Shown here one piece after another: positions 1 through 64,000 of a DNA stretch of 64,000 bases. The translations under genes and the position numbers were made by a program. Origin of the DNA: Chloroflexota bacterium (GTDB lineage Bacteria > Chloroflexota > Dehalococcoidia > JACPEP01); the NCBI GenBank assembly GCA_016183425.1, contig JACPEP010000007.1, positions 2,113 through 66,112 on the forward strand. The letters run 5' to 3'. Positions within the stretch are counted from its first letter, which is position 1. Each line of letters starts with the position of its first letter. The notes beneath the pieces were generated by a model. It had not been told where the DNA came from and ran no database searches. It was given only the letters and a program-made list of their open reading frames with translations.

Positions 1-1
1 G

Positions 2-166
2 GAGGCCCAACTGAATAAAGTGCCTTATATGCTCATCGTGGGGGACAAGGAGGCCGCCGCCGGCAATCTGTCCCTTCGCTTGCGCAGCGGTCAGGACCTG
101 GGCCCCCAAACAGTGGCCCAGTTCCTGACCCGAATCAGAGAGGATATTGCCCAAAAGGCTTCGTAA
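2..166 (+). CDS. thrS: Threonyl-tRNA synthetase, C-terminal fragment (gene begins before the window)
   Basis: Manual translation EAQLNKVPYMLIVGDKEAAAGNLSLRLRSGQDLG...KAS* matches the ThrRS anticodon-binding C-terminus. Confidence 0.88.
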   Translation, partial: EAQLNKVPYMLIVGDKEAAAGNLSLRLRSGQDLGPQTVAQFLTRIREDIAQKAS

Positions 167-192
167 GGAGCGGGCTGTTAGCGGGGGAAAAG

Positions 193-786
193 GTGAACAG
201 AAAAGGATTCATTACCATACTGGTGCTGGCAGGGGCGGTGGTTATCGTAGCCCTGGTTGCCTTATACTTACTGGAGGGTGATTCGTCTCAGGCTATCGGT
301 TCTTCCCGCCCCCTCTCCCTGGGGTCTCCCTCAGACGGCAATCCCTCTTCTTCCTTAACAGCGCCTCAGCTTGGCCGCCCTATCCCCGATTTCACCCTTT
401 CCACCCTGGACGGAGGCTCCCTGACCTTGAGCCAGCTTCGAGGGAAAACGGTGCTCATCAACTTCTGGGCCTCCTGGTGCCCGCCTTGTCGCGCCGAGAT
501 GCCTGACCTGCAAAAGGTCTACGAGGAGTATCGGGACAAGGACTTTGTGATCGTAGCCGTGAACATCCAGGAGGACCGGGATACGGCGGCCAACTTCATC
601 AAGCGCATGGGGCTGACCTTCCCAGTGGCCCTGGACACCACCGGCCAGGTGACGGCCGGCTATCGCATAACCTACATCCCCACCACCTTCTTTGTGGACA
701 AAGAGGGTATCGTGAGACAGGTGGCCGTGGGCCAGATGAACCGTGCCTCTATCCTCGCCAAGCTAAGGGCCACTACGGGACCGTAA
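193..786 (+). CDS. resA: Membrane-anchored TlpA/ResA thiol-disulfide oxidoreductase
   Basis: N-terminal TM helix, INFWASWCPPC motif, IPTTFFVD; directly upstream of a ResB-like gene. Confidence 0.85.
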   Translation: MNRKGFITILVLAGAVVIVALVALYLLEGDSSQAIGSSRPLSLGSPSDGNPSSSLTAPQLGRPIPDFTLSTLDGGSLTLSQLRGKTVLINFWASWCPPCRAEMPDLQKVYEEYRDKDFVIVAVNIQEDRDTAANFIKRMGLTFPVALDTTGQVTAGYRITYIPTTFFVDKEGIVRQVAVGQMNRASILAKLRATTGP

Positions 787-793
787 GATAACC

Positions 794-2164
794 ATGGATA
801 GGGCGGCCACCACCGCGGCGGACGCCGAAAAAGGAAGCGGGGAGAACCTCTTCGCCTCCATCTGGCAGTTTTTTACCTCTCAGCGCACCGCCGTCCTCAT
901 CATTATCTTCATTGCCCTGGCCTCTCTAGTGGGCGCTCTCATCGTACAGGTGCCCGCGGACATTGCCCAAAGCCCCGCCGACTACGCCTCCTGGTTGGAG
1001 TCCATGCGGGACAAATACGGCGCTCTCACCGGTGTCTTCCGCCTTCTAGATATCTTCAATATCTACAACAGCCTCTGGTACCGCATCGGCCTGGCTCTCC
1101 TGGGCATCAACATCATGGTGTGCACCGTAAACCGTTTCCCTCCCTTGTGGCGCTCCCTGGCTACCCCCCGCCTTCGCCTGGCGGACTCATACTACCAGAC
1201 GGCCCCCCACCATCTGGCCGTGCCGACACGAAAAGGAGAAAAACTGTCCCACGTCCTCAGGGGCAAGGGCTATCAGGTACGTCAGGTACGAGAGGGCGAC
1301 TCTCTCTATGTTTACGGCGACCGTTTTGGCTGGGCCAAGCTGGGTAGTATGGTGGGACACTTAGGATTGATACTGGTGGTGGTGGGTGCTCTTTGGACAA
1401 ACATCGGCGGCTTTGAGGTGGATGCCGTTATCCCCGAAGGAAACACCACCCCCGTCTATCCCGTGCAGCACCCTCAGCAGATTCAGATCCGCAACGATAA
1501 ATTCGTGGCCGAGTTTTACCCCGATGGCCGTCCTAAAGACTTCTACAGCGACATCGTTCTCTTTCAGGGAGGCAGGGAGGTTAAGCGGGGGCGGGTGCGC
1601 GTCAACGAGTCCCTCTCCTACCAGGGGATCACCTTCCACCAGTCTTTCTATGGCCCGGCCGCCGCCCTGGAGGTTAAGAACGAGGAGGGACGGGTGCTGG
1701 TCTCGGATACGGTGGCCCTGACTGGGAATATGAACGGCATCCCTTACCAGTGGCTCTCCATCCCCCTTACCGACTATACCGTCTTCCTCAGCTTGATGCC
1801 CAGCAAAGAGTCGGGAAAGGAGCGCCTGGCCATCTTGGGCTATAAAGAAACCACTGGTGACTTCTCCCAGCCCGACCTTCAGCTCACCCTTCAGGCCGGA
1901 GAGGCAAAGAACGCGGGGGGGCTACAGTTCTCTTTCGAGGGGGCCAAACAGTACACTGGCTTGCGCGTGAGGAGGAATCCCGGGGGTAGCCTTATTTGGA
2001 CCGCCAGCGGTCTCCTCATTTTGGGGCTCTCCATCGCTCTCTATTTTCCCCGCCGCCGCGTCTGGGCCCTGGTCACTACCTCCAGAACCCACCTGGTGGC
2101 CATTGGCGACCGCTTTGTTGATGCGGACAAAGAGCTGAGGGCCATCGTCCAGGGGATGAAGTAG
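794..2164 (+). CDS. resB: Cytochrome c biogenesis protein ResB/CcsB (system II)
   Basis: N-terminal TMs, IYNSLWY, GHLG, VNESLSYQG, C-terminal RRNPG + TM + PRRRVW. Confidence 0.85.
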   Translation: MDRAATTAADAEKGSGENLFASIWQFFTSQRTAVLIIIFIALASLVGALIVQVPADIAQSPADYASWLESMRDKYGALTGVFRLLDIFNIYNSLWYRIGLALLGINIMVCTVNRFPPLWRSLATPRLRLADSYYQTAPHHLAVPTRKGEKLSHVLRGKGYQVRQVREGDSLYVYGDRFGWAKLGSMVGHLGLILVVVGALWTNIGGFEVDAVIPEGNTTPVYPVQHPQQIQIRNDKFVAEFYPDGRPKDFYSDIVLFQGGREVKRGRVRVNESLSYQGITFHQSFYGPAAALEVKNEEGRVLVSDTVALTGNMNGIPYQWLSIPLTDYTVFLSLMPSKESGKERLAILGYKETTGDFSQPDLQLTLQAGEAKNAGGLQFSFEGAKQYTGLRVRRNPGGSLIWTASGLLILGLSIALYFPRRRVWALVTTSRTHLVAIGDRFVDADKELRAIVQGMK

Positions 2165-2181
2165 TCTCACCCCTTTTTTCC

Positions 2182-2211
2182 TTGACACCCCCTGGGAGTT
2201 GGTGATACATT
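2182..2211 (+). promoter_or_regulatory. Sigma70-type promoter
   Basis: TTGACA-N18-TACATT with extended -10 TG, about 20 nt upstream of the ATG at 2232. Confidence 0.55.
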
Positions 2212-2231
2212 GCCAGAAGCGAGGCGCAACC

Positions 2232-2714
2232 ATGGACATAATGCGCTACACTATCATTGATAAGCGGGGTGGGGTCAGCTTCATCGGGCGCTGCGAAGCC
2301 TTCCTGGCCCTGGTGGCCGCCTGTGCCCACAACCCCGATACCTTAGAAGGGTTCCTGGAGGCGGCGGATACCTACTACCGTTCCATCAAGGACTACGTCC
2401 TCAGCGGCCTGGCCGTCTTCGACGAGTGGAACGTAGAGGGAAACTACGCCGCCATTCATGGCGCGCTGAGGTTCTATCCTCCCCCGGAGCACCCCGTATT
2501 CCGCGTGGTGGACGAGGTTACCCGAGAGACCAGCTTGCGTCCCGTGAAGGCGGGAGTCATTCTCTTCAATCTCCTGGCCAAACGAATTGTCCAGATCCAG
2601 AACAGCTTTCAAGAGGTGGGGCGCAAAGGCCGCCTGAGGGTGTACGACGGCAATCGGGCCACGGATGAGGTTATGCAATACAACCTGCCCTCAGAGTGGT
2701 CGGTGGTGCCATGA
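2232..2714 (+). CDS. Hypothetical protein, translationally coupled to alr
   Basis: ATG preceded by GAGG; stop overlaps the alr start (ATGA). Confidence 0.7.
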   Translation: MDIMRYTIIDKRGGVSFIGRCEAFLALVAACAHNPDTLEGFLEAADTYYRSIKDYVLSGLAVFDEWNVEGNYAAIHGALRFYPPPEHPVFRVVDEVTRETSLRPVKAGVILFNLLAKRIVQIQNSFQEVGRKGRLRVYDGNRATDEVMQYNLPSEWSVVP

Positions 2715-3913
2715 GCCAGGATTTCCCTGTGGGGGGCGAGGTGTGGTTTGGGCGACCCGCCTGGGCGGAGGTCGACTTGGATGCCATCCAGCACAATGTG
2801 CGGGAGCTGCGGCGATGCATCGGCCCCCGGCCGGAAATGCTGGCGGTGGTCAAGGCCAATGCCTACGGCCACGGCGCTGTTCCGGTGGCGGAGACGGTTC
2901 TGGCGGCGGGGGCACAGCGCCTGGGGGTCTTCTGCGCCGATGAAGGGGTTCAGCTTCGCCAGGCGGGGATAGGGGTTCCCATCCATGTCCTGGGCTACAC
3001 GCCGCCCTGGGAGGCGGAGAAGGTGGTGCGCCACCGCCTCACCCCCACCGTGAACAGCCGCCAGTTGGCTCTGGCCCTGGCCCGTTTCGCCGCCAAGGAG
3101 GGAGCGCCTCTCCCCGTTCACCTGAAGGTGGACACCGGCTTGAGCCGTTTTGGCCTCCCCCCTCAGGAGGTGGAGGACTTCGCTCGCTTCGTGGCCGCTC
3201 TGTCCAGCCTGGAGACGGAGGGGCTGTTCACCCACTTCGCCACCGCCGACGAGGCGGATAAGGCCTTCACCCGTAAGCAGTTCGCCGCCTTTCTCACCGT
3301 GGCCCAGCGCCTGCCCCCCATCCCCTTCCGCCACGTGGCCAACAGCGCCACCACCATGGACCTGCCGGAGATGGCCCTGGACATGGTGCGCCCGGGCATC
3401 GCCATCTACGGTGCCTACCCCTCGCCAGAGGTGGGCCGCTCCCTATCTCTGAAGCCGGCCCTGGCCCTCAAGAGCCGTATCGCCCGCCTGCACCGTCTGG
3501 CGCCGGGGGAGGGGGTAAGCTACGGCCTCACCTGGGTGGCCCAGCAACCCACCCACATCGCCCTCATTACCATCGGCTACGCCGACGGCCTGCCCCGCTG
3601 CCTGTCCAATCGGGGCGCCGTTCTCCTTCGGGGGCAGCGGGCACCCATCATAGGCCGCATCTGCATGGACCAGTGCGTGGTGGACGTGACCCACATCCCC
3701 GATGTAAGTCTTAACGACCCGGTGGTGGTCATCGGGCGGCAGGGGGAGGCGGAGATCACTGCCGACGAGGTGGCCTCCCTGGCGGGCACCATCAGCTACG
3801 AGATACTGTGTGGCATCTCCGCCCGGGTGCCCCGGGTCTATCTGAGGGGGGGTCGGGTGGTGCGGGTCACCACCCTGGTGGAGGAGGAAACCCCCGCTCC
3901 CTCACTCTCCTGA
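2711..3913 (+). CDS. alr: Alanine racemase
   Basis: AVVKANAYGHG (PLP lysine), HLKVDTG, VSYG, IGYADG, GRICMDQ, TISYE. Confidence 0.96.
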   Translation: MSQDFPVGGEVWFGRPAWAEVDLDAIQHNVRELRRCIGPRPEMLAVVKANAYGHGAVPVAETVLAAGAQRLGVFCADEGVQLRQAGIGVPIHVLGYTPPWEAEKVVRHRLTPTVNSRQLALALARFAAKEGAPLPVHLKVDTGLSRFGLPPQEVEDFARFVAALSSLETEGLFTHFATADEADKAFTRKQFAAFLTVAQRLPPIPFRHVANSATTMDLPEMALDMVRPGIAIYGAYPSPEVGRSLSLKPALALKSRIARLHRLAPGEGVSYGLTWVAQQPTHIALITIGYADGLPRCLSNRGAVLLRGQRAPIIGRICMDQCVVDVTHIPDVSLNDPVVVIGRQGEAEITADEVASLAGTISYEILCGISARVPRVYLRGGRVVRVTTLVEEETPAPSLS

Positions 3914-3962
3914 GCCTCTTCAGGATTACTCTGCACTGTTTAGCATTGTCCTATGCTAGAGC

Positions 3963-4132
3963 ATAGCCCCTGGCTTATGGCTGTAAACTAACTAATATGC
4001 CTCAAAGATAGGAGCCCATTGTCATTCTGATCCGCCAGTGGCGGAGAGAAATCTCCAAGGCTACGAAGAGATTCTTCGGTCGCTGCGCTCCCTCAGAATG
4101 ACAAAATGTCATGTTATTTTGTTGATGACCAT
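3963..4132. mobile_element. Degenerate MITE-like element, copy 1
   Basis: Inner TGTCATTCTGA...TCAGAATGACA hairpin; 36 nt at 4068-4103 identical to 44269-44304; eroded terminal repeats resemble those at 44159 and 44347. Confidence 0.65.
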
Positions 4133-4143
4133 CATCCAACGGT

Positions 4144-4440
4144 CTAATCAGAATCCCCAGGGTCAAGCGCCAGAGCCCGCAGACTCTGAGCGCTGGTGAC
4201 GTTGCCGCTAGCACCCAGACGCTCCAGCCTATTCATGGCCTCCCGCAGGGGCAGCTCCAGTAGCGCCGCCACTTCTCTTAGAGTAAGCTCCCCTTCCCGG
4301 TAGAGCTGGGCCACGTATCGTTCCAGCCCCATGTGAAGCAACTTGCGAGTGGCGGCCGAGGCATCCAGGGCCTCCCGTCGCTGTAACAACTCTACCCCGC
4401 GTAACAGGGGGTCCGAGAGTCTGACTGCTTTGGCCTTCAC
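4144..4440 (-). CDS. UPF0175-family protein (putative antitoxin)
   Basis: 98 aa; RHH-like N-terminus and LYREGELTLREVAALLEL HTH. Confidence 0.7.
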   Translation of the reverse strand: MKAKAVRLSDPLLRGVELLQRREALDASAATRKLLHMGLERYVAQLYREGELTLREVAALLELPLREAMNRLERLGASGNVTSAQSLRALALDPGDSD

Positions 4441-4508
4441 GGCTTACTCTCCTCGCTCCTCAGTGCCTCCAGGGCCAGGCGAGCGGTGACGTATTCTTCA
4501 GAGCTCGC
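4437..4508 (-). pseudogene. 3' remnant of a gene formerly coupled to UPF0175 (possibly a PIN toxin)
   Basis: Reads ASSEEYVTARLALEALRSEESKP* with TGA overlapping the GTG of UPF0175; breaks off just before the REP palindrome. Confidence 0.4.
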
Positions 4509-4518
4509 CCCTTCACTC

Positions 4519-4598
4519 CCCTGACCCTTTAGGTCGGTAGTCGGCCTCGTCCCTGAGGCCGACTACCGACCTAAAGGGTCAGGGACGACCCCGCCTAC
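4519..4598. repeat. Nested GTAG-type REP palindrome
   Basis: Perfect 30-bp arms (4519-4548 and 4555-4584); the tail is the reverse complement of GTAGGCGGGGTCGTCCCT, as at 44376. Confidence 0.8.
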
Positions 4599-4693
4599 TG
4601 CTTAGCTGTTCACGGCCCCGCCAGAGGCGGAGGGGCGCCAGCGACCCTTACTCCGACCGGGGAGGGCTCAGGGTGACCGCCGGGGAGGGAGAA

Positions 4694-4767
4694 TCGGGGC
4701 GAGAGGATTTGAACCTCCGACCACCTGTACCCCATACAGGTGCGCTACCAGACTGCGCTACGCCCCG
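4694..4767 (-). tRNA. tRNA-Pro(GGG)
   Basis: CGGGGCGTAGCGCAGTCTGGTAGCGCA-CCTGT-ATGGGGT-ACAGG...GGTTCAAATCC; CCA not encoded. Confidence 0.95.
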
Positions 4768-4935
4768 ACCTACCGTATCCTACCACAGCCGCCCCCAGGT
4801 TTCAAGGCGAAGCCAGGGAAGATGCTGGCTACCAGGCCGGCCACTGTTGGGCCGTTCTCTTCCCTGGGCGTGGCCGGGGGCCGTGTCACTGTAGGGGAGG
4901 GGAGAAGTAGGAGGGAAGAACATGAACGCCGCCTT

Positions 4936-6780
4936 TTACTTCTCAATGCAACGCAACAAGGCGGCCACCACCTGAGGATCGAAGTGACTTCCCGCCCCCT
5001 TTTCGATCTCGGCGGTCGCCTCAGTGCTGGACACTGCTGGCTGGTAGGGTCGCCCCGAGGTGTTGGCGTCGTAAACGTCGGCCACCGCCATGATGCGAGC
5101 TTCCAGGGGGATGGCCTCCCCCTTCAGCCCCCTCGGGTAGCCGCTGCCATCGTAGCGCTCATGGTGGGCCTTCACGATGTCCACGGCTTCTTTCAAGAAG
5201 TCTAAATAGCGCAGCAGGTCTACCCCTCTTGATACGTGGAGACGCACCTCCGATGTCTCATGAGGGTCCAAGGGGCCCGGCTTGAGTAGGATACTATCGG
5301 GAACGCCTATCTTGCCCACGTCATGGAGGATGGCGGCAGTGTGGGCCGTCCGCCGCCTCTCTTCAGAGAGACCCATCTCCCGACATATCATGTCGGTCAT
5401 GAAAGCCACCCGCTCCGAGTGCCCCCTCAGGTGAAAATCGCGCGCCTCCAGCATGAGGACCAGGGTGCGCCCCATGTCCAGATAGGCCTCTTGCAGCCTT
5501 TGTCGGCTACCCTCTAGAACGGCTATACCATCCAGCACCCTTTCATGCTCCCTGGCCAGCGCCTCGGCCTTCTCTTTGATCTCCTGGTATAAACGGAAGT
5601 TCACCACCGCCGTGGCTACCGGCCCCGCCAACTCCTGGAGGATATCCACCTCCTTCTTCCCGTAGGCATGGGGGAGGCGTCCGCCCAGGCTCAGAATGCC
5701 CAGGACCTCATTCTCGTAGAACAAGGGCACTCGCACGTAGGAGCGCCGTCCCTCCCGAAGGTGAAGGTCATCCAGGGGAAACTCCCGCTTCTCCATCAGA
5801 TCGTAGGCCACATGAGGAGCTCTATGGGCAGCCACCCACTCCGATGGCGAGCCCTCCAGGGGGACTTCGTAGCCCTGGGGAAGCTCGGTAGCTGTCTCAG
5901 CGGCCAGGGTGAATACGTTCACCTTTCCTCTGGGCCTGTCTATGATGACGATGGCCGCCCGGTCAAAGTCCACCAACTGTTTCATCTGCTGGGTGAAGAC
6001 GGCAAAGGTTTTCCGCGGGTCCAGCTTGGAGTTGATGATGGCTATCATCTGGTTTAAAGCGGCGTTGCGGCGCGCTGCCCATTCCTTATCTCGATAGAGA
6101 CGGGCCTTGCCCAGGGCCCCGGCCACCTGCTCCGCTATCGCTGCCAGCAGGGGCTCGGGCTCCTTTCCTCCGCACCATGCTTGCCCGCAAGAGATGCCCA
6201 TGACACCCAAGATATCATTCCGCCACTTTAAGGGCAGAGCGCAGAGGCAAACTATCGCGGCCTTTTCCGCTATCTCCATGGTTTGACGCCTAAGCTGAGA
6301 TAGTTCCTCGGTCAGCACGGCCTTCCCGCTTTCCACCCCCAGCACAGCCTCCCCCCCCTGGGCTGCCAGACCTATGGGCCCCTCCCCCATTTTCCGCCTT
6401 TGTATCGAGGAGAAAAGAGGCGCCGCCGGCCCCGCCCGATGGAGCAAGACCAGCTCGTCTCCCTTCTCGGTCACCTCCCAGATGGAGACCATTCTTATTT
6501 GGGGCAATACCTCCACAACCTTATCGGCGGCCGCCTGTGCCACCTCCATCGGCTCTAGGTACTGGTTGCAAACGGCGGCGATATGGGAGACCGCCTCCAG
6601 CTCTCGGTTGCGCTGTTCCAGCTCAGCCAGGGCTTGGGATCGGGAAGCCAGTATTTCTCGGGCCTGGCGGTTAAGGGCGGTCACCTCTCGGTTGCGTTTT
6701 TCCAGATCCTCCGCCAGCCGGCGGCTCTCTTCCAAGGCCCGCTGTAGTGCCTCAATACTTTTGGTGTTCTCTTCTCTCAT
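4936..6780 (-). CDS. GAF-GAF-HD-GYP cyclic di-nucleotide phosphodiesterase
   Basis: N-terminal coiled coil, two GAF-like regions, HSERV, HDVGK, HHERYDGSGYP. Confidence 0.88.
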   Translation of the reverse strand: MREENTKSIEALQRALEESRRLAEDLEKRNREVTALNRQAREILASRSQALAELEQRNRELEAVSHIAAVCNQYLEPMEVAQAAADKVVEVLPQIRMVSIWEVTEKGDELVLLHRAGPAAPLFSSIQRRKMGEGPIGLAAQGGEAVLGVESGKAVLTEELSQLRRQTMEIAEKAAIVCLCALPLKWRNDILGVMGISCGQAWCGGKEPEPLLAAIAEQVAGALGKARLYRDKEWAARRNAALNQMIAIINSKLDPRKTFAVFTQQMKQLVDFDRAAIVIIDRPRGKVNVFTLAAETATELPQGYEVPLEGSPSEWVAAHRAPHVAYDLMEKREFPLDDLHLREGRRSYVRVPLFYENEVLGILSLGGRLPHAYGKKEVDILQELAGPVATAVVNFRLYQEIKEKAEALAREHERVLDGIAVLEGSRQRLQEAYLDMGRTLVLMLEARDFHLRGHSERVAFMTDMICREMGLSEERRRTAHTAAILHDVGKIGVPDSILLKPGPLDPHETSEVRLHVSRGVDLLRYLDFLKEAVDIVKAHHERYDGSGYPRGLKGEAIPLEARIMAVADVYDANTSGRPYQPAVSSTEATAEIEKGAGSHFDPQVVAALLRCIEK

Positions 6781-7081
6781 GGCCGTCCCCCTAAGAAGGG
6801 CTTTGCTTTTCAGTAGCCAAACCTAATCGCTGATAGAAACTACAGCCAAAGTCTAGAGTAGCACAGTTTTTGGGCTATGGATAGTAAATGAAGCGGCCTT
6901 TGTTGACATTAACGGTAATTTCACGGTATCTTTACGAAATATTTATTATTTCATTTTGCTACTTCTCTTTACAGCGAAGTGCTTAGGTACTCACCGCCGC
7001 AGCTAGTGCTGGGATGGCGGTGCCCTGGATGACGATAGAGTGGGGGATGACGGTGTATCTTTTGAGGAGGGCTGGCCTTTG

Positions 7082-9481
7082 TTAAAGGCCTGGGTCGCGC
7101 TGGGGGCCCCCTTGAATCAGCCTCAAGGTGCGCTCCGGGGCCAGATGGGTGTCGGTCAACTCCACACCGAAGGGGGCCAGGGCGTCGGATACGGCGCTGA
7201 TGGCGGCGATGAGGGGCGAGCCACCGCCCTCACCCATCCCTCGTGCCCCCAGGGGCGAGAATAGGGAGGGGGTCTCCACGAAATCTACTTCAAAGTGGGG
7301 TATGTCTGCCGCCGTGGGCGCTAGGTAGTCCTTGAAGGTGGAGGTCACAAGCTGCCCCCCATCGTCGTAGTAAAGCTGCTCGTAGAGGGCGGCCCCCAAC
7401 TGGTGACCGATCTGTCCGTGAATCTGCCCTTCCACGATAAGGGGGTTGATGCGAGTGCCACAATCGTCCACGTAGGCCATGCGTTTTACCTTTACCTTGC
7501 CCGTCTCGCTGTCTACCTCCACCACCATGGCCACCACGCTGTAAGAATAGGTGAGAGAGAAGTTGCCCTGCTGGTCGTTCTTGGGGAGGTGGAAGGGGGG
7601 GCGGTAGATATGATGAGCGTAGAGCCCGGCCTCCAGGTCGTCTGGCAGGTTGGCCAGGTCTCGCCAGGCGAGATGGGCTACGTCCCGCAGTGTGAGGCTG
7701 GCCCCCGTCTCCTTGTCGATTACCTTTCCCTCGTTCAACTCCAGGCGAGACGGCTCCGATTCCAGGTTATGGGCGGCGATGCGCAGAATCTTGTCCCTGA
7801 TTTTAGCCGCCGCACCCAATACCGCTCCCACCCCCACAATGGCAAAGCGGCTGGCATAGGTGCCGGAATGGACGGTGCTGGGGTCCCGGGCCGAGTCCAG
7901 GCCAGGATTTACGTAGACATCGTCGGGGGTGACCCCCAACTCATCGGCTATGATTTGGGCGATGACCGTTTCGTGGCCTTGTCCCTGGGGCACCGAGCCA
8001 CAGGCGGCCACGATGCGGCCCGTCTCGTCCATGCGGATCCAGGCGGCCTCGCTGTCGCCGGAGGCGCGGCTCTCCGGGGTGACCAGCCGAACGATGCCGG
8101 AGTTTACCGGGCAGGCGTCCATGCCCAGGGCGATACCGATGCCGATGTATCTGCCCTCTTGGCGCGCCGCCGCCTGCTCCTGGCGTACTTTGGCGTAATC
8201 GATCATGGCCACGGCGCGGCGCATAGCCTGGGGGTAGTCGCCGCCGTCCAGGATGCAGCCTGAGGGGCTCTCGTAGGGCATCTCCTCCGGGGCAACGAAG
8301 TTCTTGAGCCTTATCTCCACAGGGTCCAGGCCCATCTCTCGAGCCGCCATGTCTATCAGCCGCTCCACCAGGAAGCATTGCTGCATCTTGCCGTAGGAGC
8401 GGTTGGGCCCCACGGGACACTTGTTGGTGACCACGGAGCTGAGCTCCATGCGCAGGTTCTGGAATCGGTAGCTCACCGTGGCGTGACGGATGAAGTTGAT
8501 GACGCCGATGGGCTCGCGGCGGATGTAAGCCCCCTCGTCGTGGACGGCCCTGGCTCGCACGCCCAGGATGGTGCCGTCCTTTTTCATGGCTATCTCGCCG
8601 TCAAACTTGATCTCGCTGCCGTGGGCGCTGGCCTGGAGGTGCCCCGTTCTGTCCTCCACCCACTTCACGGGGCGGCCCGTTCTCAGAGCGAGGAGGCCTA
8701 CCAAAATCATATAGGGGTATGAGTCGTTTTTGATGCCGAAGCCGCCCCCGATGTCGGGACAGATGAAGCGAAGACGCTCTTCGGGGAGGTTAAGGCCCCG
8801 GGCGATGAAGCGCCGATTGAAGACGGGGCGCTGGGAGTTGCTCCAGATGGTCAGCTCGTTCCGGGACGGGTCGTAATTGGCCATGATAACGTTGGGCTCC
8901 ATGGGGGCTGAGGTGAAGCGATGAAAGTGGAGTCGAGCCTTGGTGACGTGGTCTGCCTCTCGAAAGGCGGTCTCCACGTCTCCATAGTCGAAGACCTTGT
9001 GCCACACGTGGTTGGAAGGAACCTCCTCGTGGAGGAGAGGGGCATCCTTCTCCAGGGCCTTATCGGTATCCATCACCGCCGGTAGAGGCTCGTAGTCCAC
9101 CTGGACAAGCTCCAGGGCGTCCTCGGCCTGGTACTTGGTCTCCGCTACCACCGCCGCCACCGCCTCCCCCACATAGCGCACCTTCTCGCCGGCCATGCAG
9201 AAGTCCTTGATAAGGTTGTATGGGGCCGCCAGCATATTGGGGGTGTGCTGGCCCAGGCGTCGCACCTCCTCCCCCGTCATTACATAGACGACGCCCGGAG
9301 CGGCCAAAGCGGCGGAGGCGTCTATGCTCAGAATGCGGGCGTGGGCGTGGGGGCTGCGGAGGAGGGCGACGTGGAGCAGGCCGGGGAGCTTCAGGTCATC
9401 GGTGTAGGTGCCTTTTCCGGTGAGGAAGCGGGGATCCTCCTTGCGTTTCAGTGGCGTTCCCACCCATTTTCGTGCCGACAC
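7082..9481 (-). CDS. Xanthine dehydrogenase/CoxL-family molybdopterin-binding large subunit
   Basis: RKEDPRFLTGKG, DIGGGFG, QGQGHET, GTYASR, INPLIVEGQ, GARGMGEGG; active-site loop PNRSYGK. Confidence 0.9.
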   Translation of the reverse strand: MSARKWVGTPLKRKEDPRFLTGKGTYTDDLKLPGLLHVALLRSPHAHARILSIDASAALAAPGVVYVMTGEEVRRLGQHTPNMLAAPYNLIKDFCMAGEKVRYVGEAVAAVVAETKYQAEDALELVQVDYEPLPAVMDTDKALEKDAPLLHEEVPSNHVWHKVFDYGDVETAFREADHVTKARLHFHRFTSAPMEPNVIMANYDPSRNELTIWSNSQRPVFNRRFIARGLNLPEERLRFICPDIGGGFGIKNDSYPYMILVGLLALRTGRPVKWVEDRTGHLQASAHGSEIKFDGEIAMKKDGTILGVRARAVHDEGAYIRREPIGVINFIRHATVSYRFQNLRMELSSVVTNKCPVGPNRSYGKMQQCFLVERLIDMAAREMGLDPVEIRLKNFVAPEEMPYESPSGCILDGGDYPQAMRRAVAMIDYAKVRQEQAAARQEGRYIGIGIALGMDACPVNSGIVRLVTPESRASGDSEAAWIRMDETGRIVAACGSVPQGQGHETVIAQIIADELGVTPDDVYVNPGLDSARDPSTVHSGTYASRFAIVGVGAVLGAAAKIRDKILRIAAHNLESEPSRLELNEGKVIDKETGASLTLRDVAHLAWRDLANLPDDLEAGLYAHHIYRPPFHLPKNDQQGNFSLTYSYSVVAMVVEVDSETGKVKVKRMAYVDDCGTRINPLIVEGQIHGQIGHQLGAALYEQLYYDDGGQLVTSTFKDYLAPTAADIPHFEVDFVETPSLFSPLGARGMGEGGGSPLIAAISAVSDALAPFGVELTDTHLAPERTLRLIQGGPQRDPGL

Positions 9482-9657
9482 TAGCGCACCCCCTTTGTTT
9501 GCGAATGCCCACCGTCAAAATCGAGTTTACCATACTCCATTTAGGGGCGGCTGACAATCCCCTGGGCTGGGGCTACAGTATCTTTACGGTGGGTACCAAA
9601 ACAGGGCGGGCAGTCTCTCGTTTATCCAGCGGGGGTCAGCACCTGCAATAGACTCGG

Positions 9658-10215
9658 TCAGGCGCTCCATGCGTTCTCTGGTTCCGGAGCCAGCGCCGCC
9701 GGATTCTCGCGATCTGTCTCCCAGCGTGCGGGGTTGTTGGTAATGTACTGGCGGATGCGGTGTAATGATGGTTCGTCGCGGATGATGTGCTCGTAGTAGT
9801 TGCGTTGCCACAATTTCGCGCCGGGTGTGGTTCGTATGTCGTTGATGTGTTTAGTGGACACGGTTTTGAATGCCCCGATCAAACGTCCCAACGGTTTGCG
9901 TTTTGATGTCACCGTAGGGGCGGTTCGCGAACCGCCCCTACAATCGGCAATGGTTACCATAATTCCGTGGATATGATTGGGCATCACCACCCATTCATCC
10001 AAATGGATATAAGGATATTGCTCTGCCAACCATAACCAACAATCCGCCACCTTTCGCCCGTATTCATTCAGTTGCACTTCGCCGTTTACCACTACCCCAA
10101 AGATGCACGCCCGGTCCTGGGTGCAGAGGGTAACGAAATAGGCTCCGGCTTGGGAGTAGTCGTAGCCCTTCAAGCGGATCGACCGCCGGTGATGTCGGGC
10201 TGGATCTTGAGCCAT
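9658..10215 (-). mobile_element. REP-associated tyrosine transposase (RAYT, Y1 HUH)
   Basis: RRSIRLKGYDYS, YFVTLCT, VVMPNHIHGI (HUH), WQRNYYEHIIRD, YITNNP. Confidence 0.9.
9914..9941. repeat. GTAG REP palindrome inside the RAYT coding sequence
   Basis: GTAGGGGCGGTTCGCGAACCGCCCCTAC is a perfect 28-bp palindrome. Confidence 0.85.
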
Positions 10216-10288
10216 CAGACGTGTCCACCGAGGATGCGCTCGCCGCCCTTCAGACGATACTTAACCGGATAGCAGCAGAGGACGCTTG

Positions 10289-10420
10289 TCAAGAGGTGCT
10301 GTTTTGATCTCCAGGGAGTAGATTGGGATACTTGGCCAGGAGGGTTTGCAGTAAGTCCTCGGAGTCGTAGGATTGCGCCCCCATTTCAACAAGCTGCCCA
10401 TTGTCCTGGATAAGAAACAT
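10289..10420 (-). pseudogene. Truncated N-terminal gene fragment (43 aa)
   Basis: [43 protein letters not shown]; resembles the start of NucS-like hypothetical nucleases, from memory only. Confidence 0.45.
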
Positions 10421-10605
10421 CTGCCCTCAATTCCTCTAGATACTCGAACGGGCTTATGACTTGTCTATATCTTGTACGCTTCCGTGTCCATGTCAAGACC
10501 CTCCGCCGCCTGTGCTGTGCTTGTTTTGACCTTTCCTCTATGCTATCATGCCGTTGTCAGTTTTATCTTAGAAGATGGGCTTTTGGGACACTTTCAGGGG
10601 GGATA

Positions 10606-11628
10606 ATGGAATCAGAGAGACAAAGAGCTTTAGACATAGCCATCGGGCAGATTGAACGGCAGTTCGGCCGTGGTTCGGTGATGAGGCTGGGAGAGGCTTC
10701 GGCGGCCCTGGCGGTGGAGGCCATCCCCACGGGCTCCCTGTCTCTAGACCTGGCGCTGGGGGTGGGCGGCATTCCCCGGGGCCGGGTAACCGAAATTTTT
10801 GGCCCGGAGTCCTCGGGCAAGTCCACTCTCGCTCAGCATGTCATCGCCGAGGCCCAAAAACGGGATGGTATGGCGGCCTACATCGACGTGGAACATGCCC
10901 TGGAACCCACCTACGCGGCCAAGTGCGGCGTTAAGGTAGACGACCTGCTCATTTCCCAACCCGATACGGGAGAGCAGGCCCTGGAGATCGCCGAGGCTCT
11001 GGTACGCAGCGGGGCCGTGGACGTAGTAGTCATCGACAGCGTGGCTGCCCTGGTGCCGCGCGCCGAGCTGGAGGGGGATATGGGGGATGCCCACGTGGGA
11101 CTCCAGGCCCGCCTCATGTCTCAGGCACTGCGCAAGCTGACGGCGGCCATCAGCCGCTCTCGTACTGCGGTCATCTTCATTAACCAGCTTCGGGAGAAGG
11201 TGGGCATTGTCTTTGGCAACCCCGAAGTGACCCCCGGCGGTCGCGCCCTCAAGTTCTATAGCTCGGTACGCATCGACCTCAGACGCTCCGAGAGCATCAA
11301 ACAGGGGACGGAGATCATCGGCAGCCGTGTCAGAGCCAAGGTGGTCAAAAACAAGGTGGCGCCGCCCTTCCGCGCCGCCGAATTCGATATCATGTTTGAC
11401 CAGGGCATCAGCAAGGAGGGGGACATCCTGGATCTGGCCGTGGAGATGAGCATCGTCAAAAAAAGCGGCGCTTTTTTCAGCCACGGCGAGAAGCGCCTTG
11501 GCCAGGGACGAGAGAACGCCAAAGACTATCTGCGCCAACACCAAGATGTGGCCGGAGAGATAGAACGGCAGATTCGGGCCAGTGTCAGCCGCCTTCCCAT
11601 TCCCACCGCGGGCGACGACTCCGACTAG
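10606..11628 (+). CDS. recA: Recombinase A
   Basis: [46 protein letters not shown]; start refined to the ATG after GGGGGG. Confidence 0.98.
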
Positions 11629-11643
11629 AGGCTCCCTTCGGCC

Positions 11644-12177
11644 ATGAGCCAATCCAGGGAAGGGCTTGCGGAAGGGGAGGCGTTCCGCCGCGCCTGGGAA
11701 GTGGCCCGGCGTTTCCTCCGCTATCGCCCTCGCAGTGAGGCCGAGGTACGTAGACGGTTGGCGCGCGACACCTTTCCCCCTCCGGTGGTGAGTTTGGTTA
11801 TAGAGGGACTGCAGGAGGGAAGGTTGATAGACGATATCGCCTTCGCTCGCCTGTGGAGAGAAAATCGGGAGTCCTTCAACCCCCGAAGTCGGCGCCTTTT
11901 GGCCTGGGAAATGGCTGCCAAAGGGATACCTCCCTCTGTCATCGAAGATGCCTGTCATGATCTGGACGACGAGGTTAGCGCCTATCGGGCAGCCACCAAA
12001 AGGGTTCTTCGCCTCCCGGAGAAGGAAGACTATGCCGTCTTTATGACCCGGCTCTCCCCCTACCTTCGTCGGCGTGGGTTCGATTACGGAGTGATAGAAG
12101 CGGTGCTCCAGCGGCTGTGGCAGGAGCGGCGTCTTGCTTCGGGGCCGACTGAAGAGGAAACCAGCCTGGAAGAGTGA
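11644..12177 (+). CDS. recX: Regulatory protein RecX
   Basis: LRYRPRSEAEVRRRL, IDDIAFA, LRRRGF; directly downstream of recA. Confidence 0.9.
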   Translation: MSQSREGLAEGEAFRRAWEVARRFLRYRPRSEAEVRRRLARDTFPPPVVSLVIEGLQEGRLIDDIAFARLWRENRESFNPRSRRLLAWEMAAKGIPPSVIEDACHDLDDEVSAYRAATKRVLRLPEKEDYAVFMTRLSPYLRRRGFDYGVIEAVLQRLWQERRLASGPTEEETSLEE

Positions 12178-12183
12178 GGCGAG

Positions 12184-13542
12184 ATGGCGACTATAACGGA
12201 GAGCTTTGCTGCCGTGGCCACGGAGATGCACTTTGGAGACCTGCCCCAGGTGGTGGTCAGCCAGGCCAAGAGGGCCCTCCTGGATCTGGCAGGGGTGGCC
12301 ATGGCTGGTGCGGCCATGCCCTTCCCTCGCATCGTGTGTGACTATTTTTGCCGCTGCGGGGGGCGGGGGGAGGCCACCGTGGTGGGACAGCGCGGGCGGG
12401 TTCCTGCTGTCAATGCCGCCCTGACCAACGGGGTTTGCAGCCATGCCCTGGATATGGACGATGGGCACCGCTATGCCAGTGGGCACCCGGGTACAGCCAT
12501 CATACCCGCTGCCCTGGCCGCCGGGGAAATGGTAGAGGGCAAGGGCAGAGACCTTTTGCTGGGGATAGTAATGGGCTACCAGGTTTTTGTTCGCCTGGCG
12601 GCGGCCATTAACCCCTCCCACCTGAACCGAGGCTTCCACACCACGGGCACCGTTGGCCCTCTGGGGGCGGCCGCCGCTGCCGGTGCCATTCTGGGTCTAG
12701 GGCGCAAGGAGATGGCCTGGGCCTTAGGTCTGGCCGGTCTCCAGGGGGCGGGGCTGCTGGAGATCGTGGCCGACGGTCAGATGGCCAAGCCTCTCCAGTC
12801 CGGCCGGGCCGCCTCTGCCGGCCTGCTGGCCGCCCTGTTAGCGCAGCGGGGGGCCCAGGGGCCTCTCACCGTCCTGGAGGGCGAGAAGGGCTTTCTGCGG
12901 GCCATGACCGACCATGTAGACTCGGCCTTCCTTAACTGGGGAAACGACTGGGAGATCGGTCGTACTTACATAAAGCTCTATGCTGCCTGTCGTCATGTGC
13001 ACTCGGCTATTGATGCCACCAGGGAGCTTTGCCGGCGCCACTCCATCAATCACCAACTCGTGGATAGCATATCGGTGGGCACCTACTCCGTGGCAGACCA
13101 GCTCACCGGTTCGATATACAAACCCGATTCCGTTTCTGCTGCCAAGTTCAGCCTGCCCTTCGCCGTGGCGCTAGCCATGGTTCGGGGGGGAGCTGGGGTT
13201 GACCAGTTCAGCGAGGAGAGTATAAGGGACGAGAGCATCCTGCGTCTGGCACAGAAGGTAACCGTAGTCGTGAACGCCGAGATGGAGAAGCGCTATCCGG
13301 GGGAGCGGGGAGCCAACCTGGAGATAAGGACCCGAGGCGGTGGCGTCTACCGCCATACCGTTCTTCTGCCGCGCGGAGAGCCGGAGAACCCCGCCTCCGA
13401 CGCCGATGTGGAAGCCAAATTCTATGCCAATGCCCGTTTCGCCGGTTGTCCCGAAGATAGGGCCCGGGCCATCCTGGGCTGCATCTCAGCCCTAGAGGAG
13501 CGCAACGTCTGCCAACTGACGGAGCTACTGGTGTGGGACTAA
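12184..13542 (+). CDS. MmgE/PrpD family protein
   Basis: HALDMDDGH, GFHTTGT, KLYAACRHVH, AKFSLPF, PRGEPENP. Confidence 0.9.
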   Translation: MATITESFAAVATEMHFGDLPQVVVSQAKRALLDLAGVAMAGAAMPFPRIVCDYFCRCGGRGEATVVGQRGRVPAVNAALTNGVCSHALDMDDGHRYASGHPGTAIIPAALAAGEMVEGKGRDLLLGIVMGYQVFVRLAAAINPSHLNRGFHTTGTVGPLGAAAAAGAILGLGRKEMAWALGLAGLQGAGLLEIVADGQMAKPLQSGRAASAGLLAALLAQRGAQGPLTVLEGEKGFLRAMTDHVDSAFLNWGNDWEIGRTYIKLYAACRHVHSAIDATRELCRRHSINHQLVDSISVGTYSVADQLTGSIYKPDSVSAAKFSLPFAVALAMVRGGAGVDQFSEESIRDESILRLAQKVTVVVNAEMEKRYPGERGANLEIRTRGGGVYRHTVLLPRGEPENPASDADVEAKFYANARFAGCPEDRARAILGCISALEERNVCQLTELLVWD

Positions 13543-14007
13543 GCTAATCCCCAGTACCACCGAGCTCTCCACCTGACGCCGAGGAACCTCCCAGTAGGCT
13601 GCCAGTAGCTCATCTTTGTTGGCCAGGAGGTGAAAGCCGTGCTTTTGATAGAAGTTTATCGCCCAGAAAGCGCTGGCCCACGTGCCCACCAGAAGCCGCT
13701 CCGTAGTGCACAGGTCCTTTAAATGGTTTAGAAGGCGGCTGCCAATGCCCCGCCTCTGCCAGGCCCGTCGTACGTATGCATGGCGAATGAGGGTAACGTC
13801 CGTCACTGGTTGAAAGCCCATAATCCCCACCAGCCCTCCCTCTTCCCAGCCGAAGAAGGTCATCCGCGTCATCTCTCGCTCCAGCTCCTCCAGGGGCATG
13901 TAGGGTTGATGAAGACAGTCATGGGGGACGAACCCCTGATACATGGCGGCGGCATCCTCGATGATGCCATGTATAATGTGGAGGTCCTGCGGGAGGCATT
14001 CTCTCAC
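13525..14007 (-). CDS. GNAT family N-acetyltransferase
   Basis: YVRRAWQRRGIGSRLL acetyl-CoA motif, AINFYQKHGF. Confidence 0.85.
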   Translation of the reverse strand: MRECLPQDLHIIHGIIEDAAAMYQGFVPHDCLHQPYMPLEELEREMTRMTFFGWEEGGLVGIMGFQPVTDVTLIRHAYVRRAWQRRGIGSRLLNHLKDLCTTERLLVGTWASAFWAINFYQKHGFHLLANKDELLAAYWEVPRRQVESSVVLGISLVPHQ

Positions 14008-14120
14008 CTTTTCGCTCTCCCACCGGTAGCCATCCTCAGGATGCGCTGCCCTTTCCGGATGGCGACCACTTTTGGGGGGCGAAAAAAGACAGCGAGGGGC
14101 GCCATGACAAGGCGGGCTGT

Positions 14121-14366
14121 TTAGGCAGCCCTGTTGTTCTCTTTGTTTAGCTCAGGGCTAATAACAGACGGAGCTACCTGGACTCCGGTAGGAGTTCGAC
14201 CCAATCGCAACTGCCGCTCTTCCTCGGCCGAAAGCTCACGGCCACACTGGAAGCAATTTATATAGGAACCGTAGAGGTCATACTCCTCCACCAGGTCACC
14301 GCCGCATCGATGGCAGGCTTTGAGCCACCATAGCGTTTTCTTACTTAATTCCCTAGATATTGCCAT
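14121..14366 (-). CDS. Small zinc-ribbon protein
   Basis: CHRCGGDL...CFQCG; AGGAGG RBS. Confidence 0.7.
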   Translation of the reverse strand: MAISRELSKKTLWWLKACHRCGGDLVEEYDLYGSYINCFQCGRELSAEEERQLRLGRTPTGVQVAPSVISPELNKENNRAA

Positions 14367-14580
14367 TTGGCACCTCCTACGTGCCAGAGAAAACCTATTC
14401 TTTAAACCTTAGCGTTCCTCTGCCTGGGCCTGAGAACCGCTAACCATTGTCTAATATTTAAAATATAGTCTATTAGAACATTTATTATAACATAATAACC
14501 CACTAAGTGTCACTTATCCAGGGTAAAAACCCCTATTTTTTTTCAGGGAAACGCCTCCTCACATTGTTTGTTCAAGAAAG

Positions 14581-14611
14581 ATGGCCCCCCCGCCTTTGGC
14601 GGGGGGGCCAT
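14581..14611 (-). terminator. Hairpin terminator downstream of groEL
   Basis: ATGGCCCCCCCGCC-TTT-GGCGGGGGGGCCAT followed by CTTTCTT on the minus strand. Confidence 0.7.
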
Positions 14612-14631
14612 CAGTCGATACTCCGTGCTCT

Positions 14632-16272
<1,641 letters not shown>

Positions 16273-16566
16273 CTAGCGGTTTATTTTGGCCAGAACGTCG
16301 TTCTCTCTGAGGATGAGGAGCTCTTCTCCATTGAGCTTAACCTCAGTTCCTGAGTACTTGGCATAGATGATGCGGTCGCCCTTCTGGATATCCATGGCGA
16401 TACGTTTCCCATCGTCGGTAAGGCGCCCCGGCCCCACCGCGATGACCTCCGCCTCCTGGGGCTTCTCCTTGGCGGTATCAGGGATAACGATGCCGGCCCT
16501 GGTCACCTCTTCCTGAACGATGTTGCGCACCACAATTCGGTCGCCCAAAGGCACTAATTCTGCCAC
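16273..16566 (-). CDS. groS: Co-chaperonin GroES
   Basis: [33 protein letters not shown]. Confidence 0.97.
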
Positions 16567-16627
16567 CAGCTACCTCCTTTCTTATAGCCTATTTTTAGCG
16601 ATGTTAAAATTAACCCTTTTACCCTCG

Positions 16628-16654
16628 TTAGCACTCCCCCAAAGAGAGTGCTAA
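16628..16654. promoter_or_regulatory. CIRCE element (HrcA operator)
   Basis: Perfect TTAGCACTC-N9-GAGTGCTAA upstream of groES. Confidence 0.95.
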
Positions 16655-16816
16655 CGAGAATATATAACCTCTCGCCAGGGTTATCAAACGGCGAAATGCC
16701 ACTCTAGCGGCTAAAAAGGGTTCCAAAGAGCTATTTTTCGCCTTTTTTCTCATTCATACTCGCGATTTCTCTGTTTTTTAAGTGAGCAATTCCTGGTATC
16801 TTCCCGAGCATTCCCG

Positions 16817-17377
16817 TCACCCCTGGTGGGCCGGTTTCCCTTTGGTTACCAACGCCGGGCGGCAGCCCCGGGGGTCGGTCAAGGCCCGGGGCCAGGCACC
16901 GGAGCCATACTTTTCCTTCAGTGTCTCCACAGGACCGGCGTCCAAGGCCCGCTGGGGGCAGGCGAGGATGCAGAGAGGCTTTTGCCCCGCCGCCTGTCGC
17001 TGGGAGCAGAAATCGCACATGGGCAAGGCCAGGCCTTGCTGGTCAAACTGAGGAACGCCGAAGGGGCATACCGCGGCGCAGCGACGACAGTGGGGTCGGC
17101 ACTTCTGGGGATCCAGGGTCACAATGCCGTCTCGGGGCCGTTTTTGAATGGCCCGGGGGAGACAGGCCCGAACACAAGGGGCATCCTCACAGTGCAGGCA
17201 GGAGAGGGGAAAGAAAGCCACCGTCACCTGGGGAAACTGGCCCTGCTCCTGAGTGACGAGACGTCGCCAGGCCCCGGGACCGGGAGGCACGTCGTTCCCA
17301 TCGCTACAAGCCACGGCGCAGGTGGCGCAGCCCACGCATCGGGTCTCATCGAAGTGGAATCCTACCTGACCGTTCAT
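16817..17377 (-). CDS. DmsB-like 4Fe-4S electron-transfer subunit
   Basis: CVGCATCAVAC, CLHCEDAPCVRAC, CRPHCRRCAAVCP, CDFC...CILACP; ATGA overlap with the upstream gene. Confidence 0.85.
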   Translation of the reverse strand: MNGQVGFHFDETRCVGCATCAVACSDGNDVPPGPGAWRRLVTQEQGQFPQVTVAFFPLSCLHCEDAPCVRACLPRAIQKRPRDGIVTLDPQKCRPHCRRCAAVCPFGVPQFDQQGLALPMCDFCSQRQAAGQKPLCILACPQRALDAGPVETLKEKYGSGAWPRALTDPRGCRPALVTKGKPAHQG

Positions 17378-19491
17378 ATTGCCATTACCTCCACGAGACA
17401 AGAATGGGTAGTCGCGCCATCCCCCAGGGGAGTATCCTCGTCCCGAGTGAGAACGTTGGCGCTGCCTCCCCGGTCAGTACCCTCCTGGTCGGGGGCGTAC
17501 CACCGCCCCTGATCCAGGCTCACCACCCCGGGCATAATCCTTTCCGTCACCAAAGCCGAGGTTACCACCCTTCCCCGCCCGTTCCAGATCTGCACCGGCT
17601 GGCCATTCTTGACCCCCCGTGGTGAGGCGTCTTGGGGGTGGATCCAGAGGGCGTGAGGCTCCAACTCCGCAAGCCAGGGGAGGTTGGTCAGGGTGGAGTG
17701 GGTGTACTGTTTGGTGTGGGGAGTTATCAGGGACAGGGGGTATTTGGCGGTCAGGGGGTCTTCTCGGCCCTCCCAGGGCGCGATGTATTTGGGGATGGCG
17801 GGGATGGTTTCGGGCTGATTCAAGTCGGCCAGGGCCTGGGAGTAGATCTCTATTTTGCGAGACGGGGTGTTGAAGGGTTTGCCATCCTGAATCTGCTCTC
17901 GGAAGGCCACATAGGGCTGGGAACGGCGGAAGTGGTGCACGCCTCGGCGTCGAAACTCATCGAAGTCGCCGATTTCCGTCCCGGCCACAAAGCTGCGCAG
18001 CCACTCCTCTTCGGTTTTGTCGTTGTAGCCCTCCAACCCCAGTCGCTGGGAGAGAAGGGTAAAGATCTCCAGGTCTGCCTTGCCCCCGTACAGGGGAGGG
18101 ATGACCTGCTCCATATAGATAGCGTACTTTCCGGAGAGACAGATGTCGGACCTCTCGAACCAGGTGGTCACCGGCAGCAGGATGTCGGCGAACCGGGCGG
18201 TGGGGGTGAGAAACTGCTCGTGCACCACTAAGAAGTCCAGCTTCTTCAGGGCGGCCACCCCTTTGTTCATGGTGGGGACCTGGTTGAGGAGGTTACGACC
18301 CAGGGAATAGACGAGCTTGATGTCGCTTTCGTAGCCCCCTTCTTTTCCCCTCAGGATAGCGTCGGCCCATTTGTTGACGGGGATGGTGCTTTTGACGGGG
18401 TTGCTGCCCGCCTCCAGGCGGCCCAGTCCGCCACTGGTGGGCCAGGCGGGAACGGTAGCGTAATGGCCCCCCGGATTACCGCCCGGAATGCCTATGTTGC
18501 CTGTCATGGCGGCCAGGGCGATGGCGGCGCGAACGGGCTGTTCGCCGTAGGCGGTGCGTTGCATACCCAGGCCGGGAAGGAGGGCGGCGGGCTTGAGGGT
18601 GGCGTAGTCCCGAGCCAGTTGAACTATGGTTGTCCGGGGCACGCCGGTGATGGCCTCGGCCCAGGCGGGGGTTTTGGCCGTACCGTCCTTTTGGCCCAGT
18701 ACGTAATCCCGGAAGCGGTCAAAGCCTACCGTGTGGCGATCCAGAAAGGCCTTGTCCTGGAAGTTCTCGCCGATGATGACATAGGCCATGGCCACCATAA
18801 GGGCGGCGTCGGTGCCGGGGTAGATGGGAATCCACTGGTCGGCCAGGGTAGCTATGGTCTCCGTTAATCGGGGGTCGACGCCTACCAGTCGGGCGCCGGC
18901 CTCTTTGGCCTGGGTGATGAACCACAGGGTGTTGGTGGTGTTGATGGTCTCCGCAGCGTTTTGAGACCAGAGGATAATGAGGCGGGAGTTGACCAGGTCC
19001 TCGGGGTCGTTGCCGGCGATGATACTGCCCAGGGTGTAGCGGCTGGCGGCTACGGTGGCCCCGTTGGACATGGAGCCGCGGAAGCGGGTACAGCCTCCCC
19101 AGAGATTTAAGAAGCGGGTTAGGACGCCGCCGGCGGTGTTGTGAAGAAGGGTCATGTTCCCCGGTCCCCCGGCATCCAGAATGGCCGAGTTGTCATAGCT
19201 CTCTTTGACCCGCTTCAACTCCTCGGCCACCTTATCCAGGGCCTCATCCCAGGAGATGCGCTCGAATTTTCCCTCCCCCCTTTCCCCCACCCGCTTCAGG
19301 GGATACTTCAGCCGGTCGGGGTGGTAGATACGCTGCCGATAGGCCCGACCCCGGAGACAAGCCCGAAGCTGCGGCTCTTCCCCCTCATCGGTGGTGATGC
19401 GCACCACCACCCCATCTTGAACATGGGCTTTGAGGACACATTTGCCGCCGCAATCGTGAACGCAACTGGTGGTAACTATCTTTTCTGCCAT
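17374..19491 (-). CDS. DMSO-reductase-family molybdopterin oxidoreductase, DmsA-like, no Tat signal
   Basis: SCVHDCGGKC...ACLRG Fe-S motif, RLKYPLKRVGERGEGKF, PGTDAAL, GSMS probable Ser ligand. Confidence 0.88.
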   Translation of the reverse strand: MAEKIVTTSCVHDCGGKCVLKAHVQDGVVVRITTDEGEEPQLRACLRGRAYRQRIYHPDRLKYPLKRVGERGEGKFERISWDEALDKVAEELKRVKESYDNSAILDAGGPGNMTLLHNTAGGVLTRFLNLWGGCTRFRGSMSNGATVAASRYTLGSIIAGNDPEDLVNSRLIILWSQNAAETINTTNTLWFITQAKEAGARLVGVDPRLTETIATLADQWIPIYPGTDAALMVAMAYVIIGENFQDKAFLDRHTVGFDRFRDYVLGQKDGTAKTPAWAEAITGVPRTTIVQLARDYATLKPAALLPGLGMQRTAYGEQPVRAAIALAAMTGNIGIPGGNPGGHYATVPAWPTSGGLGRLEAGSNPVKSTIPVNKWADAILRGKEGGYESDIKLVYSLGRNLLNQVPTMNKGVAALKKLDFLVVHEQFLTPTARFADILLPVTTWFERSDICLSGKYAIYMEQVIPPLYGGKADLEIFTLLSQRLGLEGYNDKTEEEWLRSFVAGTEIGDFDEFRRRGVHHFRRSQPYVAFREQIQDGKPFNTPSRKIEIYSQALADLNQPETIPAIPKYIAPWEGREDPLTAKYPLSLITPHTKQYTHSTLTNLPWLAELEPHALWIHPQDASPRGVKNGQPVQIWNGRGRVVTSALVTERIMPGVVSLDQGRWYAPDQEGTDRGGSANVLTRDEDTPLGDGATTHSCLVEVMAI

Positions 19492-19611
19492 GCAGCAATC
19501 CTATCTAGAATTTGTGTCGCTAAACGCGCCCTTTATCATCCCTGACGGACGTTTTGGGCACGAAAGCAAGTATATCACAAAGTGGGAGGGACTATGTAGC
19601 TTATTTGAGAA

Positions 19612-19644
19612 CAGTAGTCGGGGTCGTCTCGACCCCGACTACTG
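19612..19644. repeat. GTAG REP palindrome
   Basis: CAGTAGTCGGGGTC-GTCTC-GACCCCGACTACTG; same family as 4519 and 44376. Confidence 0.75.
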
Positions 19645-19739
19645 GGTGGGGATAGATATCGGGGTGTTCGTAAACACCCCCGCTCAAGGAAATTGACAAC
19701 CCCAGGCCATTGTGCTACCCTGCCCACAGGTATACAGCT

Positions 19740-20861
19740 ATGAAACGAGTCACCTTTCCTCATATGGGCATGATTCATGTGCCCATGGAGGTATTGTTCC
19801 GCCAGTTGGGCATCGCCTATGTGGTACCGCCCCCTTGTACCAGCCGTTCTCTGGCTCTGGCCGCCCGCTACTCCCCGGAGACGGTGTGTATACCTTACAA
19901 GCTGGTGTTGGGCAACTTCCTGGAGGCCCTGGATCTGGGGGCCAACCACCTGATCCTCCTCGCCGGCCCCAACAACTGTCGCTTTGGCTACTACGCTAAG
20001 CTCCAGGAGATGGTGCTCCAGGAGCTGGGCTATGAGTGTCATATGCTTACCCCGCAGATCTCCAGCCGCACCATTAACGGCGTCACCGATATCCTTCGCT
20101 ATCTGACGGACTATCGTGCCTCCACCTGGGACTGCCTGCGCGCCCTTTTTCTGGCTATCTCTGTGCTGCGAGACCTGGACGAGGTGGAGCGTAAGATGCA
20201 GTGGGTGAGGGCCAGAGAGATGGAGGCGGGGGCCGCCGAAGCCCTTTTTCAGCAGGCAGGAGAGGCTCTGGCTCAGGTGGACAGCTTGGGTGCCCTGAAA
20301 GCAGCTAAAAAAGAGTTTCTGAAGAAGCTGGATGCGGTGCCTATGGAGAGAGACCGGAAGCCCCTTCGCGTCAGCTTGGTAGGTGAGATATACGTGGTAC
20401 ATGAGCCTTACATTAACATGAACATCGAGCGGGAGCTGAGCCGCCGTCGGGTGGAGGTCTTCCGCTCGGAGCAACTCAGCCAGTGGCTGGTGCTGTCTCC
20501 GGCCTTGATACTGGAGGCGGCGGGATTGGGCCACGAGGCCCGCATCGCCCATGCGGCACGACCCTACCTGGAGCATATCCATGGCGAGACGGTGGGACAG
20601 ACCATCGTGGCGGAACGGGACGGTTTCCACGGCGTCATTCAGCTCACCCCCTTCACCTGCACCCCCGAGGTAGTCAACCAAAATGTCCTTTTTCGTCTCC
20701 GCCGAGAGCACGATATTCCGTTGATGACCATCATCCTGGACGAGCAGACGGGGCGATCCGGCTTTCTTACCCGATTGGAGGCTTTTATCGACCTCTTGGA
20801 GCGGCGGCGAGGTGACACGGAGGTGCGGCCACGAAGACTCAGCCTCCCCATCTTCAGATAG
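19740..20861 (+). CDS. DUF2229 / 2-hydroxyacyl-CoA dehydratase-like Fe-S subunit (paralog of 25121..26221)
   Basis: FPHMG, SPETVCIPYK, CRFGYY, GEIYV, PFTCTPE, LDEQTG, TRLEAF. Confidence 0.8.
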   Translation: MKRVTFPHMGMIHVPMEVLFRQLGIAYVVPPPCTSRSLALAARYSPETVCIPYKLVLGNFLEALDLGANHLILLAGPNNCRFGYYAKLQEMVLQELGYECHMLTPQISSRTINGVTDILRYLTDYRASTWDCLRALFLAISVLRDLDEVERKMQWVRAREMEAGAAEALFQQAGEALAQVDSLGALKAAKKEFLKKLDAVPMERDRKPLRVSLVGEIYVVHEPYINMNIERELSRRRVEVFRSEQLSQWLVLSPALILEAAGLGHEARIAHAARPYLEHIHGETVGQTIVAERDGFHGVIQLTPFTCTPEVVNQNVLFRLRREHDIPLMTIILDEQTGRSGFLTRLEAFIDLLERRRGDTEVRPRRLSLPIFR

Positions 20862-21454
20862 AAGAGGGGCTGTGGGCGTCCGGCTATAACCTGGTTGCTG
20901 GGGTGGATGAGGTGGGGCGGGGGCCTTTGGCCGGACCGGTGGTGGTGGCCGCCGTGATAATACCGCCGGGCAACTTCCCTCTCATGCTAGAGGGGGTGCG
21001 AGACAGCAAGGAGTTGACTCCCCAGGCGAGGGAGAGGCTTCTGGGCCCCATCTACCAGCAAGCCATAGCCTGGGGGGTGGGCATGGCTTCTCACCAGGAG
21101 GTGGACGACCGGGGGCTGGGAGTGGCGATCATAGAGGCGATATGCCGGGCAGTGGCGCAGCTTGACCCCTCCCCCCAGTTCCTCATCGTAGACGGGCGCC
21201 CTCTCCCTCGCCTCCCCTGGCCCCACCGAGGGGTGGTGGACGGGGACGCCTTGTCCCTCTCCATCGCCGCCGCATCTATAGTGGCCAAGGTGACCCGGGA
21301 CCGCCTCATGGTGGAGATGGATAGGCAATATCCAGGCTACGCCTTTGCCCGAAACAAGGGCTACGGCACAGCGGAGCATCTGGCGTGTCTGCAACGCCTG
21401 GGGCCGTGCCCCATCCATCGCCGCTCCTTCGCTCCGGTGCAAGAGTGCCGCTGA
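20831..21454 (+). CDS. rnhB: Ribonuclease HII (apparent ACG start)
   Basis: [40 protein letters not shown]; conserved frame extends upstream of the 20903 GTG to ACG at 20831. Confidence 0.9.
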
Positions 21455-21840
21455 TGCCCAGTAGAAGGCAGGGGCTGGGCTCGGCGGGGGAGAACCAGGC
21501 CGCCCATTACCTGGAAAAGCGGGGATATTCCATACGGGAGCGAAATTGGCACTGTCCCTATGGGGAGATAGACATTGTGGCCGAGAAGGGGGACTGGCTG
21601 GTCTTTGTGGAGGTGAAAACGAGGCGGGGCGCTCAGTTCGGCTCCCCGGAGGAATCCATAACACCCTCAAAACGGCGCAAACTGGTGGCCGCCGCCCAGA
21701 CCTATCTCCAGACCCTCGGGGGGGAACTGCCCACTCAGTGGCGACTGGATGTAGCCATTGTGGAGCTTTCCTCCGCAGGCAAGCTCCAGCGCCTAGAGGT
21801 GCTGGAAAACGCCATCCCTACGCCGGAGGATGGTTTCTAG
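21454..21840 (+). CDS. yraN: YraN family endonuclease-like protein
   Basis: GSAGE, NWHCPYGEIDIVA, VFVEVKTR; usual neighbour of rnhB. Confidence 0.9.
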   Translation: MPSRRQGLGSAGENQAAHYLEKRGYSIRERNWHCPYGEIDIVAEKGDWLVFVEVKTRRGAQFGSPEESITPSKRRKLVAAAQTYLQTLGGELPTQWRLDVAIVELSSAGKLQRLEVLENAIPTPEDGF

Positions 21841-22696
21841 CCAGGAGTTGGGTCGGTATTCCGGCCTCACAGGGAACGCGAGTCTGGCATAGGCCACAAC
21901 CGGAGATCTCCACATTGTAACGCTGCTTTAGAGGTGCCAACTCGCCGCGAATGTAGTCCTGGCACTTGTTCTTGTCGTGCCCTTTGGCAGTGATAGCCCC
22001 GGCCGGGCAGCGATCGATGCACTCGCCACAGGACCGGTTAACCAGGAAGGGGCAGTTGGCCACGTGACTGGCGTATGCCCTGGGGGTGGGGGGAAGGGGG
22101 AGATTGGTGACTACACTGCCACAGCGATGGGCGATGCCCCGAGGGGTTATGAAGCCATCGCTGAGGCCAAAGGTGCCCAATCCCGCCACGTATGCCGCGT
22201 GGCGCTCTGACCAGTTGGAGGTGGGGCCATTGGGCATAGAGAGCCGCTTGAAAAAGGGAGCGGTGAAGGGAGCCACCGCGAGAAATCCCTCCTCTTTAAG
22301 AAAGGAAACCATATGGTCTCGCAGGGCAGTATTGAATTTTTCCCCCCAATGGCGGGTGTGGCACCAGCGGAGGGATGGTGAAAGCTCCCGCACCCGGTTG
22401 CTGCGCCGGGTCCTGCCCTCGATGGGCAGCACCCAGGAGATAACGCTTATGCTGTCCACCACTGCTTCCGGAAAGGCAGCCGACAGCGCCTCCCGGGGGG
22501 TGAAGTGGAAGTCCCCGATAATCTCTTTGTATTGGGAGAAGAGGGGGTCGTCCCCACTGGCAAAGGCTACCAGGGGCGACTGAAAGATAACATCATCATC
22601 GATCTCTAGGAGCCTGTTTTCCCTATGGCCGGACACAAAGTTCTCAATATCTTCGACTATCCGGCGCGGGGTTTCCAAGTCAGCAACTCTGGCCAT
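21818..22696 (-). CDS. QueG-like (epoxyqueuosine reductase family) Fe-S protein
   Basis: WSERHAAYVAGLGTFG, CGECIDRCPAGAI, CGLCQTRVPC. Confidence 0.7.
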   Translation of the reverse strand: MARVADLETPRRIVEDIENFVSGHRENRLLEIDDDVIFQSPLVAFASGDDPLFSQYKEIIGDFHFTPREALSAAFPEAVVDSISVISWVLPIEGRTRRSNRVRELSPSLRWCHTRHWGEKFNTALRDHMVSFLKEEGFLAVAPFTAPFFKRLSMPNGPTSNWSERHAAYVAGLGTFGLSDGFITPRGIAHRCGSVVTNLPLPPTPRAYASHVANCPFLVNRSCGECIDRCPAGAITAKGHDKNKCQDYIRGELAPLKQRYNVEISGCGLCQTRVPCEAGIPTQLLARNHPPA

Positions 22697-22752
22697 AAGA
22701 TACTCCTTTATTGCCTTAAGGCTTTCCTTCCTGCTTTATTTAAAGGTTCACC

Positions 22753-23046
22753 CTAATATCCTGAGGTAGGCGACCCCGCCGGCCGGGTGGGCGTGGTTTG
22801 GGCGGCCGGGGTTCCCGCTGCCCTGGTGGGCGTAGCTTGTGCGGCCGGGGTTCCCGCTGGCCTGGTGGGCGTAGCTGCCCCCGCCGGTGCTCTAGTAGGC
22901 GTTGGTGTGGCCTTGCCCGTCTCAGTGCAAGCCAGTAGAGCTACACTGGCCAAGCTCAGGCCTACTCCACCAAATGCCCGTAGCACTCGCCGACGGGATA
23001 GTTGTCTCCCCAGAATGCTGGCGGTGATTCCTTCTCTTTTTACCAT
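22753..23046 (-). CDS. Small Tat-type lipoprotein made only of Thr/Pro/Ala repeats
   Basis: SRRRVL...LLAC leader followed by ATPTRPAGTPAAQ-like repeats with a 39-bp period. Confidence 0.65.
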   Translation of the reverse strand: MVKREGITASILGRQLSRRRVLRAFGGVGLSLASVALLACTETGKATPTPTRAPAGAATPTRPAGTPAAQATPTRAAGTPAAQTTPTRPAGSPTSGY

Positions 23047-23142
23047 CCTTAAGCTACCTCATTTTCTCCACTGGCTAAAGAATGACCAGAGTATACTTGA
23101 CCTTTTGTGATAGCACAAGAGAAAGCTCTCTAAGATTGAAAA

Positions 23143-24120
23143 CTAAATCCGGGCTCCTCTTAGAGCTTCCAGCATGTCCTTCTCCACCTCTTGTTTAGCT
23201 ACCCGAATCGCATTCTTCACTGCCTTGGCATTGCTGCGCCCGTGGGCGATGACTACCACGCCGTTTACACCCAAAAGGGGTGCGCCACCGTACTCAGCGT
23301 AGTCCAGACGCCTCTCCACCTCTTGCCACAGATTGTGCAGGGGAGAGGTGGCGGCGGGAAACTGAAGGGACAAAGCCTGATTCAGGATGTCCATGAAGGT
23401 CTCGCTGACGCCCTCCAGCAACTTGATGACTATGTTGCCGGTAAAGCCGTCGCTGATCACCACGTGGGCTACGCCCCGGGGAATGTCCTTGCTCTCGATG
23501 TTGCCCAGGAAGTTTATGGGCGCCTGCTTGAGCAGCTCATGGGCCTCTCGAACCAGATGGTTGCCCTTCACGTACTCCTCGCCATTGCTCAAAAGGGCGA
23601 TACGAGTATCCGCGATGCCGAAAACTCGCTCCATATACGCCTTGCCCAGGCGGGCGAATTCAGGGAAGAAAGAGGGTTTACAATCGGCGTTGGCCCCCAC
23701 ATCCAGAAGAAGAGTGGGGCCGGCTGGGGTGGCCAGGACGCTGCCCAAGGCAGGACGCTCCACTCCTTCTATCCGCCCCAAAACCATGAGGGCGGCCGCC
23801 ATGGTGGCCCCCGTATTGCCGGCGGTGACAAAGGCCGCTGCCTTACCTGCCTTCACCAGATCAAGGCCCACCATGATAGACGATTTGGGCTTCTGGCGCA
23901 GGGCGTTGATGGGCGATTCCTCCATGACTACCACCTGGGGAGCATCCACGATGGTTATCGCATCCGGTGGGGAAGAATAACGGGCCAGCTCCACCTCCAG
24001 AAAGTGCTTGCCACCCACCAGCGCCACCTCCACCCCCAGGAGAGTAGCCGCATCCAGCGCCCCCCGCACGATCTCCCCGGGCGCGTGATCCCCCCCCATG
24101 GCGTCCAGGGCTATCTTCAT
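23143..24120 (-). CDS. plsX: Phosphate acyltransferase PlsX
   Basis: MKIALDAMGGDHAP, AGNTGA, DVGAN, DGFTGN, YGGAPLLG, HGRS. Confidence 0.96.
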   Translation of the reverse strand: MKIALDAMGGDHAPGEIVRGALDAATLLGVEVALVGGKHFLEVELARYSSPPDAITIVDAPQVVVMEESPINALRQKPKSSIMVGLDLVKAGKAAAFVTAGNTGATMAAALMVLGRIEGVERPALGSVLATPAGPTLLLDVGANADCKPSFFPEFARLGKAYMERVFGIADTRIALLSNGEEYVKGNHLVREAHELLKQAPINFLGNIESKDIPRGVAHVVISDGFTGNIVIKLLEGVSETFMDILNQALSLQFPAATSPLHNLWQEVERRLDYAEYGGAPLLGVNGVVVIAHGRSNAKAVKNAIRVAKQEVEKDMLEALRGARI

Positions 24121-25097
24121 GCTTGCTGCTCCACCGACGCCGATGTCCTCTCCCACATATCGCAGCGGCCACCCCAACGGGCCACTACCTTACCGTCTCC
24201 CATTATCTGGGCGATCTCACATATGTTGGCACAGGCCTTACACTCGAAAGAGGAGGTGTGAAAACTCATGTCGCTGATGCCGAAGCCTCTGAACTGGGTC
24301 TCTCGGCGATGGCTCTCTATCTCTTCTTTGGCCAGGAGGGCGGCGCCAATAGCCCCCATTACCTCATGGTAAGGTGGAACGATGAGCTTGGTCTTTAGGG
24401 TGTCCTCGAAGGCGCGCACAATGCCAGGATTGAAGGCTACCCCGCCTTGGAAAACAACGGGGGGCAGTATTTCCTTGCCCAGCCCGATGTTGTTGAGGTA
24501 GTTACGCACCAGGGCCTCGCACAGGCCGTAGAGAATATCCTCTGTACGATGCCCCATCTGCTGCTTATGAATCATGTCTGATTCGGCGAAGACGGTACAC
24601 CGCCCGGCAATGCGCACCGGCATCTGGCTCTCCAGGGCTTGGCGGCCGAAGTCCTCTATTTTCATACTGAGGCGGGAAGCCTGCTGGTCAAGAAAGCTAC
24701 CGGTGCCCGCAGCACATACGGTATTCATGGCGAAGTCCACCACTACTCCCTGGCGAAGGATGATGATCTTGGAGTCCTGGCCTCCGATCTCAAAAATGGT
24801 TTGGACATCCGGAACGTAGTGGGTGGCACCCACGGCGTGAGCGGTGATCTCGTTCTTCACCACGTCGGCCCCCACCAGCACTCCCGCCAGGTAGCGAGCG
24901 CTGCCGGTAGTCCCCACCCCTCTTACCACCGCCCCCGCCGGTAGGCATTCCGCAATATCCCTCATGCCCTGCTGCACCATAACGATGGGCTTGCCCTGGG
25001 TGCGTAGATAAAGGCTGCCTACCAGCCCCTCATTTTCGTCTAGTGCCGCCAGCTTGGTGGTCACCGAGCCGACATCGACACCTAGATAAATTTCCAT
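24117..25097 (-). CDS. BadF/BadG/BcrA/BcrD-type ATP-dependent activase
   Basis: GVDVGSVTTK, NEITAH, EIGGQDSK, CAAGTGSFL, RCTVFAES, QGGVA. Confidence 0.92.
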   Translation of the reverse strand: MEIYLGVDVGSVTTKLAALDENEGLVGSLYLRTQGKPIVMVQQGMRDIAECLPAGAVVRGVGTTGSARYLAGVLVGADVVKNEITAHAVGATHYVPDVQTIFEIGGQDSKIIILRQGVVVDFAMNTVCAAGTGSFLDQQASRLSMKIEDFGRQALESQMPVRIAGRCTVFAESDMIHKQQMGHRTEDILYGLCEALVRNYLNNIGLGKEILPPVVFQGGVAFNPGIVRAFEDTLKTKLIVPPYHEVMGAIGAALLAKEEIESHRRETQFRGFGISDMSFHTSSFECKACANICEIAQIMGDGKVVARWGGRCDMWERTSASVEQQA

Positions 25098-25120
25098 AAT
25101 AGCTTCGTCTCCTTATTTTC

Positions 25121-26221
25121 TCACGGTACCAAGGCCGCCACTGCTAATCCCTTCCGCGCCCTCCTTCGTCGCAGTAGCTCTACGAAGGCCTCCAGCCGGG
25201 TAAGCATCCCTGCCCGCCCCATCTGCTCGTCACAGATGACGGTGAGCACGGGAATCCTGGTCTTAATGGCCGGGAAGATATTCTGAGCGATTATTTCCGG
25301 CCCGCAGGTAAAGGGGGCCACATGGATCAGGCCGTCGTAATCATGGCTGTGGAGGATAATGTCTCCCACGGACTCCCAGCCGTCACCCCCCACGTCCCGC
25401 CGCAGGTAGGGAGCCGCCGCCTGATGGATGCGGTCCTTCTCGCTGAGGCCGAAGGCATTGAGGAAGAGGCTGAACTTCATCCACTCCGAGACGAAGGTGG
25501 TTCGCCTCACCTCCGCCCCCAGCCGTCCCAGTTCCCTTTCCAGGTCCATGTTGCTGAATGGCTCCAGGACGACGTAAAACTCCCCCGTGATGCCCACCAC
25601 CACCGGCTCTGTCTCCCCATCCCTTTCTACCTGTTGTAGCTTCATCAGGTACCTATTTTTTATTTCCTTCAGAGCCGCGCGGCTATCCGCCCCATCGATG
25701 GCCGCCAGCGCCTGCTGAAAGACCTGGTCGGCGCTTCCCTTTTCCGCCTCGGTGGCTCTGACCTGATGGAGCACCCTCTCCAGCTCATCCAGGGTACCCA
25801 GCTTAGCGAGGCCGAAACGGATAGCGGCCAACACTTTCTGGGTGGGGGCACCGTTAGACAGGCGCTTCACCAGGTTGGCCACCCCCATAAGCTTGCTCTC
25901 AAAAAGCTCCGTGGTGACCATCTCGAAGTGATAGCCTTGATCCCGGAGGATACGCTCTTGAATCTTAGCGTAGTAGCCGAAGCGACACAGGCCCGGCCCG
26001 GCGGCCATGACCAGGGTATCGGCTCCCATCTCCAGGGCTTCGATAAAGTTGCCCAGGGTGAGCTTGAAGGGGATACACACGAACTCGGGGGAGTGCTTGG
26101 CCCCCAGGGTCAGGGTGCGGCGGCTGTTGAGGGGGGGCACCACCATCTCCACTCCCACCTCCCGGAAGAGGGTCCTGAGGGGCACGTAGATGTGGCCCAT
26201 GTGGGGCATGGCTACCTTCAT
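25121..26221 (-). CDS. DUF2229 / HgdAB-like Fe-S dehydratase/reductase subunit
   Basis: PHMG, SPEFVCIPFK, CRFGYY, PFTCGPE, DEQMG, TRLEAF. Confidence 0.8.
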   Translation of the reverse strand: MKVAMPHMGHIYVPLRTLFREVGVEMVVPPLNSRRTLTLGAKHSPEFVCIPFKLTLGNFIEALEMGADTLVMAAGPGLCRFGYYAKIQERILRDQGYHFEMVTTELFESKLMGVANLVKRLSNGAPTQKVLAAIRFGLAKLGTLDELERVLHQVRATEAEKGSADQVFQQALAAIDGADSRAALKEIKNRYLMKLQQVERDGETEPVVVGITGEFYVVLEPFSNMDLERELGRLGAEVRRTTFVSEWMKFSLFLNAFGLSEKDRIHQAAAPYLRRDVGGDGWESVGDIILHSHDYDGLIHVAPFTCGPEIIAQNIFPAIKTRIPVLTVICDEQMGRAGMLTRLEAFVELLRRRRARKGLAVAALVP

Positions 26222-27207
26222 GCTTTGCCTTCCCACCCTTGTCTGCGGCGCAGCATGTCCATGAAGGCCTCGAGACGGGTCACTAAACCGGCCTCGGCGG
26301 TGTGCTCGTCGATGGTAATGGCCATGAAAGGCTTGCTTACCCGTTGGGCATAGCGCTTGACCACGTCTATCATCACTGAGTCGGGGCCGCAGCCGAAGGC
26401 GATTATGGCGATGACTCCATCTACCTGGCTGTCTAGATAGTGACCCCCCGCTCCGGTTACTTCGTCCTCGTAAGTCCAGTAGGGCTTGCCAATGAGTCGG
26501 GTTACTCCTCTGTCCAGCTCCTGGATCTGAGCCATCTCTGGAGTGACCACCTGGGCCCCCAACTGACGGAGTCGCTGAAGGAAACGATGGTTAATGTATT
26601 CATCATAAAGGACGTAGGGGTGACCGATGAGGGCGATGGTGGCAGAGGAAGGGTTTACCCCCTCCTCGTCGGAGGGCATCCCATCTTCCATTCGGCTCAG
26701 AGCGCAAGAGAGAGTGATGCCCTCCTCCCTCGTCTGGCTCTGAAAACGCATGTGGCACTGCCACGCTGCCTCGGCCGCCTCTTTTACCTTCAGGGGATTC
26801 CAGGTGAAGCGGCGGGCCAGGGCATAGATGGCCAGATAGAAACCTCGTTTGCCCTCCTTGCTGATGTCAATGTCCGGGTCCAGAAGGGGGGGACACTCGG
26901 GCACTACTGCTTTCACCACATCGGGCAGGCCCAGAAACTTAGAGCAGTTGTAGGCGTCCCTTTCGATGCTTCGGATACTGGGGACAAAGACATAGTCGCA
27001 TTTGCCTACCAGGGAGATGACGTGGCCGCAGAAGACCTTTACCGGCAGGCAGGTCTCGGCTACCACCCGCGCCGAGCCCGAGGTCACCGTCCCCCTGGTA
27101 GTGGGGGGGCTGGTGACTACCTGGGCCCCCAGATGCTGGAAGAAGGTCTTCCACATGGGGTAATACTGGTAGTAAAGGAGAGCCTGGGGAATACCGACAG
27201 TGGTCAT
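26218..27207 (-). CDS. DUF2229 acyl-CoA dehydratase activase-related subunit
   Basis: VGIPQALLYY, ETCLPVKVFCGH, CSKFLGLPD, GHPY, FGCGPDS, IDEH, TRLEAF. Confidence 0.85.
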   Translation of the reverse strand: MTTVGIPQALLYYQYYPMWKTFFQHLGAQVVTSPPTTRGTVTSGSARVVAETCLPVKVFCGHVISLVGKCDYVFVPSIRSIERDAYNCSKFLGLPDVVKAVVPECPPLLDPDIDISKEGKRGFYLAIYALARRFTWNPLKVKEAAEAAWQCHMRFQSQTREEGITLSCALSRMEDGMPSDEEGVNPSSATIALIGHPYVLYDEYINHRFLQRLRQLGAQVVTPEMAQIQELDRGVTRLIGKPYWTYEDEVTGAGGHYLDSQVDGVIAIIAFGCGPDSVMIDVVKRYAQRVSKPFMAITIDEHTAEAGLVTRLEAFMDMLRRRQGWEGKA

Positions 27208-27225
27208 AGTTCCTTCCGATGCCTC

Positions 27226-28707
27226 TTAGCTCAGGGGTTGGCAGCCTACCGGAGCGCTACAGCCGTTATTTTCATCTTCCACGGGCGGGAAACACCGGCT
27301 GGTGTAGTCAAAGGTCTTTTTCCAGGGCTCCGCCCAGGGGCGGTACTTCTCTTCCCAGATGGGATGGTAGAGCTGGTGAATTTGGGTGGAGTAGTCGTCC
27401 AGACCTTCGGATAGCCAGGTTACCAGGCTCTCTGCTCCCTCGTGAGTGGGATAGGCTCCCCACTTTTGCACTGCCATGCGCTGTATCTGGGGGTGGTCGA
27501 TGAGGGGGCAGGGGAGAAGGGTATTGCCGCCATAGGGCTGGAGGCCGCGTAGGCCCTGGAGGAAAGGCGAGGTCAGGGCCTCGGCCAGAGAGCACTCCTT
27601 AATATTGTGGGTGGCGAAGTGATTGAAAACGCAGGGCTCCACGTCCCCCTTATGGTTGACGTGCAAGTAGATGCGGCCAGAGGCGATGCAGCCGCCGGTA
27701 AGGGCGGAATCCCCCCAGAAGTCGGCCAGAAGGATGGGCTTGGTACGCCGCATCCGCTCCACCGCCTGGCGAAGCTGGCTCCGCTGCTGGGGGGTGGGCA
27801 TGTAGGATAGGTCGGGGTTACGGCCGATGGGCATGTACAGGAAGTACCAGCCGGTCATGGCCCCCTTCTCGATCATCAGGTCTATGAACTCTTCGCCGCT
27901 GGCGATGTCGATGTTCTGTCGCGAAACCATGCAGCTAAAGGCGAAGATACCGCCCGCCTTGCTTAGGTTGTCCATAGCCCGTAGGCAACGACCGAAAGCG
28001 CCCTGCCCTCTTCGCAAATCGGTATCCGACTGGAAGCCCTCGATGCTTATCTGGGGGGCCACGTTGCCCAACTCCACCAGCTTCTCCGCCATCCTCTCAT
28101 CGATAAGAGAGCCGTTGGTGTACATCTGGAAGGCAGCATCGTCGTGCTTCTTAAACATTCTCAGGAGAGGCTCATAGACCAGGGGTTCGCCCCCGGTGAG
28201 GACGAAATAGCGGATGCCCATCTCCTTGGCCTCGGTAAGGAGACGGTCGAAGACATCTTCCGGCAGGTCATCCTTCTTGGTATACTGTCCCGCCCAACAA
28301 CCCACGCAGCGATAATTGCACCTCATAGAGGGGGAAATAACCATAATGCCGGGAGGAGCGAAGCCGTGCTCTGCCTTGAAACGATTGCGCGCTCCCGGAT
28401 CCCGGAAGAAAAGGTTGACGATAGTCTGGGCAATATATTTTTTGCGAACGTTGGGATGGATATTTTGGAATACCCTGTTAAGGAACTGAGACCCGGGGCT
28501 GCCGGGCGCCATCCACTCTCTGACCCAACCGGCGATTTGCCGCTGCTGCTCGTTGTGGGCCAGGTAAGCGAGCACGGTCGCCAGGCGATAATGATTTTTT
28601 TCTGAGGAGTGCCCCAGCAGGTTTATGGCTTGACTTACCAGGTTCTCGGCCAGCTCCAACTTGGCTTTGGTGTAGAGGGCGCTGCCCCAAGTAGCCAGGG
28701 AAACCAT
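27226..28707 (-). CDS. Radical SAM/SPASM protein (candidate Mss-like lipid-coupling enzyme)
   Basis: CNYRCVGC, TGGEP, YTNG, GGCIASGR...EPCVF...PCPLIDHP auxiliary cluster motif. Confidence 0.85.
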   Translation of the reverse strand: MVSLATWGSALYTKAKLELAENLVSQAINLLGHSSEKNHYRLATVLAYLAHNEQQRQIAGWVREWMAPGSPGSQFLNRVFQNIHPNVRKKYIAQTIVNLFFRDPGARNRFKAEHGFAPPGIMVISPSMRCNYRCVGCWAGQYTKKDDLPEDVFDRLLTEAKEMGIRYFVLTGGEPLVYEPLLRMFKKHDDAAFQMYTNGSLIDERMAEKLVELGNVAPQISIEGFQSDTDLRRGQGAFGRCLRAMDNLSKAGGIFAFSCMVSRQNIDIASGEEFIDLMIEKGAMTGWYFLYMPIGRNPDLSYMPTPQQRSQLRQAVERMRRTKPILLADFWGDSALTGGCIASGRIYLHVNHKGDVEPCVFNHFATHNIKECSLAEALTSPFLQGLRGLQPYGGNTLLPCPLIDHPQIQRMAVQKWGAYPTHEGAESLVTWLSEGLDDYSTQIHQLYHPIWEEKYRPWAEPWKKTFDYTSRCFPPVEDENNGCSAPVGCQPLS

Positions 28708-28847
28708 TTTAGCCTCCTTTCTACCTGTCACTGTCGCCGCCGCGGGCCTTCACCCCCTGGGCGGCCGCCCCCCCGTCCTCCCTTTTTGAAAATACAGTCC
28801 AAAGTTTACCACACAAAAAGCAATTTGCAAATTCTGGTTTTTGGCTT

Positions 28848-29438
28848 TCAGCCCGCCGTACCTAAGACGAAAAGGCTCATCGCCGCCGCCGATAGCAACG
28901 GGACTCGCAGATTGTCGTCTGTGGGCAAGGGCAAAACCTCGAAGAGGGCAGCGGCTACCGCCCCCATCCCCACTACCTCCAGGCTTACATCTAGCCAAAC
29001 CAGGCTGATTAGGGTCCCTATCCCCAGGGAAGCGGCCAGCCCTCCCAAGCTCCCCTCCAGGGTTTTGCTGCCCAGCCGCATCTTTCCCCACCCCTCCCCA
29101 ACGAAAGCCGCCGTGGGATCGCCCACGGCGGAGTAGGCAATGGCTAGGGTGGATATGGCTCCTGGGAAGATAAGCAGTGCCAGGAAGGAAGCTATGATAA
29201 GGTTAGTAGCTCCCGTGAGGTGAAAGCTCTCCTCTCTCTTCATGGCCGGAGCGGCGTAGCGAAAGAGCCATCTCCCCACGGAGGGGATCCGAAAGCGAGC
29301 TATCTCGATGCCTAAGGCGATGACAGCGACCGCGCCCACAAAAGGCAACACAAACCATGACGGCAGGGTCAGTGCCAGAAAAACGATGGTGAGACCGCCA
29401 ACGATGTGGATCAGTCTCCTGACGATTTTACCCCTCAT
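28848..29438 (-). CDS. SEC59/DGK1/VTE5-like CTP-dependent lipid kinase (membrane)
   Basis: RRLIH, GDPTAAFVG, KTLEGSLGG, DDNLRVP; multiple TMs. Confidence 0.8.
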   Translation of the reverse strand: MRGKIVRRLIHIVGGLTIVFLALTLPSWFVLPFVGAVAVIALGIEIARFRIPSVGRWLFRYAAPAMKREESFHLTGATNLIIASFLALLIFPGAISTLAIAYSAVGDPTAAFVGEGWGKMRLGSKTLEGSLGGLAASLGIGTLISLVWLDVSLEVVGMGAVAAALFEVLPLPTDDNLRVPLLSAAAMSLFVLGTAG

Positions 29439-30660
29439 CCTCCCCTTCCCCAGGAATCCCGCCGGGACGGCCTTTGTAGAACTCCTCCCTTACCTTTGCC
29501 AGGGCCTCCGGCTGAAGCACCAGGTCCACCCAGGTCATGGCCAGGGCACGGGAGCCATCCAGGAGGCCTTTGAGACCATCCGAGGAAGCGGCGGCGGCAG
29601 CAAACTCGGGAGTGTGGCCCAATACTGTCTTGGGGGCGATAGCCACTGAGGGGTGGATGCTGGGCACCAACTGACTGACATTTCCCATGTCCGTGCTGCC
29701 CATGCCGCCCAGACCCCCATCGGAAGGAATAACCCTTCGGCCCAGGGACTCCAGGTTGTGGGCGAATAGTCGAGCCAGGGAGTGGTTGGTGCGCATAGGG
29801 GCGTAGCGCACCGCCGACCAGCGGTGCTCCAGGCGGGCGCCCGTGGCCAGGGAGGCCGCCCGGAAGCAGTTGAGGACCTTTTCCATCAGCTCTTCCAAAT
29901 AGTGGTCGTCCTCGGCCCGAACCAGGAAGGTGGCGGCGCTGTGGGCAGGGACGATGTTGGGAGCCTGCCCCCCGTGGGTGATGATGCCATGTATCCGGGC
30001 CCGATCCTTGGTGTGCTGCCGGAGAGAGTTGATGTTGTTGAAGGACAGGATGAGGGCTTCCAGGGCATTGACCCCCTCCTGGGGCCGGGCAGCGGCGTGG
30101 GCCGCCTTGCCGTAGAACTCTACCTGAAGCTCGATGCAGGCCAAAGAACGGGCGAATACGGCGTTCCTCACTCCAGGGTGAATCATCAGGGCGGCATCGA
30201 GACCCTGGAAGGCCATGCGCTGGGCCATGATGGCTTTGCCTCCCATTACCTCCTCGGCGGGGGTGCCGATGACCAGCACCTTGCCTCCCCATTGGGCCGC
30301 GGCCTCTCGTACCGCCACCGCAGCTCCCACCGCGGCGGCGGCGATGATGTTGTGGCCGCAGGCGTGGCCCAGCCCGGGCAGGGCGTCGTACTCAGCGATG
30401 AAGGCCACCGCCGGCTCGCCGTTGCCGTAGACGGCCCGAAAGGCGGTCTCCAACTGGCAATAGCCTCGCTCTACGGCGAAGGCCTTGCCTTCCAGGTATT
30501 CCGTCAGCCACGCCGCCGCTTTGAATTCCTGGAAACCCGTTTCGGGGTGAGCGTGGAGGCGTAGGCTCAGGGCCATCAGTTCCTCGCGCTGCGCCTCCAC
30601 AGCGGTCGCCACCTTATCTTTCCAAATCCTTACCCCTGGGTCTTCAGCCCCTGGCGGCAC
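29428..30660 (-). CDS. M20 family amidohydrolase (ACY1L2/PM20D2-like)
   Basis: EYDALP, HACGHN, GTPAEE, HAAARP, GSTDMGNVS. Confidence 0.9.
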   Translation of the reverse strand: MPPGAEDPGVRIWKDKVATAVEAQREELMALSLRLHAHPETGFQEFKAAAWLTEYLEGKAFAVERGYCQLETAFRAVYGNGEPAVAFIAEYDALPGLGHACGHNIIAAAAVGAAVAVREAAAQWGGKVLVIGTPAEEVMGGKAIMAQRMAFQGLDAALMIHPGVRNAVFARSLACIELQVEFYGKAAHAAARPQEGVNALEALILSFNNINSLRQHTKDRARIHGIITHGGQAPNIVPAHSAATFLVRAEDDHYLEELMEKVLNCFRAASLATGARLEHRWSAVRYAPMRTNHSLARLFAHNLESLGRRVIPSDGGLGGMGSTDMGNVSQLVPSIHPSVAIAPKTVLGHTPEFAAAAASSDGLKGLLDGSRALAMTWVDLVLQPEALAKVREEFYKGRPGGIPGEGEDEG

Positions 30661-30690
30661 TGTCTCCCCTGTCCTCCCCCCTACCCTTAA

Positions 30691-31080
30691 CTATCGGCCC
30701 CGGACGTATAGAGTGAGAAACTCCGCCAACCCCAGCATAGCCACCAGCACGATGCCCATCCCCAGGGTGAGCACGCGCAGGCTTTGCAGCCAAACCGCTG
30801 CGCTAACTACCAATGCCAGGGGAAGCCCCTGGAGAAGGGCTGATCCCCACCAACCCTGATGGCGGCGCAGGGAGAAGACTCGGAAGCTGAGGCCGTAGGC
30901 CGCCAGGGACGCAGAGCCCAGAAGGGCAACGAAGAGGGACAGAAAGAAGAGGGCTCTATTGACATCACTCCCCGGGTCTTCTCGGAAAAGGATGTAGCCG
31001 AACCCTCCCCAGGCCCCTGTTGCCATCAGTATCACGAAAAGGAAAGCGGGTGCACGAAGCATGGTCGAACAAGTCCTCAT
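30691..31080 (-). CDS. Hypothetical membrane protein, about 4 TMs
   Basis: Hydrophobic segments; co-oriented with the downstream operon. Confidence 0.65.
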   Translation of the reverse strand: MRTCSTMLRAPAFLFVILMATGAWGGFGYILFREDPGSDVNRALFFLSLFVALLGSASLAAYGLSFRVFSLRRHQGWWGSALLQGLPLALVVSAAVWLQSLRVLTLGMGIVLVAMLGLAEFLTLYVRGR

Positions 31081-31209
31081 TATAGCTCATCAATTGCTTC
31101 TCTCCAAGGGACTGGGCTCGTCCAGTACATTAGTGACACCTGCCTCCTCTCTTAAAAGTCTTGTGATGGCCCACTCCGCATAGTTCCTTTTTTTATCAAA
31201 AAAACGTTG

Positions 31210-33156
31210 TCACACATTGTTACAGTCTTTGGGGTCTCGTCCCAGTGCACGGAGAGCTGACGCCACCAGCTCGCCTCCGTCTGGCAGCGCGTCGCGGGCT
31301 CGCCAGGCGCGGCACAGAGAGGCCACCGCTTCCTGGCTGCGTCCCAACTGCCCCAGCCTCACCCCTTTGTTGAACAGGGCCTGGGCTACCTGTTCCCGCA
31401 GGGCCGGAGCGCTGTCCTCTCCAAATCGCCTCACAACCTCGTCGTAGACGGCCACCGCTTCCTGGCTGCGTCCCAACTGCCCCAGCCTCACCCCTTTGTT
31501 GAACAGGGCCTTAGCTACCGGCTCCCGCAGGGCCGGGGCGCTGTCCTCTCCAAATCGCCTCACAACCTCGTCGTAGACGGCCACCGCTTCTTCGCTGCGT
31601 CCCAGTTGCCCCAGGGCCACCCCTTTGTTGAACAGGGCCTTAGCTACCGGTTCCCGCAGGGCCGGGGCGCTGTCCTCTCCAAATCGCCTCACAACCTCGT
31701 CGTAGACGGCCACCTCTTCCTGGCTGCGTCCCAGTTGCCCCAGGGCCACCCCTTTGTTGACCAGGGCCTCTGGGAACGAAGGCCGTATGGCCAGGGCGCA
31801 TTGAAAGCAGTCCAGGGCCTCCTTGTGTTGCTGGAAGCCGAGGGCGTAGGTTACCCCTAAAGAGAATAGGCCCTCGTGGTCAGCCAATTTCTGCATCGAG
31901 TCAGCCACGATAGGGAAGTGGTCATGAGGTGTGCTGCTGTGGAGATAGGGAACTACCGGCTTCTCCAGCCTCAAGCTAAGGTACGCTGCCTCAGGCCATA
32001 CCGGGTCTCGGTCTCCAGGATAATGCAAGAAAGCCAGTGTGGCCAGGTGTTCCAAACCATCGCGGAGATGGATGTCTTCACATTGGAACACATCGGCGAG
32101 GATCTGGCGGATGCGAGAATGCGTAAACGGCACGACGCCTGCCGCTCCCAGAAGCTGCATCGCCCGCAAGCAGTCCTTCTCAGGACCAGACAGGCGGCGG
32201 TCGAATCGCTCGCGCATGTCTTTGAAAGCATCCTCCAGGATGATGCTTCCCACGGTGGGAAACTCCCAGCTCGAATCGGTAGGCAACGATTTTCCGATAC
32301 CGGTGGCGACACGCTGCTTTTCTTCATCGGTAAGCGGCTGCAAGGTAAATTTTGGCAGGATGTCTTCATAGACCTTGTGGAGTGTTTTACTAGTCGCTTG
32401 GCGAATGCCGTCCAGCTCCGTCCCGTCCTTACATGCGGCGGCCACCGCCCACTTGCATCCTTTTTGGCGATTCAACTCATCGCATAATTGCAGCAGGTCT
32501 ACCTCTGCGTCGACGTAAAAGTTCAGATCGTCCAGAAGCAGAATCACCGCTTTGCCTGACACAAGGGACAACGCATCCTTAGAAGGGTGATGATTTCTTT
32601 TTGGCCGGATGACGGTATGACCGCGCAGGCCATGCACAACCTCATACAGTGTCCGGCTCTTCCCGTCCGTAGGCTGCCCTACCAGGATAAAACTTTTCCC
32701 TTGGCATAGCTCACTGCGGAGACGATCCTCGTCATAAATCGGGATCGCCGTCGTCTGCCCTCTCAGCTCGAACGGGACGGCACGCCGCTTGACGTAGACC
32801 GGGTGATATGGACGATATTGACGGTCTGGCGGCTCATCACCTTGCACTACCTGAAACCGCAGGTCACGGGGCACCAGCTTTTCGGTTGTCTTGAAGAGGT
32901 CGAACTCCTCCTGCCAGGTTCTCCGGCGGTCTTGGTTCTCCTTATCGCGCCATGATAACCCTGACCATAGAGAGACCAGCGCTAAGAAAACAACCGCTAA
33001 CACAAGTGCCCACCAGTAGCGGTGAAGAAAAAGATCTACCTCGGGGAGGAGGGATGCAAACAGCCGGTTTACGAGTATGCCAATGCCCGCGGCGACCAGA
33101 ACGGTCGCCCACACCCATTTAAGCGCTGGCCAGATACGCCACATCTTTCTGGTCAT
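31210..33156 (-). CDS. Membrane-anchored P-loop NTPase with C-terminal TPR repeats
   Basis: Two N-terminal TMs, GQPTDGKS (Walker A), LLLDD (Walker B), 43-aa ALFNKGVxLGQLGRS repeats. Confidence 0.75.
   Translation of the reverse strand: MTRKMWRIWPALKWVWATVLVAAGIGILVNRLFASLLPEVDLFLHRYWWALVLAVVFLALVSLWSGLSWRDKENQDRRRTWQEEFDLFKTTEKLVPRDLRFQVVQGDEPPDRQYRPYHPVYVKRRAVPFELRGQTTAIPIYDEDRLRSELCQGKSFILVGQPTDGKSRTLYEVVHGLRGHTVIRPKRNHHPSKDALSLVSGKAVILLLDDLNFYVDAEVDLLQLCDELNRQKGCKWAVAAACKDGTELDGIRQATSKTLHKVYEDILPKFTLQPLTDEEKQRVATGIGKSLPTDSSWEFPTVGSIILEDAFKDMRERFDRRLSGPEKDCLRAMQLLGAAGVVPFTHSRIRQILADVFQCEDIHLRDGLEHLATLAFLHYPGDRDPVWPEAAYLSLRLEKPVVPYLHSSTPHDHFPIVADSMQKLADHEGLFSLGVTYALGFQQHKEALDCFQCALAIRPSFPEALVNKGVALGQLGRSQEEVAVYDEVVRRFGEDSAPALREPVAKALFNKGVALGQLGRSEEAVAVYDEVVRRFGEDSAPALREPVAKALFNKGVRLGQLGRSQEAVAVYDEVVRRFGEDSAPALREQVAQALFNKGVRLGQLGRSQEAVASLCRAWRARDALPDGGELVASALRALGRDPKDCNNV
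31321..31768. repeat. Intragenic tandem repeat, about 3.5 x 129 bp
   Basis: Near-identical units start at 31321, 31450, 31579 and 31708. Confidence 0.9.
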
Positions 33157-33279
33157 CCCCTCCTGACTGACAGGTCTGAACCGTCGTGAGCGACAAAAAA
33201 TGCCGGCTTCCCCAGGCGAATATAATCAATCTTTACCGCTATGTCTAGTCCGCCCGAACAACGATACCAGGGCCTCAAC

Positions 33280-33424
33280 AGAGACTGTTTAACAACGGGG
33301 GTTACAAAGGGGCGAAGCCCCTTTGGCAAGGGGATCGGGGGATGTGCCCCCGAATAAATATTAACCCCGAAGGGGTTCCTTGAACCCCCTCATGGGGGTT
33401 TGGGGGTGATATTAAACAGTCTCT
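33280..33424. mobile_element. MITE-like element (145 bp)
   Basis: Terminal inverted repeats AGAGACTGTTTAA / TTAAACAGTCTCT enclosing four short GC hairpins. Confidence 0.7.
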
Positions 33425-33520
33425 CAAAAAGGCTCTTGCCCAAGGAGGGGTTTTTACTGTAAAATTAGCTTTAGCATCATTTGCTTACCCTGTTTAGAAG
33501 GAGGTTCATCAAAGTCTGCA

Positions 33521-33829
33521 GTGCCTATCTATGAATATGAGTGTAGCCAATGCCGAGCCCGGTTTGAGGTGAAGCAGAGCTTTTTTGACACTCCTTTTAG
33601 CACCTGTCCCCATTGCCAAAGCTCGGCGCATCGTGTTTTTCATCCGGTGGGCATCGTTTTCAAAGGGAGCGGCTTCTACTCCACAGATAACAGAAGGAGT
33701 AACGGCAACGCGTCGTCCTCTCGGGCATCGGGAAATGATGCTTCCGAGAAGGAGGATACGAAGGCTGAAAAGGTAGAGAAGCCGGGGAAGCCGGAAACAA
33801 AGGTGGGGGCGGAGGCACCCTCCCAATAG
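33521..33829 (+). CDS. FmdB family zinc-ribbon protein
   Basis: MPIYEYECSQC...CPHC...FKGSGFYSTD. Confidence 0.92.
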   Translation: MPIYEYECSQCRARFEVKQSFFDTPFSTCPHCQSSAHRVFHPVGIVFKGSGFYSTDNRRSNGNASSSRASGNDASEKEDTKAEKVEKPGKPETKVGAEAPSQ

Positions 33830-33830
33830 G

Positions 33831-34283
33831 GTGCGCTTACTTCTCCAAAGGGTAAGCGAGGCTTCGGTAGCCGTCAGGGGGGAGGAGTTGGCCCGTATCG
33901 GGCCCGGCCTGGTGGCTTTGGTGGGGGTGGAGCGGGGGGATGGCGAGGCCGATGTTGAATATCTGGCTCAGAAGACGGTCTCGCTGCGTCTTTTCGCTGA
34001 TGAAGGGGGACATTTTAATCGGTCTCTTCTGGATACCGGGGGCGAGCTCCTGATAGTCAGCCAATTTACCCTACTAGCCGATGTGGGAAAGGGGCGCCGG
34101 CCCAGCTTCGACCGGGCGGCGCCACCGGAGGAAGCCCAGCCACTCATTGAGCGTTACGTGGAACTGGTGAGGCAAAGGAAAGTCTCGGTGGGCACCGGCC
34201 GCTTTGGGGAGACCATGCAGGTGGAGATTCACAATCAGGGGCCAGTGACGATATTTCTGGACAGCCGGCAGAAAGAGGTCTAA
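33831..34283 (+). CDS. dtd: D-aminoacyl-tRNA deacylase
   Basis: LQRVSEASV, SQFTL, GRRPSF, NQGPVT. Confidence 0.95.
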   Translation: MRLLLQRVSEASVAVRGEELARIGPGLVALVGVERGDGEADVEYLAQKTVSLRLFADEGGHFNRSLLDTGGELLIVSQFTLLADVGKGRRPSFDRAAPPEEAQPLIERYVELVRQRKVSVGTGRFGETMQVEIHNQGPVTIFLDSRQKEV

Positions 34284-35155
34284 GACCCTTCTGATTTCTC
34301 CATGTAGAGCTCCAGACCGATGTCCAGAGATTTTGCGGAGTGGGTGATGGCACCCACGGCGATGAGGCTCACCCCGGTTTCCGCTACCTGACGGACGTTA
34401 TTCAGAGTGACCCCCCCGGAGGCCTCTGTTACCGCCCGCCCCGCCACCCAGGATACGGTGCGGGAAATCTCCGGTACGGGCATGTTATCCATCATGATGA
34501 TGTCCGCCCCTGCCTCCACAGCCTCCTGAGCCTCTGAAAAGCTCTCCACCTCCACCTCTATCTTCACCGTGTGAGAGGCTTCCTGCCGCGCGCGGCGCAC
34601 CGCCTCCCCCAGCCCCACCCCCTGAGAGCGCAGGGCCACCAGGTGGTTGTCTTTGATGAGGATGCCATCTTCCAGGTTCTGGCGGTGATTGTAGGCGCCC
34701 CCCATGCGCACGGCGTGTTTCTCCAGAAGGCGCAGGCCGGGGGTGGTCTTTCGAGTGTCGATGATGCGGCAGGGCAAGTCGGCCACGGCGGCCACATAGC
34801 GGGCCGTTTCCGTGGCCACGCCGCTCATCTGCTGGAGGAAATTGAGGGCTACCCGCTCGCCTTTGAGGATGGCGGTCACCCTCCCGTGCACCCGGGCCAC
34901 AATGTCGCCGGGGTGAACCCGGTCGCCGTCTTTGGCCAACGCCTGGAACTTTAGAGAGGGGTCGATCTCGTTGAACAACAAGGCCATCACGGGCAGGCCG
35001 GCCAACACCCCTTCACTTTTGACCAAGAAGTCACCCCACCCTTGCATCTCGGGGTGGATAAGGATGTCGGTGGTGGGGTCGCCCAAACCCAGGTCTTCCT
35101 CCAGGGCTATCTGAACAATCCTGCGGATTTGGGGTATGGCTAGATCCAGTTCCAT
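34280..35155 (-). CDS. nadC: Nicotinate-nucleotide diphosphorylase (carboxylating)
   Basis: ERVALNFLQ, DTRKTTPGLR, LIKDNH, IEVEV, EASGG. Confidence 0.95.
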   Translation of the reverse strand: MELDLAIPQIRRIVQIALEEDLGLGDPTTDILIHPEMQGWGDFLVKSEGVLAGLPVMALLFNEIDPSLKFQALAKDGDRVHPGDIVARVHGRVTAILKGERVALNFLQQMSGVATETARYVAAVADLPCRIIDTRKTTPGLRLLEKHAVRMGGAYNHRQNLEDGILIKDNHLVALRSQGVGLGEAVRRARQEASHTVKIEVEVESFSEAQEAVEAGADIIMMDNMPVPEISRTVSWVAGRAVTEASGGVTLNNVRQVAETGVSLIAVGAITHSAKSLDIGLELYMEKSEGS

Positions 35156-35188
35156 TAATAATACCTCCTTTTCCGGGAGTGCCACCGT

Positions 35189-36454
35189 TTAGTAGCCAAC
35201 GAGGCTGCCCTGGAGGGACCACGGCCCGGATTTTTCTATCTCCACGGCCACGATCTTGCCCAGAAGCTCTCCCGGCGCACTGAAAAACACCTGTTTGTAG
35301 CTTGGGGTTCTGCCCCACCACTTCCCCCCCTTTTTGCCCTCCACCAGAACGGAAAGCTGACGCCCCAAGTATTGGGCGTTGATGAGGGAGGCGGTTCGCT
35401 CCTGGAGCTGTTCTACCCTTTCCCGCCGCTCTCTCTTCACCAGGGGAGGCACGTCATCGGGAAGACGGGCGGCGCGAGTGCCGGGTCGCGGAGAGTAAGC
35501 GGCCACATGCACGGTATCGAACCTGGTCTCTTCCAGGAGCTCAATGGTATTGTGGAACCGCTCCTCACCCTCCCCGGGGAAGCCCACGATGACATCGGTG
35601 CTGAGGGCCACCTGGGGTATGGCGGCCCGGATGTGTTCCACCAAATGGACATATTCCTCCCTGGTGTAACCTCGGCCCATGGCCCCCAGTATGGCGTTGT
35701 CCCCGGATTGGAGGGGCAAGTTGATGTGCTCGCACACCTTGGGCAGCCGGGTCACCGCCTGGATGAGCCGCTGGTTCATATCCTTAGGGTGGGAGGTGAG
35801 GAAACGGATTCGTTCCAGGCCAGGGATAGGTTCCAATTCTTCTAAAAGGTAGGCCAGGTCGGGCTTATCAGGGAGATCGTGGCCGTAGGAATCCACATTC
35901 TGCCCCAGAAGGATAACCTCCTTCGTCCCCCGGGCCACCAGGCACTTGACCTCCTCCACCACCTCCGCCACCTCTCGGCTGCGCTCCCGTCCACGACGGT
36001 AAGGGACGATGCAGTAGGCGCAAAACTTGTCGCAGCCTTGGGCGATGGGGACGTAGGCAGAGATGTCTGCTAGGGAAGGAGAGATAAGGTCTACCCTGTC
36101 TTCGGAACCAGTAAGGCCAGCCAAGCGAAGCACCGTTTGTATATCCCCCGGGCGCACGAAGGAGTCTACGTAGGGAAAACGCTGCTGAAGCTCCTGAAGG
36201 TTGGAGTCTACCATACAGCCCATAAGGATGAGGGTGGCTTCTCTTCCCCTTTTGAGGAAGCGGAGGGAGCTCAACCTGGCCACCACCCGATCTTCCGCCT
36301 TCTGACGCACAGTGCAGCTATTGAGCACGATGAAGTCCGCCTGCTCCGGCTGGGGCACCTGGTGGTAGCCCAGGGCCTCCAGGCCCTGGGCTAAACGGAG
36401 AGACTCCGCCTTGTTCATCTGACAGCCGACTGTCCAGAGGTAGTAGCCCTTCAT
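35189..36454 (-). CDS. miaB: tRNA methylthiotransferase MiaB
   Basis: GCQMN, NSCTVR, GCDKFCAYCIVP, LLGQNVDSY, IVGFPGE, C-terminal TRAM. Confidence 0.93.
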   Translation of the reverse strand: MKGYYLWTVGCQMNKAESLRLAQGLEALGYHQVPQPEQADFIVLNSCTVRQKAEDRVVARLSSLRFLKRGREATLILMGCMVDSNLQELQQRFPYVDSFVRPGDIQTVLRLAGLTGSEDRVDLISPSLADISAYVPIAQGCDKFCAYCIVPYRRGRERSREVAEVVEEVKCLVARGTKEVILLGQNVDSYGHDLPDKPDLAYLLEELEPIPGLERIRFLTSHPKDMNQRLIQAVTRLPKVCEHINLPLQSGDNAILGAMGRGYTREEYVHLVEHIRAAIPQVALSTDVIVGFPGEGEERFHNTIELLEETRFDTVHVAAYSPRPGTRAARLPDDVPPLVKRERRERVEQLQERTASLINAQYLGRQLSVLVEGKKGGKWWGRTPSYKQVFFSAPGELLGKIVAVEIEKSGPWSLQGSLVGY

Positions 36455-36586
36455 TTCATTTCTATGGGATGATGCCCCGAAAGCCCCCTTCTCACCAAGG
36501 ATTTGTAGAACACGGTGCCCCCACTCGCTAAGGAGTGAAGGATTTTTAGGCATGAAACAGATGATGGTGGAGCACTGCATTCAAGC

Positions 36587-36678
36587 TGGCGGAGGGAATG
36601 GGATTCGAACCCATGACCCCGATTTCTCAGGGTAACCGCTTAGCAGGCGGCCGCACTCGACCACTATGCGATCCCTCC
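36587..36678 (-). tRNA. tRNA-Ser(GCT)
   Basis: Anticodon loop CT-GCT-AA, long variable arm, GTTCGAATC, encoded CCA. Confidence 0.95.
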
Positions 36679-36710
36679 CTGTTCCCTGGAGAGCCAAACC
36701 AAGTCTACCA

Positions 36711-37469
36711 CTAAGCACGCCGAGCTTCAAGAGCCAGGGCTCGTATCTCCCCGGGAAAGCTTATCCGCGTCTCGTATTCTTGAAAAGCGAGCTTAAGGCC
36801 CGGAAGACTCAAGTCTGGCACTCTGAGGTAGCAGGGGCGCCGCCCCATCTCAAAGGGGGCATGGGCATCTGACCCCTGAATACAGGCGCGCCCCAGAGAG
36901 AAGTGGGGGAAAAGGCCGCGATTCCAGCGCTCCTTGTCCCGGGCATCGGTGATCTCCAGGGCGCTGAGGTAGGGGCTGTGGTAGATACGCACCTTGTCCT
37001 CAGTGGAGATGTCGGAAACTACCAACCCCCGGGGCTGGCGGTCCACATGACAGGCGATGGCCACCCCTCCTGCCTGATGGATGGTGATGAAAACCTCGTC
37101 CATCCATTGGGAAAGCTGGTAGTAGCCGTCGCCCCATTGCTCTTCAGGCATGTCCAGGTGATGCAGAAGCTCTCGCAGGCGCTCCGTGGGCGTTTCCACA
37201 TCGAAGATGGCCAGCATATGGCCTCCCTTTGTGCTCAACTCCATACCGGGGAAGATCACCAGGCCATTTCCTTTGGCCGCCCTGCGAATGTCGTCTATTC
37301 CCTCGGCGCTGTTATGGTCGGTAATGGCGATGGCCTCAAGCCCTGCTTCCACGGCGCTATCGATCACTCTCTGGGGGGTGGTGAAGAACTGGGGAGTAAG
37401 GTGGTCCTCGTAGCAAGCGGAAACTGGGGTATGGATGTGGAGGTCTACCTTTCGATATTCTGAGGTCAA
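36711..37469 (-). CDS. PHP-domain metal-dependent phosphoesterase
   Basis: DLHIHT, AITDHN, GMEL, GHMLA, GSDAH; TTG start after AGGAG. Confidence 0.85.
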   Translation of the reverse strand: MTSEYRKVDLHIHTPVSACYEDHLTPQFFTTPQRVIDSAVEAGLEAIAITDHNSAEGIDDIRRAAKGNGLVIFPGMELSTKGGHMLAIFDVETPTERLRELLHHLDMPEEQWGDGYYQLSQWMDEVFITIHQAGGVAIACHVDRQPRGLVVSDISTEDKVRIYHSPYLSALEITDARDKERWNRGLFPHFSLGRACIQGSDAHAPFEMGRRPCYLRVPDLSLPGLKLAFQEYETRISFPGEIRALALEARRA

Positions 37470-37519
37470 GACCCGCTCCTGTCTCTGTCTGCCCCCCGCC
37501 TTTGGCGGGGGTAAGAAAG

Positions 37520-37594
37520 TCGGGGTGCCCAGATTTGAACTGGGGGCCTCATGGTCCCAAACCATGCGCTCTAGCCAAACTGAGCTACACCCCG
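37520..37594 (-). tRNA. tRNA-Pro(TGG)
   Basis: CGGGGTGTAGCTCAG...CATGG-TTTGGGA-CCATG...GTTCAAAT. Confidence 0.95.
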
Positions 37595-37672
37595 AAAGCC
37601 CATAGCTAACTAGTATCTACGCTCCAATATAATGACACAAAGGGGGTAAGCAATCAACCCTCTCGCCTCCAG

Positions 37673-37933
37673 CTAGCTCACTGGCGTGGTTGCTGCGGGA
37701 GGGTTCGTGGGTGGCGGGGGCAGCTCTCTCGGGGCGCAGAAGGTGAGGATGGTGCTTCCCACCAAGGCTATCAGCCCGATGATGTACAAGAGGCGAAGGC
37801 TCATAAAAGAGGAGAGCTTGAGGCCTTTTCGTCGCTTTGTTTTCTGGCCTTTAGCGGGTTTTCGCCCTTTGCCCGGGCGGGCGTCACCAGATGTTGATTT
37901 GCCCAGGGATGGCCAACGGAGAGATAGCGGCAT
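37673..37933 (-). CDS. Small hypothetical membrane protein
   Basis: Basic N-terminus, one TM, Pro-rich tail; lies between two tRNAs. Confidence 0.5.
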   Translation of the reverse strand: MPLSLRWPSLGKSTSGDARPGKGRKPAKGQKTKRRKGLKLSSFMSLRLLYIIGLIALVGSTILTFCAPRELPPPPTNPPAATTPVS

Positions 37934-37957
37934 AACTAAAAATATCCTTCATAAAGC

Positions 37958-38032
<75 letters not shown>

Positions 38033-38403
38033 TCGCCCTCATGATAATCTCCCCGCCATCTAAATTCAATACCCTGTACTCGTTCGTTGCGGTTGTCATC
38101 ACCCGCCAAGATGGTGGCAGGGGTATGATCAGTGGCGTGGAGAAGCAGAGGGATGGCTCTGTTATTTTGGCCTTGAAAGGGTGTACCTGACATACCTTCA
38201 CTGTGCGCCCATTCCTCTAAGGTGCTTTCAGGCTCTTGAGTTGGTCTCTTTATTTCGATAATTTGTTGTACAATATCTGCGTTATATGGGCCAATTCAAG
38301 ATAGTTAACCGCTGCTATTGTGCCACCTCATAAGAGCCAGTACCTTCGCTACCCAGAAATCGGGGTAGGGCCGATCCACGGTGTAGCTAATCGGGTGGGG
38401 TGA

Positions 38404-39654
38404 GTGAAGCCCTCCAGAGCCTTCCTGGGAAACCGGGGGCTCGTCTTTCTCTGCCTCACTACGGCTATTTGCATGATGGGCAATGGCATTGCCACTCCCC
38501 TATTGCCTCTTTTCGCCCAAACCTTCGATATAACGGTAGCACAAATAGGGAGCATCATCAGTGCCTTCGCCTTCGCCCGCATTCTGATCAATGTCCCCGC
38601 CGGCTATTTCTCGGAACGTTTCGGGCGCCGTCTGTTGCTGGTTGGGGGGCCTTTGATTATGGGGATTGCCTCTCTTCTCACTGGTGTAGCGGGGGATATA
38701 GGGCAATTGGTGGGGTACCGCTTTATGACTGGAATCGGTTCGGCCATGTTCACCACGGGTGCCATGGCCTATCTAGCTGACATAAGCCTGCCCGAGAACC
38801 GGGGGCAGATAATCGGCTACTATCAGATCAGTTTCCTGGTCGGGGTGAGCTTTGGTCCCATGGTGGGGGGGCTGGTGGCCGACCGCTGGAACTACCCCAC
38901 TGCCTTCTTCCTGGTTGGCTTCTTGTCTCTGGTTAGTGCCATATGGGCCTTCTTCCGTATACCAGAAACACGGGGGCCTGGAGTGACGGTCTCTTCGGGG
39001 GAGGTGCCTCACCAGACCCTAGAGGGGGGGCAGACATGGCAAGGTGTGGTTTTGCTTCTGGGGAACCCGAATTTTCTTCTCATAAGCTTCCTTACCATAG
39101 GCTACTTCTTCACTCGAACCGGCTCCCAGCATGGCCTGGTTCCTCTCCTGGGGCATAACCGTTTAGGCCTCACCCCTGGCCAGCTAGGAGCTATTTTCAC
39201 CGCCAGCGCCATTACAAACCTGGCCGGGCTCCTGGTGTCTAATGCCATCACCGACCGGATCGGCCGGAAACGGGTCATTATTCCCAGCACACTTATATGC
39301 ATCATAGGATTGGTGCTCTATGTCTTCAGCGGCAGTTGGTGGGTTTTCCTGGTAGCTACCTTGGTATCCGATCTAGGCAGCGGGCTATCTGGCCCCGCCC
39401 CGGCTGCCTACGTTACCGACCTCACCCCTCGAGGCCTTTATGGTGTCAGCATGGGGATATACCGAACTTTCGGAGACCTGGGCTTCGTCCTCGGGCCGGT
39501 GCTCCTGGGCTGGATAGCGGACCTGACCGGCAGCCTGGAGACGGCCATCCTGGCCAATGCTTTTCTACTCACCTCTGTCATAGCCATCTTCGCCTTCATG
39601 TCCAAGGAGAGGCCCCGTCTCCCATCTCCGGAAGCGGAGGTGTCTCTTCCTTAG
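38404..39654 (+). CDS. MFS transporter
   Basis: About 12 TMs; motif A GYFSERFGRR and TDRIGRK. Confidence 0.92.
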   Translation: MKPSRAFLGNRGLVFLCLTTAICMMGNGIATPLLPLFAQTFDITVAQIGSIISAFAFARILINVPAGYFSERFGRRLLLVGGPLIMGIASLLTGVAGDIGQLVGYRFMTGIGSAMFTTGAMAYLADISLPENRGQIIGYYQISFLVGVSFGPMVGGLVADRWNYPTAFFLVGFLSLVSAIWAFFRIPETRGPGVTVSSGEVPHQTLEGGQTWQGVVLLLGNPNFLLISFLTIGYFFTRTGSQHGLVPLLGHNRLGLTPGQLGAIFTASAITNLAGLLVSNAITDRIGRKRVIIPSTLICIIGLVLYVFSGSWWVFLVATLVSDLGSGLSGPAPAAYVTDLTPRGLYGVSMGIYRTFGDLGFVLGPVLLGWIADLTGSLETAILANAFLLTSVIAIFAFMSKERPRLPSPEAEVSLP

Positions 39655-39947
39655 AAAGCGCCCTCGATGATCAAAGGTTTAGGCGGCAAGCCCCAAAACC
39701 GTAGAAAAATGGCTGTGTTTGCGTTGGTATCTTTTGAGCAAGGCGTGAGTGCACTGGGGTAGCGCCGTAACTTGTTTGGGAACCCCAGTTCTTATCCTCT
39801 CCAACATCACACCAAGTTCAGTAATTTTCGCACTATAATTTTTGGAAACAACGTGGTATTTGAATTGATGCAACATGTGAGAGCGAATGCATCGGCCTTG
39901 AAGACGTATAAGAATTTTCCCATCCTTAATCAGGTGCCGGAGGTTAG

Positions 39948-41594
39948 ATGATGGTTCCATCTTGGCATACCCCTCGCCGGCTCCTCCTTGTTACGCTAGC
40001 CTGGGCAGCCCTCACCGTTGTTACCTCTAGCTCTTTAAATGCCATTAATGAAACGGCTCCCAACCCAGATTTACCTGTTGCCGGCAATACTGCCTTAAGA
40101 GAGTACCCCGCCATTACGGACAATCTTCCGCGTCCCTTTAACCCCAGAGAGTCCGTGGAAGGACTCTCACGAGGATGGGATGGCGGTTCGTTGCGCAACG
40201 CCTTGAGCACAGGAACTACTCTTTTTGTGGCTGCTGCAAACAGTTCCCCCGAAGCGAAAGCGCAAGCAAATTACGTTGCTGATGGAACTGCTGACGATGT
40301 CGAGATCCAAGCTGCCATCAACGTTGTGTCAGCCAGCGGAGGTACCGTAAAACTGGCCCAGGGAACTTATAATACAATTAGTACTATTGTCCTAACTGCT
40401 GCCACGGTAAGATTGGTGGGGAGCGGTTGGAGTACGCAAGTTAATTGTTCCGCTGATAATTGTATTCGGATGGGAAATCTGGGTGCCATAGCTAATGACA
40501 TAAAGATAGCAAATCTGAGCCTGAGTAACGCCATGCCTTTTGGCAATGGCATCTCTATCCGAGGAACGGGGCTTAGATCTGTCGAACAGGTGCGAATTAA
40601 TACTGAGCACGATGGCATTGAAGTATATCGTGCCCGAGGCCCAACTTATATTAAGGGGAGTGAGCTTTTAAACAATGGTTTTTCCGGTATACGTATATAC
40701 GGTTACTCTGGCATCTACATATCCGAAGTGTATGTCCACCACAACAGCTTAGCTGGAATTCGGGCGGAAAGCGCATACGGTGGGCCTCCCAGAGGGGTTC
40801 TCATTGAAAACAGTCTCATCGCTTATAACGGCCACCACGGTAGTGACGCTGATGGCAAGTGCAGCGAAATAAATGTTTGTATTGGCCACGACGGGGTTCT
40901 AATGACTGGCGATGCTTCAGACTGGTATTTTAACAAAGTTATATTTATGGGCAATAACGAACATGGTCTTTATGCCCAAGGCTCAAATGTTCAAATAAGC
41001 AATTCTAAGTTTTCCGGCAATTATAGTGGCGGACTTCGGGCGGCGGTCACCGCGTTACGGGTAACCGATTCTGTGGCAGAGTCGAATAAGGGACCGGGTT
41101 TTCACCTAGAGGGCACGAGCACCGCCTATTTAGCCAACCTTGTCGCTCAATCCAACGGCGCTGACGGCTTCAGCACCACCGCCGGGCAGATATCCCCTCA
41201 CGATTCCGCTGGGATTAACCTGGTCGCTATCGATAATGGACAAAACGGCTTTCGCTTGCCCGGAGTAATTAATTTCACTTGTACAAACTGTTCCGCTATT
41301 GGCAATGGCAGAGCTGGCGTCTATAGTGAGGATAATGGCATTCGCCTTTTTGGCACTGGGAATAACTTCTGGGTAACGGGAGGAACGGTCAAGGATAACT
41401 CGGGGTGGGGTATAATCTCACAAGCCTTTTACGTTGGTGTCTATATTGATAATGTCAACCTGAGCGGAAACCGCAATGGAGACGTCTCCCTTTATGGCTC
41501 CAACAACTTAGCAGTCACCCGAGCGAGCAGCGATCTGGAGATCAAGAAAAAGGCGAAGGTTGGGGAGCCAATCTTCTGGGATGGATCTGAGTAA
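39948..41594 (+). CDS. Secreted right-handed parallel beta-helix protein (pectate-lyase-like fold)
   Basis: Signal peptide, DGTADDVEIQAAIN...GGTVKL..GTY, repeated N-x-x-x-G-I motifs; AT-richer than its flanks. Confidence 0.75.
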   Translation: MMVPSWHTPRRLLLVTLAWAALTVVTSSSLNAINETAPNPDLPVAGNTALREYPAITDNLPRPFNPRESVEGLSRGWDGGSLRNALSTGTTLFVAAANSSPEAKAQANYVADGTADDVEIQAAINVVSASGGTVKLAQGTYNTISTIVLTAATVRLVGSGWSTQVNCSADNCIRMGNLGAIANDIKIANLSLSNAMPFGNGISIRGTGLRSVEQVRINTEHDGIEVYRARGPTYIKGSELLNNGFSGIRIYGYSGIYISEVYVHHNSLAGIRAESAYGGPPRGVLIENSLIAYNGHHGSDADGKCSEINVCIGHDGVLMTGDASDWYFNKVIFMGNNEHGLYAQGSNVQISNSKFSGNYSGGLRAAVTALRVTDSVAESNKGPGFHLEGTSTAYLANLVAQSNGADGFSTTAGQISPHDSAGINLVAIDNGQNGFRLPGVINFTCTNCSAIGNGRAGVYSEDNGIRLFGTGNNFWVTGGTVKDNSGWGIISQAFYVGVYIDNVNLSGNRNGDVSLYGSNNLAVTRASSDLEIKKKAKVGEPIFWDGSE

Positions 41595-41624
41595 GGGGAG
41601 AAGGGGCTATCTTGAAATGAGCAG

Positions 41625-41707
41625 CCCCCTCGCTGGAAAACAGCGAGGGGGAAAGTGGAATAGGCGATGCTAAGTAAGGGGGGCTGGGTCTTAACCCAGC
41701 CCCCCTC
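41625..41707. terminator. Two hairpins between convergent genes
   Basis: CCCCCTCGCTG-GAAAA-CAGCGAGGGGG and GGGGGGCTGGGT...ACCCAGCCCCCC. Confidence 0.65.
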
Positions 41708-41785
41708 GCAAAAAACCTAAGTGAGTATTCAGCGTCCTGCCCGGTGCGACCTCGCTGCTTCGGGTTGAGGCATCACCTTGAACAA

Positions 41786-43465
41786 TCAGGCGACCTCGAT
41801 GTCCCAGGGAGATAGAAGAAAGCCGTGGGGACGAAAGGTCTTGATTTTTTTCTTGTTGTAGCCTGTGTTGTAGGTCAGGGCCCACAAAGGTATAGCATAG
41901 GCCTCTTCGTTGATGCGCCGTAGAGCCTGGTTGAACAGCTTCCGCCTTGCCTCCGGGTCCACGGTGGTTTTGGTGGCCATGATGATTTTGTCCAGTTCCC
42001 CGTCTTCTATATATAGGTGGTTTCCCGTGGCATCCTTTTGGTTCCAGTTGATGAAGTAGGCTCCCAGCACTTCATCCAGGTCGAAGAAGCTGCCGCAAGA
42101 CTGGCCTGTATGGTAGATCCCCTCGGGCCCCCTGTTCTCCATTCGCAGCCCCCGGGCCCAGACCGAGGCCGAATCTGTGTCCGGCTTAATGGTGGCCTTG
42201 ACCCCTATCTCGGCCCAATAGTTGGCCAGGGCCTGAGTGTATTCCTTGTACTTGGGATAGGCCACCGCTGGGGTAGTGAACACCACTTCAAATCCATTTG
42301 GATAGCCCGCCTCGGCCAGAAGCTGTTTGGCCTTCTTGGGGTCGTAAGGGTAACTCTCAATAGCGGCGTCGTAGCCAAAACAAAGGGGATTTGAGACCAC
42401 TTTCATCACCTGGTAGAGGTCACCGAAGAGCTCCTTGACGATGGTCTTGAGGTCGAGGGCATAGCCAAGAGCCTGCCGCACCCGCTTGTCCCGCAAGGGT
42501 CCCTCTTTGAAAAGGCTGATCGAGATGTAAAGAACGCTGCTGGCAGGTTGGACAGTTATACCCAGATTGGGGTCGGCAGTCACCTCTTTTGTCAGATCGG
42601 GGGCGATGTTCCAGATGATATCAGCGGCGCCCGTCTTTAGAGCAGCGATTCGGGCGCTTTCCGTCGGTATCACCTTGAAGATGATCTTTTTGGCAGGTGG
42701 GTTAGCGACTCGCCAATGGCTGACGCCAGCCCACTCCATCTCAATACTGTCGTCTTTCGCCCATTTGACAAACTTGTAGGGACCAGTGCCCATGGGCTTC
42801 TCGTTCATGACCTTGTCGCCATTCTCCAGGATGTATCGCCGAGGAACCGCGTTAACGACGCCTAATCGGTTCGGCAACAAGGGAGAGGGCTCTTTATAGA
42901 TGATACGCACCGTGTCTTTAGCCAGAACCTCGACCCCAACGTCTTTCCAGAAGATGAACTGATTGGATTTCAGCTCCGGCTTTTGGATCCTTTCGATACT
43001 GAACTTCACCGCCTCGGCGTCGAACTCCTCGCCGTTGTGGAATTTCACCCCTGTCCTCAGCTTGACCTCCCACACTTTGCCGTCGGAACTGGACTTCCAA
43101 CTGGTGGCCAGGCCAGGGGCGAGTTTCAAGTCCCGGTCTCTAGTAGTCAGGGGATCATAGATCAGGTCGTTGAGGTTTGCGCCCTCCACATGGGTCGGCT
43201 GGACATTGCCATCAAGGGTCGGGACGTCTCGAGGGAATGCCAGGACAAGCTGGTCCAGAACCTTGACCGTCGGCGTCGGCGTTATCCGGGGTGCCGGCGT
43301 CGCCGTCGCCCCCGGGGCAGGTGCCCTGGCAGGAGTGGGGGTAGCTGCAGGGGCGGCAGCGCACCCCACCAGAGAAACCCCCACCAAACCGGCCGCCGTC
43401 CCAATAACCCTTCGCCGCGAAATCTGCGCGCGAAGTACCTTGTGCCAGTATGCTTCTCTCACCAT
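41786..43465 (-). CDS. ABC family 5 (peptide/nickel) solute-binding lipoprotein
   Basis: YW...SRRRVI...C leader, PGLATSW, VKFHNGEEFDAE, GTGPYKF, DKRVRQAL, KAKQLLAEAGY. Confidence 0.92.
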   Translation of the reverse strand: MVREAYWHKVLRAQISRRRVIGTAAGLVGVSLVGCAAAPAATPTPARAPAPGATATPAPRITPTPTVKVLDQLVLAFPRDVPTLDGNVQPTHVEGANLNDLIYDPLTTRDRDLKLAPGLATSWKSSSDGKVWEVKLRTGVKFHNGEEFDAEAVKFSIERIQKPELKSNQFIFWKDVGVEVLAKDTVRIIYKEPSPLLPNRLGVVNAVPRRYILENGDKVMNEKPMGTGPYKFVKWAKDDSIEMEWAGVSHWRVANPPAKKIIFKVIPTESARIAALKTGAADIIWNIAPDLTKEVTADPNLGITVQPASSVLYISISLFKEGPLRDKRVRQALGYALDLKTIVKELFGDLYQVMKVVSNPLCFGYDAAIESYPYDPKKAKQLLAEAGYPNGFEVVFTTPAVAYPKYKEYTQALANYWAEIGVKATIKPDTDSASVWARGLRMENRGPEGIYHTGQSCGSFFDLDEVLGAYFINWNQKDATGNHLYIEDGELDKIIMATKTTVDPEARRKLFNQALRRINEEAYAIPLWALTYNTGYNKKKIKTFRPHGFLLSPWDIEVA

Positions 43466-43627
43466 GTCTCCTCCTTTCTTAAATGGCCCTTCGAAACGGC
43501 TACCCTATAGCTCTCGGATGCACCGGTAAATACTCCATATAGACACCCCCCGTACTAATAAGAACTCTGGCCAGCGATAGTGCCTTTCATTTGGGCGAGG
43601 GCAGCCCAAGTCACGGGATTAGGCTGT

Positions 43628-43894
43628 CTATGCCTTGCGCATGCTTGTAATTGCCCAATCCACTATGACCGCCACGATAGAGCCAATGACCGCCGAGAGC
43701 AGATGAACTTCGCCAAACTTTGGATCGAAGGTCAAGCTAGGAGCCAGAAGACCCTCAGCGGCCCAGATGCCCAGGAAGGGGTAAGCAGCCACCCTCCAGA
43801 CCCTGTCCGGGACGTTTCCCTGAAGAAGGCTGTACCACAAGATGCCGAGACCGTAGGCAAGACCCACGATGAATAAAAGCGTTCCAATTTCCAC
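43628..43894 (-). CDS. Small membrane protein (transglycosylase-associated-like)
   Basis: 88 aa, three hydrophobic segments, GGAGG RBS. Confidence 0.6.
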   Translation of the reverse strand: MEIGTLLFIVGLAYGLGILWYSLLQGNVPDRVWRVAAYPFLGIWAAEGLLAPSLTFDPKFGEVHLLSAVIGSIVAVIVDWAITSMRKA

Positions 43895-44114
43895 TTAACT
43901 GCCCTCCGAGAAGATACTGTTAGTAACCCGCCCTCCGATAGATGCCAAACTATAGGCTGCCCTCGCCTAAGTCGATAGCATAGCACTTTGGCAACCGATT
44001 GTCATCACTCGTAGTTGAGAGTGTTTGGCAACTTTTTCGACCGTCTCCCGGGCCCCCGTCAAATTTCCTTGCCCTGCCCTGTTGGTCTTTAACAAAATAA
44101 GCGATCAGTCGGAG

Positions 44115-44347
44115 GATACCCCACAATTATGGTGTTAAACAAAATAAAGTGGTAACTGGATACCCCACACTTATGGTCATCAAGTAATTATTATGTCTCA
44201 AAAGCGGCAGGCTTCGTTGTCATTCTGAGCCCGCCCGGAGGCGGGCGAAGAATCTCTGGAAGCACATGGAGATTCTTCGGTCGCTGCGCTCCCTCAGAAT
44301 GACATGATGTCAGTTTATTTAGTTTATGACCATAATTGTGGGGTATC
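44115..44347. mobile_element. MITE-like element, copy 2, with an extra left end
   Basis: TIRs GATACCCCACA(C/A)TTATGGTCAT at 44159-44180 and 44326-44347; partial third copy at 44115-44133; inner TGTCATTCTGAG...CTCAGAATGACA hairpin. Confidence 0.78.
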
Positions 44348-44375
44348 GATAACACGCAACTGCTGAACCACCCAT

Positions 44376-44430
44376 GTAGTCGGGGTCGTCCCTGACCCTG
44401 ACCGTCGGCATCGGGGACGATGCCGACTAC
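44376..44430. repeat. GTAG REP, nested/compound
   Basis: GTAGTCGGGGTCGTCCCTGACCC...GTCGGCATCG-GGGA-CGATGCCGACTAC. Confidence 0.7.
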
Positions 44431-44619
44431 CGTCAAGGGAGACTAGCGCAGACGAAGCTTAATGTTGAGCTACTTCGTCAACCGCCCTAAGGGCAGGGCT
44501 ATAGGTTCTCTCTCAGGCCCGCCTATTAGGGCGGCGCGGCGACACTAATCAAAACCCTCGTAATGGCAATCCAATATGGTAAGAAGAATAAAGAAGTCCC
44601 CAATGTGTCCTTCATTGTC

Positions 44620-45609
44620 TTAGATTCGCGAAGGGCGTACTGTACTGGGGGCGAACATTTCAGCTGGATCAAAGACCTTTTCGATCAAGTACATATCCTT
44701 CAGGTAGGACATGAAGGTCTCTATGGTAAAACGGTTCGCCTCCAGACCGTAGGGGAAAGGATCGGGGCCAAAAACCTCTTCTTGCTCTTCCACCGCCGGT
44801 ATCAACCAGGGCAGGCTATAGCGCAGGGCGGCGGTGATGCCCATCTGCTGAAGGCAGCGTTGCTTGGCTTCCTCCAAAGCCTTGAAGAGGCTTTGCGCTA
44901 CCCAGGGGTGTTCTTCATGGATGTCACGGCGGATGACCACCGTGTGCATAATGGGAAAGATGCGGCTTCTTCGGTAATATTCCACTTCCTCCTTCTTGTA
45001 ATCGGGCCAAAGTCGTTTTATCTTAGGCGATCGCCTCACAAAGCAGGACGGTGCCCGAGCACTGCAGACGGCGTCCAAATCCCCTGTCTCCAGCATTGCC
45101 GAAAGGACTCGATCACGCACGTTTCGAAAACTGACCTGGGACGGCAACGTGATCTGGACCTTGTCTTCGCGGCCGGGCTCCTCCAACCCGGCCTGGAACC
45201 AATGGATGCTCTCGATGTCCACCCCATAGTAATCCCGGAGAGCCCCTCGTATCCAGATGCCCGCTGAATGGGCGTATCCGGGCAGGCCTATCCTTTTGCC
45301 TTCCAGGTCTTTCGGTGTGTCGATCCCCGATTCGATGTTTAAATAGACGCTAGCGTGGCGGAAGCTTCGGGAGGGGAAGACGGGTATAGCGATAAGATCT
45401 CGCTTTCCCTGTGCCCAACGGCTGACGTAGGTTCCGAAAGACATCTCCGAGACGTGGAACTCGCCATAGTGCACCATGCGCCAGAAGGCCTCCTCCGGCT
45501 CCAGGGTCAGATAGTTGAGTTTGATGCCCTCGGGTTGGACGTCCCCCAGGCGCAGGGCCATGGTGCGGTCGTAGGGGCCCATTGCCATAGTGAGGTGGAG
45601 TTTTTCCAT
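44620..45609 (-). CDS. 4,5-dihydroxyphthalate decarboxylase-like / type 2 periplasmic-binding-fold protein
   Basis: YDRTMAL, SEMS, PVFPSRSFRH, WIRG, IFPIMH, PYGLEANR. Confidence 0.8.
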   Translation of the reverse strand: MEKLHLTMAMGPYDRTMALRLGDVQPEGIKLNYLTLEPEEAFWRMVHYGEFHVSEMSFGTYVSRWAQGKRDLIAIPVFPSRSFRHASVYLNIESGIDTPKDLEGKRIGLPGYAHSAGIWIRGALRDYYGVDIESIHWFQAGLEEPGREDKVQITLPSQVSFRNVRDRVLSAMLETGDLDAVCSARAPSCFVRRSPKIKRLWPDYKKEEVEYYRRSRIFPIMHTVVIRRDIHEEHPWVAQSLFKALEEAKQRCLQQMGITAALRYSLPWLIPAVEEQEEVFGPDPFPYGLEANRFTIETFMSYLKDMYLIEKVFDPAEMFAPSTVRPSRI

Positions 45610-45738
45610 ACTCTTCTCCTTTTCATAGAGGGTGGTGTCGATGCGACGCACTGCCATGATCCGCAATTCCTTATATCAGACCCTTTGAGGTTATGCAAGA
45701 TGGCGCCCTGGATGAGAGAGTGTAGTGAGACCTGGTGT

Positions 45739-46506
45739 CTACAGCGATAAGGGGGAGGGCACCGTAGCTAGAAACATCGCAACGGCGCCGGCCAGGAACA
45801 GAACGCCAAAGGCCCGGCTCAGGGCCACCCCGCGAACGATAACCTTTTCGATGTAGAATATGAGGGCCAAGCCCAGCATCCATGCCAGGTTGGTGACTCC
45901 CACCCCGAACATGAGCAGCATTAAGGCCCAGCAGCAGCCCAAACAGAAAAGGCCGTGGCGCAGCCCCAGGGAGAGAGCGCCGGGCAGCCCGGGCCGCCAA
46001 TAACGCACCAGGAAGCCAATGGGCGATTGACATTGAGAGAGGCACGCCTCCTTGAGGGGGCTAAACTGGTAAGCCCCCGCCAGGAGCAACACTCCACCCC
46101 CGATGAATGGCGTTACCCTATCCAGGGGCTCTAAGGTCTCCACCAGCCAGTGCAGCACCAGGTCGCCGGCGAAGGCAGCCAGGCCAAAAGTACCCCAGAC
46201 CGCCAGGTAGCCGCCGATGAACAGGGCCATCATGAGGAAGAAAGCCCTCGGCGGTTGGGTCCCTGCTGCATGGGCAAAACGATCCAATACGGGCCAGACG
46301 GTGGGGAGCATCATCGCCGCCGACATCACTACCCAGGCAGCCACGAAGAGAGGAACGGCCACCGCCCAGGGCTGGGCCCGAGCCCCCAGTAGGGCGTGGT
46401 GGCCCAGTTGCTGCCCCCAGGAGGAGCCCAACGAGGCGTAGGCCACGGCAACCCAGGCGAGCCCCGTCAAAAGAATCAGAAAAGCGACAAGAAGTAGCCT
46501 GGTCAA
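45739..46506 (-). CDS. DUF2182 predicted metal-binding membrane protein
   Basis: MSAAMMLP, YQFSPLKEACLSQC, GLFCLGCCWALM. Confidence 0.88.
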   Translation of the reverse strand: MTRLLLVAFLILLTGLAWVAVAYASLGSSWGQQLGHHALLGARAQPWAVAVPLFVAAWVVMSAAMMLPTVWPVLDRFAHAAGTQPPRAFFLMMALFIGGYLAVWGTFGLAAFAGDLVLHWLVETLEPLDRVTPFIGGGVLLLAGAYQFSPLKEACLSQCQSPIGFLVRYWRPGLPGALSLGLRHGLFCLGCCWALMLLMFGVGVTNLAWMLGLALIFYIEKVIVRGVALSRAFGVLFLAGAVAMFLATVPSPLSL

Positions 46507-46585
46507 AAGTTACACACTTACACCAGACTTCCCTGGCCGGCCTGGCAAGGGAATGCCCCAGGCGGTGGCAATGGGCCTAAGGCAG

Positions 46586-47176
46586 CTATCCCTTCAATTC
46601 GAAGGGGCCGGTCCACATGCCGGAGCCGCTAAGGTCGAAGTTCATACCCTGGGCGTTGGCCTTGACCTTGGAGGATTTGCCGGCAGTGACATTGGGCAGC
46701 GGGTAGTTGGTATTGGAGACCTGGATTTCAGCCTTGCCCTGGAGATCTTTCAGCGTCTCGCCAGCGCCCTCCACCAAATCTCCCGCTTTGACCGACAGCT
46801 TGCCGGCCGCAAAGGTGATAGAGATAGGAGCGGTGGCCACGCCCTTGAAATCGCCGATGAGGGCAGCAATCTGGGCCGCGTCTCCCTTCATCTCGCCGGT
46901 GAAGATGCCTTGCAGGGCATCCCTCTGTTGCTTACTAGCCTGAGAATCCAGGATAAGGGCAGCCGTCCAGTTGCCCTTGCTCCAAATCCCGGGAAACTCC
47001 GAGGCCACAATGGCCTTGGTTCCAGCTAGACTCACTGCGTCGGCGTTGCCCTCCTGTATTTCAAAGACCATCAACCCTCGGCACCGGCCGCCCGTGGGGG
47101 CCTGGCCAAAGGCACAGGGACACGGGGCATTACAGGAGCACAGCTCTGTGGCCCGCCCGGCAATTCGGTAAGCCAT
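46586..47176 (-). CDS. DUF1326 protein
   Basis: ELCSCNAPCPC...PTGGRC; usual partner of DUF2182. Confidence 0.88.
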   Translation of the reverse strand: MAYRIAGRATELCSCNAPCPCAFGQAPTGGRCRGLMVFEIQEGNADAVSLAGTKAIVASEFPGIWSKGNWTAALILDSQASKQQRDALQGIFTGEMKGDAAQIAALIGDFKGVATAPISITFAAGKLSVKAGDLVEGAGETLKDLQGKAEIQVSNTNYPLPNVTAGKSSKVKANAQGMNFDLSGSGMWTGPFELKG

Positions 47177-47589
47177 TTGTTTCCCTCCTTCTCTAATTTC
47201 CCTCTAATTTCCCTGAAGGAGCAACCCGCCAGCACCAGGGCCATCAGGTTGGCACCTCCGTCGAGTGTCCGCCACCGTCCACTCACCCACTCCACGATAT
47301 CACGATCTTGTGTTACTAAATGTTAAGACAATTTTGTCATGAGAGTATAAACAAGCGGCCTTTGAATGTGACGAGTTTGTGAAAAAAATAAATGCGCTCC
47401 TCTGGACTCCCCATTGCTAAACAACCCTGTGGAAGCTCATTTACACACCTATTGACTGAAGCTCATTTCTTGTGGCAGATGAGCAACATCTTGTACCAGG
47501 CTCGCCCCGCTGTGAAGACTTTTCGGGCTTTATCGCGAAATGTGCGCAGGCCTTCTTCTCTATCAACCCAAAGGGTTCGGTCGGCAGTA

Positions 47590-48843
47590 CTAGATTGGCC
47601 TTTGGCCAAAAAGACCCAGTAATCCGACTCGGTTCATTCGCTCATGGATCCTGTCCGGCTCCATAACATCCAGTCCGACATCCAAGTATCGCCGATCCAC
47701 GGGCGATCCAGGGGGATAATCGCTAAGGCTATAGCCCTTCTTGATTTCCCATAAAAAAAACCCCATCATGGTTGTCTTGGGGAATGTTACTAGCTCAGTT
47801 ATTCCCAGGGCGGTTCTCGCTGCGTTGTGGCCGGCTAAATCTCCCGTATAGATACTTTCGACCAAAGATGAAAAGTCACCGCTTCTCAACCCGGAACAGA
47901 ACAGATTCGCCAGCCCCAACACGCGCATAGTTTCGTCATGGGGAGCCCCTGGACTAGTTTTTACACAATTGCCCGTCTGGGCCATAGGGCTTATTACATA
48001 GGCATCTTCGAAGCCGGGAAACTGGTGCAGGATGTCCATAGGAATGGTGGATACAAACAGTTTCACGAAGGGCATAAGGTAAATAAGCCGCTCACGCCCG
48101 AGATTGTTCTTGACCGGGCGGTCTTTGCGGGGCCAGTAGCTGGTGAAATCGTGGTTTTGCCAAGGTTCAGGAACCTGGTAGTAGAAGTAACCAGACTCCT
48201 CCTCTTGAATGCTCCTTAGAAGCCACGGTGCAATGCTGCTGGGGTGAATATAGGTACAAACATAGTAGCTAGCCGTTTTAGGAAGGTCCGGTACTCCCGC
48301 CGCTTCAGAAAGACCCACCCGGTCGCCGAAAACGGTACACTTCTGGCTGCAACCGACACAGCCCACTCCCCATTCTGCGCAAACTGGGATTCCTCCCGTG
48401 GAGCCGGTAGCGTCAACAAAGGCGTCTCCTTCCAGCCTGGCACCGTTCTCCAGCACTACGCGGTGGATTTTGTTTCCCTCCTTCTCCACGCCTACGACCC
48501 GACTTCTCAATATCACTTCAACCCCAGCTTTTTCTACTGTGGTCAGCATCGCTTTCTCGATTTTAGTGGTATCGAAGATGCAGCTTACTTGGTGCCCAAA
48601 CTCTCTTTGAGGAAAGATGCTTAAGCCCTCCAGGGCTTCTATGACCTCTTTACCGCCGCCATCGAGCAGTTTTGTTTCCATTCGGGCGACATATTGAACC
48701 AGATGGCCGGTCAGTGGTCCGGTGCCCGATAGGGTGTCCATGCGCTCCACCAGAACGCTCTCCAGGCCAGCTTTGGCGACGGCGATAGCGGCGCTGCATC
48801 CGGCAACGCCGCCACCGACCACGATGACCCTTTTTGCTCCCAT
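47590..48843 (-). CDS. GidA-like FAD-dependent oxidoreductase with Cys4 motif (paralog B2)
   Basis: VVGGGVAG, DATG, CAEWGVGCVGCSQKC, TGDLAGHNA. Confidence 0.82.
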   Translation of the reverse strand: MGAKRVIVVGGGVAGCSAAIAVAKAGLESVLVERMDTLSGTGPLTGHLVQYVARMETKLLDGGGKEVIEALEGLSIFPQREFGHQVSCIFDTTKIEKAMLTTVEKAGVEVILRSRVVGVEKEGNKIHRVVLENGARLEGDAFVDATGSTGGIPVCAEWGVGCVGCSQKCTVFGDRVGLSEAAGVPDLPKTASYYVCTYIHPSSIAPWLLRSIQEEESGYFYYQVPEPWQNHDFTSYWPRKDRPVKNNLGRERLIYLMPFVKLFVSTIPMDILHQFPGFEDAYVISPMAQTGNCVKTSPGAPHDETMRVLGLANLFCSGLRSGDFSSLVESIYTGDLAGHNAARTALGITELVTFPKTTMMGFFLWEIKKGYSLSDYPPGSPVDRRYLDVGLDVMEPDRIHERMNRVGLLGLFGQRPI

Positions 48844-48873
48844 GATACCCCCTAACCTATGTCGTCCGAGGGT

Positions 48874-50127
48874 TTAACTTAACGGTTTGCTGTAGAGACC
48901 GATCATGCCGCCATCGCCCAAACGAGCTTTGATCTTCCACATGTCGGTGGTAACGAGACCTTTCTCGTAATATCTTTGGTCTATCTTTCGGTCTGAAGGC
49001 CAATCGGAGGGCGTCATGCCGTTTTTGGCTTCGTTTATAAAGAACCCGGTTAGAGTTGAAGATGGCAGTTCCATGGGGCTCATTTTCAAGGCTTGCCGCG
49101 TCGCGTTGTACCCGGCCAGGTCTCCTGTGAAGAGCACTTCTACGAATCCCTGGATGTCTCCTGTTTTCAACCCAGCAGCGAAAAGATTCTCAAGCCCGCT
49201 CACCCTTAGGGTGTTATCTCGGGGCGCCACAGCCCCCATTCTTAAGGGTTGGCCCCCGCCGCCAACAAGGGGATTCACTATCCATGCGTTTTCAAAGCCC
49301 TGGATCTGCCTGATGAACTTTGTGGGAACGTTCAGCCAGGTTTTGGCAAAGGGCATATGGATTATTTGTATTGGCTTTGCCCCCAGCTTTCTGGTAACAG
49401 GGCGGCTGGGGTATCTCCACTCTTCTGTAAAGTCATACTGCTGGAGATGGTCAGGAACGTCGATATAGGTGTAGCCCGACGGGGACGTTTCTATCCGTTC
49501 GCGAAGCTCTGGTGAAAGGCTTTCAGTGGCAATGAGAACACAGGACATATAGCTGGGTCGTTCTTTTTTCTCGTCGGGAGCCTCCGCCGCTTCCGTGATG
49601 CTCACTCGGTCACCAAATAGGGGACACATAAGCATACAGAGGACGCAGCCCTGGCCGAGGCGCTCACATTCCTCAACGCCGCTCATTTGTCCCGTGGCAT
49701 CTACAAAGGCATCGCCATAGACCTGGGACCCATCCTGGAGCACTACCGAGACCACTTTCCTTTCTTTTACTGTTACCGACACCACCCGTTTCTGTAGCAG
49801 AATCTGAACTCCCGATTCCGTGAGCAGCTTGCGACATCCTTCAGGCACTTTGGTTACATCAAAGCAAACGCTTCCGGAGGGAACCCCCAGTTCAGGCCAC
49901 CGATGCAGGGCCAGGGATTCCAGCATCTGGATTATCTCCCCGGCGCCCCCATCCATCAACAGAGCTTCTTGACGAGCGATCCATCCGGATAGATGCCCCG
50001 TCCAGGGGGCCAGGCCAGACAGACGGTTCATTTTCTCAATCAGTGTGACCTCTACCCCGGCCTTGGCCGCCGTCAACGCCGCCGCGCAGCCACCGAAGCC
50101 GCCGCCAACAACAATCACCCTGGCCAT
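48874..50127 (-). CDS. GidA-like FAD-dependent oxidoreductase with Cys4 motif (paralog A2)
   Basis: VVGGGFGG, DATG, CERLGQGCVLCMLMC, TGDLAGYNA. Confidence 0.82.
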   Translation of the reverse strand: MARVIVVGGGFGGCAAALTAAKAGVEVTLIEKMNRLSGLAPWTGHLSGWIARQEALLMDGGAGEIIQMLESLALHRWPELGVPSGSVCFDVTKVPEGCRKLLTESGVQILLQKRVVSVTVKERKVVSVVLQDGSQVYGDAFVDATGQMSGVEECERLGQGCVLCMLMCPLFGDRVSITEAAEAPDEKKERPSYMSCVLIATESLSPELRERIETSPSGYTYIDVPDHLQQYDFTEEWRYPSRPVTRKLGAKPIQIIHMPFAKTWLNVPTKFIRQIQGFENAWIVNPLVGGGGQPLRMGAVAPRDNTLRVSGLENLFAAGLKTGDIQGFVEVLFTGDLAGYNATRQALKMSPMELPSSTLTGFFINEAKNGMTPSDWPSDRKIDQRYYEKGLVTTDMWKIKARLGDGGMIGLYSKPLS

Positions 50128-50158
50128 AGAGGTCTTTCAGACAAGAAGTCGGAAACCT

Positions 50159-50623
50159 TTACTTTGATTCAGGGGCCGCCTCGCTTAGGGGCACTATGTT
50201 TCCATCGGGGTCGTAGGCCAGGACATTGGCGCCGCCCCCAGGCCGCTTAGCAGGAGGGGCTACGAATCTAACGCCTTTCTTTGACAGCTCTTCATAAGCC
50301 GCGTCCACACTCTCGACCCTGAATATCATCCTCATGAACCCTATGTCCGTCAGGGTCCAGTTTTCTGGGCGCGGTTTCGAAGGCGGCGAAATAAACTGGA
50401 CTAGCTGAAGTTTCACGGGTGTGGTCTTGTCAACCAGGTTAGCACCCAGAAAGTGTAGATTGGACATGTTGAAGAGCTTTTCATGAAATCGAACGGATTC
50501 GAGACGATCCTTAGTGTCGAACTGGTCTACCACCTTCAGACCCAGCAGATCCCGATAAAAATGGAGCGACCTTTCTAGGTCTTGCACGCACACCACCGTC
50601 CAAGAATATCCCTCGACTTCCAT
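50159..50623 (-). CDS. VOC/glyoxalase family protein
   Basis: VQDLERSLHFYRDLLGL, YDPDGN; usual metal-ligand His/Glu positions look substituted. Confidence 0.8.
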   Translation of the reverse strand: MEVEGYSWTVVCVQDLERSLHFYRDLLGLKVVDQFDTKDRLESVRFHEKLFNMSNLHFLGANLVDKTTPVKLQLVQFISPPSKPRPENWTLTDIGFMRMIFRVESVDAAYEELSKKGVRFVAPPAKRPGGGANVLAYDPDGNIVPLSEAAPESK

Positions 50624-50659
50624 TGCTGAAGGACCTCCTTTCGTCGCTTCTCTGTCTAT

Positions 50660-52285
50660 CTACGCCGTTTTCCACACGCTCTCAAAGAACCAGCGGGGCA
50701 CTTCGATCCCGGGAACGTAGTTGCTCACTTGCTTGCGATAGGCCAACATAATGCTCTCCCAGACTACGGGAATGTTGTAGTAGACCTCTTCGATGATGCT
50801 CCGTTCCAACTGGTTATAGATTCGGCCCCGCTCCTCTTTGTCGTAGGTTTGTTCCCCTTTCTCCATGAGTTGTCTTAGTTCAGGGAAGTCAGCGGAAACA
50901 GCGGCAGCATAGGGTGCCTTGATGGGATGAAGATTGTAGGCCACATGCCAGGCGGGGTCCGGGCCGGTATTGGTACGGCTGAACCTCATCTTGTAGCGTC
51001 CTTGTTTGGATAGGTCCAAGAACTTGGCCCATTCGATATTCTGTATTTTTAGTTTCATCCCCACTTTCGCCACCTGAGCCTGGACCGCCTCCGCCATTTC
51101 CACGAGTTGGGGGTAGTTTGGGCTAGTAAGGGCTTCGATCTCGAGGCCATCGGGATAGCCGCCCTCAGCCAACTTCGCCTTAGCTTTTGCCGGATCGTAG
51201 GGATAGCCCTTGAGACTCGGGTCGTAGAACCAGTAGACGGGGCTGAACTGGCCATGGGCCATTGTATTCAGCCCCTGGAAGACGCTTTTTTGGATGGCTT
51301 CTTTATCGATAGCGTAGGCTAAAGCCTGCCGAACCGCCTTGTTATTAAAGGGTGGCTCCTTGCTATTAATAAAGATTGCCGAGATCCCCGCAGCCGGCTT
51401 GATGACCACCTCTATGTCTTGACTCCTCCTCAAATCTTCGATGAACTTCCCTTCAACTTCACTTAGGAAATCGATCTCTCCCGTCTTCAGCATGGTGGTT
51501 TGCACCACCGTGTCGGGTATGATCTTAGCCACCACCGAGTCCAGATAAGGTAACCCCTTTTTCCAGTACCCATCGAACCTCTTCATGGTGACGTGATCGT
51601 CTTGCAACCACTCCTGGTGCTGGAAGGGGCCCGTGCCCACGCCGTATTTGGTGAGGTCATTGTTGTATTTTTTTGCCGCTTCCGGAGACACCATGGCGCA
51701 CATGCTGTCATTGGCTACACCAGCCAAAAAACCTCCGTAGGGCCCTGTCAGGTTGTAACGGACGGTGTAGTCGTCTATCACCTCCATGCTTTTCACCGCT
51801 TGCTGGAGCCTGCTCTTGCGGTCAGCGAAGGCGGGGGTATCTATGATGCGTTGATAGTTGAACCTGACGACAGAGGCGTTGAAATCCACGCCATCGTGGA
51901 ACTGGATACTCTTGCGGAGCCTGAAGATGAATTTATCCGGCTCTGGTATTTCCCAGGACTCCGCCAACTGATCATTCACCGGATTGGCCTTGTTGTCCAG
52001 CCCAACCAGGGTGTTGTAGAGCTGGTTTCGTGCCATATTGTCGAAATTACCCCCCAGGCTCTTATGGGGTTCCTCGCCGATAGTGCCCTTGGAAGCGACC
52101 CTCAAGATGCCGCCATAAACCGGCCCTGCCTTGGCCGGAGTGGGTGGAGCCTTGGGTGCGGGAGCGCAGCCCGCCAAATAAAGGCCTGCCAAGCCCAAAG
52201 CGCCCGAAACTGCCGACCTTAGAGCCTGGCGACGGGATACCTGTTTAGAAAGAAGCCTACTCCAATAGTGACTTTGGCCTTCCAT
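50660..52285 (-). CDS. ABC family 5 solute-binding lipoprotein
   Basis: YW...SRRQAL...C leader, LAESWE, FHDG, GTGPF, GLPYLD, VRQAL. Confidence 0.9.
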   Translation of the reverse strand: MEGQSHYWSRLLSKQVSRRQALRSAVSGALGLAGLYLAGCAPAPKAPPTPAKAGPVYGGILRVASKGTIGEEPHKSLGGNFDNMARNQLYNTLVGLDNKANPVNDQLAESWEIPEPDKFIFRLRKSIQFHDGVDFNASVVRFNYQRIIDTPAFADRKSRLQQAVKSMEVIDDYTVRYNLTGPYGGFLAGVANDSMCAMVSPEAAKKYNNDLTKYGVGTGPFQHQEWLQDDHVTMKRFDGYWKKGLPYLDSVVAKIIPDTVVQTTMLKTGEIDFLSEVEGKFIEDLRRSQDIEVVIKPAAGISAIFINSKEPPFNNKAVRQALAYAIDKEAIQKSVFQGLNTMAHGQFSPVYWFYDPSLKGYPYDPAKAKAKLAEGGYPDGLEIEALTSPNYPQLVEMAEAVQAQVAKVGMKLKIQNIEWAKFLDLSKQGRYKMRFSRTNTGPDPAWHVAYNLHPIKAPYAAAVSADFPELRQLMEKGEQTYDKEERGRIYNQLERSIIEEVYYNIPVVWESIMLAYRKQVSNYVPGIEVPRWFFESVWKTA

Positions 52286-52363
52286 TTTTCCCCTCCCTCT
52301 TGCTTAAAAAGCTGCTTTCTTGATGTTATCGGGTCTTTTATTCTCGCCCATTGCCGAGCATCC

Positions 52364-53611
52364 TCACGCCAAACGTTTGGCGAAGATTCCCTCCATTCCA
52401 GCGGCTCTGACCCGCTCTTTTATTTTCTGGTAATCGGTGGTATCGAAGCCGGCATTTTTGTAGGTAGGATCGCTCAGGGGAGTGCCGCTCCACTCGTTAG
52501 GCGTCTGGCCCGTCTTCACTACCGACAGAAAATAACCCATCAGGGTGGAGATGGGCATCGGCAGGGGTGTCATACCCAAGGCCGTTCGAGCGGCGTTCCA
52601 ACCGGCCACGTCGCCGGCAAACATGGCTTCGATGAAGCCACTATAGCGACCGGCCCGAAGGCCAGCGGCAAAAAGGTTGGCCATTCCGGTTACCCGCAGA
52701 GTATCATCGTGGGAAGCGTAGAAGCCGGTGCCCACCGTTTGTCCCTCGGCATCGAGAGGCTGCATCATCCAGGCATTTTCAAACCCGGGGATCCGTTGCA
52801 GCCACTTCAAGGGCAGGTTGAGCTTCGTCTTGGCGAAGGGAACGTGGACCACATTGACCAAAGTTCCTTTGATCTTTGCGGTTACCGGCCGATCGGGGCG
52901 GCGCCACTCTTTGGTAAAGTCCATACTCAACAGGTCTTCTGGGATGGGAAAGTAGGAATAGCCACTCTCTTCGTCTTCGATTTTTTGGCGCAAATCCGGT
53001 GAGAGGCTCTCCATGGCGATGAGGCTCATGGGGAAATAGTTCCAGCGATCCTCCTGGTCCGGGACATCCACCAGCGCCGAGAGGCTGATACGGTCTCCGA
53101 AAAGGGGGCAGTTTAGGAGACATAACGCGCAACCTTGGCCCAGACGGTCGCACCATTCCACGCCGCCGGTACGACCGGTGGCGTCCACGAAGGCATCGCC
53201 CTCGATTCGAGTCCCGTCTTCGGTGATAACGGCCCTCACCTTGTTTTCTGACCTGTCGATCTGGGTAACTCTGCTTTTAAGCCTGAACTTTATGCCCGAC
53301 TTTTCAATCAGCTTTGCTATGGCGTTGGCGATCCTGGTTACATCGAAGGTTATGTTGCCGTCTTTCACCCCGAACTCGGTAGTTCTATGAATGGATAGGC
53401 TTTCCATCACCGCGACTATATCAGCGGTGCCGCTTTCCATGAGCCTAGTTTCAGTCCGGGATACCCAGGTCAGTATCTGGCCGGTCCACGGGGCGAGGCC
53501 GGACAAGAAATCCATTCTTTCTACGATCTCCACCTGGACTCCGGCTTTCCGAGCCGTCAAGGCGGCGGTGCATCCCCCCAAGCCCCCTCCGATAACAACC
53601 ACTTTTGCCAT
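52364..53611 (-). CDS. GidA-like FAD-dependent oxidoreductase with Cys4 motif (paralog B1)
   Basis: VIGGGLGG, DATG, CDRLGQGCALCLLNC, AGDVAGWNA. Confidence 0.82.
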   Translation of the reverse strand: MAKVVVIGGGLGGCTAALTARKAGVQVEIVERMDFLSGLAPWTGQILTWVSRTETRLMESGTADIVAVMESLSIHRTTEFGVKDGNITFDVTRIANAIAKLIEKSGIKFRLKSRVTQIDRSENKVRAVITEDGTRIEGDAFVDATGRTGGVEWCDRLGQGCALCLLNCPLFGDRISLSALVDVPDQEDRWNYFPMSLIAMESLSPDLRQKIEDEESGYSYFPIPEDLLSMDFTKEWRRPDRPVTAKIKGTLVNVVHVPFAKTKLNLPLKWLQRIPGFENAWMMQPLDAEGQTVGTGFYASHDDTLRVTGMANLFAAGLRAGRYSGFIEAMFAGDVAGWNAARTALGMTPLPMPISTLMGYFLSVVKTGQTPNEWSGTPLSDPTYKNAGFDTTDYQKIKERVRAAGMEGIFAKRLA

Positions 53612-53638
53612 CACTTTGCCTCTTTTCTATTCAAGAAT

Positions 53639-54889
53639 CTAGCTCAACGGCTTCTGATAGATTCCCATCATACCCGCTTCCTTGATCCGTTCCTTAATAG
53701 TGTTTAGGTCAGTGGAGACCAAACCTTGTTCATGGTATTTAGGGTCTATCTTGCGGTCTCGGGGCCAGTCCGAGGGGGTCATGCCATCTCTTATTTCGGC
53801 GATAAAGAAGCCGATGAGTGTCTTGGGCGAAAGCACAATGGGTTCTTTGCCCAGGGCGACCCTGGTGGCATTGTATCCTGCCAAATCAGCGGTGAACATA
53901 ACCTCCACAAAGCCGGCGATGTGGCCCGTCTTGAGGCCAGCCACAAAAAGATTTTCAAATCCCTTCACCCGTAGGCTATTCTCTCGAGGGGCAACCGCTC
54001 CCATGCGCAGGGGCTGGCCCGTGCCGCCGGCCAATGGGTTCACCAGCCAGGCATTCTCAAAACCAGGCAGCCTCCTCAAATAGTTCAAAGGGATGTTAGC
54101 ATAGGTTTTGGCGAAGGGTATGTGAATTATCTGGATTACTTTTCCCAGGTGGCGGGTAACCGGACGCTCGGGGTGAGGCCACTGACCGGTGAAGTCTATG
54201 TCCTGGAACTCCTGGGGAACCGGGAGATAAAAATACCCAGATTCTTCCGCCTCTATCTTTTTACGTAGGTCCGGGGAGAAACTCTCCATGGCGATGAGAG
54301 AGCAAGACATATAGCTAGGGCTACCCCGCTTTTCGTCAGCCACGCCCGCCTTTGCCGTAATACTGATTCGGCTCCCGAAGATAGGACACTGCACCATGCA
54401 AAGAACGCACCCCTGGCCGTACTGCTCACACTCCTCTATGGTGCTGATCTGGCCCGTGGCGTCAACGAAGGCATCCCCTTCTATCCGAGAGCCATCTTCC
54501 AAAACTATTGTTTCGACGCGCCTGTCTCTCGTCTCAACGTCGATGGCTCGGCTCCGCAGCCTTACTTTGACGCCAGCCTCTTCTAGCAGGTGGCGCATTC
54601 CCTCGGCGAGCCTCGTTACATCGAAAACGATGCTCCCACCGGGGACGCCCATCTCGTAGTAGCGATGGATGGCCAAGGAGTCCAAAAGATTTAAGATCTG
54701 GGCGCCCCCGCCCCCGGTTAGTAGCACCTCTTGTCGGGCGATCCAGGTGAGAAGCTGCCCCGTCCACGGACCCAAACCGGAAAGCTGATCCATCTTTTCG
54801 ATAAGAACAACTTCCATTCCGGCCTGGCGCGCCGTAAGCGCTGCCGCACAGCCCGCAAAACCTCCCCCCACCACCACGACTTGCCGCAT
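53639..54889 (-). CDS. GidA-like FAD-dependent oxidoreductase with Cys4 motif (paralog A1)
   Basis: VVGGGFAG, DATG, CEQYGQGCVLCMVQC, TADLAGYNA. Confidence 0.82.
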   Translation of the reverse strand: MRQVVVVGGGFAGCAAALTARQAGMEVVLIEKMDQLSGLGPWTGQLLTWIARQEVLLTGGGGAQILNLLDSLAIHRYYEMGVPGGSIVFDVTRLAEGMRHLLEEAGVKVRLRSRAIDVETRDRRVETIVLEDGSRIEGDAFVDATGQISTIEECEQYGQGCVLCMVQCPIFGSRISITAKAGVADEKRGSPSYMSCSLIAMESFSPDLRKKIEAEESGYFYLPVPQEFQDIDFTGQWPHPERPVTRHLGKVIQIIHIPFAKTYANIPLNYLRRLPGFENAWLVNPLAGGTGQPLRMGAVAPRENSLRVKGFENLFVAGLKTGHIAGFVEVMFTADLAGYNATRVALGKEPIVLSPKTLIGFFIAEIRDGMTPSDWPRDRKIDPKYHEQGLVSTDLNTIKERIKEAGMMGIYQKPLS

Positions 54890-54970
54890 ATTATAACTCG
54901 CCGAAAGACTCACCAAGCTACGAAAGGTGCCTCTTCAAAGCATTCCTGAGCCGATTTTGTCTTACCGGGC

Positions 54971-56605
54971 TTATTTTACCTTCCACACCCCCTCGAAGTA
55001 CCAGCGATTGTCCGTCATGGCGGGAACATAACCTTGAACCTTGGTGCTGTGGGCCACATAGTTAGCTCCATGCATAATGGGAAGCATCCAGTAGACGTCC
55101 TCCACCATCTTCCGATTCAGCTCGTTGTAGATGCGGCCCCGCTCCGTGGCGTCGTAGGTGGCATCGGCTTTTTTCATCAGGGCGTCGAACTCGGGATTGG
55201 GAACCATTTGGTTGTTATAAGGGGCGCTGCTCAACGTATCGTAAATGGAGTAATAGTAGGGATCGACGCCGGTACTGGTGCGACCAATGAGGGCCTGGAA
55301 ATCGCCTTTCTTCCAACTGTCCAAAAAGACGGCATATTCCACTGTCTTAAGCTTAATCTTTATGCCCACTTTTGCTAGCTGACCCTGGACTGCCTCACCC
55401 AGAGGGATGAGGTCGGGCACGCCACCGCTGACCAAAGCCTCCACCTCGAAACCGTCGGGAGAGCCCCCCTCCTTGAGCTTGGCCCTGGCCTTGTCCAGGT
55501 CGAAGCGGTACATCTGCTCAATGGCGGGGTCGTAGAACCAATAGCTGGGGCTATAGTGGCCGTAAGCCACTGGAGCCAGCCCCAAATACACTCCCTGCTG
55601 TATGGCCTCTCGGTCTATGGCGTAGGCAGCCGCCTGGCGCAGCGCCTTATTGTTAAAAGGCGCTTTCTTCGAGTTTATCGAAAGGCCTCTGAGAACCGGG
55701 ACGGGCCCCCCGGGCACCTTGATGTTAGGATCGTTCTTTAGCTCCAAGACGTCTTTCGACTGCATTTGGGCCATGAAATCGATCTCCCCGGTACGGAGCA
55801 TGGTTATGGACACAGTTGGATCTGGGATCACCTTTACATACAGCTCATCCAGGTAGGGCACCCCGCTCTTCCAGTACCCGGCAAATTTTCGTAACGTGAT
55901 GTGATCATCCTGGAACCATTCGCTGTGCTGGAAAGATCCCGTCCCCACCCCGTTCCGTTTCAAATCGTTGTTGAACTTTTTTACCGCCTCTGGGGATACC
56001 GGTGAGACGAAGTGGTCGCCGGCCACGATGGCCAAGAACCCCGCTGAAGGCGCCGGCAGTTTATAGGCCACGGTATATTCGTCAACCGGCTCCACAGACT
56101 TGACGGACTGGCCTACAAAAGGAGCGCTGGTGGCCTTTGTGGCGGGATCCATTATCCGCTCATAGTTGAACTTCATGAGCTGGGCATTCAAAGGGACCCC
56201 ATCGTGGAGTTTCACCCCTTTACGAAGTTTAAAAACCACCCGGTCTGGCTCCGGGATCTCCCACGACTCTGCCAGGGATGGAACGTGCTTGCCTTTAGGA
56301 TCGATCCAGATGAGGTTGTCATACATATTGTTCCGGACTACGCCATCCAGGTTGCCACCCAACTGGAGAAGAGGGTCCTCCGACAAAGTGGCTGTAGAAG
56401 CAATCCGCAACCTGCCTCCCATAACAGGCTGAAGCGACGGGGTGGGGGAACCAGGGACGGCGGCCGGTTTTGTAGGGGCCGGTTTGGGCGCTGCCGGAGC
56501 GCAACCCAGGAGCGCCACCGTGCCTACACCAGCCAGTGTGCCTCGAATGAGACGCCGGCGAGACAGACGGCGCCGCAACAGGGTGTCCCAATAGTTCTCT
56601 TTCAT
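54971..56605 (-). CDS. ABC family 5 solute-binding lipoprotein
   Basis: Real start MKENYW...SRRRLI...C; LAESWE, GTGSF, GVPYLD. Confidence 0.9.
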   Translation of the reverse strand: MKENYWDTLLRRRLSRRRLIRGTLAGVGTVALLGCAPAAPKPAPTKPAAVPGSPTPSLQPVMGGRLRIASTATLSEDPLLQLGGNLDGVVRNNMYDNLIWIDPKGKHVPSLAESWEIPEPDRVVFKLRKGVKLHDGVPLNAQLMKFNYERIMDPATKATSAPFVGQSVKSVEPVDEYTVAYKLPAPSAGFLAIVAGDHFVSPVSPEAVKKFNNDLKRNGVGTGSFQHSEWFQDDHITLRKFAGYWKSGVPYLDELYVKVIPDPTVSITMLRTGEIDFMAQMQSKDVLELKNDPNIKVPGGPVPVLRGLSINSKKAPFNNKALRQAAAYAIDREAIQQGVYLGLAPVAYGHYSPSYWFYDPAIEQMYRFDLDKARAKLKEGGSPDGFEVEALVSGGVPDLIPLGEAVQGQLAKVGIKIKLKTVEYAVFLDSWKKGDFQALIGRTSTGVDPYYYSIYDTLSSAPYNNQMVPNPEFDALMKKADATYDATERGRIYNELNRKMVEDVYWMLPIMHGANYVAHSTKVQGYVPAMTDNRWYFEGVWKVK

Positions 56606-56622
56606 TTGTCCTTTTCCTCTTT

Positions 56623-57525
56623 CTAGAGACGTTGCACTAACTCTACGAAGTTTCCCTCCGGGTCTCGGCAGATGCAAGCCTTCCAGGATGGACCCGGGAC
56701 CGGTGGCGAGACGAAGCTGACCCCTTGGCTCACCAATTCCCGATAAACTGCTTCCAGGTCCGCCACAACGAGACCGGGCCACTTTACGCCTATATCCCAG
56801 AGCCTGAGGGGCTCTGCCAGGGGCCTTCCCACTGGATACTCCCATTTGGCGATGTCGATACGTCCGTTGCGAGCCTCCAGCTGAGTGTCGGCGAAAAGGA
56901 ACCAGAAGTCTACCTTCGGTCTGGGCAAGGAAAACCAGGTCATCAGGGCCTTCTGCCGCTCTTCTGGGGGTTCTGGTGGGCCGGGGGGGCCCGGGGAGGC
57001 GGTGGCCGGGTTGAGCCCCAGGGTGTCCCGGTAAAAGGCGAATACTCTTTCTTGGTCTATGGTGTTGATGTTCAGGTGGTTGTTGTTGGTGAGCTCCACG
57101 AAGGTGCCGTCGGGGTCTCGACAGAAGGCGACTACGTGGGTGGGGCTGCGACGAAGGGGTGGCGACAGAAAGCGGTGGTAGAGGGAGGAAGGCTGGTTGG
57201 CGTAGAGGGTATCCAGGCCTCGAATGGGGATGCCTATCCAGGTGAAGGCCTGGTCGCAGGCATCCATACTGAAGGGTCTCCCCGGGGGGAAATGCCATTG
57301 AATGAGCTCGAGAAGCCGTTTCGTTGGCTCCCGGGGAGGCTCGGTTTCGAGAAGAACGCTCCTAAGCTGCACTCCCTCCGCTCCGTAGAGTCGATCGTAT
57401 AGCTCTCCGGCTCGTTCTTTATCAGATCTTACTTTCAAACCCAGATAGTCTCGGTAGAACGCCAGGGATTTATCCATATCGCTCACCGAAAGGGCGGTGT
57501 GGTTAAACTCCTGTATCCTCACCAT
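56623..57525 (-). CDS. Two-domain VOC/glyoxalase family protein
   Basis: NHTALSVSDMDKSLAFY, RDPDGTFVEL, HLNIN, RDPEGNFVEL; start refined to MVRIQ. Confidence 0.82.
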   Translation of the reverse strand: MVRIQEFNHTALSVSDMDKSLAFYRDYLGLKVRSDKERAGELYDRLYGAEGVQLRSVLLETEPPREPTKRLLELIQWHFPPGRPFSMDACDQAFTWIGIPIRGLDTLYANQPSSLYHRFLSPPLRRSPTHVVAFCRDPDGTFVELTNNNHLNINTIDQERVFAFYRDTLGLNPATASPGPPGPPEPPEERQKALMTWFSLPRPKVDFWFLFADTQLEARNGRIDIAKWEYPVGRPLAEPLRLWDIGVKWPGLVVADLEAVYRELVSQGVSFVSPPVPGPSWKACICRDPEGNFVELVQRL

Positions 57526-57658
57526 TAGAGCCTCCTTTCCTGCCTCCGTTGCTGCCTCACTGCGGCCGTTTGTAAAGGGTAATAATAGCATAGCCCCCCC
57601 CTCTGTCAAGGCCCTGTACCCCTCCGGCACAGTAGTGACGCCGGCCTCCCTCGGGAGG

Positions 57659-58492
57659 TCACACCGGGCCGGGTATGGGGTGGCGTGAGCAGAAGTCTGC
57701 CAGGGCCTCGGCCATACCACGTGCCGCAGCTTGGTTCTCAAGATGCAGGAAGTGCGTAGCGCCGGGGAGGACAAACCCTTCGGCGTGCGGCAGCCAGTCC
57801 AGCAGGAGTCGGTACGTCTCCTCGAACCGGGGAGAGAGGGCGACGCTCTCGCTGCCGAGCACGGCGAGGACTGGTTGGGTGATACGTCGTGCCTCCGCCT
57901 CGCCGAAGCTCCAGTCCAGCCATCCTGGTAGTTCCAGCTCGAACGAGGTCGCCGCATCTGTCACCGCCTGCACGAAGGCCCCCGGCAGGATCCGGTCGAG
58001 GACGGCGCGGTACCCCGGCCAACGTGCCTGCAGGAAATCGTCTACGATAACCGCTGCGGGTCCCTCCCGGTACCGTTGTTGGCCGCGCACCAGCGAGTCT
58101 CGGTAGGACTGAGCGCTGGCTCCGACTATCAGCGCCGGCTCTAGCAAGGCCAGCGAGTGGACGACCTCCGGGTCGCCCAGCGCGAGCTGGAGGGCGATGC
58201 AGCCGCCTAAGGAGTGCCCGATGATATGCGCCTGCTCCACGTCTAGATGACGCAGCAGCGCACGGCAATCAGTAGCCTGCCGAGCGATGCTAACGGTACC
58301 GGGCTTGTGGCTGCTGCCCATGTAGCCCCGGCGGCGGTAGGTGATAAGCCGGTAACCATGGGCCAAGCTGGGCTCGGCCAACAGGGGCCGGAAAGAGTCC
58401 GCGATGAGCGCACCGTGGATAAAAACCACCGGCTCACCTGAGCCGGAGACTTCGTACTCTAGCGTGATGCCGTTGACAACTGCCTTTTCCAC
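57659..58492 (-). CDS. Alpha/beta hydrolase
   Basis: VFIHG, GHSLGG nucleophile elbow, GATH. Confidence 0.9.
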   Translation of the reverse strand: MEKAVVNGITLEYEVSGSGEPVVFIHGALIADSFRPLLAEPSLAHGYRLITYRRRGYMGSSHKPGTVSIARQATDCRALLRHLDVEQAHIIGHSLGGCIALQLALGDPEVVHSLALLEPALIVGASAQSYRDSLVRGQQRYREGPAAVIVDDFLQARWPGYRAVLDRILPGAFVQAVTDAATSFELELPGWLDWSFGEAEARRITQPVLAVLGSESVALSPRFEETYRLLLDWLPHAEGFVLPGATHFLHLENQAAARGMAEALADFCSRHPIPGPV

Positions 58493-58791
58493 ATGTCCTC
58501 CTCATTGGCCGATAAAACAAGCCACCGGGGACTACCATCATCGGAACCTAGTCCTTGCTGGCCCGACGTCGGGAGGGTAACCCATCTGCGGATTATGATA
58601 CCTGTCCCGGTGATGGCCAAGGAGATAACGAGATCGCCCCACACGTAGAGGTCACCCCACCCGCTGATCTCGTCGGTGAGGATGGCGACCAGGCCGAATC
58701 CGATAGCTGCGGCGAGGGCAGTTACTATCAACGCCCAAGGTCGCCCTATCACCAGCCCGACAATCAATCCCAAAAGAGGCAGCAGGTTCAT
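58459..58791 (-). CDS. Small hypothetical membrane protein
   Basis: Three hydrophobic segments. Confidence 0.5.
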   Translation of the reverse strand: MNLLPLLGLIVGLVIGRPWALIVTALAAAIGFGLVAILTDEISGWGDLYVWGDLVISLAITGTGIIIRRWVTLPTSGQQGLGSDDGSPRWLVLSANEEDMWKRQLSTASR

Positions 58792-58862
58792 GATGAGGCC
58801 ATTCTAACAGGCTTGCGGGGTATGGGCAACTTTTTTGCCGTGGCCAATACTGGCTCACCATT

Positions 58863-58936
58863 CAGTTTGTAGAGTGGGGGGAACCCACCTTCACTTTTTG
58901 TGATGGGTTTCGTTTCGCTTCACCCACCCTACGGCT
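58863..58936. repeat. GTAG...CTAC REP-like repeat, copy 1
   Basis: About 74 bp, near-identical to 60137-60210 and related to 59824-59916. Confidence 0.8.
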
Positions 58937-58969
58937 GGAGACGGCTATGAGCCGGTATAACGCCTGACA

Positions 58970-59074
58970 CGGACCGTGGACAAACGTCGCCTGGTCAGCT
59001 TCCGAAGCTCACTGCCCTCGCCATACCTTGCCCAGGTGAACAAGGCGCTGAAGATCCACCTGAACTTGAAATAG
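58970..59074 (+). pseudogene. MazF/PemK toxin C-terminal fragment
   Basis: RTVDKRRLVSFRSSLPSPYLAQVNKALKIHLNLK*; no start codon or N-terminal half. Confidence 0.65.
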
Positions 59075-59263
59075 GGCGCTTGGTGCATTGAGCCTGGGGT
59101 ATCGCGAGCTAGCGACCTATTACAGAGATCCCCGGGCTAACGGCGCAGAGAACACTCGTGTGGGATAGGGAAAGACTGCATATGCGCCGGATATCCAAGG
59201 GGCACATCAAACTGATTCCAGCGTAGGAGGGCAATCCGAGCCGAGGAAGAATACCTACAGGAA

Positions 59264-59498
59264 TTATCTTCGACCCACAGCTTGTAAGAATTCCTCTTCG
59301 CCAATCTCAAGCTGCTTGATAATATCTGAAAGCAGGTAGGGGCTGATAGTTTTAGCAGGATGAATCGGGATGGGGGGCCCGACGGCAATCCTCACGGTGA
59401 AATATAGCGTGGCTGCCCTTTTGTCGAACCCTCTCGAAACCCAATGTCTGGAGACCTCTAACTACCTCCTTCGCCTTAAGAGAAGGCAGTCTGGTCAT
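59264..59498 (-). pseudogene. hicA: HicA toxin, frameshifted
   Basis: MTRLPSLKAKEVVRGLQTLGFERVRQKGSHAIF, then one extra base around the G6 run at 59372-59377, then IPIHPAKTI...EEEFLQAVGRR*; 235 nt. Confidence 0.82.
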
Positions 59499-59707
59499 AT
59501 AGCAACTGTGACCTTCTTCGCATCAATTTCCTCCGGGATCTCCTCACCCCGCTCTTTGCGGTACTCGAGGCAAAGCTCAAGCACCTCTTTGATATTGGCT
59601 AGGCACTCCTCATAAGTCTCGCCCTGAGCATGGGCTTCCGGGATAAGAGGGCAATTGGCTATATGAAATCCGTCTGGTGCTTTTCTCACGACAACCGTAT
59701 ACTCCAT
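59495..59707 (-). CDS. hicB: HicB antitoxin
   Basis: YTVVV...CPLIPEAHAQGETYEECLANIKE; AGGAGG RBS; TGCTATAAT promoter upstream. Confidence 0.88.
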   Translation of the reverse strand: MEYTVVVRKAPDGFHIANCPLIPEAHAQGETYEECLANIKEVLELCLEYRKERGEEIPEEIDAKKVTVAI

Positions 59708-59823
59708 CCCTTTCCTCCTGACCAACCCCATTATAGCACACTCTCTGAAGAACCCTGTTCCCGGGCTAACGACGCAGAGAATCCGGGTGTGGGATAGACT
59801 CAGGATTAGCATAGCAAGAGTAT

Positions 59824-60210
59824 GTAGGGTGGGTGGAGCGCAGCGGAACCCACCTTCACTTTTTGTGGTGGGTTTCGTTTCCTCCAGAGGCGGACAGGTC
59901 ACTTCACCCAACCTACGATCTGGCAACAACCGTGTTTAGCACCGTGTGCGGCTATGGTGCAAAGAGGGGCCGCCTGTCTTTGACATTCGTGGTGACAAGG
60001 TAAGGGAATCCTTCATTAGGATAACGCTGAAAATCCGGCATCCTGTCCCCTCAGGAACATTCGGCAGGTCGGGTTAGGAAACCCGACCTACTTAACTTAA
60101 CTATCAAGTAGGGCAGGTTTCCCAACCTGCTCTGCCCAGTTTGTAGAGTGGGGGGAACCCCCCTTCACTGTTTGTGGTGGGTTTCGTTTCACTTCACCCA
60201 CCCTACGGCT
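59824..60210. repeat. Cluster of GTAG REP-like repeats
   Basis: Long copies at 59824-59916 and 60137-60210, plus a doublet at 60064-60091 and 60108-60135. Confidence 0.78.
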
Positions 60211-61069
60211 ACCCCTCCTCCCCTATCCTCCGGTACATGCCGGGCACCCGCCACCTGGGGAGGTAAAAGAGGCTTTGGGCCTCTTTCTCGATCTCTTCCG
60301 CCACCGCTATGGTAGCCACTGCCAGCCCCTCCGCCTCGTCCCCCGTCTCGGCCACGATGTGGCCCCGGGGGTCGACGATGAGGCTGTGGCCGTAGTAGTC
60401 CGTCTCTCCTTGGTCGCAGAGGCCCACCTGGTTAGAGGCGATGAACCAACGGCGGTTCTCCAGGGCCCGAGTGCGGCTGAAAAGGTCGTAGAAGTAGCTT
60501 GTCGTCTTGCCCCGGGCGGTGGGCATGACCAGGATTTGGGCGCCGGCCAGGGTCAGCTCCCGCGTTGACTCCGGGAAGGCCTGGTCCCAGCAGATGAGGA
60601 GCCCCACCCGGCCCAGGGGGGTGCTGACCACCTCCCAGGACCGGCCGGGGCGGAATATGTTCCGCTCGTCTCCAGGGAGGTGCACCTTGCGGTAGACGGC
60701 GGCCAACCCCTCCGGCCCCACCATCACCGCCGAGTTGAAGAGGGTAGGTACATGGTTGGCCGGCCCCACCTCCGTCATGCCAAAGACGATATACATCCCC
60801 TTTTCGCGGGCTTGCTCTGTGAGAAGCTGGGTGCTCTCTCCCGGCACCGGCTCGGCGTTGCGGTGATGATACTCCAACTCCTCCGGGGTGAACTGGTGGT
60901 CCAGGCTGTAGAGATACCCCTGGAGGGACTGCTCCGGAAAGACCACCAGGCGAGCCCCCTTCTCCGCCGCCTCCTCCAGGAACTCCAGATACCGTTTCAG
61001 GTTCCTCCCTTTGTCGTGGACAACTCGCATGGCCGCGGCGGCCACTGTGACCGGCCCTTTCTCCGCCAT
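60209..61069 (-). CDS. Carbon-nitrogen hydrolase (nitrilase superfamily)
   Basis: E-K-C triad in FPEQ, YRKVHL, ICWD; GHSLIVDP. Confidence 0.92.
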   Translation of the reverse strand: MAEKGPVTVAAAAMRVVHDKGRNLKRYLEFLEEAAEKGARLVVFPEQSLQGYLYSLDHQFTPEELEYHHRNAEPVPGESTQLLTEQAREKGMYIVFGMTEVGPANHVPTLFNSAVMVGPEGLAAVYRKVHLPGDERNIFRPGRSWEVVSTPLGRVGLLICWDQAFPESTRELTLAGAQILVMPTARGKTTSYFYDLFSRTRALENRRWFIASNQVGLCDQGETDYYGHSLIVDPRGHIVAETGDEAEGLAVATIAVAEEIEKEAQSLFYLPRWRVPGMYRRIGEEG

Positions 61070-61241
61070 AGGTAGCTCCCTTCTCCAATAAGGCTGTCAG
61101 GCTGCCATGATAGCACGCATGTCGTGGTTCAATCAATATATTGTTGTACGGGTAGCGTCTCAACGATTCATGCTTTAGTTTAGGGCTTGCCTTCGGTGCG
61201 GAGACTTTGGTCTTTGTGACTATACCACGTGCAACACCCTC

Positions 61242-61271
61242 TTGACAGTAGTCGCGGACTGGTAGTACATT
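61242..61271 (+). promoter_or_regulatory. Sigma70-type promoter
   Basis: TTGACA-N18-TACATT upstream of the SBP gene. Confidence 0.5.
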
Positions 61272-61336
61272 CGGCTCATCTCGGTGCTCACGCAGCACTG
61301 GGGAAAATTAGGTTTTGAAGGAGTTTGGAGATTTAG

Positions 61337-63043
61337 ATGGCACAGGAAAACAACTACTGGACGGAGGTTTTTCACAAAAGAATATCCCGTCGGCGAGCGC
61401 TAGGGGTGGCTGCCCGGGCCAGTCTGGGCGTAGCGGGAGCGGCCCTTTTAGGGTGCGCCGCCACCCCTGCCCCCACGCCCACTAAGGCCCTGGCAGTCTC
61501 ACCGGCCGCCGCTACCCCCACTCTCAGACCAGCTGTTACTTCTACGCCGGTGGCAAAAACCTTAGATAAGCTTGTGATAGCCCATACCAGGGACATACCC
61601 AGTCTTGACCCGCAAGTACAGTCGGGAAATATCTCACAAGGCGGATACTGGGATATGCTCACCGACACCCTGGTGACTTTGGCTCGGGAGGAAGAGAGCC
61701 TCAAACTGGTGCCCGGTTTAGCCACCAGTTGGAAGGTCATGGAGGACGACCCCAGGACCTGGGAGTTCAAGCTGAGGCAGGGGGTAAAGTTCCACAACGG
61801 GGAAGAGTTTGACGCCGACACGGTGGTCTATAACATCGATCGCAACAAAGACCCGGTGCTCAAGCTTAACATGATGCCATATGTTAAGGACGCCACCGCC
61901 AAGGCGATAGATAAGTATACCGCCCGCCTGACCTGGCCTCAGCCCTATCCCCTGGCGGCAGCTCGGCTCGTGGGATTCCCCATCGTCCCCCGGAAGTACA
62001 TCCAGGAGAACGGGGAGAAGATCATGAGTGAAAAGCCCATTGGTACCGGTTACTACAAGTTTGTCAAATGGGTCAAGGACGACTATGTGGAGATGGAGTG
62101 GGCGGGGAGCCACTGGCGAGGGAAGACGCCGACGGCGAAGACAGTAATCCAGAAGGTGATACCGGAGATCGCTCCTCGTATCGCCGCTCTCCAGACAGGG
62201 GCAGCGGACGTCATCTTCGATATACCGCCCGACCTGGTGTCTGATGTGAGCAAAGATCCCAATGTGGGTATTTACAAGTCCACCAATACGGCCGTCCCTA
62301 ATTTTGGAATCAGCCAGATGAAGGAGGGGCCCTTGCGGGATAAGCGGGTGCGGCTGGCCTTGAACCTGGCCATAGACAGGGAGACCATTGTTAAGACCAT
62401 GTTCGGCGGCTTCTATCAGGTGGTACCAGATACGGTGGTACCGCTTGCCTTTGGCTACAATGCTGATTTGAAGCCATATCCCTACGATGCCAAGAAGGCC
62501 AAGGATCTTTTGGCAGAGGCGGGCTATCCCAATGGTTTTGATACGGTGATCGACATGGGCAAGGTGGCCTATCCGCGATATAAGGAATATACCCAGGCTA
62601 TTGCCGAGTACTGGCGGCAGATAGGGGTCAAGGCCACCATCAGACCACAGGAAGGGGCGGCCTCGTGGAGTGACTGGGGCATGGAGGTTCGGACGGCTGG
62701 CAAGGGGCCTGAGGGAGTATACCTGCAAGGCTATTGTGATTGCCTACTGGATGCGGATGATACGTGGCGCTACTACACAACCTGGGATCCCAAAGCTGGT
62801 TCGGGGACCTACTCTTGGATCGAGGATGCCAAGCTGGATAAGATGGTCGCCGATAGTCGTAGCACCATGGATCTGGAGAAAAGGAAGAAACTGCTCCAGG
62901 AGATCCAGGCCTACAACCATGAGCAGGCCTATGCTATCCCTCTGTGGGTCGCGACCTTCAACTGGGGCTACGCTAAGAAAAGGATCAAGAATCTTTACGC
63001 CCGACTCTTCCGTGTGTTCGTCTGGGATGTCGAGCTGGCCTAG
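61337..63043 (+). CDS. ABC family 5 solute-binding lipoprotein (paralog of 41786..43465)
   Basis: YW...SRRRAL...C leader, PGLATSW, VKFHNGEEFDAD, EGPLRDKRVR. Confidence 0.92.
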   Translation: MAQENNYWTEVFHKRISRRRALGVAARASLGVAGAALLGCAATPAPTPTKALAVSPAAATPTLRPAVTSTPVAKTLDKLVIAHTRDIPSLDPQVQSGNISQGGYWDMLTDTLVTLAREEESLKLVPGLATSWKVMEDDPRTWEFKLRQGVKFHNGEEFDADTVVYNIDRNKDPVLKLNMMPYVKDATAKAIDKYTARLTWPQPYPLAAARLVGFPIVPRKYIQENGEKIMSEKPIGTGYYKFVKWVKDDYVEMEWAGSHWRGKTPTAKTVIQKVIPEIAPRIAALQTGAADVIFDIPPDLVSDVSKDPNVGIYKSTNTAVPNFGISQMKEGPLRDKRVRLALNLAIDRETIVKTMFGGFYQVVPDTVVPLAFGYNADLKPYPYDAKKAKDLLAEAGYPNGFDTVIDMGKVAYPRYKEYTQAIAEYWRQIGVKATIRPQEGAASWSDWGMEVRTAGKGPEGVYLQGYCDCLLDADDTWRYYTTWDPKAGSGTYSWIEDAKLDKMVADSRSTMDLEKRKKLLQEIQAYNHEQAYAIPLWVATFNWGYAKKRIKNLYARLFRVFVWDVELA

Positions 63044-63304
63044 CTGGGGAAGGCGGCCTTTAGAGGCAGCCTGTCCTTATGGAAGGGTGGCCTTTGATGC
63101 AACAGATTGCTGTGGGCCAAGGCAGCCACTCCCTCCTTACCGTAGGCTGCCAGTAGACGCCGCATATGCCGCACCAATTCAATGAAACCCTCTCTTTCTT
63201 CATAGGTTGACATTTTCACTAAACCATTAGGTGGTGTCATAATCACAGAGCTGCCACACTCACAGGTTGCCGAGGGAGCCGGAGGGTCTTACAATGAATC
63301 CATC

Positions 63305-63760
63305 TTGGCTCACAGAGTGGAAATCCAGGTTGAGCGACCGTGGGGAAGGCTGGTCAAAAAGGCCTGGCTCAAAGAGATTGTGCTCACCCTTCTGGAAGCG
63401 GAGAAGGTGGGGGGGCGGGTGACGGTGGGCGTTCTGCTCACTGGCGACGAAACCATCCAGGCGCTGAATCGAAGCTATCGAGGGCGGGACGAGGTGACGG
63501 ATGTCCTCTCCTTCCCTCTGGAGCCGGAATCCTTCCCCACCCCCCCCGGCCAACTCCCCTACCTGGGGGAGGTGGCCATCTCGGTGCCCCAAGCCAAAAG
63601 GCAGGCTGAGGAGGCCGGCCACTCCCTGGACCAGGAGGTGGCCCATCTCCTGGTACATGGTTTGCTGCACATCCTGGGCTACGACCACGAGGAAGAAGAG
63701 GATGCCCAAAGGATGGAGGCAAAGGAGGCGGAGATCCTCAACCTGCTGCCCCGGACTTAG
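63305..63760 (+). CDS. ybeY: Endoribonuclease YbeY
   Basis: LNRSYRG, TDVLSF, LGEVAIS, HGLLHILGYDH. Confidence 0.95.
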   Translation: MAHRVEIQVERPWGRLVKKAWLKEIVLTLLEAEKVGGRVTVGVLLTGDETIQALNRSYRGRDEVTDVLSFPLEPESFPTPPGQLPYLGEVAISVPQAKRQAEEAGHSLDQEVAHLLVHGLLHILGYDHEEEEDAQRMEAKEAEILNLLPRT

Positions 63761-63927
63761 CCTGGTTAGAAATTGTCCATTGACGGCAACTCTTTGAGTC
63801 CACTATGTACATACATCTGCCGATGTGGGGAGTCCAGAGAGCGAAGCCCTTTCCTCCAGGGGTAGGCAGGTTGGCGGGTGGTGAGGGCTTTTTCAAAAAA
63901 TCGCTGTGTCTGCCTCTCAGGGCTTCG

Positions 63928-63955
63928 TTGACGGTAGACCCCCGTAGTATATAAT
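63928..63955 (+). promoter_or_regulatory. Sigma70-type promoter for a gene starting near 63978
   Basis: TTGACG-N16-TATAAT. Confidence 0.5.
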
Positions 63956-64000
63956 CTAAGGCGACGGGGGGATGGCAATGGCTCAAGAATCATCTCAGGT

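Follow-up and report, generated by a model that had tools for sequence, protein, structure and literature searches.

A radical SAM enzyme, a split DUF2229-type reductase and plsX in a candidate anaerobic membrane-lipid remodelling operon of a Chloroflexota bacterium

Introduction

Described systems of interest here are the plasmalogen synthase PlsA/PlsR and the glycerol ester reductase Ger, which belong to one enzyme type, and the radical SAM enzyme Mss, which couples lipid tails. In the sections of the literature available for this comparison, the action of Mss and Ger on membrane lipids is described as confined to anoxia, and a mechanism involving an auxiliary cluster is proposed for Mss. 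Phyla with Mss homologues are listed in section 9 of PMC13159169 and section 10 of PMC11868695. Here, we analysed a stretch of 64,000 nucleotides (the window) from a Chloroflexota bacterium (Dehalococcoidia-like, groundwater), in which genes of these kinds lie next to plsX.

Results

Gene arrangement

On the minus strand, the genes for an M20 amidohydrolase, a small membrane protein, a radical SAM enzyme (rSAM), D2, D1, an activase and PlsX follow one another in this order; a further D1-like gene, D3, is located on the plus strand:

29428..30660, minus strand: M20 amidohydrolase, TIGR01891 subfamily (TIGR01891 215 bits, cut-off 154)
28848..29438, minus strand: 196-aa polytopic membrane protein, without a Pfam or NCBIfam match over cut-off
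27226..28707, minus strand: rSAM, 493 aa (PF04055 76 bits; SPASM 20.4 bits, cut-off 21.5)
26218..27207, minus strand: D2 (DUF2229 183 bits; HGD-D 26.6 bits, cut-off 28.4)
25121..26221, minus strand: D1, a diverged D2 paralogue (DUF2229 40 bits, N-terminal part only; HGD-D E=0.025)
24117..25097, minus strand: activase with a single BcrAD/BadFG domain (PF01869 154 bits; TIGR00241 183 bits)
23143..24120, minus strand: plsX, phosphate acyltransferase (TIGR00182 328 bits, cut-off 243)
19710..20861, plus strand: D3, a lone D1-like paralogue upstream of RNase HII (DUF2229 42 bits; faint HGD-D match)

The six genes named in the preliminary description, from the membrane protein to plsX, are all present on the minus strand at the positions it gave, and its two ATGA overlaps (D2/D1 and activase/plsX) and gaps of 18 nt (rSAM–D2) and 23 nt (D1–activase) agree with the junctions read from the sequence. 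The order within the DUF2229 pair had to be corrected: the gene with the strong DUF2229/HGD-D match, formerly placed second, comes first (D2). rSAM, D2, D1, activase and plsX form a translationally coupled operon preceded by the M20 and membrane-protein genes. The M20 gene and the start of the membrane-protein gene share 11 nt, and the spacer from the latter gene to rSAM measures 140 nt. The rSAM start codon, ATG at 28707, carries an AGGAGG ribosome-binding site. A scan for promoters and terminators gave no signal exceeding that of shuffled sequence.

The operon plsX is the housekeeping copy; PF02504 matches no other gene of the 95%-complete genome. Its proposed coupling to the reductase genes was found to be kept in three close relatives, the activase–plsX overlap recurring in loci L009 and L010 and plsX following rSAM in L011; it did not hold in the wider synteny survey, where the link occurs in none of the ten other Chloroflexota genomes with the D2 type. 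The M20 gene belongs to the conserved neighbourhood upstream of the module: in L008 and L011 a homologue immediately precedes the membrane-protein/rSAM genes, and in L093 and L095 one immediately precedes D2-D1-activase units without rSAM.

A homologue of the membrane protein with 42% identity precedes rSAM in L008. No Pfam or NCBIfam model was matched over cut-off (CTP_transf_1, E=0.15). Look-alikes in the ESM Atlas (TM 0.86–0.93), to be taken as leads only, carry the automatic names 'diacylglycerol/polyprenol kinase family' and 'phosphatidate cytidylyltransferase family', and in one look-alike cluster, also only a lead, the fold is fused to PlsY. Judged from these look-alikes, the protein possibly has a CTP-transferase-1 / diacylglycerol-polyprenol kinase fold. 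The gene formerly called 'lipid kinase-like' thus exists, but only the ESM Atlas look-alikes, and no Pfam match, speak for the label.

D3 shares 56% identity with the D1-like half of a 721-aa fused protein adjoining rSAM in another genome (G044). D3 may serve as an alternative partner subunit and is an uncertain member of the module. Another lone D1-like gene lies on contig C50.

The radical SAM enzyme

rSAM begins with a helical domain of about 120 aa, followed by the radical SAM core and a twitch/SPASM-like C-terminal region that holds three more conserved cysteines. None of its 55 NCBIfam matches exceeded the respective model's own cut-off. The motifs CxxxCxGCWA, GGCIA and PCP, put forward in the preliminary description as marks of Mss, are present, and across 83 family members the six cysteines (138/142/145 and 348/367/408, numbered on the 501-aa ORF) are 99–100% conserved. 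The predicted cofactors are a single SAM cluster and, on three cysteines, a single auxiliary cluster.

Species genomes hold at least 590 relatives, distributed over Chloroflexota, Desulfobacterota, Humimicrobiia-type Actinomycetota, Patescibacteria, Atribacterota, Synergistota, Armatimonadota, Omnitrophota, Nitrospirota and Woesearchaeota, and also over gammaproteobacterial plasmids. This range agrees with the phyla of Mss homologues in the cited sections of PMC13159169 and PMC11868695. By phylum range and cysteine counts, rSAM probably belongs to the published 'Mss homologue' family. Among solved structures, the predicted rSAM model (pLDDT 80.4) is closest to the peptide maturases SkfB (Z 26.2) and SuiB (23.9) and to anSME (23.7), whereas Tes (GDGT-MAS) follows at rank 30 with Z 17.1 and gave no sequence match at E≤0.001.

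D2, D1 and activase

The DUF2229 match in D2 spans positions 1–217 of 218, i.e. the full length, and C53, C88, C273 and D300/H302 are invariant in 23 sequences. When the predicted D2 model (pLDDT 90.4) was compared by Foldseek, the matches listed to rank 19 were all HadB/C, DCCP, BzdNO or MbdON chains, and the predicted fold is that of HadBC, DCCP and BzdNO. D2 combines DUF2229 with an HGD-D-like C-terminus in a HAD/BCR/DCCP fold and is described here as the predicted catalytic subunit, D1 being its presumed partner. That the two work together is argued because relatives have D2 and D1-like halves fused in proteins of about 700–760 aa.

The PDB matches of the activase include MbdQ (3e-42), HadI (8e-36), HgdC (6e-35) and DCCP-R (1e-23). 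Its C-terminal Cys-rich tail has the motif FxCxxCxNxCE...WGxRC, which the orthologues in L009, L030, L051 and L093 also carry; in a 1386-aa fused protein it is found in the linker that follows the second activase domain. The two classical activases encoded on contig C38 of the genome studied here lack the motif.

Relation to fused proteins

Nine fused proteins of 1026–1426 aa, in which a pair of activase domains (BB) is joined to one or two D domains (D) and which are likened to PlsA/Ger by size and domain layout, were used for comparison. Activase, D2 and D1 are colinear with seven BB-D-D proteins (1380–1426 aa), and activase and D2 align in order on two BB-D proteins (1026 and 1037 aa). Identities amount to 34–49% for the activase, 27–32% for D2 and 24–29% for D1; on the 1386-aa protein, D2 maps to residues 669–972 and D1 to 997–1385. 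This colinearity with all nine proteins and the common Cys-rich linker bear out the earlier assignment of the three small genes to PlsA/PlsR/Ger building blocks.

In the tree, D2-type segments fall outside the fused-protein clade (support 100/99). The D2 type also coexists with proteins of about 1400 aa in four Chloroflexota genomes (G020, G056, G077, G086), and in Desulfobacterota fused and split types occur together in at least five of eight split-type genomes (G151, G166, G168, G208, G245). Because D2 lies outside the fused clade and both types are found in several genomes, the split D2 type is, judged by sequence, a distinct and old subfamily. The same two results rule out a recent split of Ger; of the 'split ester-to-ether reductase' suggested earlier, the building blocks stand and the recently split Ger does not. 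Given the coexistence with the ~1400-aa proteins, the split type does not represent the local Ger orthologue, and its function may be a different one.

Linkage across genomes

Of 83 related loci, 12 have D and/or activase genes within 10 kb of rSAM. These linked loci show four different gene orders and spread over three clades of the rSAM tree and two phyla. The remaining 71 loci contain no D or activase gene; 22 of the 80 loci taken from the species-genome search are shorter than 8 kb. DUF2229 is the commonest Pfam family among 130 co-oriented neighbours (11 members). In the Chloroflexota sample, rSAM was found in 3 and the D2 type in 11 of 151 genomes; the three rSAM genomes all have the D2 type, and eight of the 11 D2-type genomes are without rSAM. 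In the Desulfobacterota sample, 35 of 151 genomes have rSAM and eight a split or short D type; all eight also have rSAM, adjacent in six. rSAM and D2/D1/activase are thus genomic partners in two phyla. The arrangement exceeds chance, because the gene order recurs in relatives and the rSAM/D/activase pairing in a second phylum.

B12-binding radical SAM genes adjoin rSAM or the module in 11 of the 83 loci. Other lipid-flavoured neighbours are MMPL transporters, a polyprenyl-phosphate-type GT2 and the membrane protein with its PlsY-fused look-alike. The neighbours examined included no genes for a CoA-transferase, a precursor peptide or amino-acid fermentation.

Discussion

Our leading reading, to which we give about an even chance, is an anaerobic membrane-lipid remodelling module in which rSAM and D2/D1/activase act on membrane lipids. 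Genes, domains, colinearity, conserved ligand residues and recurrent linkage are observed; substrate, products and order of steps would be as follows. D2 and D1 would form an Fe-S catalytic pair with the BCR/HAD/DCCP fold, primed by the activase, presumably a homodimer bridging a [4Fe-4S] cluster, with a low-potential electron at the cost of ATP. The three proteins would represent, in separate subunits, the enzyme type to which PlsA/PlsR and Ger belong. Under anoxia, rSAM would modify or couple the acyl-chain ends of membrane glycerolipids, D2/D1/activase would reduce glycerol ester bonds towards alk(en)yl ethers, and PlsX would provide acyl-phosphate for the lipid backbone.

It is unlikely, yet deserves most weight among the alternatives, that the genes serve one lipid pathway in which the reductase makes no ether bonds, carrying out another ketyl-type reduction or dehydration or serving the rSAM step. 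Possible targets are the acyl tail, an acyl-phosphate or acyl-carrier intermediate, or a chain-coupling intermediate. The position of the split type outside the PlsA/Ger-size clade fits such a role, its coexistence with fused forms suggests a non-redundant function, and the translational coupling of an acyl-phosphate maker to the activase in three genomes points the same way. In the Desulfobacterota sample, the split type is moreover confined to rSAM genomes and mostly adjacent to rSAM; in Chloroflexota, however, D2-D1-activase occurs without rSAM in eight of 11 genomes and therefore does not depend on it everywhere. Also, the proven activities in the DUF2229 branch, as far as the available sections of the literature report them, are ester-to-ether conversions alone.

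A reading outside lipid metabolism appears quite improbable. M20 and D2-D1-activase would then use ATP to drive the reduction or dehydration of a small molecule, for example the hydrolysis product of an N-acyl amino acid, much as 2-hydroxyacyl-CoA dehydratases or the double-cubane reductase do. For rSAM, the role would be that of a SPASM/twitch peptide or cofactor maturase drawing on the same low-potential electron supply. The M20 gene that precedes two units without rSAM and, in the window, L008 and L011, the rSAM block is consistent with this, as are the maturase-like fold of rSAM, the dehydratase-like fold of D2 and the NCBI name of relatives, 'acyl-CoA dehydratase activase-related'. However, the three-gene unit does not group with amino-acid-fermentation dehydratases, an outcome the preliminary description had considered: the DUF2229 score of D2, 183 bits, contrasts with a sub-cut-off HGD-D match, and no CoA-transferase was seen among the neighbours examined. 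The Cys-rich activase tail is shared with fused PlsA/Ger-size proteins and missing in classical activases. Nor did these neighbours show precursor peptide or amino-acid fermentation genes, and those in other phyla include MMPL transporters, B12-binding radical SAM genes and polyprenyl-phosphate-type GT2. In most genomes rSAM stands alone, unlike peptide maturases.

Adjacency without functional meaning, i.e. a housekeeping plsX and unrelated anaerobic enzymes packed in a small genome, would accord with the single-copy plsX whose link is missing in the wider phylum, with start/stop codon overlaps being frequent in compact genomes and with the featureless promoter/terminator scan, but is strongly disfavoured and very improbable given a pairing that spans three rSAM clades and two phyla with four different gene orders, and given the complete co-occurrence (8/8) in the independent Desulfobacterota sample against a background of 35/151.

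Within the lipid-remodelling module, production of brGDGT-like lipids might follow. The pairing of rSAM and reductase, which recurs in another phylum, may mark makers of ether or membrane-spanning lipids.

Organization of the gene block

By ORF listing and translation of the window, seven genes in one orientation were found on the minus strand:

29428-30660 (-): M20 amidohydrolase (ORF listing)
28848-29438 (-): membrane protein of 196 aa (ORF listing)
27226-28707 (-): radical SAM gene, rSAM (Radical_SAM PF04055, 76 bits; SPASM, 20.4 bits, cut-off 21.5)
26218-27207 (-): DUF2229-type catalytic gene, D2 (DUF2229, 183 bits over the whole model; HGD-D, 26.6 bits, cut-off 28.4)
25121-26221 (-): diverged paralogue of D2, D1 (DUF2229, 40 bits, N-terminal part only; HGD-D, 14.6 bits, E=0.025)
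24117-25097 (-): activase (single BcrAD/BadFG domain PF01869, 154 bits; TIGR00241, 183 bits)
23143-24120 (-): plsX (equivalog TIGR00182, 328 bits, cut-off 243)

Both D2 and D1 exceed the Pfam cut-off for DUF2229 (29.4 bits), while none of the 55 NCBIfam matches of rSAM reaches its own cut-off. As read from the sequence, the junctions D2/D1 and activase/plsX are ATGA overlaps, and intergenic gaps of 18 nt and 23 nt occur in the block from rSAM to plsX. The gene block is thus real and built as stated in the preliminary description. The rSAM gene starts with ATG, has an AGGAGG site and is preceded by a 140-nt spacer; a promoter and terminator scan of the block gave no signal above that of shuffled sequence. 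The membrane protein matched PF01148 with E=0.15, and its look-alikes in the ESM Atlas, taken as leads only, carry diacylglycerol/polyprenol kinase or cytidylyltransferase names, one cluster having the same fold fused to PlsY.

The host genome (2.7 Mb, 52 contigs) is 95% complete, and neighbours from the same class have the small genomes typical of Dehalococcoidia. Window DNA was present in four DNA runs of one groundwater metagenome study; among the listed runs containing it there were no RNA runs.

Further features were noted in the window. Downstream of plsX are a 97-aa ORF with no family match (22753-23046, -) and a gene for a QueG/reductive-dehalogenase-like Fe-S protein (21818-22696, -; TIGR02486 32 bits, below cut-off), neither of which was found after plsX in the related locus L010. 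A 648-aa protein (31210-33156, -) combines a membrane segment at its N-terminus with a TPR region at its C-terminus, the latter containing three nearly identical tandem units of ~45 residues each. In the window's second half (about 38000-56000) the G+C content is lower, at 0.50-0.56 as against ~0.60 before.

Radical SAM family

Among 7999 candidates scored, 1988 database clusters matched the rSAM family at E≤1e-5, and 4044 clusters were obtained at E≤1e-20 with a Synergistota family member as query; at least 590 relatives were present among species genomes. Members comprise ~455-500 aa, and their helical N-terminal domain is conserved. Across 83 members, exactly six cysteines show 99-100% conservation, namely those of the CX3CX2C motif (C138/C142/C145, invariant) and three more, which argues for one SAM cluster plus an auxiliary cluster whose fourth ligand is open or not a cysteine. 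The best 80 rSAM loci are from Chloroflexota, Desulfobacterota, Actinomycetota (Humimicrobiia type, Thermoleophilia), Patescibacteria, Atribacterota, Synergistota, Armatimonadota, Omnitrophota, Nitrospirota and Zixibacteria among the bacteria, and from Woesearchaeota and one Methanosarcinales bin among the archaea. These 80 loci include no Thermotogota or Bacillota members, and no sequence of Thermotoga, Thermoanaerobacter, Dictyoglomus or C. perfringens was among the matches listed for protein databases, species genomes, plasmids and the Atlas; the nearest Atlas clusters to rSAM are Bacillota proteins of 455-462 aa (lead only).

A second rSAM copy, 51% identical, is located on contig C30 of the host genome (C30:64126-65475; L005:9303-10757), with no D, activase or plsX gene within 20 kb around it. 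It is followed by a lipoyl-synthase-like radical SAM gene, and its context also includes a DNA polymerase X-like gene, a TPP enzyme and a molybdenum hydroxylase. Several Desulfobacterota genomes have 2-5 copies of the family. Homologues with 34-36% identity are found standalone on IncF plasmids beside IS66 elements in E. albertii (L088:2254-3633) and K. pneumoniae (L089:9031-10332).

Membrane-spanning lipid synthase (Mss; T. maritima Tmari_0825 and the T. ethanolicus enzyme; Sahonero-Canavesi et al. 2022, PMC13159169) is, like rSAM, a radical SAM protein with a CX3CX2C motif. The cluster set of rSAM would fit the mechanism shown for the archaeal tetraether synthase Tes, and its extra conserved cysteines the auxiliary-cluster mechanism postulated for Mss (PMC13459092, available part). 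Both families are confined to anaerobes, stand alone in most genomes and show an unusual phylum range; for Mss homologues a closely overlapping range has been published, including candidate phyla, DPANN, Humimicrobiia and Gammaproteobacteria (PMC13159169 section 9; PMC11868695 section 10, available part), an agreement that is indirect. The published criterion for an Mss homologue is at least 30% identity and E≤1e-50 to characterised Mss (PMC13159169 section 9), and the activity of Mss itself is to make long-chain diacids out of fatty acyl chains in the absence of oxygen. We consider it likely that rSAM belongs to this published family. However, the rSAM family is linked in some loci to a reductase module, and no such linkage was found reported for Mss in the available parts of the literature.

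In structural comparisons, the matches of rSAM from Foldseek and VIA-align were generic SPASM/twitch folds. Among solved structures, the nearest to the rSAM model (pLDDT 80.4) were SkfB (Z 26.2), SuiB (Z 23.9) and anSME (Z 23.7). Tes (GDGT-MAS; PDB 7TOL, 7TOM), whose proposed chemistry is the model for Mss, is a radical SAM enzyme with a C-terminal auxiliary cluster on three cysteines, and the same is predicted for rSAM. Yet the fold match to 7tom (Z 17.1, rmsd 3.3 over 248 residues, rank 30) lies below those to SPASM maturases, a PDB sequence search with rSAM returned no Tes match at E≤0.001, and rSAM shows no further conserved cysteines that might bind either the additional N-terminal cluster of Tes or its rubredoxin-like iron site. 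Models of Mss itself are described as having a catalytic architecture like that of Tes (PMC13274423, available part).

Linkage of rSAM with D and activase genes

For comparison of gene contexts, the window proteins were searched by tblastn on 83 related loci, 3 of which came from a genome search and 80 from a genome scan (22 of these 80 under 8 kb). D and/or activase genes occur with rSAM in 12 loci, and the other 71 have none in the locus. The following gene orders were observed, including two loci without D or activase genes (L008, L011):

L009: rSAM-D2-D1-activase-plsX (window order)
L010: rSAM-activase-plsX
L011: M20-rSAM-plsX
L008: M20-membrane protein-rSAM
L006: fused D2-D1 (721 aa), then rSAM
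L026, L030, L032, L035, L043 (Desulfobacterota): rSAM-D1-D2-activase
L051, L065, L072, L083: rSAM, activase 2-7 kb on, D1 (and D2 where the contig reaches) on the opposite strand

The linked loci belong to three clades of the rSAM tree (quick method, 83 rows). Four different gene orders argue for a maintained proximity and against a single inherited block. Among 130 immediate co-oriented neighbours of rSAM, DUF2229 was the commonest Pfam family with 11 members; the next commonest families are housekeeping genes of one actinobacterial clade.

Co-occurrence was counted in two samples of 151 genomes each, and since related genomes are not independent, the counts overstate the statistical weight: in Chloroflexota, rSAM was present in 3 and the D2 type in 11 genomes, the three rSAM genomes all belonging to these 11, of which the other 8 lack rSAM; in Desulfobacterota, rSAM was present in 35 genomes (E≤1e-80) and Ger-size proteins in most, and the 8 genomes with a split or short type all have rSAM, adjacent on one contig in 6 of them. 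In the available parts of the literature no report was found of mss beside a relative of ger or plsA, or of a three-gene form with a free activase; supplementary lists may include such genes.

D2, D1 and activase as parts of a predicted PlsA/Ger-type reductase

A fused protein of 1386 aa from a genome of the same class contains two BcrAD/BadFG domains and DUF2229, the architecture given for glycerol ester reductase (Ger) and the anaerobic plasmalogen synthase PlsA (PMC13159169 section 10; PMC12838417; available parts). On this protein the activase aligns to residues 19-276 and 321-644 (37-38% identity), D2 to residues 669-972 (27%) and D1 to residues 997-1385 (26%). Eight further fused proteins (1026-1426 aa, two phyla) gave the same colinear mapping. 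Over all nine, the activase, D2 and D1 are matched in order by seven proteins of 1380-1426 aa, and the activase and D2 by two of ~1030 aa. The latter, both from Desulfobacterota, have two activase domains and one D domain (L106 = G302:C2:17000-27000; L107 = G223:C11:220000-230000). In L107, a separate D1-like ORF of 694 aa is located within the same 10-kb stretch, and this would resemble the two-gene PlsA/PlsR arrangement.

The activase ends in a Cys-rich tail (FxCxxCxNxCE...WGxRC), which is present in orthologues of four other loci and also in the linker that follows the second of the two activase domains in the 1386-aa protein; it is absent from both classical activases on contig C38 of the host genome. 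The cluster-binding cysteines of the activase motifs CAAGTG and RCTVFAES align with those of the fused proteins. In D2, three cysteines are invariant across 23 sequences, which also share a DEH motif. D2-D1 fusions of ~700-760 aa are the commonest longer relatives, and because D2 and D1 are fused to each other there, they can be taken to act as one unit. The three small genes thus appear to be parts of the PlsA/PlsR/Ger enzyme type in the form of free subunits with one activase domain. The colinearity with nine fused proteins, DUF2229 in both D2 and D1, and the Cys-rich tail common to the activase and the fused linker support their earlier designation as building blocks of this type.

Ger itself (T. 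maritima Tmari_0479; D. alkenivorans SHJ90043) has the same parts, i.e. a BcrAD/BadFG activase, DUF2229 and an HGD-D-like part, and the window genes are colinear with proteins of ~1400 aa with two activase and two D domains, whose Cys-rich linker the activase shares. Two tandem activation domains fused to the reductase, as in Ger (BBDH... architecture; PMC13159169 section 10, available part), are absent, since the window has three separate genes in the order D2, D1, activase and one activase domain instead of two. The reaction by which the enzyme type is defined turns glycerol esters into alk(en)yl ethers. PlsA/PlsR (C. perfringens CPE1194/1195) belong, like the window set, to the multi-subunit enzymes of the BCR/HAD family; they are known to be divided over more than one gene, and they act on ester lipids, which by analogy is proposed for the window set as well. 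In PlsA the activase domains are fused to the first reductase domain, whereas the window activase is free and single (PMC12838417, PMC9702350, PMC13274423; available parts).

Resemblance also extends to dehydratases and reductases of other pathways. The activase resembles MbdQ, HadI, HgdC and DCCP-R, with matches to HadI, HgdC and MbdQ at 1e-35 to 1e-42, and among the Foldseek matches listed for the D2 model (pLDDT 90.4) only HadB/C, DCCP, BzdNO and MbdON chains occur, to rank 19. D2 therefore has the modelled fold of the catalytic subunits of HadBC/HadI, HgdAB/HgdC and BzdNOPQ/MbdONPQ, and an ATP-driven electron injection would be expected by analogy. A grouping with amino-acid-fermentation dehydratases, named in the preliminary description as an outcome against its proposal, was not observed: the fold is shared, but HGD-D remains below its cut-off of 28.4 bits in D2 (26.6) and D1 (14.6) with DUF2229 far above its own, the activase has the extra Cys-rich tail, and no CoA-transferase, aromatic or amino-acid degradation genes were seen among the neighbours examined. 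DCCP/DCCP-R of C. hydrogenoformans (PDB 6ENO, 7YYL) combine the same catalytic fold with a separate ATP-dependent activase, as in the window. Sequence matches are weak (D2 C-terminus E=0.17; activase to DCCP-R 1e-23), and the NCBIfam double-cubane model gave 22.6 bits against a cut-off of 350. Furthermore, DCCP is a homodimer with six cysteines on its cluster, whereas D2/D1 is a pair of diverged proteins, each having about three conserved cysteines (invariant in D2; D1 from its own sequence alone).

Split type and fused clade

A tree of 30 D2-like segments was calculated with D1-like paralogues as root; its rows were chosen from the loci fetched, with no experimentally proven Ger or PlsA included. 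All nine segments taken from fused proteins fall into a single clade (support 100/99), outside of which lie all 18 segments from split genes or D2-D1 fusions, the D parts of the window being 24-32% identical to Ger-size fused proteins. Split and fused forms occur together in four sampled genomes (G020, G056, G077, G086), and in at least five of the eight Desulfobacterota genomes having the split type; in the host genome no fused form was found with D2 as query.

A recently split Ger is rejected, as the split D2 segments fall outside the fused clade and both forms share genomes. The separate clade and the co-residence argue that the split type is an old, separate subfamily. Of the split PlsAR/Ger-like reductase proposed in the preliminary description, the enzyme type and the colinearity hold, but orthology with the fused enzymes does not. 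That the split type works like Ger/PlsA is a reasonable assumption by analogy; that it is Ger is not supported.

Lone D1-like paralogues were also observed. One, D3 (19710-20861, +), lies upstream of RNase HII in the window and another on contig C50 of the host genome (L098:8482-9570, -), each with no adjoining D2 or activase. The D1-like half of an rSAM-adjacent fused protein in genome G044 is 56% identical to D3 and 48% to D1. Such paralogues may be alternative partner subunits for the single D2.

plsX, M20 and B12-binding radical SAM genes

The plsX gene of the block is the only copy in the host genome, and PlsX is present in 135 of 151 genomes of the Chloroflexota sample (a tally counting the unpublished genome G038, on which nothing else here depends). 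Translational coupling of plsX to the activase occurs in the window, L009 and L010, and plsX follows rSAM in L011, but the 10 other genomes with the D2 type all lack plsX on the contig that carries D2. The plsX link is confined to close relatives; it is real but young and lineage-specific.

Chloroflexota also have D2-D1-activase units without rSAM, and an M20 gene is directly upstream in 2 of 7 such D2-type loci. Its position directly before D2-type units makes M20 part of the conserved context. Within Chloroflexota, M20 directly upstream of a D2-D1-activase or rSAM block was seen in the window (29428-30660, -), L093 (8540-9736) and L095 (8452-9666).

The Desulfobacterota block additionally contains an ATP-grasp gene, a polyprenyl-phosphate-type GT2, B12-binding radical SAM genes, MMPL transporters and a CsgG/NHL lipoprotein. 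A B12-binding radical SAM gene is near rSAM in 11 of 83 loci. Seven of these have it directly beside rSAM (L024, L025, L027, L028, L046, L054, L087; Armatimonadota, Zixibacteria, Nitrospirota, Patescibacteria, Desulfobacterota and one further bacterium), and in four it follows the D1-D2-activase block (L026, L030, L032, L043). None of these neighbours scored above an NCBIfam cut-off; the nearest models are BchE, HpnJ, HpnR and "lipid biosynthesis B12-binding". Candidate roles of the B12-binding radical SAM protein in the pathway of rSAM are chain methylation or ring formation.

Proposed function and significance

The best-supported explanation of the block is a membrane-lipid remodelling module for anoxic conditions, to which we give an even chance. 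In this module, rSAM as a probable member of the Mss family would act on acyl tails, and an ATP-primed Fe-S reductase of the PlsA/Ger type, in a subfamily of its own, would take these lipids as its substrate too, the simplest target being their ester bonds. Mss and Ger have been described as modules that occur apart and in some lineages together, either one alone altering lipids and both leading to ether-bound membrane-spanning lipids (PMC13159169 among the sources; available parts). The pattern in which the two modules occur fits this description. The route to ether or membrane-spanning lipids proposed in the preliminary description is partly supported: the enzyme parts and the recurrent rSAM linkage have held up, while orthology with the fused Ger-size clade and a wide plsX link have not.

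That the split type lies in a separate clade, shares genomes with fused forms and is linked to M20 also allows another substrate or a role in the rSAM step, and speaks against a simple split Ger. A narrower proposal sees D2/D1/activase as a dedicated, co-evolved partner of the Mss-family radical SAM enzyme that would convert tail-coupled tetraesters to tetraethers, and which together with B12-binding radical SAM proteins, as candidate methylases or ring formers, would mark an anaerobic cluster for branched-GDGT-like lipids; we regard this as rather unlikely. If it were true, Dehalococcoidia-like and Syntrophia-like anaerobes would be source organisms, and published screens requiring near full-length matches to fused Ger would miss them.

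Branched GDGTs serve widely as proxies of temperature and pH, yet there are still few constraints on their pathway and on the anaerobes that produce them. The genes for Mss and Ger, identified in 2022, were separate and not linked to each other. For the membrane-lipid remodelling module, a conserved operon of a likely Mss family member with a relative of Ger/PlsA in free-subunit form would, for the first time, provide evidence from gene context that both steps belong to one pathway, and the operon would give a compact four- or five-gene construct. The recurrent B12-binding radical SAM neighbours provide candidates for the chain-methylating or ring-forming steps. If the reductase has another substrate, a new function would be added to a large uncharacterised enzyme branch. 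As this reductase form would be overlooked by coverage-based homology screens, the ether-lipid potential of Chloroflexota and Desulfobacterota may be underestimated.

Follow-up and report, generated by a model that had tools for sequence, protein, structure and literature searches.

Eight genes in a 64,000-nt stretch of DNA (hereafter the window) from an uncultured, anaerobic groundwater bacterium almost certainly, to judge from their sequences and arrangement, constitute a single operon that is part of a genome-wide radiation. They encode four flavoproteins with a conserved four-cysteine motif (A1, B1, A2, and B2), two binding proteins (SBP1 and SBP2) and two vicinal-oxygen-chelate proteins (VOC1 and VOC2). 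The best explanation for the whole locus was that it is one operon in a radiation of gene sets that pair an uptake protein with an Fe-S flavoenzyme; together with the mechanism proposed below, this explanation has about an even chance of being correct.

Organization of the Locus

All eight ORFs were confirmed. They were located on the minus strand in the order VOC1, SBP1, A1, B1, SBP2, VOC2, A2, and B2, with spacers of only 17–81 bp (Table 1). This tight packing and shared orientation bore out the co-oriented run described in an earlier note on this DNA. The gene orders of the two halves differed (VOC-SBP-A-B vs. SBP-VOC-A-B). A single strong promoter-like site was found ~55 bp upstream of the VOC1 start codon, and the ATG was preceded by an AAGGAGG Shine-Dalgarno sequence. 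Gene calls in the flanks were longest-ORF calls made for this analysis. The assembly of a second sample from the same study (X4) covered 30 of 30 bins between positions 47000 and 58600, in pieces, and a single contig of assembly X1, from which this DNA may derive, spanned the entire stretch with seven differences.

Table 1. Genes, cysteine motifs and the promoter-like site of the locus (positions within the window).
Feature	Position	Strand	Basis
Promoter-like site, TTGACA-16 nt-TATTAT	57582..57609	-	Consensus match only, 11/12, TG before -10
VOC1, two-domain vicinal-oxygen-chelate (glyoxalase-fold) protein, 300 aa	56623-57525	-	Pfam Glyoxalase, two stretches
SBP1, SBP_bac_5 binding protein, 544 aa	54971-56605	-	Pfam SBP_bac_5 and N-terminal sequence
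A1, GidA/TrmFO-like flavoprotein with four-Cys motif, 416 aa	53639-54889	-	Pfam, alignment, tree
A1 Cx6Cx2Cx3C motif, CEQYGQGCVLCMVQC	54386..54430	-	
B1, paralogous flavoprotein, 416 aa	52364-53614	-	Pfam, alignment, tree
B1 Cx6Cx2Cx3C motif, CDRLGQGCALCLLNC	53108..53152	-	
SBP2, SBP_bac_5 binding protein, 541 aa	50660-52285	-	Pfam SBP_bac_5
VOC2, single-domain VOC protein, 154 aa	50159-50623	-	Pfam Glyoxalase; PDB sequence search
A2, flavoprotein, 417 aa	48874-50127	-	Pfam, alignment, AlphaFold2 model, tree
A2 Cx6Cx2Cx3C motif, CERLGQGCVLCMLMC	49624..49668	-	
B2, flavoprotein, 417 aa	47590-48843	-	Pfam, alignment, tree
B2 Cx6Cx2Cx3C motif, CAEWGVGCVGCSQKC	48337..48381	-	

Flavoenzyme Family and Cysteine Motif

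The four flavoproteins scored above the gathering thresholds of Pfam GIDA (PF01134, 64–82.4 bits vs. 22.1) and FAD_oxidored (PF12831, 62.8–78.5 bits vs. 27), and the best stretches of both families covered only about residues 4–150. This N-terminal part was accompanied by a TrmFO-like C-terminal stretch; residues 140–262 had no match in the Pfam scan. Each protein began at the Rossmann motif and lacked a signal peptide. In the four-way alignment, A1 shared 63% identity with A2, 50% with B1, and 41% with B2. The invariant positions were GxGxxG, DATG, the cysteines C154/C161/C164/C168, F171-G172-x-R174, and A337-G338-x-N340-A341 (AGxNA). The family signature, C-x3-G-x-G-C-x2-C-x3-C followed by [PHT]-x-F-G-x-R, was present immediately C-terminal to DATG.

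The Cx6Cx2Cx3C motif was detected in all 25 paralogs of the genome and in 93 of 99 database matches, the six exceptions being the weakest matches, and its four cysteines were invariant across an alignment of 46 sequences. The motif region is likely an Fe-S site, judging by this conservation and by the occurrence of the family in anaerobes; no Fer4-type Pfam match was found even at E = 10. The AlphaFold2 model of A2 (mean pLDDT 92.9) was most similar to GidA/MnmG structures (TMq 0.58–0.68), followed by TrmFO (TMq 0.44–0.47), and the structure search found no solved structure closer than these. The best PDB sequence match of A2 was TrmFO 3g5q (E 8.3e-09, residues 269–364). According to record titles, family members were restricted to anaerobes. 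The four proteins belong to a branch of the GidA/TrmFO flavoprotein superfamily that has no name and is confined to anaerobes, and no member with a known function was found in the libraries and databases searched. The earlier description of an uncharacterized flavoprotein family with a conserved four-cysteine motif was upheld.

Radiation and Duplication History

The 2.7-Mb Dehalococcoidia-like host genome (G000) contained 25 flavoenzyme paralogs at 13 loci, the window being one of them, and all 25 formed a single clade together with sequence P0008 (support 100). Of 301 genomes sampled from the class, only 7 had the family, one of them being G000. Six loci carried a single copy and one carried six in tandem; pairs were also found on contigs C15, C30, and C33, and on C17 two copies were separated by an SBP gene.

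A1 and A2 were sisters in the tree (support 100). B1 grouped with copies of the C26 tandem array (support 99), and B2 grouped with C35_18849 and C17_54913 (support 100), sharing 62% identity with the former. SBP1 and SBP2 were 49% identical and formed a trio with C11_9526, whereas the two-domain VOC1 and the single-domain VOC2 shared only 27–29% identity. The most variable segments over the 25 paralogs were residues 291–300, 371–390, 241–260, and 191–200 (A2 numbering), and three motifs common to A1 and A2 were located in three of these four segments. In the best explanation, A1 and A2 are recent duplicates with unchanged specificity loops, and B1 and B2 derive from other branches of the radiation. 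The tree of the enzymes and that of the adjacent SBPs were not correlated (r = 0.09, a value reached by 2449 of 10000 permutations). This incongruence indicated that enzyme-SBP pairs were not copied as fixed cassettes.

The earlier note had proposed that an A+B unit was duplicated here with its SBP and VOC partners. The close kinship of A1 with A2 and of SBP1 with SBP2 agreed with a duplicated module, but the separate clades of B1 and B2 and the divergence of the VOC proteins did not, and duplication of all four components en bloc was not supported, nor was a local event of two modules, given the 25 paralogs at 13 loci.

Binding Proteins, Permeases, and VOC Proteins

Both SBPs matched SBP_bac_5 (PF00496) far above the gathering threshold of 32.4 bits (288.4 bits for SBP1 and 292.2 for SBP2). 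Their N-terminal signals, read by eye, comprised an RR motif with a lipobox-like LLGC in SBP1 and a twin-arginine-like SRRQALR motif with an LAGC lipobox in SBP2, and LLGC and LAGC preceded a Pro/Ala-rich linker. The nearest solved relatives of SBP2 were GsiB/YliB, AgaA, HbpA, and DppA. The equivalog cut-offs of GsiB, DppA, NikA, and CntA were not reached; the best scores were to GsiB, for which SBP2 reached 228.4 bits and SBP1 179.5 bits of the 594 required.

G000 encoded 58 SBP_bac_5 genes vs. 13 BPD_transp_1 permease domains, which made up four Dpp-type pairs (two on C15 and one each on C39 and C52). The contig carrying the window (C31) had no BPD_transp_1 match, and the locus was not a complete ABC importer locus. 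An SBP_bac_5 gene lay less than 500 bp from 8 of the 13 flavoenzyme loci, far above chance (random mean 1.25; none of 2000 permutations reached 8). In two other Dehalococcoidia, the enzyme abutted SBP_bac_1, SBP_bac_6 or SBP_bac_8 genes in 5 of 10 contigs.

VOC1 and VOC2 matched Pfam Glyoxalase (PF00903, gathering 20.6) with 85.2 and 71.5 bits, and their scores of 46.5 and 36.3 bits were below the cut-off of 120 for glyoxalase I (NCBIfam TIGR00068). A VOC gene was near 2 of the 13 loci in G000, which was marginal (89 of 2000 permutations reached that), and none of the 136 neighbor proteins at 34 loci elsewhere was a VOC protein. Of the SBP/VOC linkage, whose conservation elsewhere the earlier note had made a test of its reading, the association with an uptake component held in varying forms (SBP_bac_5 here, SBP_bac_1/6/8 in two Dehalococcoidia, a secondary permease elsewhere), but the VOC part did not.

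Gene Neighborhood and Proposed Mechanism

Outside the Dehalococcoidia-like lineage, single flavoenzyme genes were the rule in the 34 loci examined. In other phyla, a gene for a 456–482-aa protein, taken to be a permease, adjoined the enzyme in 15 of 34 loci; the five of these neighbors that were compared shared 39–68% identity with each other and had 9–12 transmembrane-like segments. Within two genes of the enzyme there were RidA/YjgF (7 of the 34 loci), GntR/FCD regulators (7), and TPP or 2-oxoacid:ferredoxin enzymes (8). Aldehyde:ferredoxin oxidoreductase adjoined the enzyme on C21 of G000 and in genome G011, and two RidA genes and one IorA-like gene were found near G000 copies. Some neighbors, among them UbiD, fused Mo-hydroxylases, cupins, and cyclases, would fit a reductive or aromatic-ring role equally well. 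Since these searches gave no family member of known function, the reaction could be deduced from the neighbors only.

We propose that SBP1 and SBP2 are lipoproteins of the DppA/GsiB/AgaA type that, once exported, stay tethered to the membrane. There they would capture small solutes for delivery to one of the Dpp-type ABC permease sets, of which the genome encodes only four, all at other loci. The four ~416-aa proteins would then act on the imported compounds in the cytoplasm, and they are probably catabolic oxidoreductases for an imported solute, best read as small carboxylated nitrogen compounds; the radiation as a whole would serve to break down many such small compounds. The middle-domain motif probably holds a [4Fe-4S] cluster, through which electrons would pass between FAD and a partner of the ferredoxin type. 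The likeliest chemistry, tentatively put forward, is C-N dehydrogenation of a carboxylated amine or amino-acid-like substrate, whose imine product would hydrolyze to a 2-oxo acid or aldehyde. As for the VOC proteins, we can only guess that they isomerize or detoxify the reactive carbonyl product. It is possible, although doubtful, that these enzymes represent a new anaerobic class of Fe-S flavoenzymes performing the first catabolic redox step (at a guess, C-N to imine) on small imported nitrogen compounds. The bacterium would then have diversified them to 25 specificities and coupled each to one of its 58 SBPs, most of which are orphans and which share four permeases. If so, they would, together with SBP-linked Mo-hydroxylases, constitute a modular system, made of a capture protein and a first enzyme, that scavenges the chemically diverse dissolved organic pool of groundwater.

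Alternative Explanations

Four other explanations were considered. One in which the Fe-S flavoenzyme is necessarily an A/B heterodimer, copied en bloc with SBP and VOC before diverging, is quite unlikely. The two A-B pairs are neighbors, pairs recur at three other loci, and A1/A2 and SBP1/SBP2 are close kin, but the discordant positions of B1 and B2, the differing VOC proteins, and the unlike gene orders are at odds with it. In addition, copies in G000 occur singly, split by an SBP gene, or six in tandem, and lone genes prevail in the loci outside the lineage, so obligate heterodimerization was not supported as a family trait. Co-folding of A2 with B2 gave weak support, with a score of 0.41 against 0.00 for the best of three controls (contact agreement between runs of at least 94%, partner pLDDT of at least 87), but this result does not separate a heterodimer from an MnmG-like homodimer and may stem from the predictor having memorized those structures. 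Among solved complexes, 116 of 157 reached the co-fold mark, compared with 2 of 215 mismatched pairs, a calibration that holds only roughly here as our own alignments were used; only 18 of the 157 solved complexes, but both passing mismatches, reached it at 0.60 or under. A role in RNA modification, as paralogs of MnmG or TrmFO, is also most improbable for these proteins, although they share the fold of those enzymes and have weak sequence similarity to them. Against MnmG (NCBIfam TIGR00136, cut-off 524.85 bits) the best paralog reached 22.5 bits over model positions 2–152 only, and against TrmFO (TIGR00137, cut-off 428.65) 34.5 bits over about positions 289–385 (35–41 bits in the protein scan). 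A true MnmG (806.9 bits) was encoded elsewhere in G000 (C33, 60753–62642), and the 25 copies beside binding proteins and permeases also speak against such a role; the earlier statement that the proteins are neither MnmG nor TrmFO was supported.

Another explanation is that the enzymes are reductases, catalyzing ferredoxin-driven C=C or ring reduction of (hetero)aromatic or unsaturated acids downstream of Mo-hydroxylases, UbiD, and aldehyde oxidoreductases. The model for this is 6-hydroxynicotinate reductase, which acts in nicotinate fermentation. Fused XDH-family Mo-hydroxylase genes occurred near the enzyme on C24, C26, C30, and C39 of G000 and at another Chloroflexi locus (L091), and 29 whole XDH-family genes were present in G000. 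In genomes G011 and G008, the enzyme was flanked by four UbiD genes as well as AOR and a fusion of DHODH with ferredoxin, and cupin, cyclase, Amidohydro_2, isochorismatase, and Dabb genes were further neighbors. However, an XDH gene lay within 5 kb of the enzyme at only 3 of 13 loci, which was not above chance (random mean 1.64; 436 of 2000 permutations reached that), the recurrent neighbors in other phyla were RidA, GntR/FCD, permease, and 2-oxoacid enzymes rather than ring-cleavage genes, and the nearest solved relatives of SBP2 bind peptides, glutathione or opine; a reductase role is therefore unlikely. Reuse of the flavin-methylene chemistry of TrmFO/MnmG on small molecules, for example by N-demethylases passing methylene to tetrahydrofolate, would agree with the C-terminal alignment to a part of TrmFO that includes the folate-side loop. 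A GCV_T-SHMT fusion (L040), a 5-formyl-THF cyclo-ligase (L069), and an MTHFR C-terminal-like gene near the C33 copies were found beside the enzyme, but these were just three folate-related neighbors among roughly 45 loci. His308 of 3g5q, which we take to be the folate-stacking histidine of TrmFO, aligned to Q in A2 (phmmer), where the family consensus was GNSxR, and such folate-linked C1 transfer is very unlikely.

Comparison with Known Systems

MnmG (PDB 3cp8, 2zxi, 3ces), an enzyme of tRNA U34 carboxymethylaminomethyl synthesis, is a known homodimer. No other structure matched the A2 model as well, Pfam GIDA was above gathering in the A/B proteins, and these proteins and MnmG alike have the FAD-binding GR2-type fold, GxGxxG, and DATG. 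However, the A/B proteins have about 417 residues, compared with 616 positions in the model of the MnmG family; in them, the four-cysteine region without Pfam match replaces the MnmG middle domain, and their gene neighborhoods point to catabolism, not translation. TrmFO, the folate/FAD-dependent tRNA m5U54 methyltransferase, depends on catalytic cysteines and a folate-stacking histidine, as known from work on T. thermophilus and B. subtilis. TrmFO (PDB 3g5q) resembles the A/B proteins in length and in the AGxNA-type C-terminal helix region, but it has no counterpart of their Fe-S motif. The positions of its catalytic cysteines fell outside the stretches aligned to A2.

In endonuclease III and MutY, a Cys-X6-Cys-X2-Cys-X5-Cys loop binds a single [4Fe-4S] cubane. 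The A/B proteins likewise have four cysteines in one short stretch with the same X6 and X2 spacings, but their last spacing is X3 instead of X5, the fold is unrelated, and the MutY-type cluster is not a flavin partner. By analogy only, this loop makes it plausible that a single [4Fe-4S] could be bound by a motif of this kind.

The Bug/TctC proteins of Bordetella are an orphan radiation of solute-binding proteins with many binding-protein genes and few membrane components. The 58 SBP_bac_5 genes and four permease pairs here show a similar imbalance, but the protein family differs and the genes are tied to particular oxidoreductase genes. Gut Eggerthellaceae and others carry large paralog arsenals of flavin/molybdopterin reductases, termed respiratory-like and using respiratory electron acceptors according to the abstract (bioRxiv 10.1101/2022.12.26.521950). 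Tens of paralogous oxidoreductases per genome, read there as many small-molecule specificities, are common to both systems; the A/B enzymes have no signal peptide and would be fed by binding proteins. The same flavoenzyme family is also present in an uncharacterized B12 aminomutase-like catabolic operon of anaerobes (known relative KamDE/KamB), which encodes RidA, a 487-aa protein, the flavoenzyme, a 457-aa permease, a B12-binding 608-aa protein, and a KamB-like protein. In contrast, the window contains no B12 enzyme, RidA or secondary permease; for uptake, its flavoenzymes are paired with ABC binding proteins, and the enzyme has been multiplied 25-fold.

Organization of the Operon

The operon consisted of eight genes that all ran along the minus strand, separated by spacers of 17–81 bp, as seen from ORF listing and translation of the window. 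They encoded four flavoproteins (A1, B1, A2, and B2; hereafter flavoenzymes), two SBP_bac_5 binding proteins (SBP1 and SBP2), and two vicinal-oxygen-chelate proteins (VOC1 and VOC2). The run described in the earlier note proved real in ORFs, translation, and Pfam domains, with two corrections: the VOC proteins differed in domain number (27–29% identity), and the gene order was unlike between the two halves of the operon. The motifs GxGxxG, DATG, Cx6Cx2Cx3C, FGxR, and AGxNA (A337-G338-x-N340-A341) were invariant in a four-way alignment, in which A1 shared 63% identity with A2, 50% with B1, and 41% with B2.

Coordinates of the operon, its surroundings, and related features in the host genome (G000) and in G011
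Feature	Location	Position	Strand	Basis or remark
VOC1	window	56623–57525	−	ORF and Pfam; two-domain, 300 aa
SBP1	window	54971–56605	−	ORF and Pfam
A1	window	53639–54889	−	ORF and Pfam
B1	window	52364–53614	−	ORF and Pfam
SBP2	window	50660–52285	−	ORF and Pfam
VOC2	window	50159–50623	−	ORF and Pfam; single-domain, 154 aa
A2	window	48874–50127	−	ORF and Pfam
B2	window	47590–48843	−	ORF and Pfam
Promoter-like site TTGACA-16 nt-TATTAT, 11/12	window	57609–57582	−	consensus match only
AAGGAGG, putative ribosome-binding site	window	5′ of VOC1 ATG	−	consensus match only
Alpha/beta hydrolase gene	window	57659–58492	−
Carbon-nitrogen hydrolase gene	window	60209–61069	−
DUF1326 and PpoB2-type copper-chaperone genes	window	45739–47176	−	~410 bp downstream of B2
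Orphan SBP_bac_5 gene	window	41786–43465	−	other major SBP clade
Orphan SBP_bac_5 gene	window	61337–63043	+	other major SBP clade
MoCoBD_1 copy	window	near 8297–9034		G000:C31:10409–11146
Six-copy flavoenzyme tandem (L117)	C26	7612–15343		directly after SBP_bac_5 gene
Adjacent 441- and 450-aa genes	L118 (C26)	7693–10383
TIR-domain gene	L115 (C21)	7453–8217	−
TIR-domain gene	L116 (C24)	4492–5364	+
ADI/amidinotransferase-like and SBP_bac_5 genes	L122 (C39)	69–5219
Seven VOC genes	C46	359–6303		tblastn
Split flavoenzyme copy	G011 C199 (L124)	6291–7567

The alpha/beta hydrolase gene just upstream of the promoter-like site and the carbon-nitrogen hydrolase gene farther upstream, on the same strand as the operon, may share its catabolic theme. 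Downstream of B2 were genes for a DUF1326 protein and a PpoB2-type copper chaperone, and two orphan SBP_bac_5 genes flanked the operon region.

The whole operon stretch was present on one contig, possibly of the source sample, with 7 differences, and was covered piecewise in assemblies of a second sample from the same groundwater study. One contig of the second sample fused window position 53197 to 54408, skipping 1210 bases, with a short side of only 23 letters; this joint was probably derived from a paralog or another strain, not from a deletion.

Identity and Distribution of the Flavoenzyme Family

The Pfam models GIDA and FAD_oxidored covered only about residues 4–150 of the flavoproteins, plus a short second stretch at the C-terminus, and residues 140–262, the region with the Cys motif, were without a Pfam match up to E = 10. 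None of the eight operon proteins reached the cut-off of an NCBIfam model; the best matches of the flavoproteins were geranylgeranyl-reductase and TrmFO fragments below cut-off (35–47 bits). The top PDB sequence match was TrmFO 3g5q (E 8.3e-09, residues 269–364), followed by GidA. Using an alignment of 46 sequences, A2 was modeled by AlphaFold2 with a mean pLDDT of 92.9, and Foldseek placed this model nearest to GidA/MnmG (TMq 0.58–0.68) and then TrmFO (TMq 0.44–0.47), with nothing closer. The true MnmG of the host genome scored 806.9 bits on its model, far above the paralogs, whose highest scores were 22.5 bits against MnmG and 34.5 bits against TrmFO. They are therefore neither of these enzymes, in agreement with the earlier note. 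In the search for homologs of known function, the ESM Atlas listed nothing but unnamed "FAD-dependent oxidoreductase" clusters, followed by GidA and TrmFO. The libraries and literature searched gave no function, name, or structure for the family, and no paper found in the literature search named it. Judged by sequence, the flavoenzyme is an uncharacterized, anaerobe-wide branch of the GidA/TrmFO superfamily with an Fe-S-type motif.

Among 5.8 billion proteins searched, 99 matches were obtained, and the motif was present in 93 of them; the six without it were the weakest matches. The source names of the 99 matches, where given, were all but one "FAD-dependent" oxidoreductase types or "hypothetical protein". 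The four Cys residues were invariant in the 46-sequence alignment (consensus C-x3-G-x-G-C-x2-C-x3-C-[PH]-x-F-G-x-R). When a profile was run against 1.84 billion representatives clustered at 50% identity, 181 clusters matched at E ≤1e-30, many of them fragments, and a pattern scan of species-representative genomes confirmed at least 598 loci. Among the matches listed (80 loci), the titles named Thermotogae, Synergistaceae, many Clostridia and Negativicutes, Thermodesulfobacteriota, Anaerolineae, and Bathyarchaeia, among other groups; these are anaerobes. By record title, cultured strains with a family gene included Heliobacterium chlorum DSM 3682, Heliorestis acidaminivorans DSM 24790, Sporomusa rhizae DSM 16652, and Geosporobacter ferrireducens IRF9. 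The family occurs in anaerobes of many phyla, yet it is nameless in the libraries and literature searched. It is rare within the class of the host, where 7 of 301 sampled genomes, including the host genome, matched at E ≤1e-20, and the nearest matches in the others were 32–39% identical. In G011, another Dehalococcoidia genome, the fourth tandem copy was split into two ORFs matching residues 1–132 and 130–414, and is a frameshifted or decaying copy.

Expansion of the Family in the Host Genome

The host genome (2.70 Mb, 52 contigs, 95% complete) contained 25 full-length paralogs with 39–100% identity to A2, no internal stops, and the motif in all 25. Their 13 loci included six singles, two copies on contig C17 with an SBP gene between them, pairs on C15, C30, and C33, the four copies in the window, and six in tandem on C26. 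A fused Mo-hydroxylase gene and a Dabb-domain gene were located upstream of this tandem. Elsewhere on C26, the adjacent 441- and 450-aa genes (73% identical, with neither Pfam match nor TM-like segments) sat between an SBP gene and flavoenzyme C26_59316, and two VOC genes were found upstream. TIR-domain proteins were found a few kb from single copies on C21 and C24. The genome had 34 Glyoxalase-domain matches in total, and C46 carried a tandem of seven VOC genes.

In a quick maximum-likelihood tree (LG+G4, SH-aLRT supports only) of the 25 paralogs and 12 outside sequences, the paralogs and one metagenomic protein formed one clade on a long stem (support 100). A1 and A2, correctly named as the closest pair, were sisters (100), B1 fell within the C26 array clade (99), and B2 grouped with C35_18849 and C17_54913 (100). 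SBP1 and SBP2, also described as alike, shared 49% identity; among the 58 binding proteins, they and C11_9526 made up a trio (85) whose branching was not resolved, within a clade of six (100). The earlier note had proposed that an A+B unit was duplicated with its SBP and VOC partners. From these trees and the low VOC identity, local duplication looks to fit the A genes and possibly the SBP genes, but not the B or VOC genes. Overall, the observation is confirmed and its interpretation is partly supported.

The most variable segments among the 25 paralogs were A2 residues 291–300, 371–390, 241–260, and 191–200, and three of the four contained the motifs PSYMSC, GQPLRMGAVAPR, and GMTPSDWP common to A1 and A2. 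Residues 291–300 aligned to the TrmFO loop around His308, which lies over the flavin. A1 and A2 have probably retained a common specificity, and B1 and B2 probably differ.

The suggested A/B heterodimer was addressed by co-folding. A2 and B2 scored 0.41 against 0.00 for the best of 3 controls, ≥94% of contacts agreed between the runs, and the partner pLDDT was ≥87. Of 157 solved complexes, 116 attained the mark, compared with 2 of 215 mismatched pairs, counts that are only rough as own alignments were used; at ≤0.60, the mark was attained by just 18 of those solved complexes and by both passing mismatches. The predicted complex gives weak support and is compatible with dimerization. Solved structures of MnmG homodimers exist, and one close paralog can stand in for another, so the co-fold is not proof of an A/B heterodimer, and the occurrence of singles, pairs, and six copies in tandem argues against an obligate one.

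Association with Binding Proteins

The host genome possessed 58 SBP_bac_5 genes vs. 13 permease-domain matches. The eight strongest of the latter formed four adjacent Dpp-type pairs on contigs C15 (two), C39, and C52, and no permease-domain match was on the window's contig. An SBP_bac_5 gene was found within 500 bp of 8 of the 13 enzyme loci (random mean 1.25) and within 2 kb of 10 (random mean 1.70), values reached in 0 of 2000 permutations in both cases. A VOC domain lay within 500 bp of two loci (random mean 0.35; 89/2000 permutations). Flavoenzyme genes are statistically tied to SBP genes, which far outnumber permeases in this genome. A mirror-tree test of ten enzymes and their adjacent SBPs gave no distance correlation (r = 0.09 and 0.087; 2449/10000 permutations reached 0.09), which indicated that the pairings were reshuffled and not copied as fixed units.

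Proximity of the enzyme to xanthine-dehydrogenase-family domains did not exceed chance (within 5 kb at 3/13 loci; random mean 1.64; 436/2000 permutations). The 31 MoCoBD_1 matches of the genome, with one copy in the window, represented 29 whole genes of this family and two contig-end fragments; those scanned were ~920-aa fusions with a [2Fe-2S] domain. Ten of the 29 directly adjoined an SBP_bac_5 gene (random mean 3.5; 3/2000 permutations), a second pairing of binding protein and oxidoreductase in this genome. Upstream of a flavoenzyme copy on C39, SBP_bac_5 genes were interspersed with three ADI/amidinotransferase-like genes.

This small (2.7 Mb) subsurface bacterium is an example of how diet may be broadened by more binding proteins and first-step oxidoreductases while few membrane transporters are kept. 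The points of interest are the anaerobe-wide branch with its Fe-S motif, the 25 copies in a small genome, and the tie to SBP genes outnumbering permeases. As the enzymes adjoin candidate ligand-capturing proteins, there is a direct route to their substrates, from the ligand of the binding protein to the neighboring enzyme.

Neighborhoods in Other Genomes

Neighborhoods were surveyed at the 13 loci of the host genome, on 10 contigs of the Dehalococcoidia genomes G011 and G008, and at 34 loci of other phyla (136 neighbor proteins within two genes of the enzyme). In G011 and G008, the enzyme genes adjoined SBP_bac_1/6/8 in 5 of the 10 contigs, and no SBP_bac_5 or VOC gene was nearby; UbiD (four genes), AOR, and fumarate-reductase-type flavoproteins were found near them. 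In the other phyla, a 456–482-aa gene lacking a solid Pfam match was present at 15/34 loci. Five such proteins shared 39–68% mutual identity and had 9–12 TM-like segments, which marked the gene as that of a secondary permease. RidA/YjgF and GntR/FCD regulators were each found at 7/34 loci, TPP-dependent or 2-oxoacid:ferredoxin enzymes at 8/34, a B12-binding ~610-aa protein at 5/34, SBP_bac_5 at one (another Chloroflexi), and VOC at none. Of the SBP/VOC linkage in the earlier note, the tie to an uptake component extended to other genomes, but that to VOC did not.

A conserved cluster in Firmicutes (L110, L107, L039, L058, L064, and L072) consisted of RidA, a ~487-aa protein without family, the flavoenzyme, a ~457-aa permease, a B12-binding ~608-aa protein, and a KamB-like reactivase. 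It was often accompanied by GntR/FCD and DUF6917 genes; the literature search for DUF6917 returned no papers. The family was thus seen in the context of an uncharacterized B12 aminomutase-like operon.

Proposed Function

The N-termini of SBP1 and SBP2, read by eye, had an RR motif, a lipobox-like LAGC or LLGC, and then a Pro/Ala-rich linker, which would fit exported lipoproteins of a monoderm cell. The nearest solved relatives of SBP2 were GsiB/YliB (E 6.7e-60), an unnamed SBP, the agropinic-acid binder AgaA, HbpA, and DppA, so the ligand is plausibly small and either peptide-like or an N-substituted amino acid. The Rossmann motif stood at the start of the flavoproteins, which lacked a signal peptide and are thus expected to be cytoplasmic.

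A transporter and a GntR/FCD regulator as partners of the enzyme suggest that an imported carboxylate is catabolized. Aldehyde:ferredoxin oxidoreductase was beside the enzyme on C21 and in G011, and together with RidA and 2-oxoacid enzymes it would fit C-N dehydrogenation, which we propose only tentatively from these neighbors. The resulting imine would hydrolyze to a 2-oxo acid or aldehyde. The main rival explanation is that the flavoenzyme acts reductively on unsaturated or heteroaromatic acids.

The four-Cys stretch directly follows the DATG flavin motif. This position, the anaerobic hosts, and the likeness to a known loop suggested a single cubane, which would relay electrons to or from FAD. 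Endonuclease III carries a [4Fe-4S] loop of the form Cys-X6-Cys-X2-Cys-X5-Cys, and the Cx6Cx2Cx3C motif of the flavoproteins recalls it.
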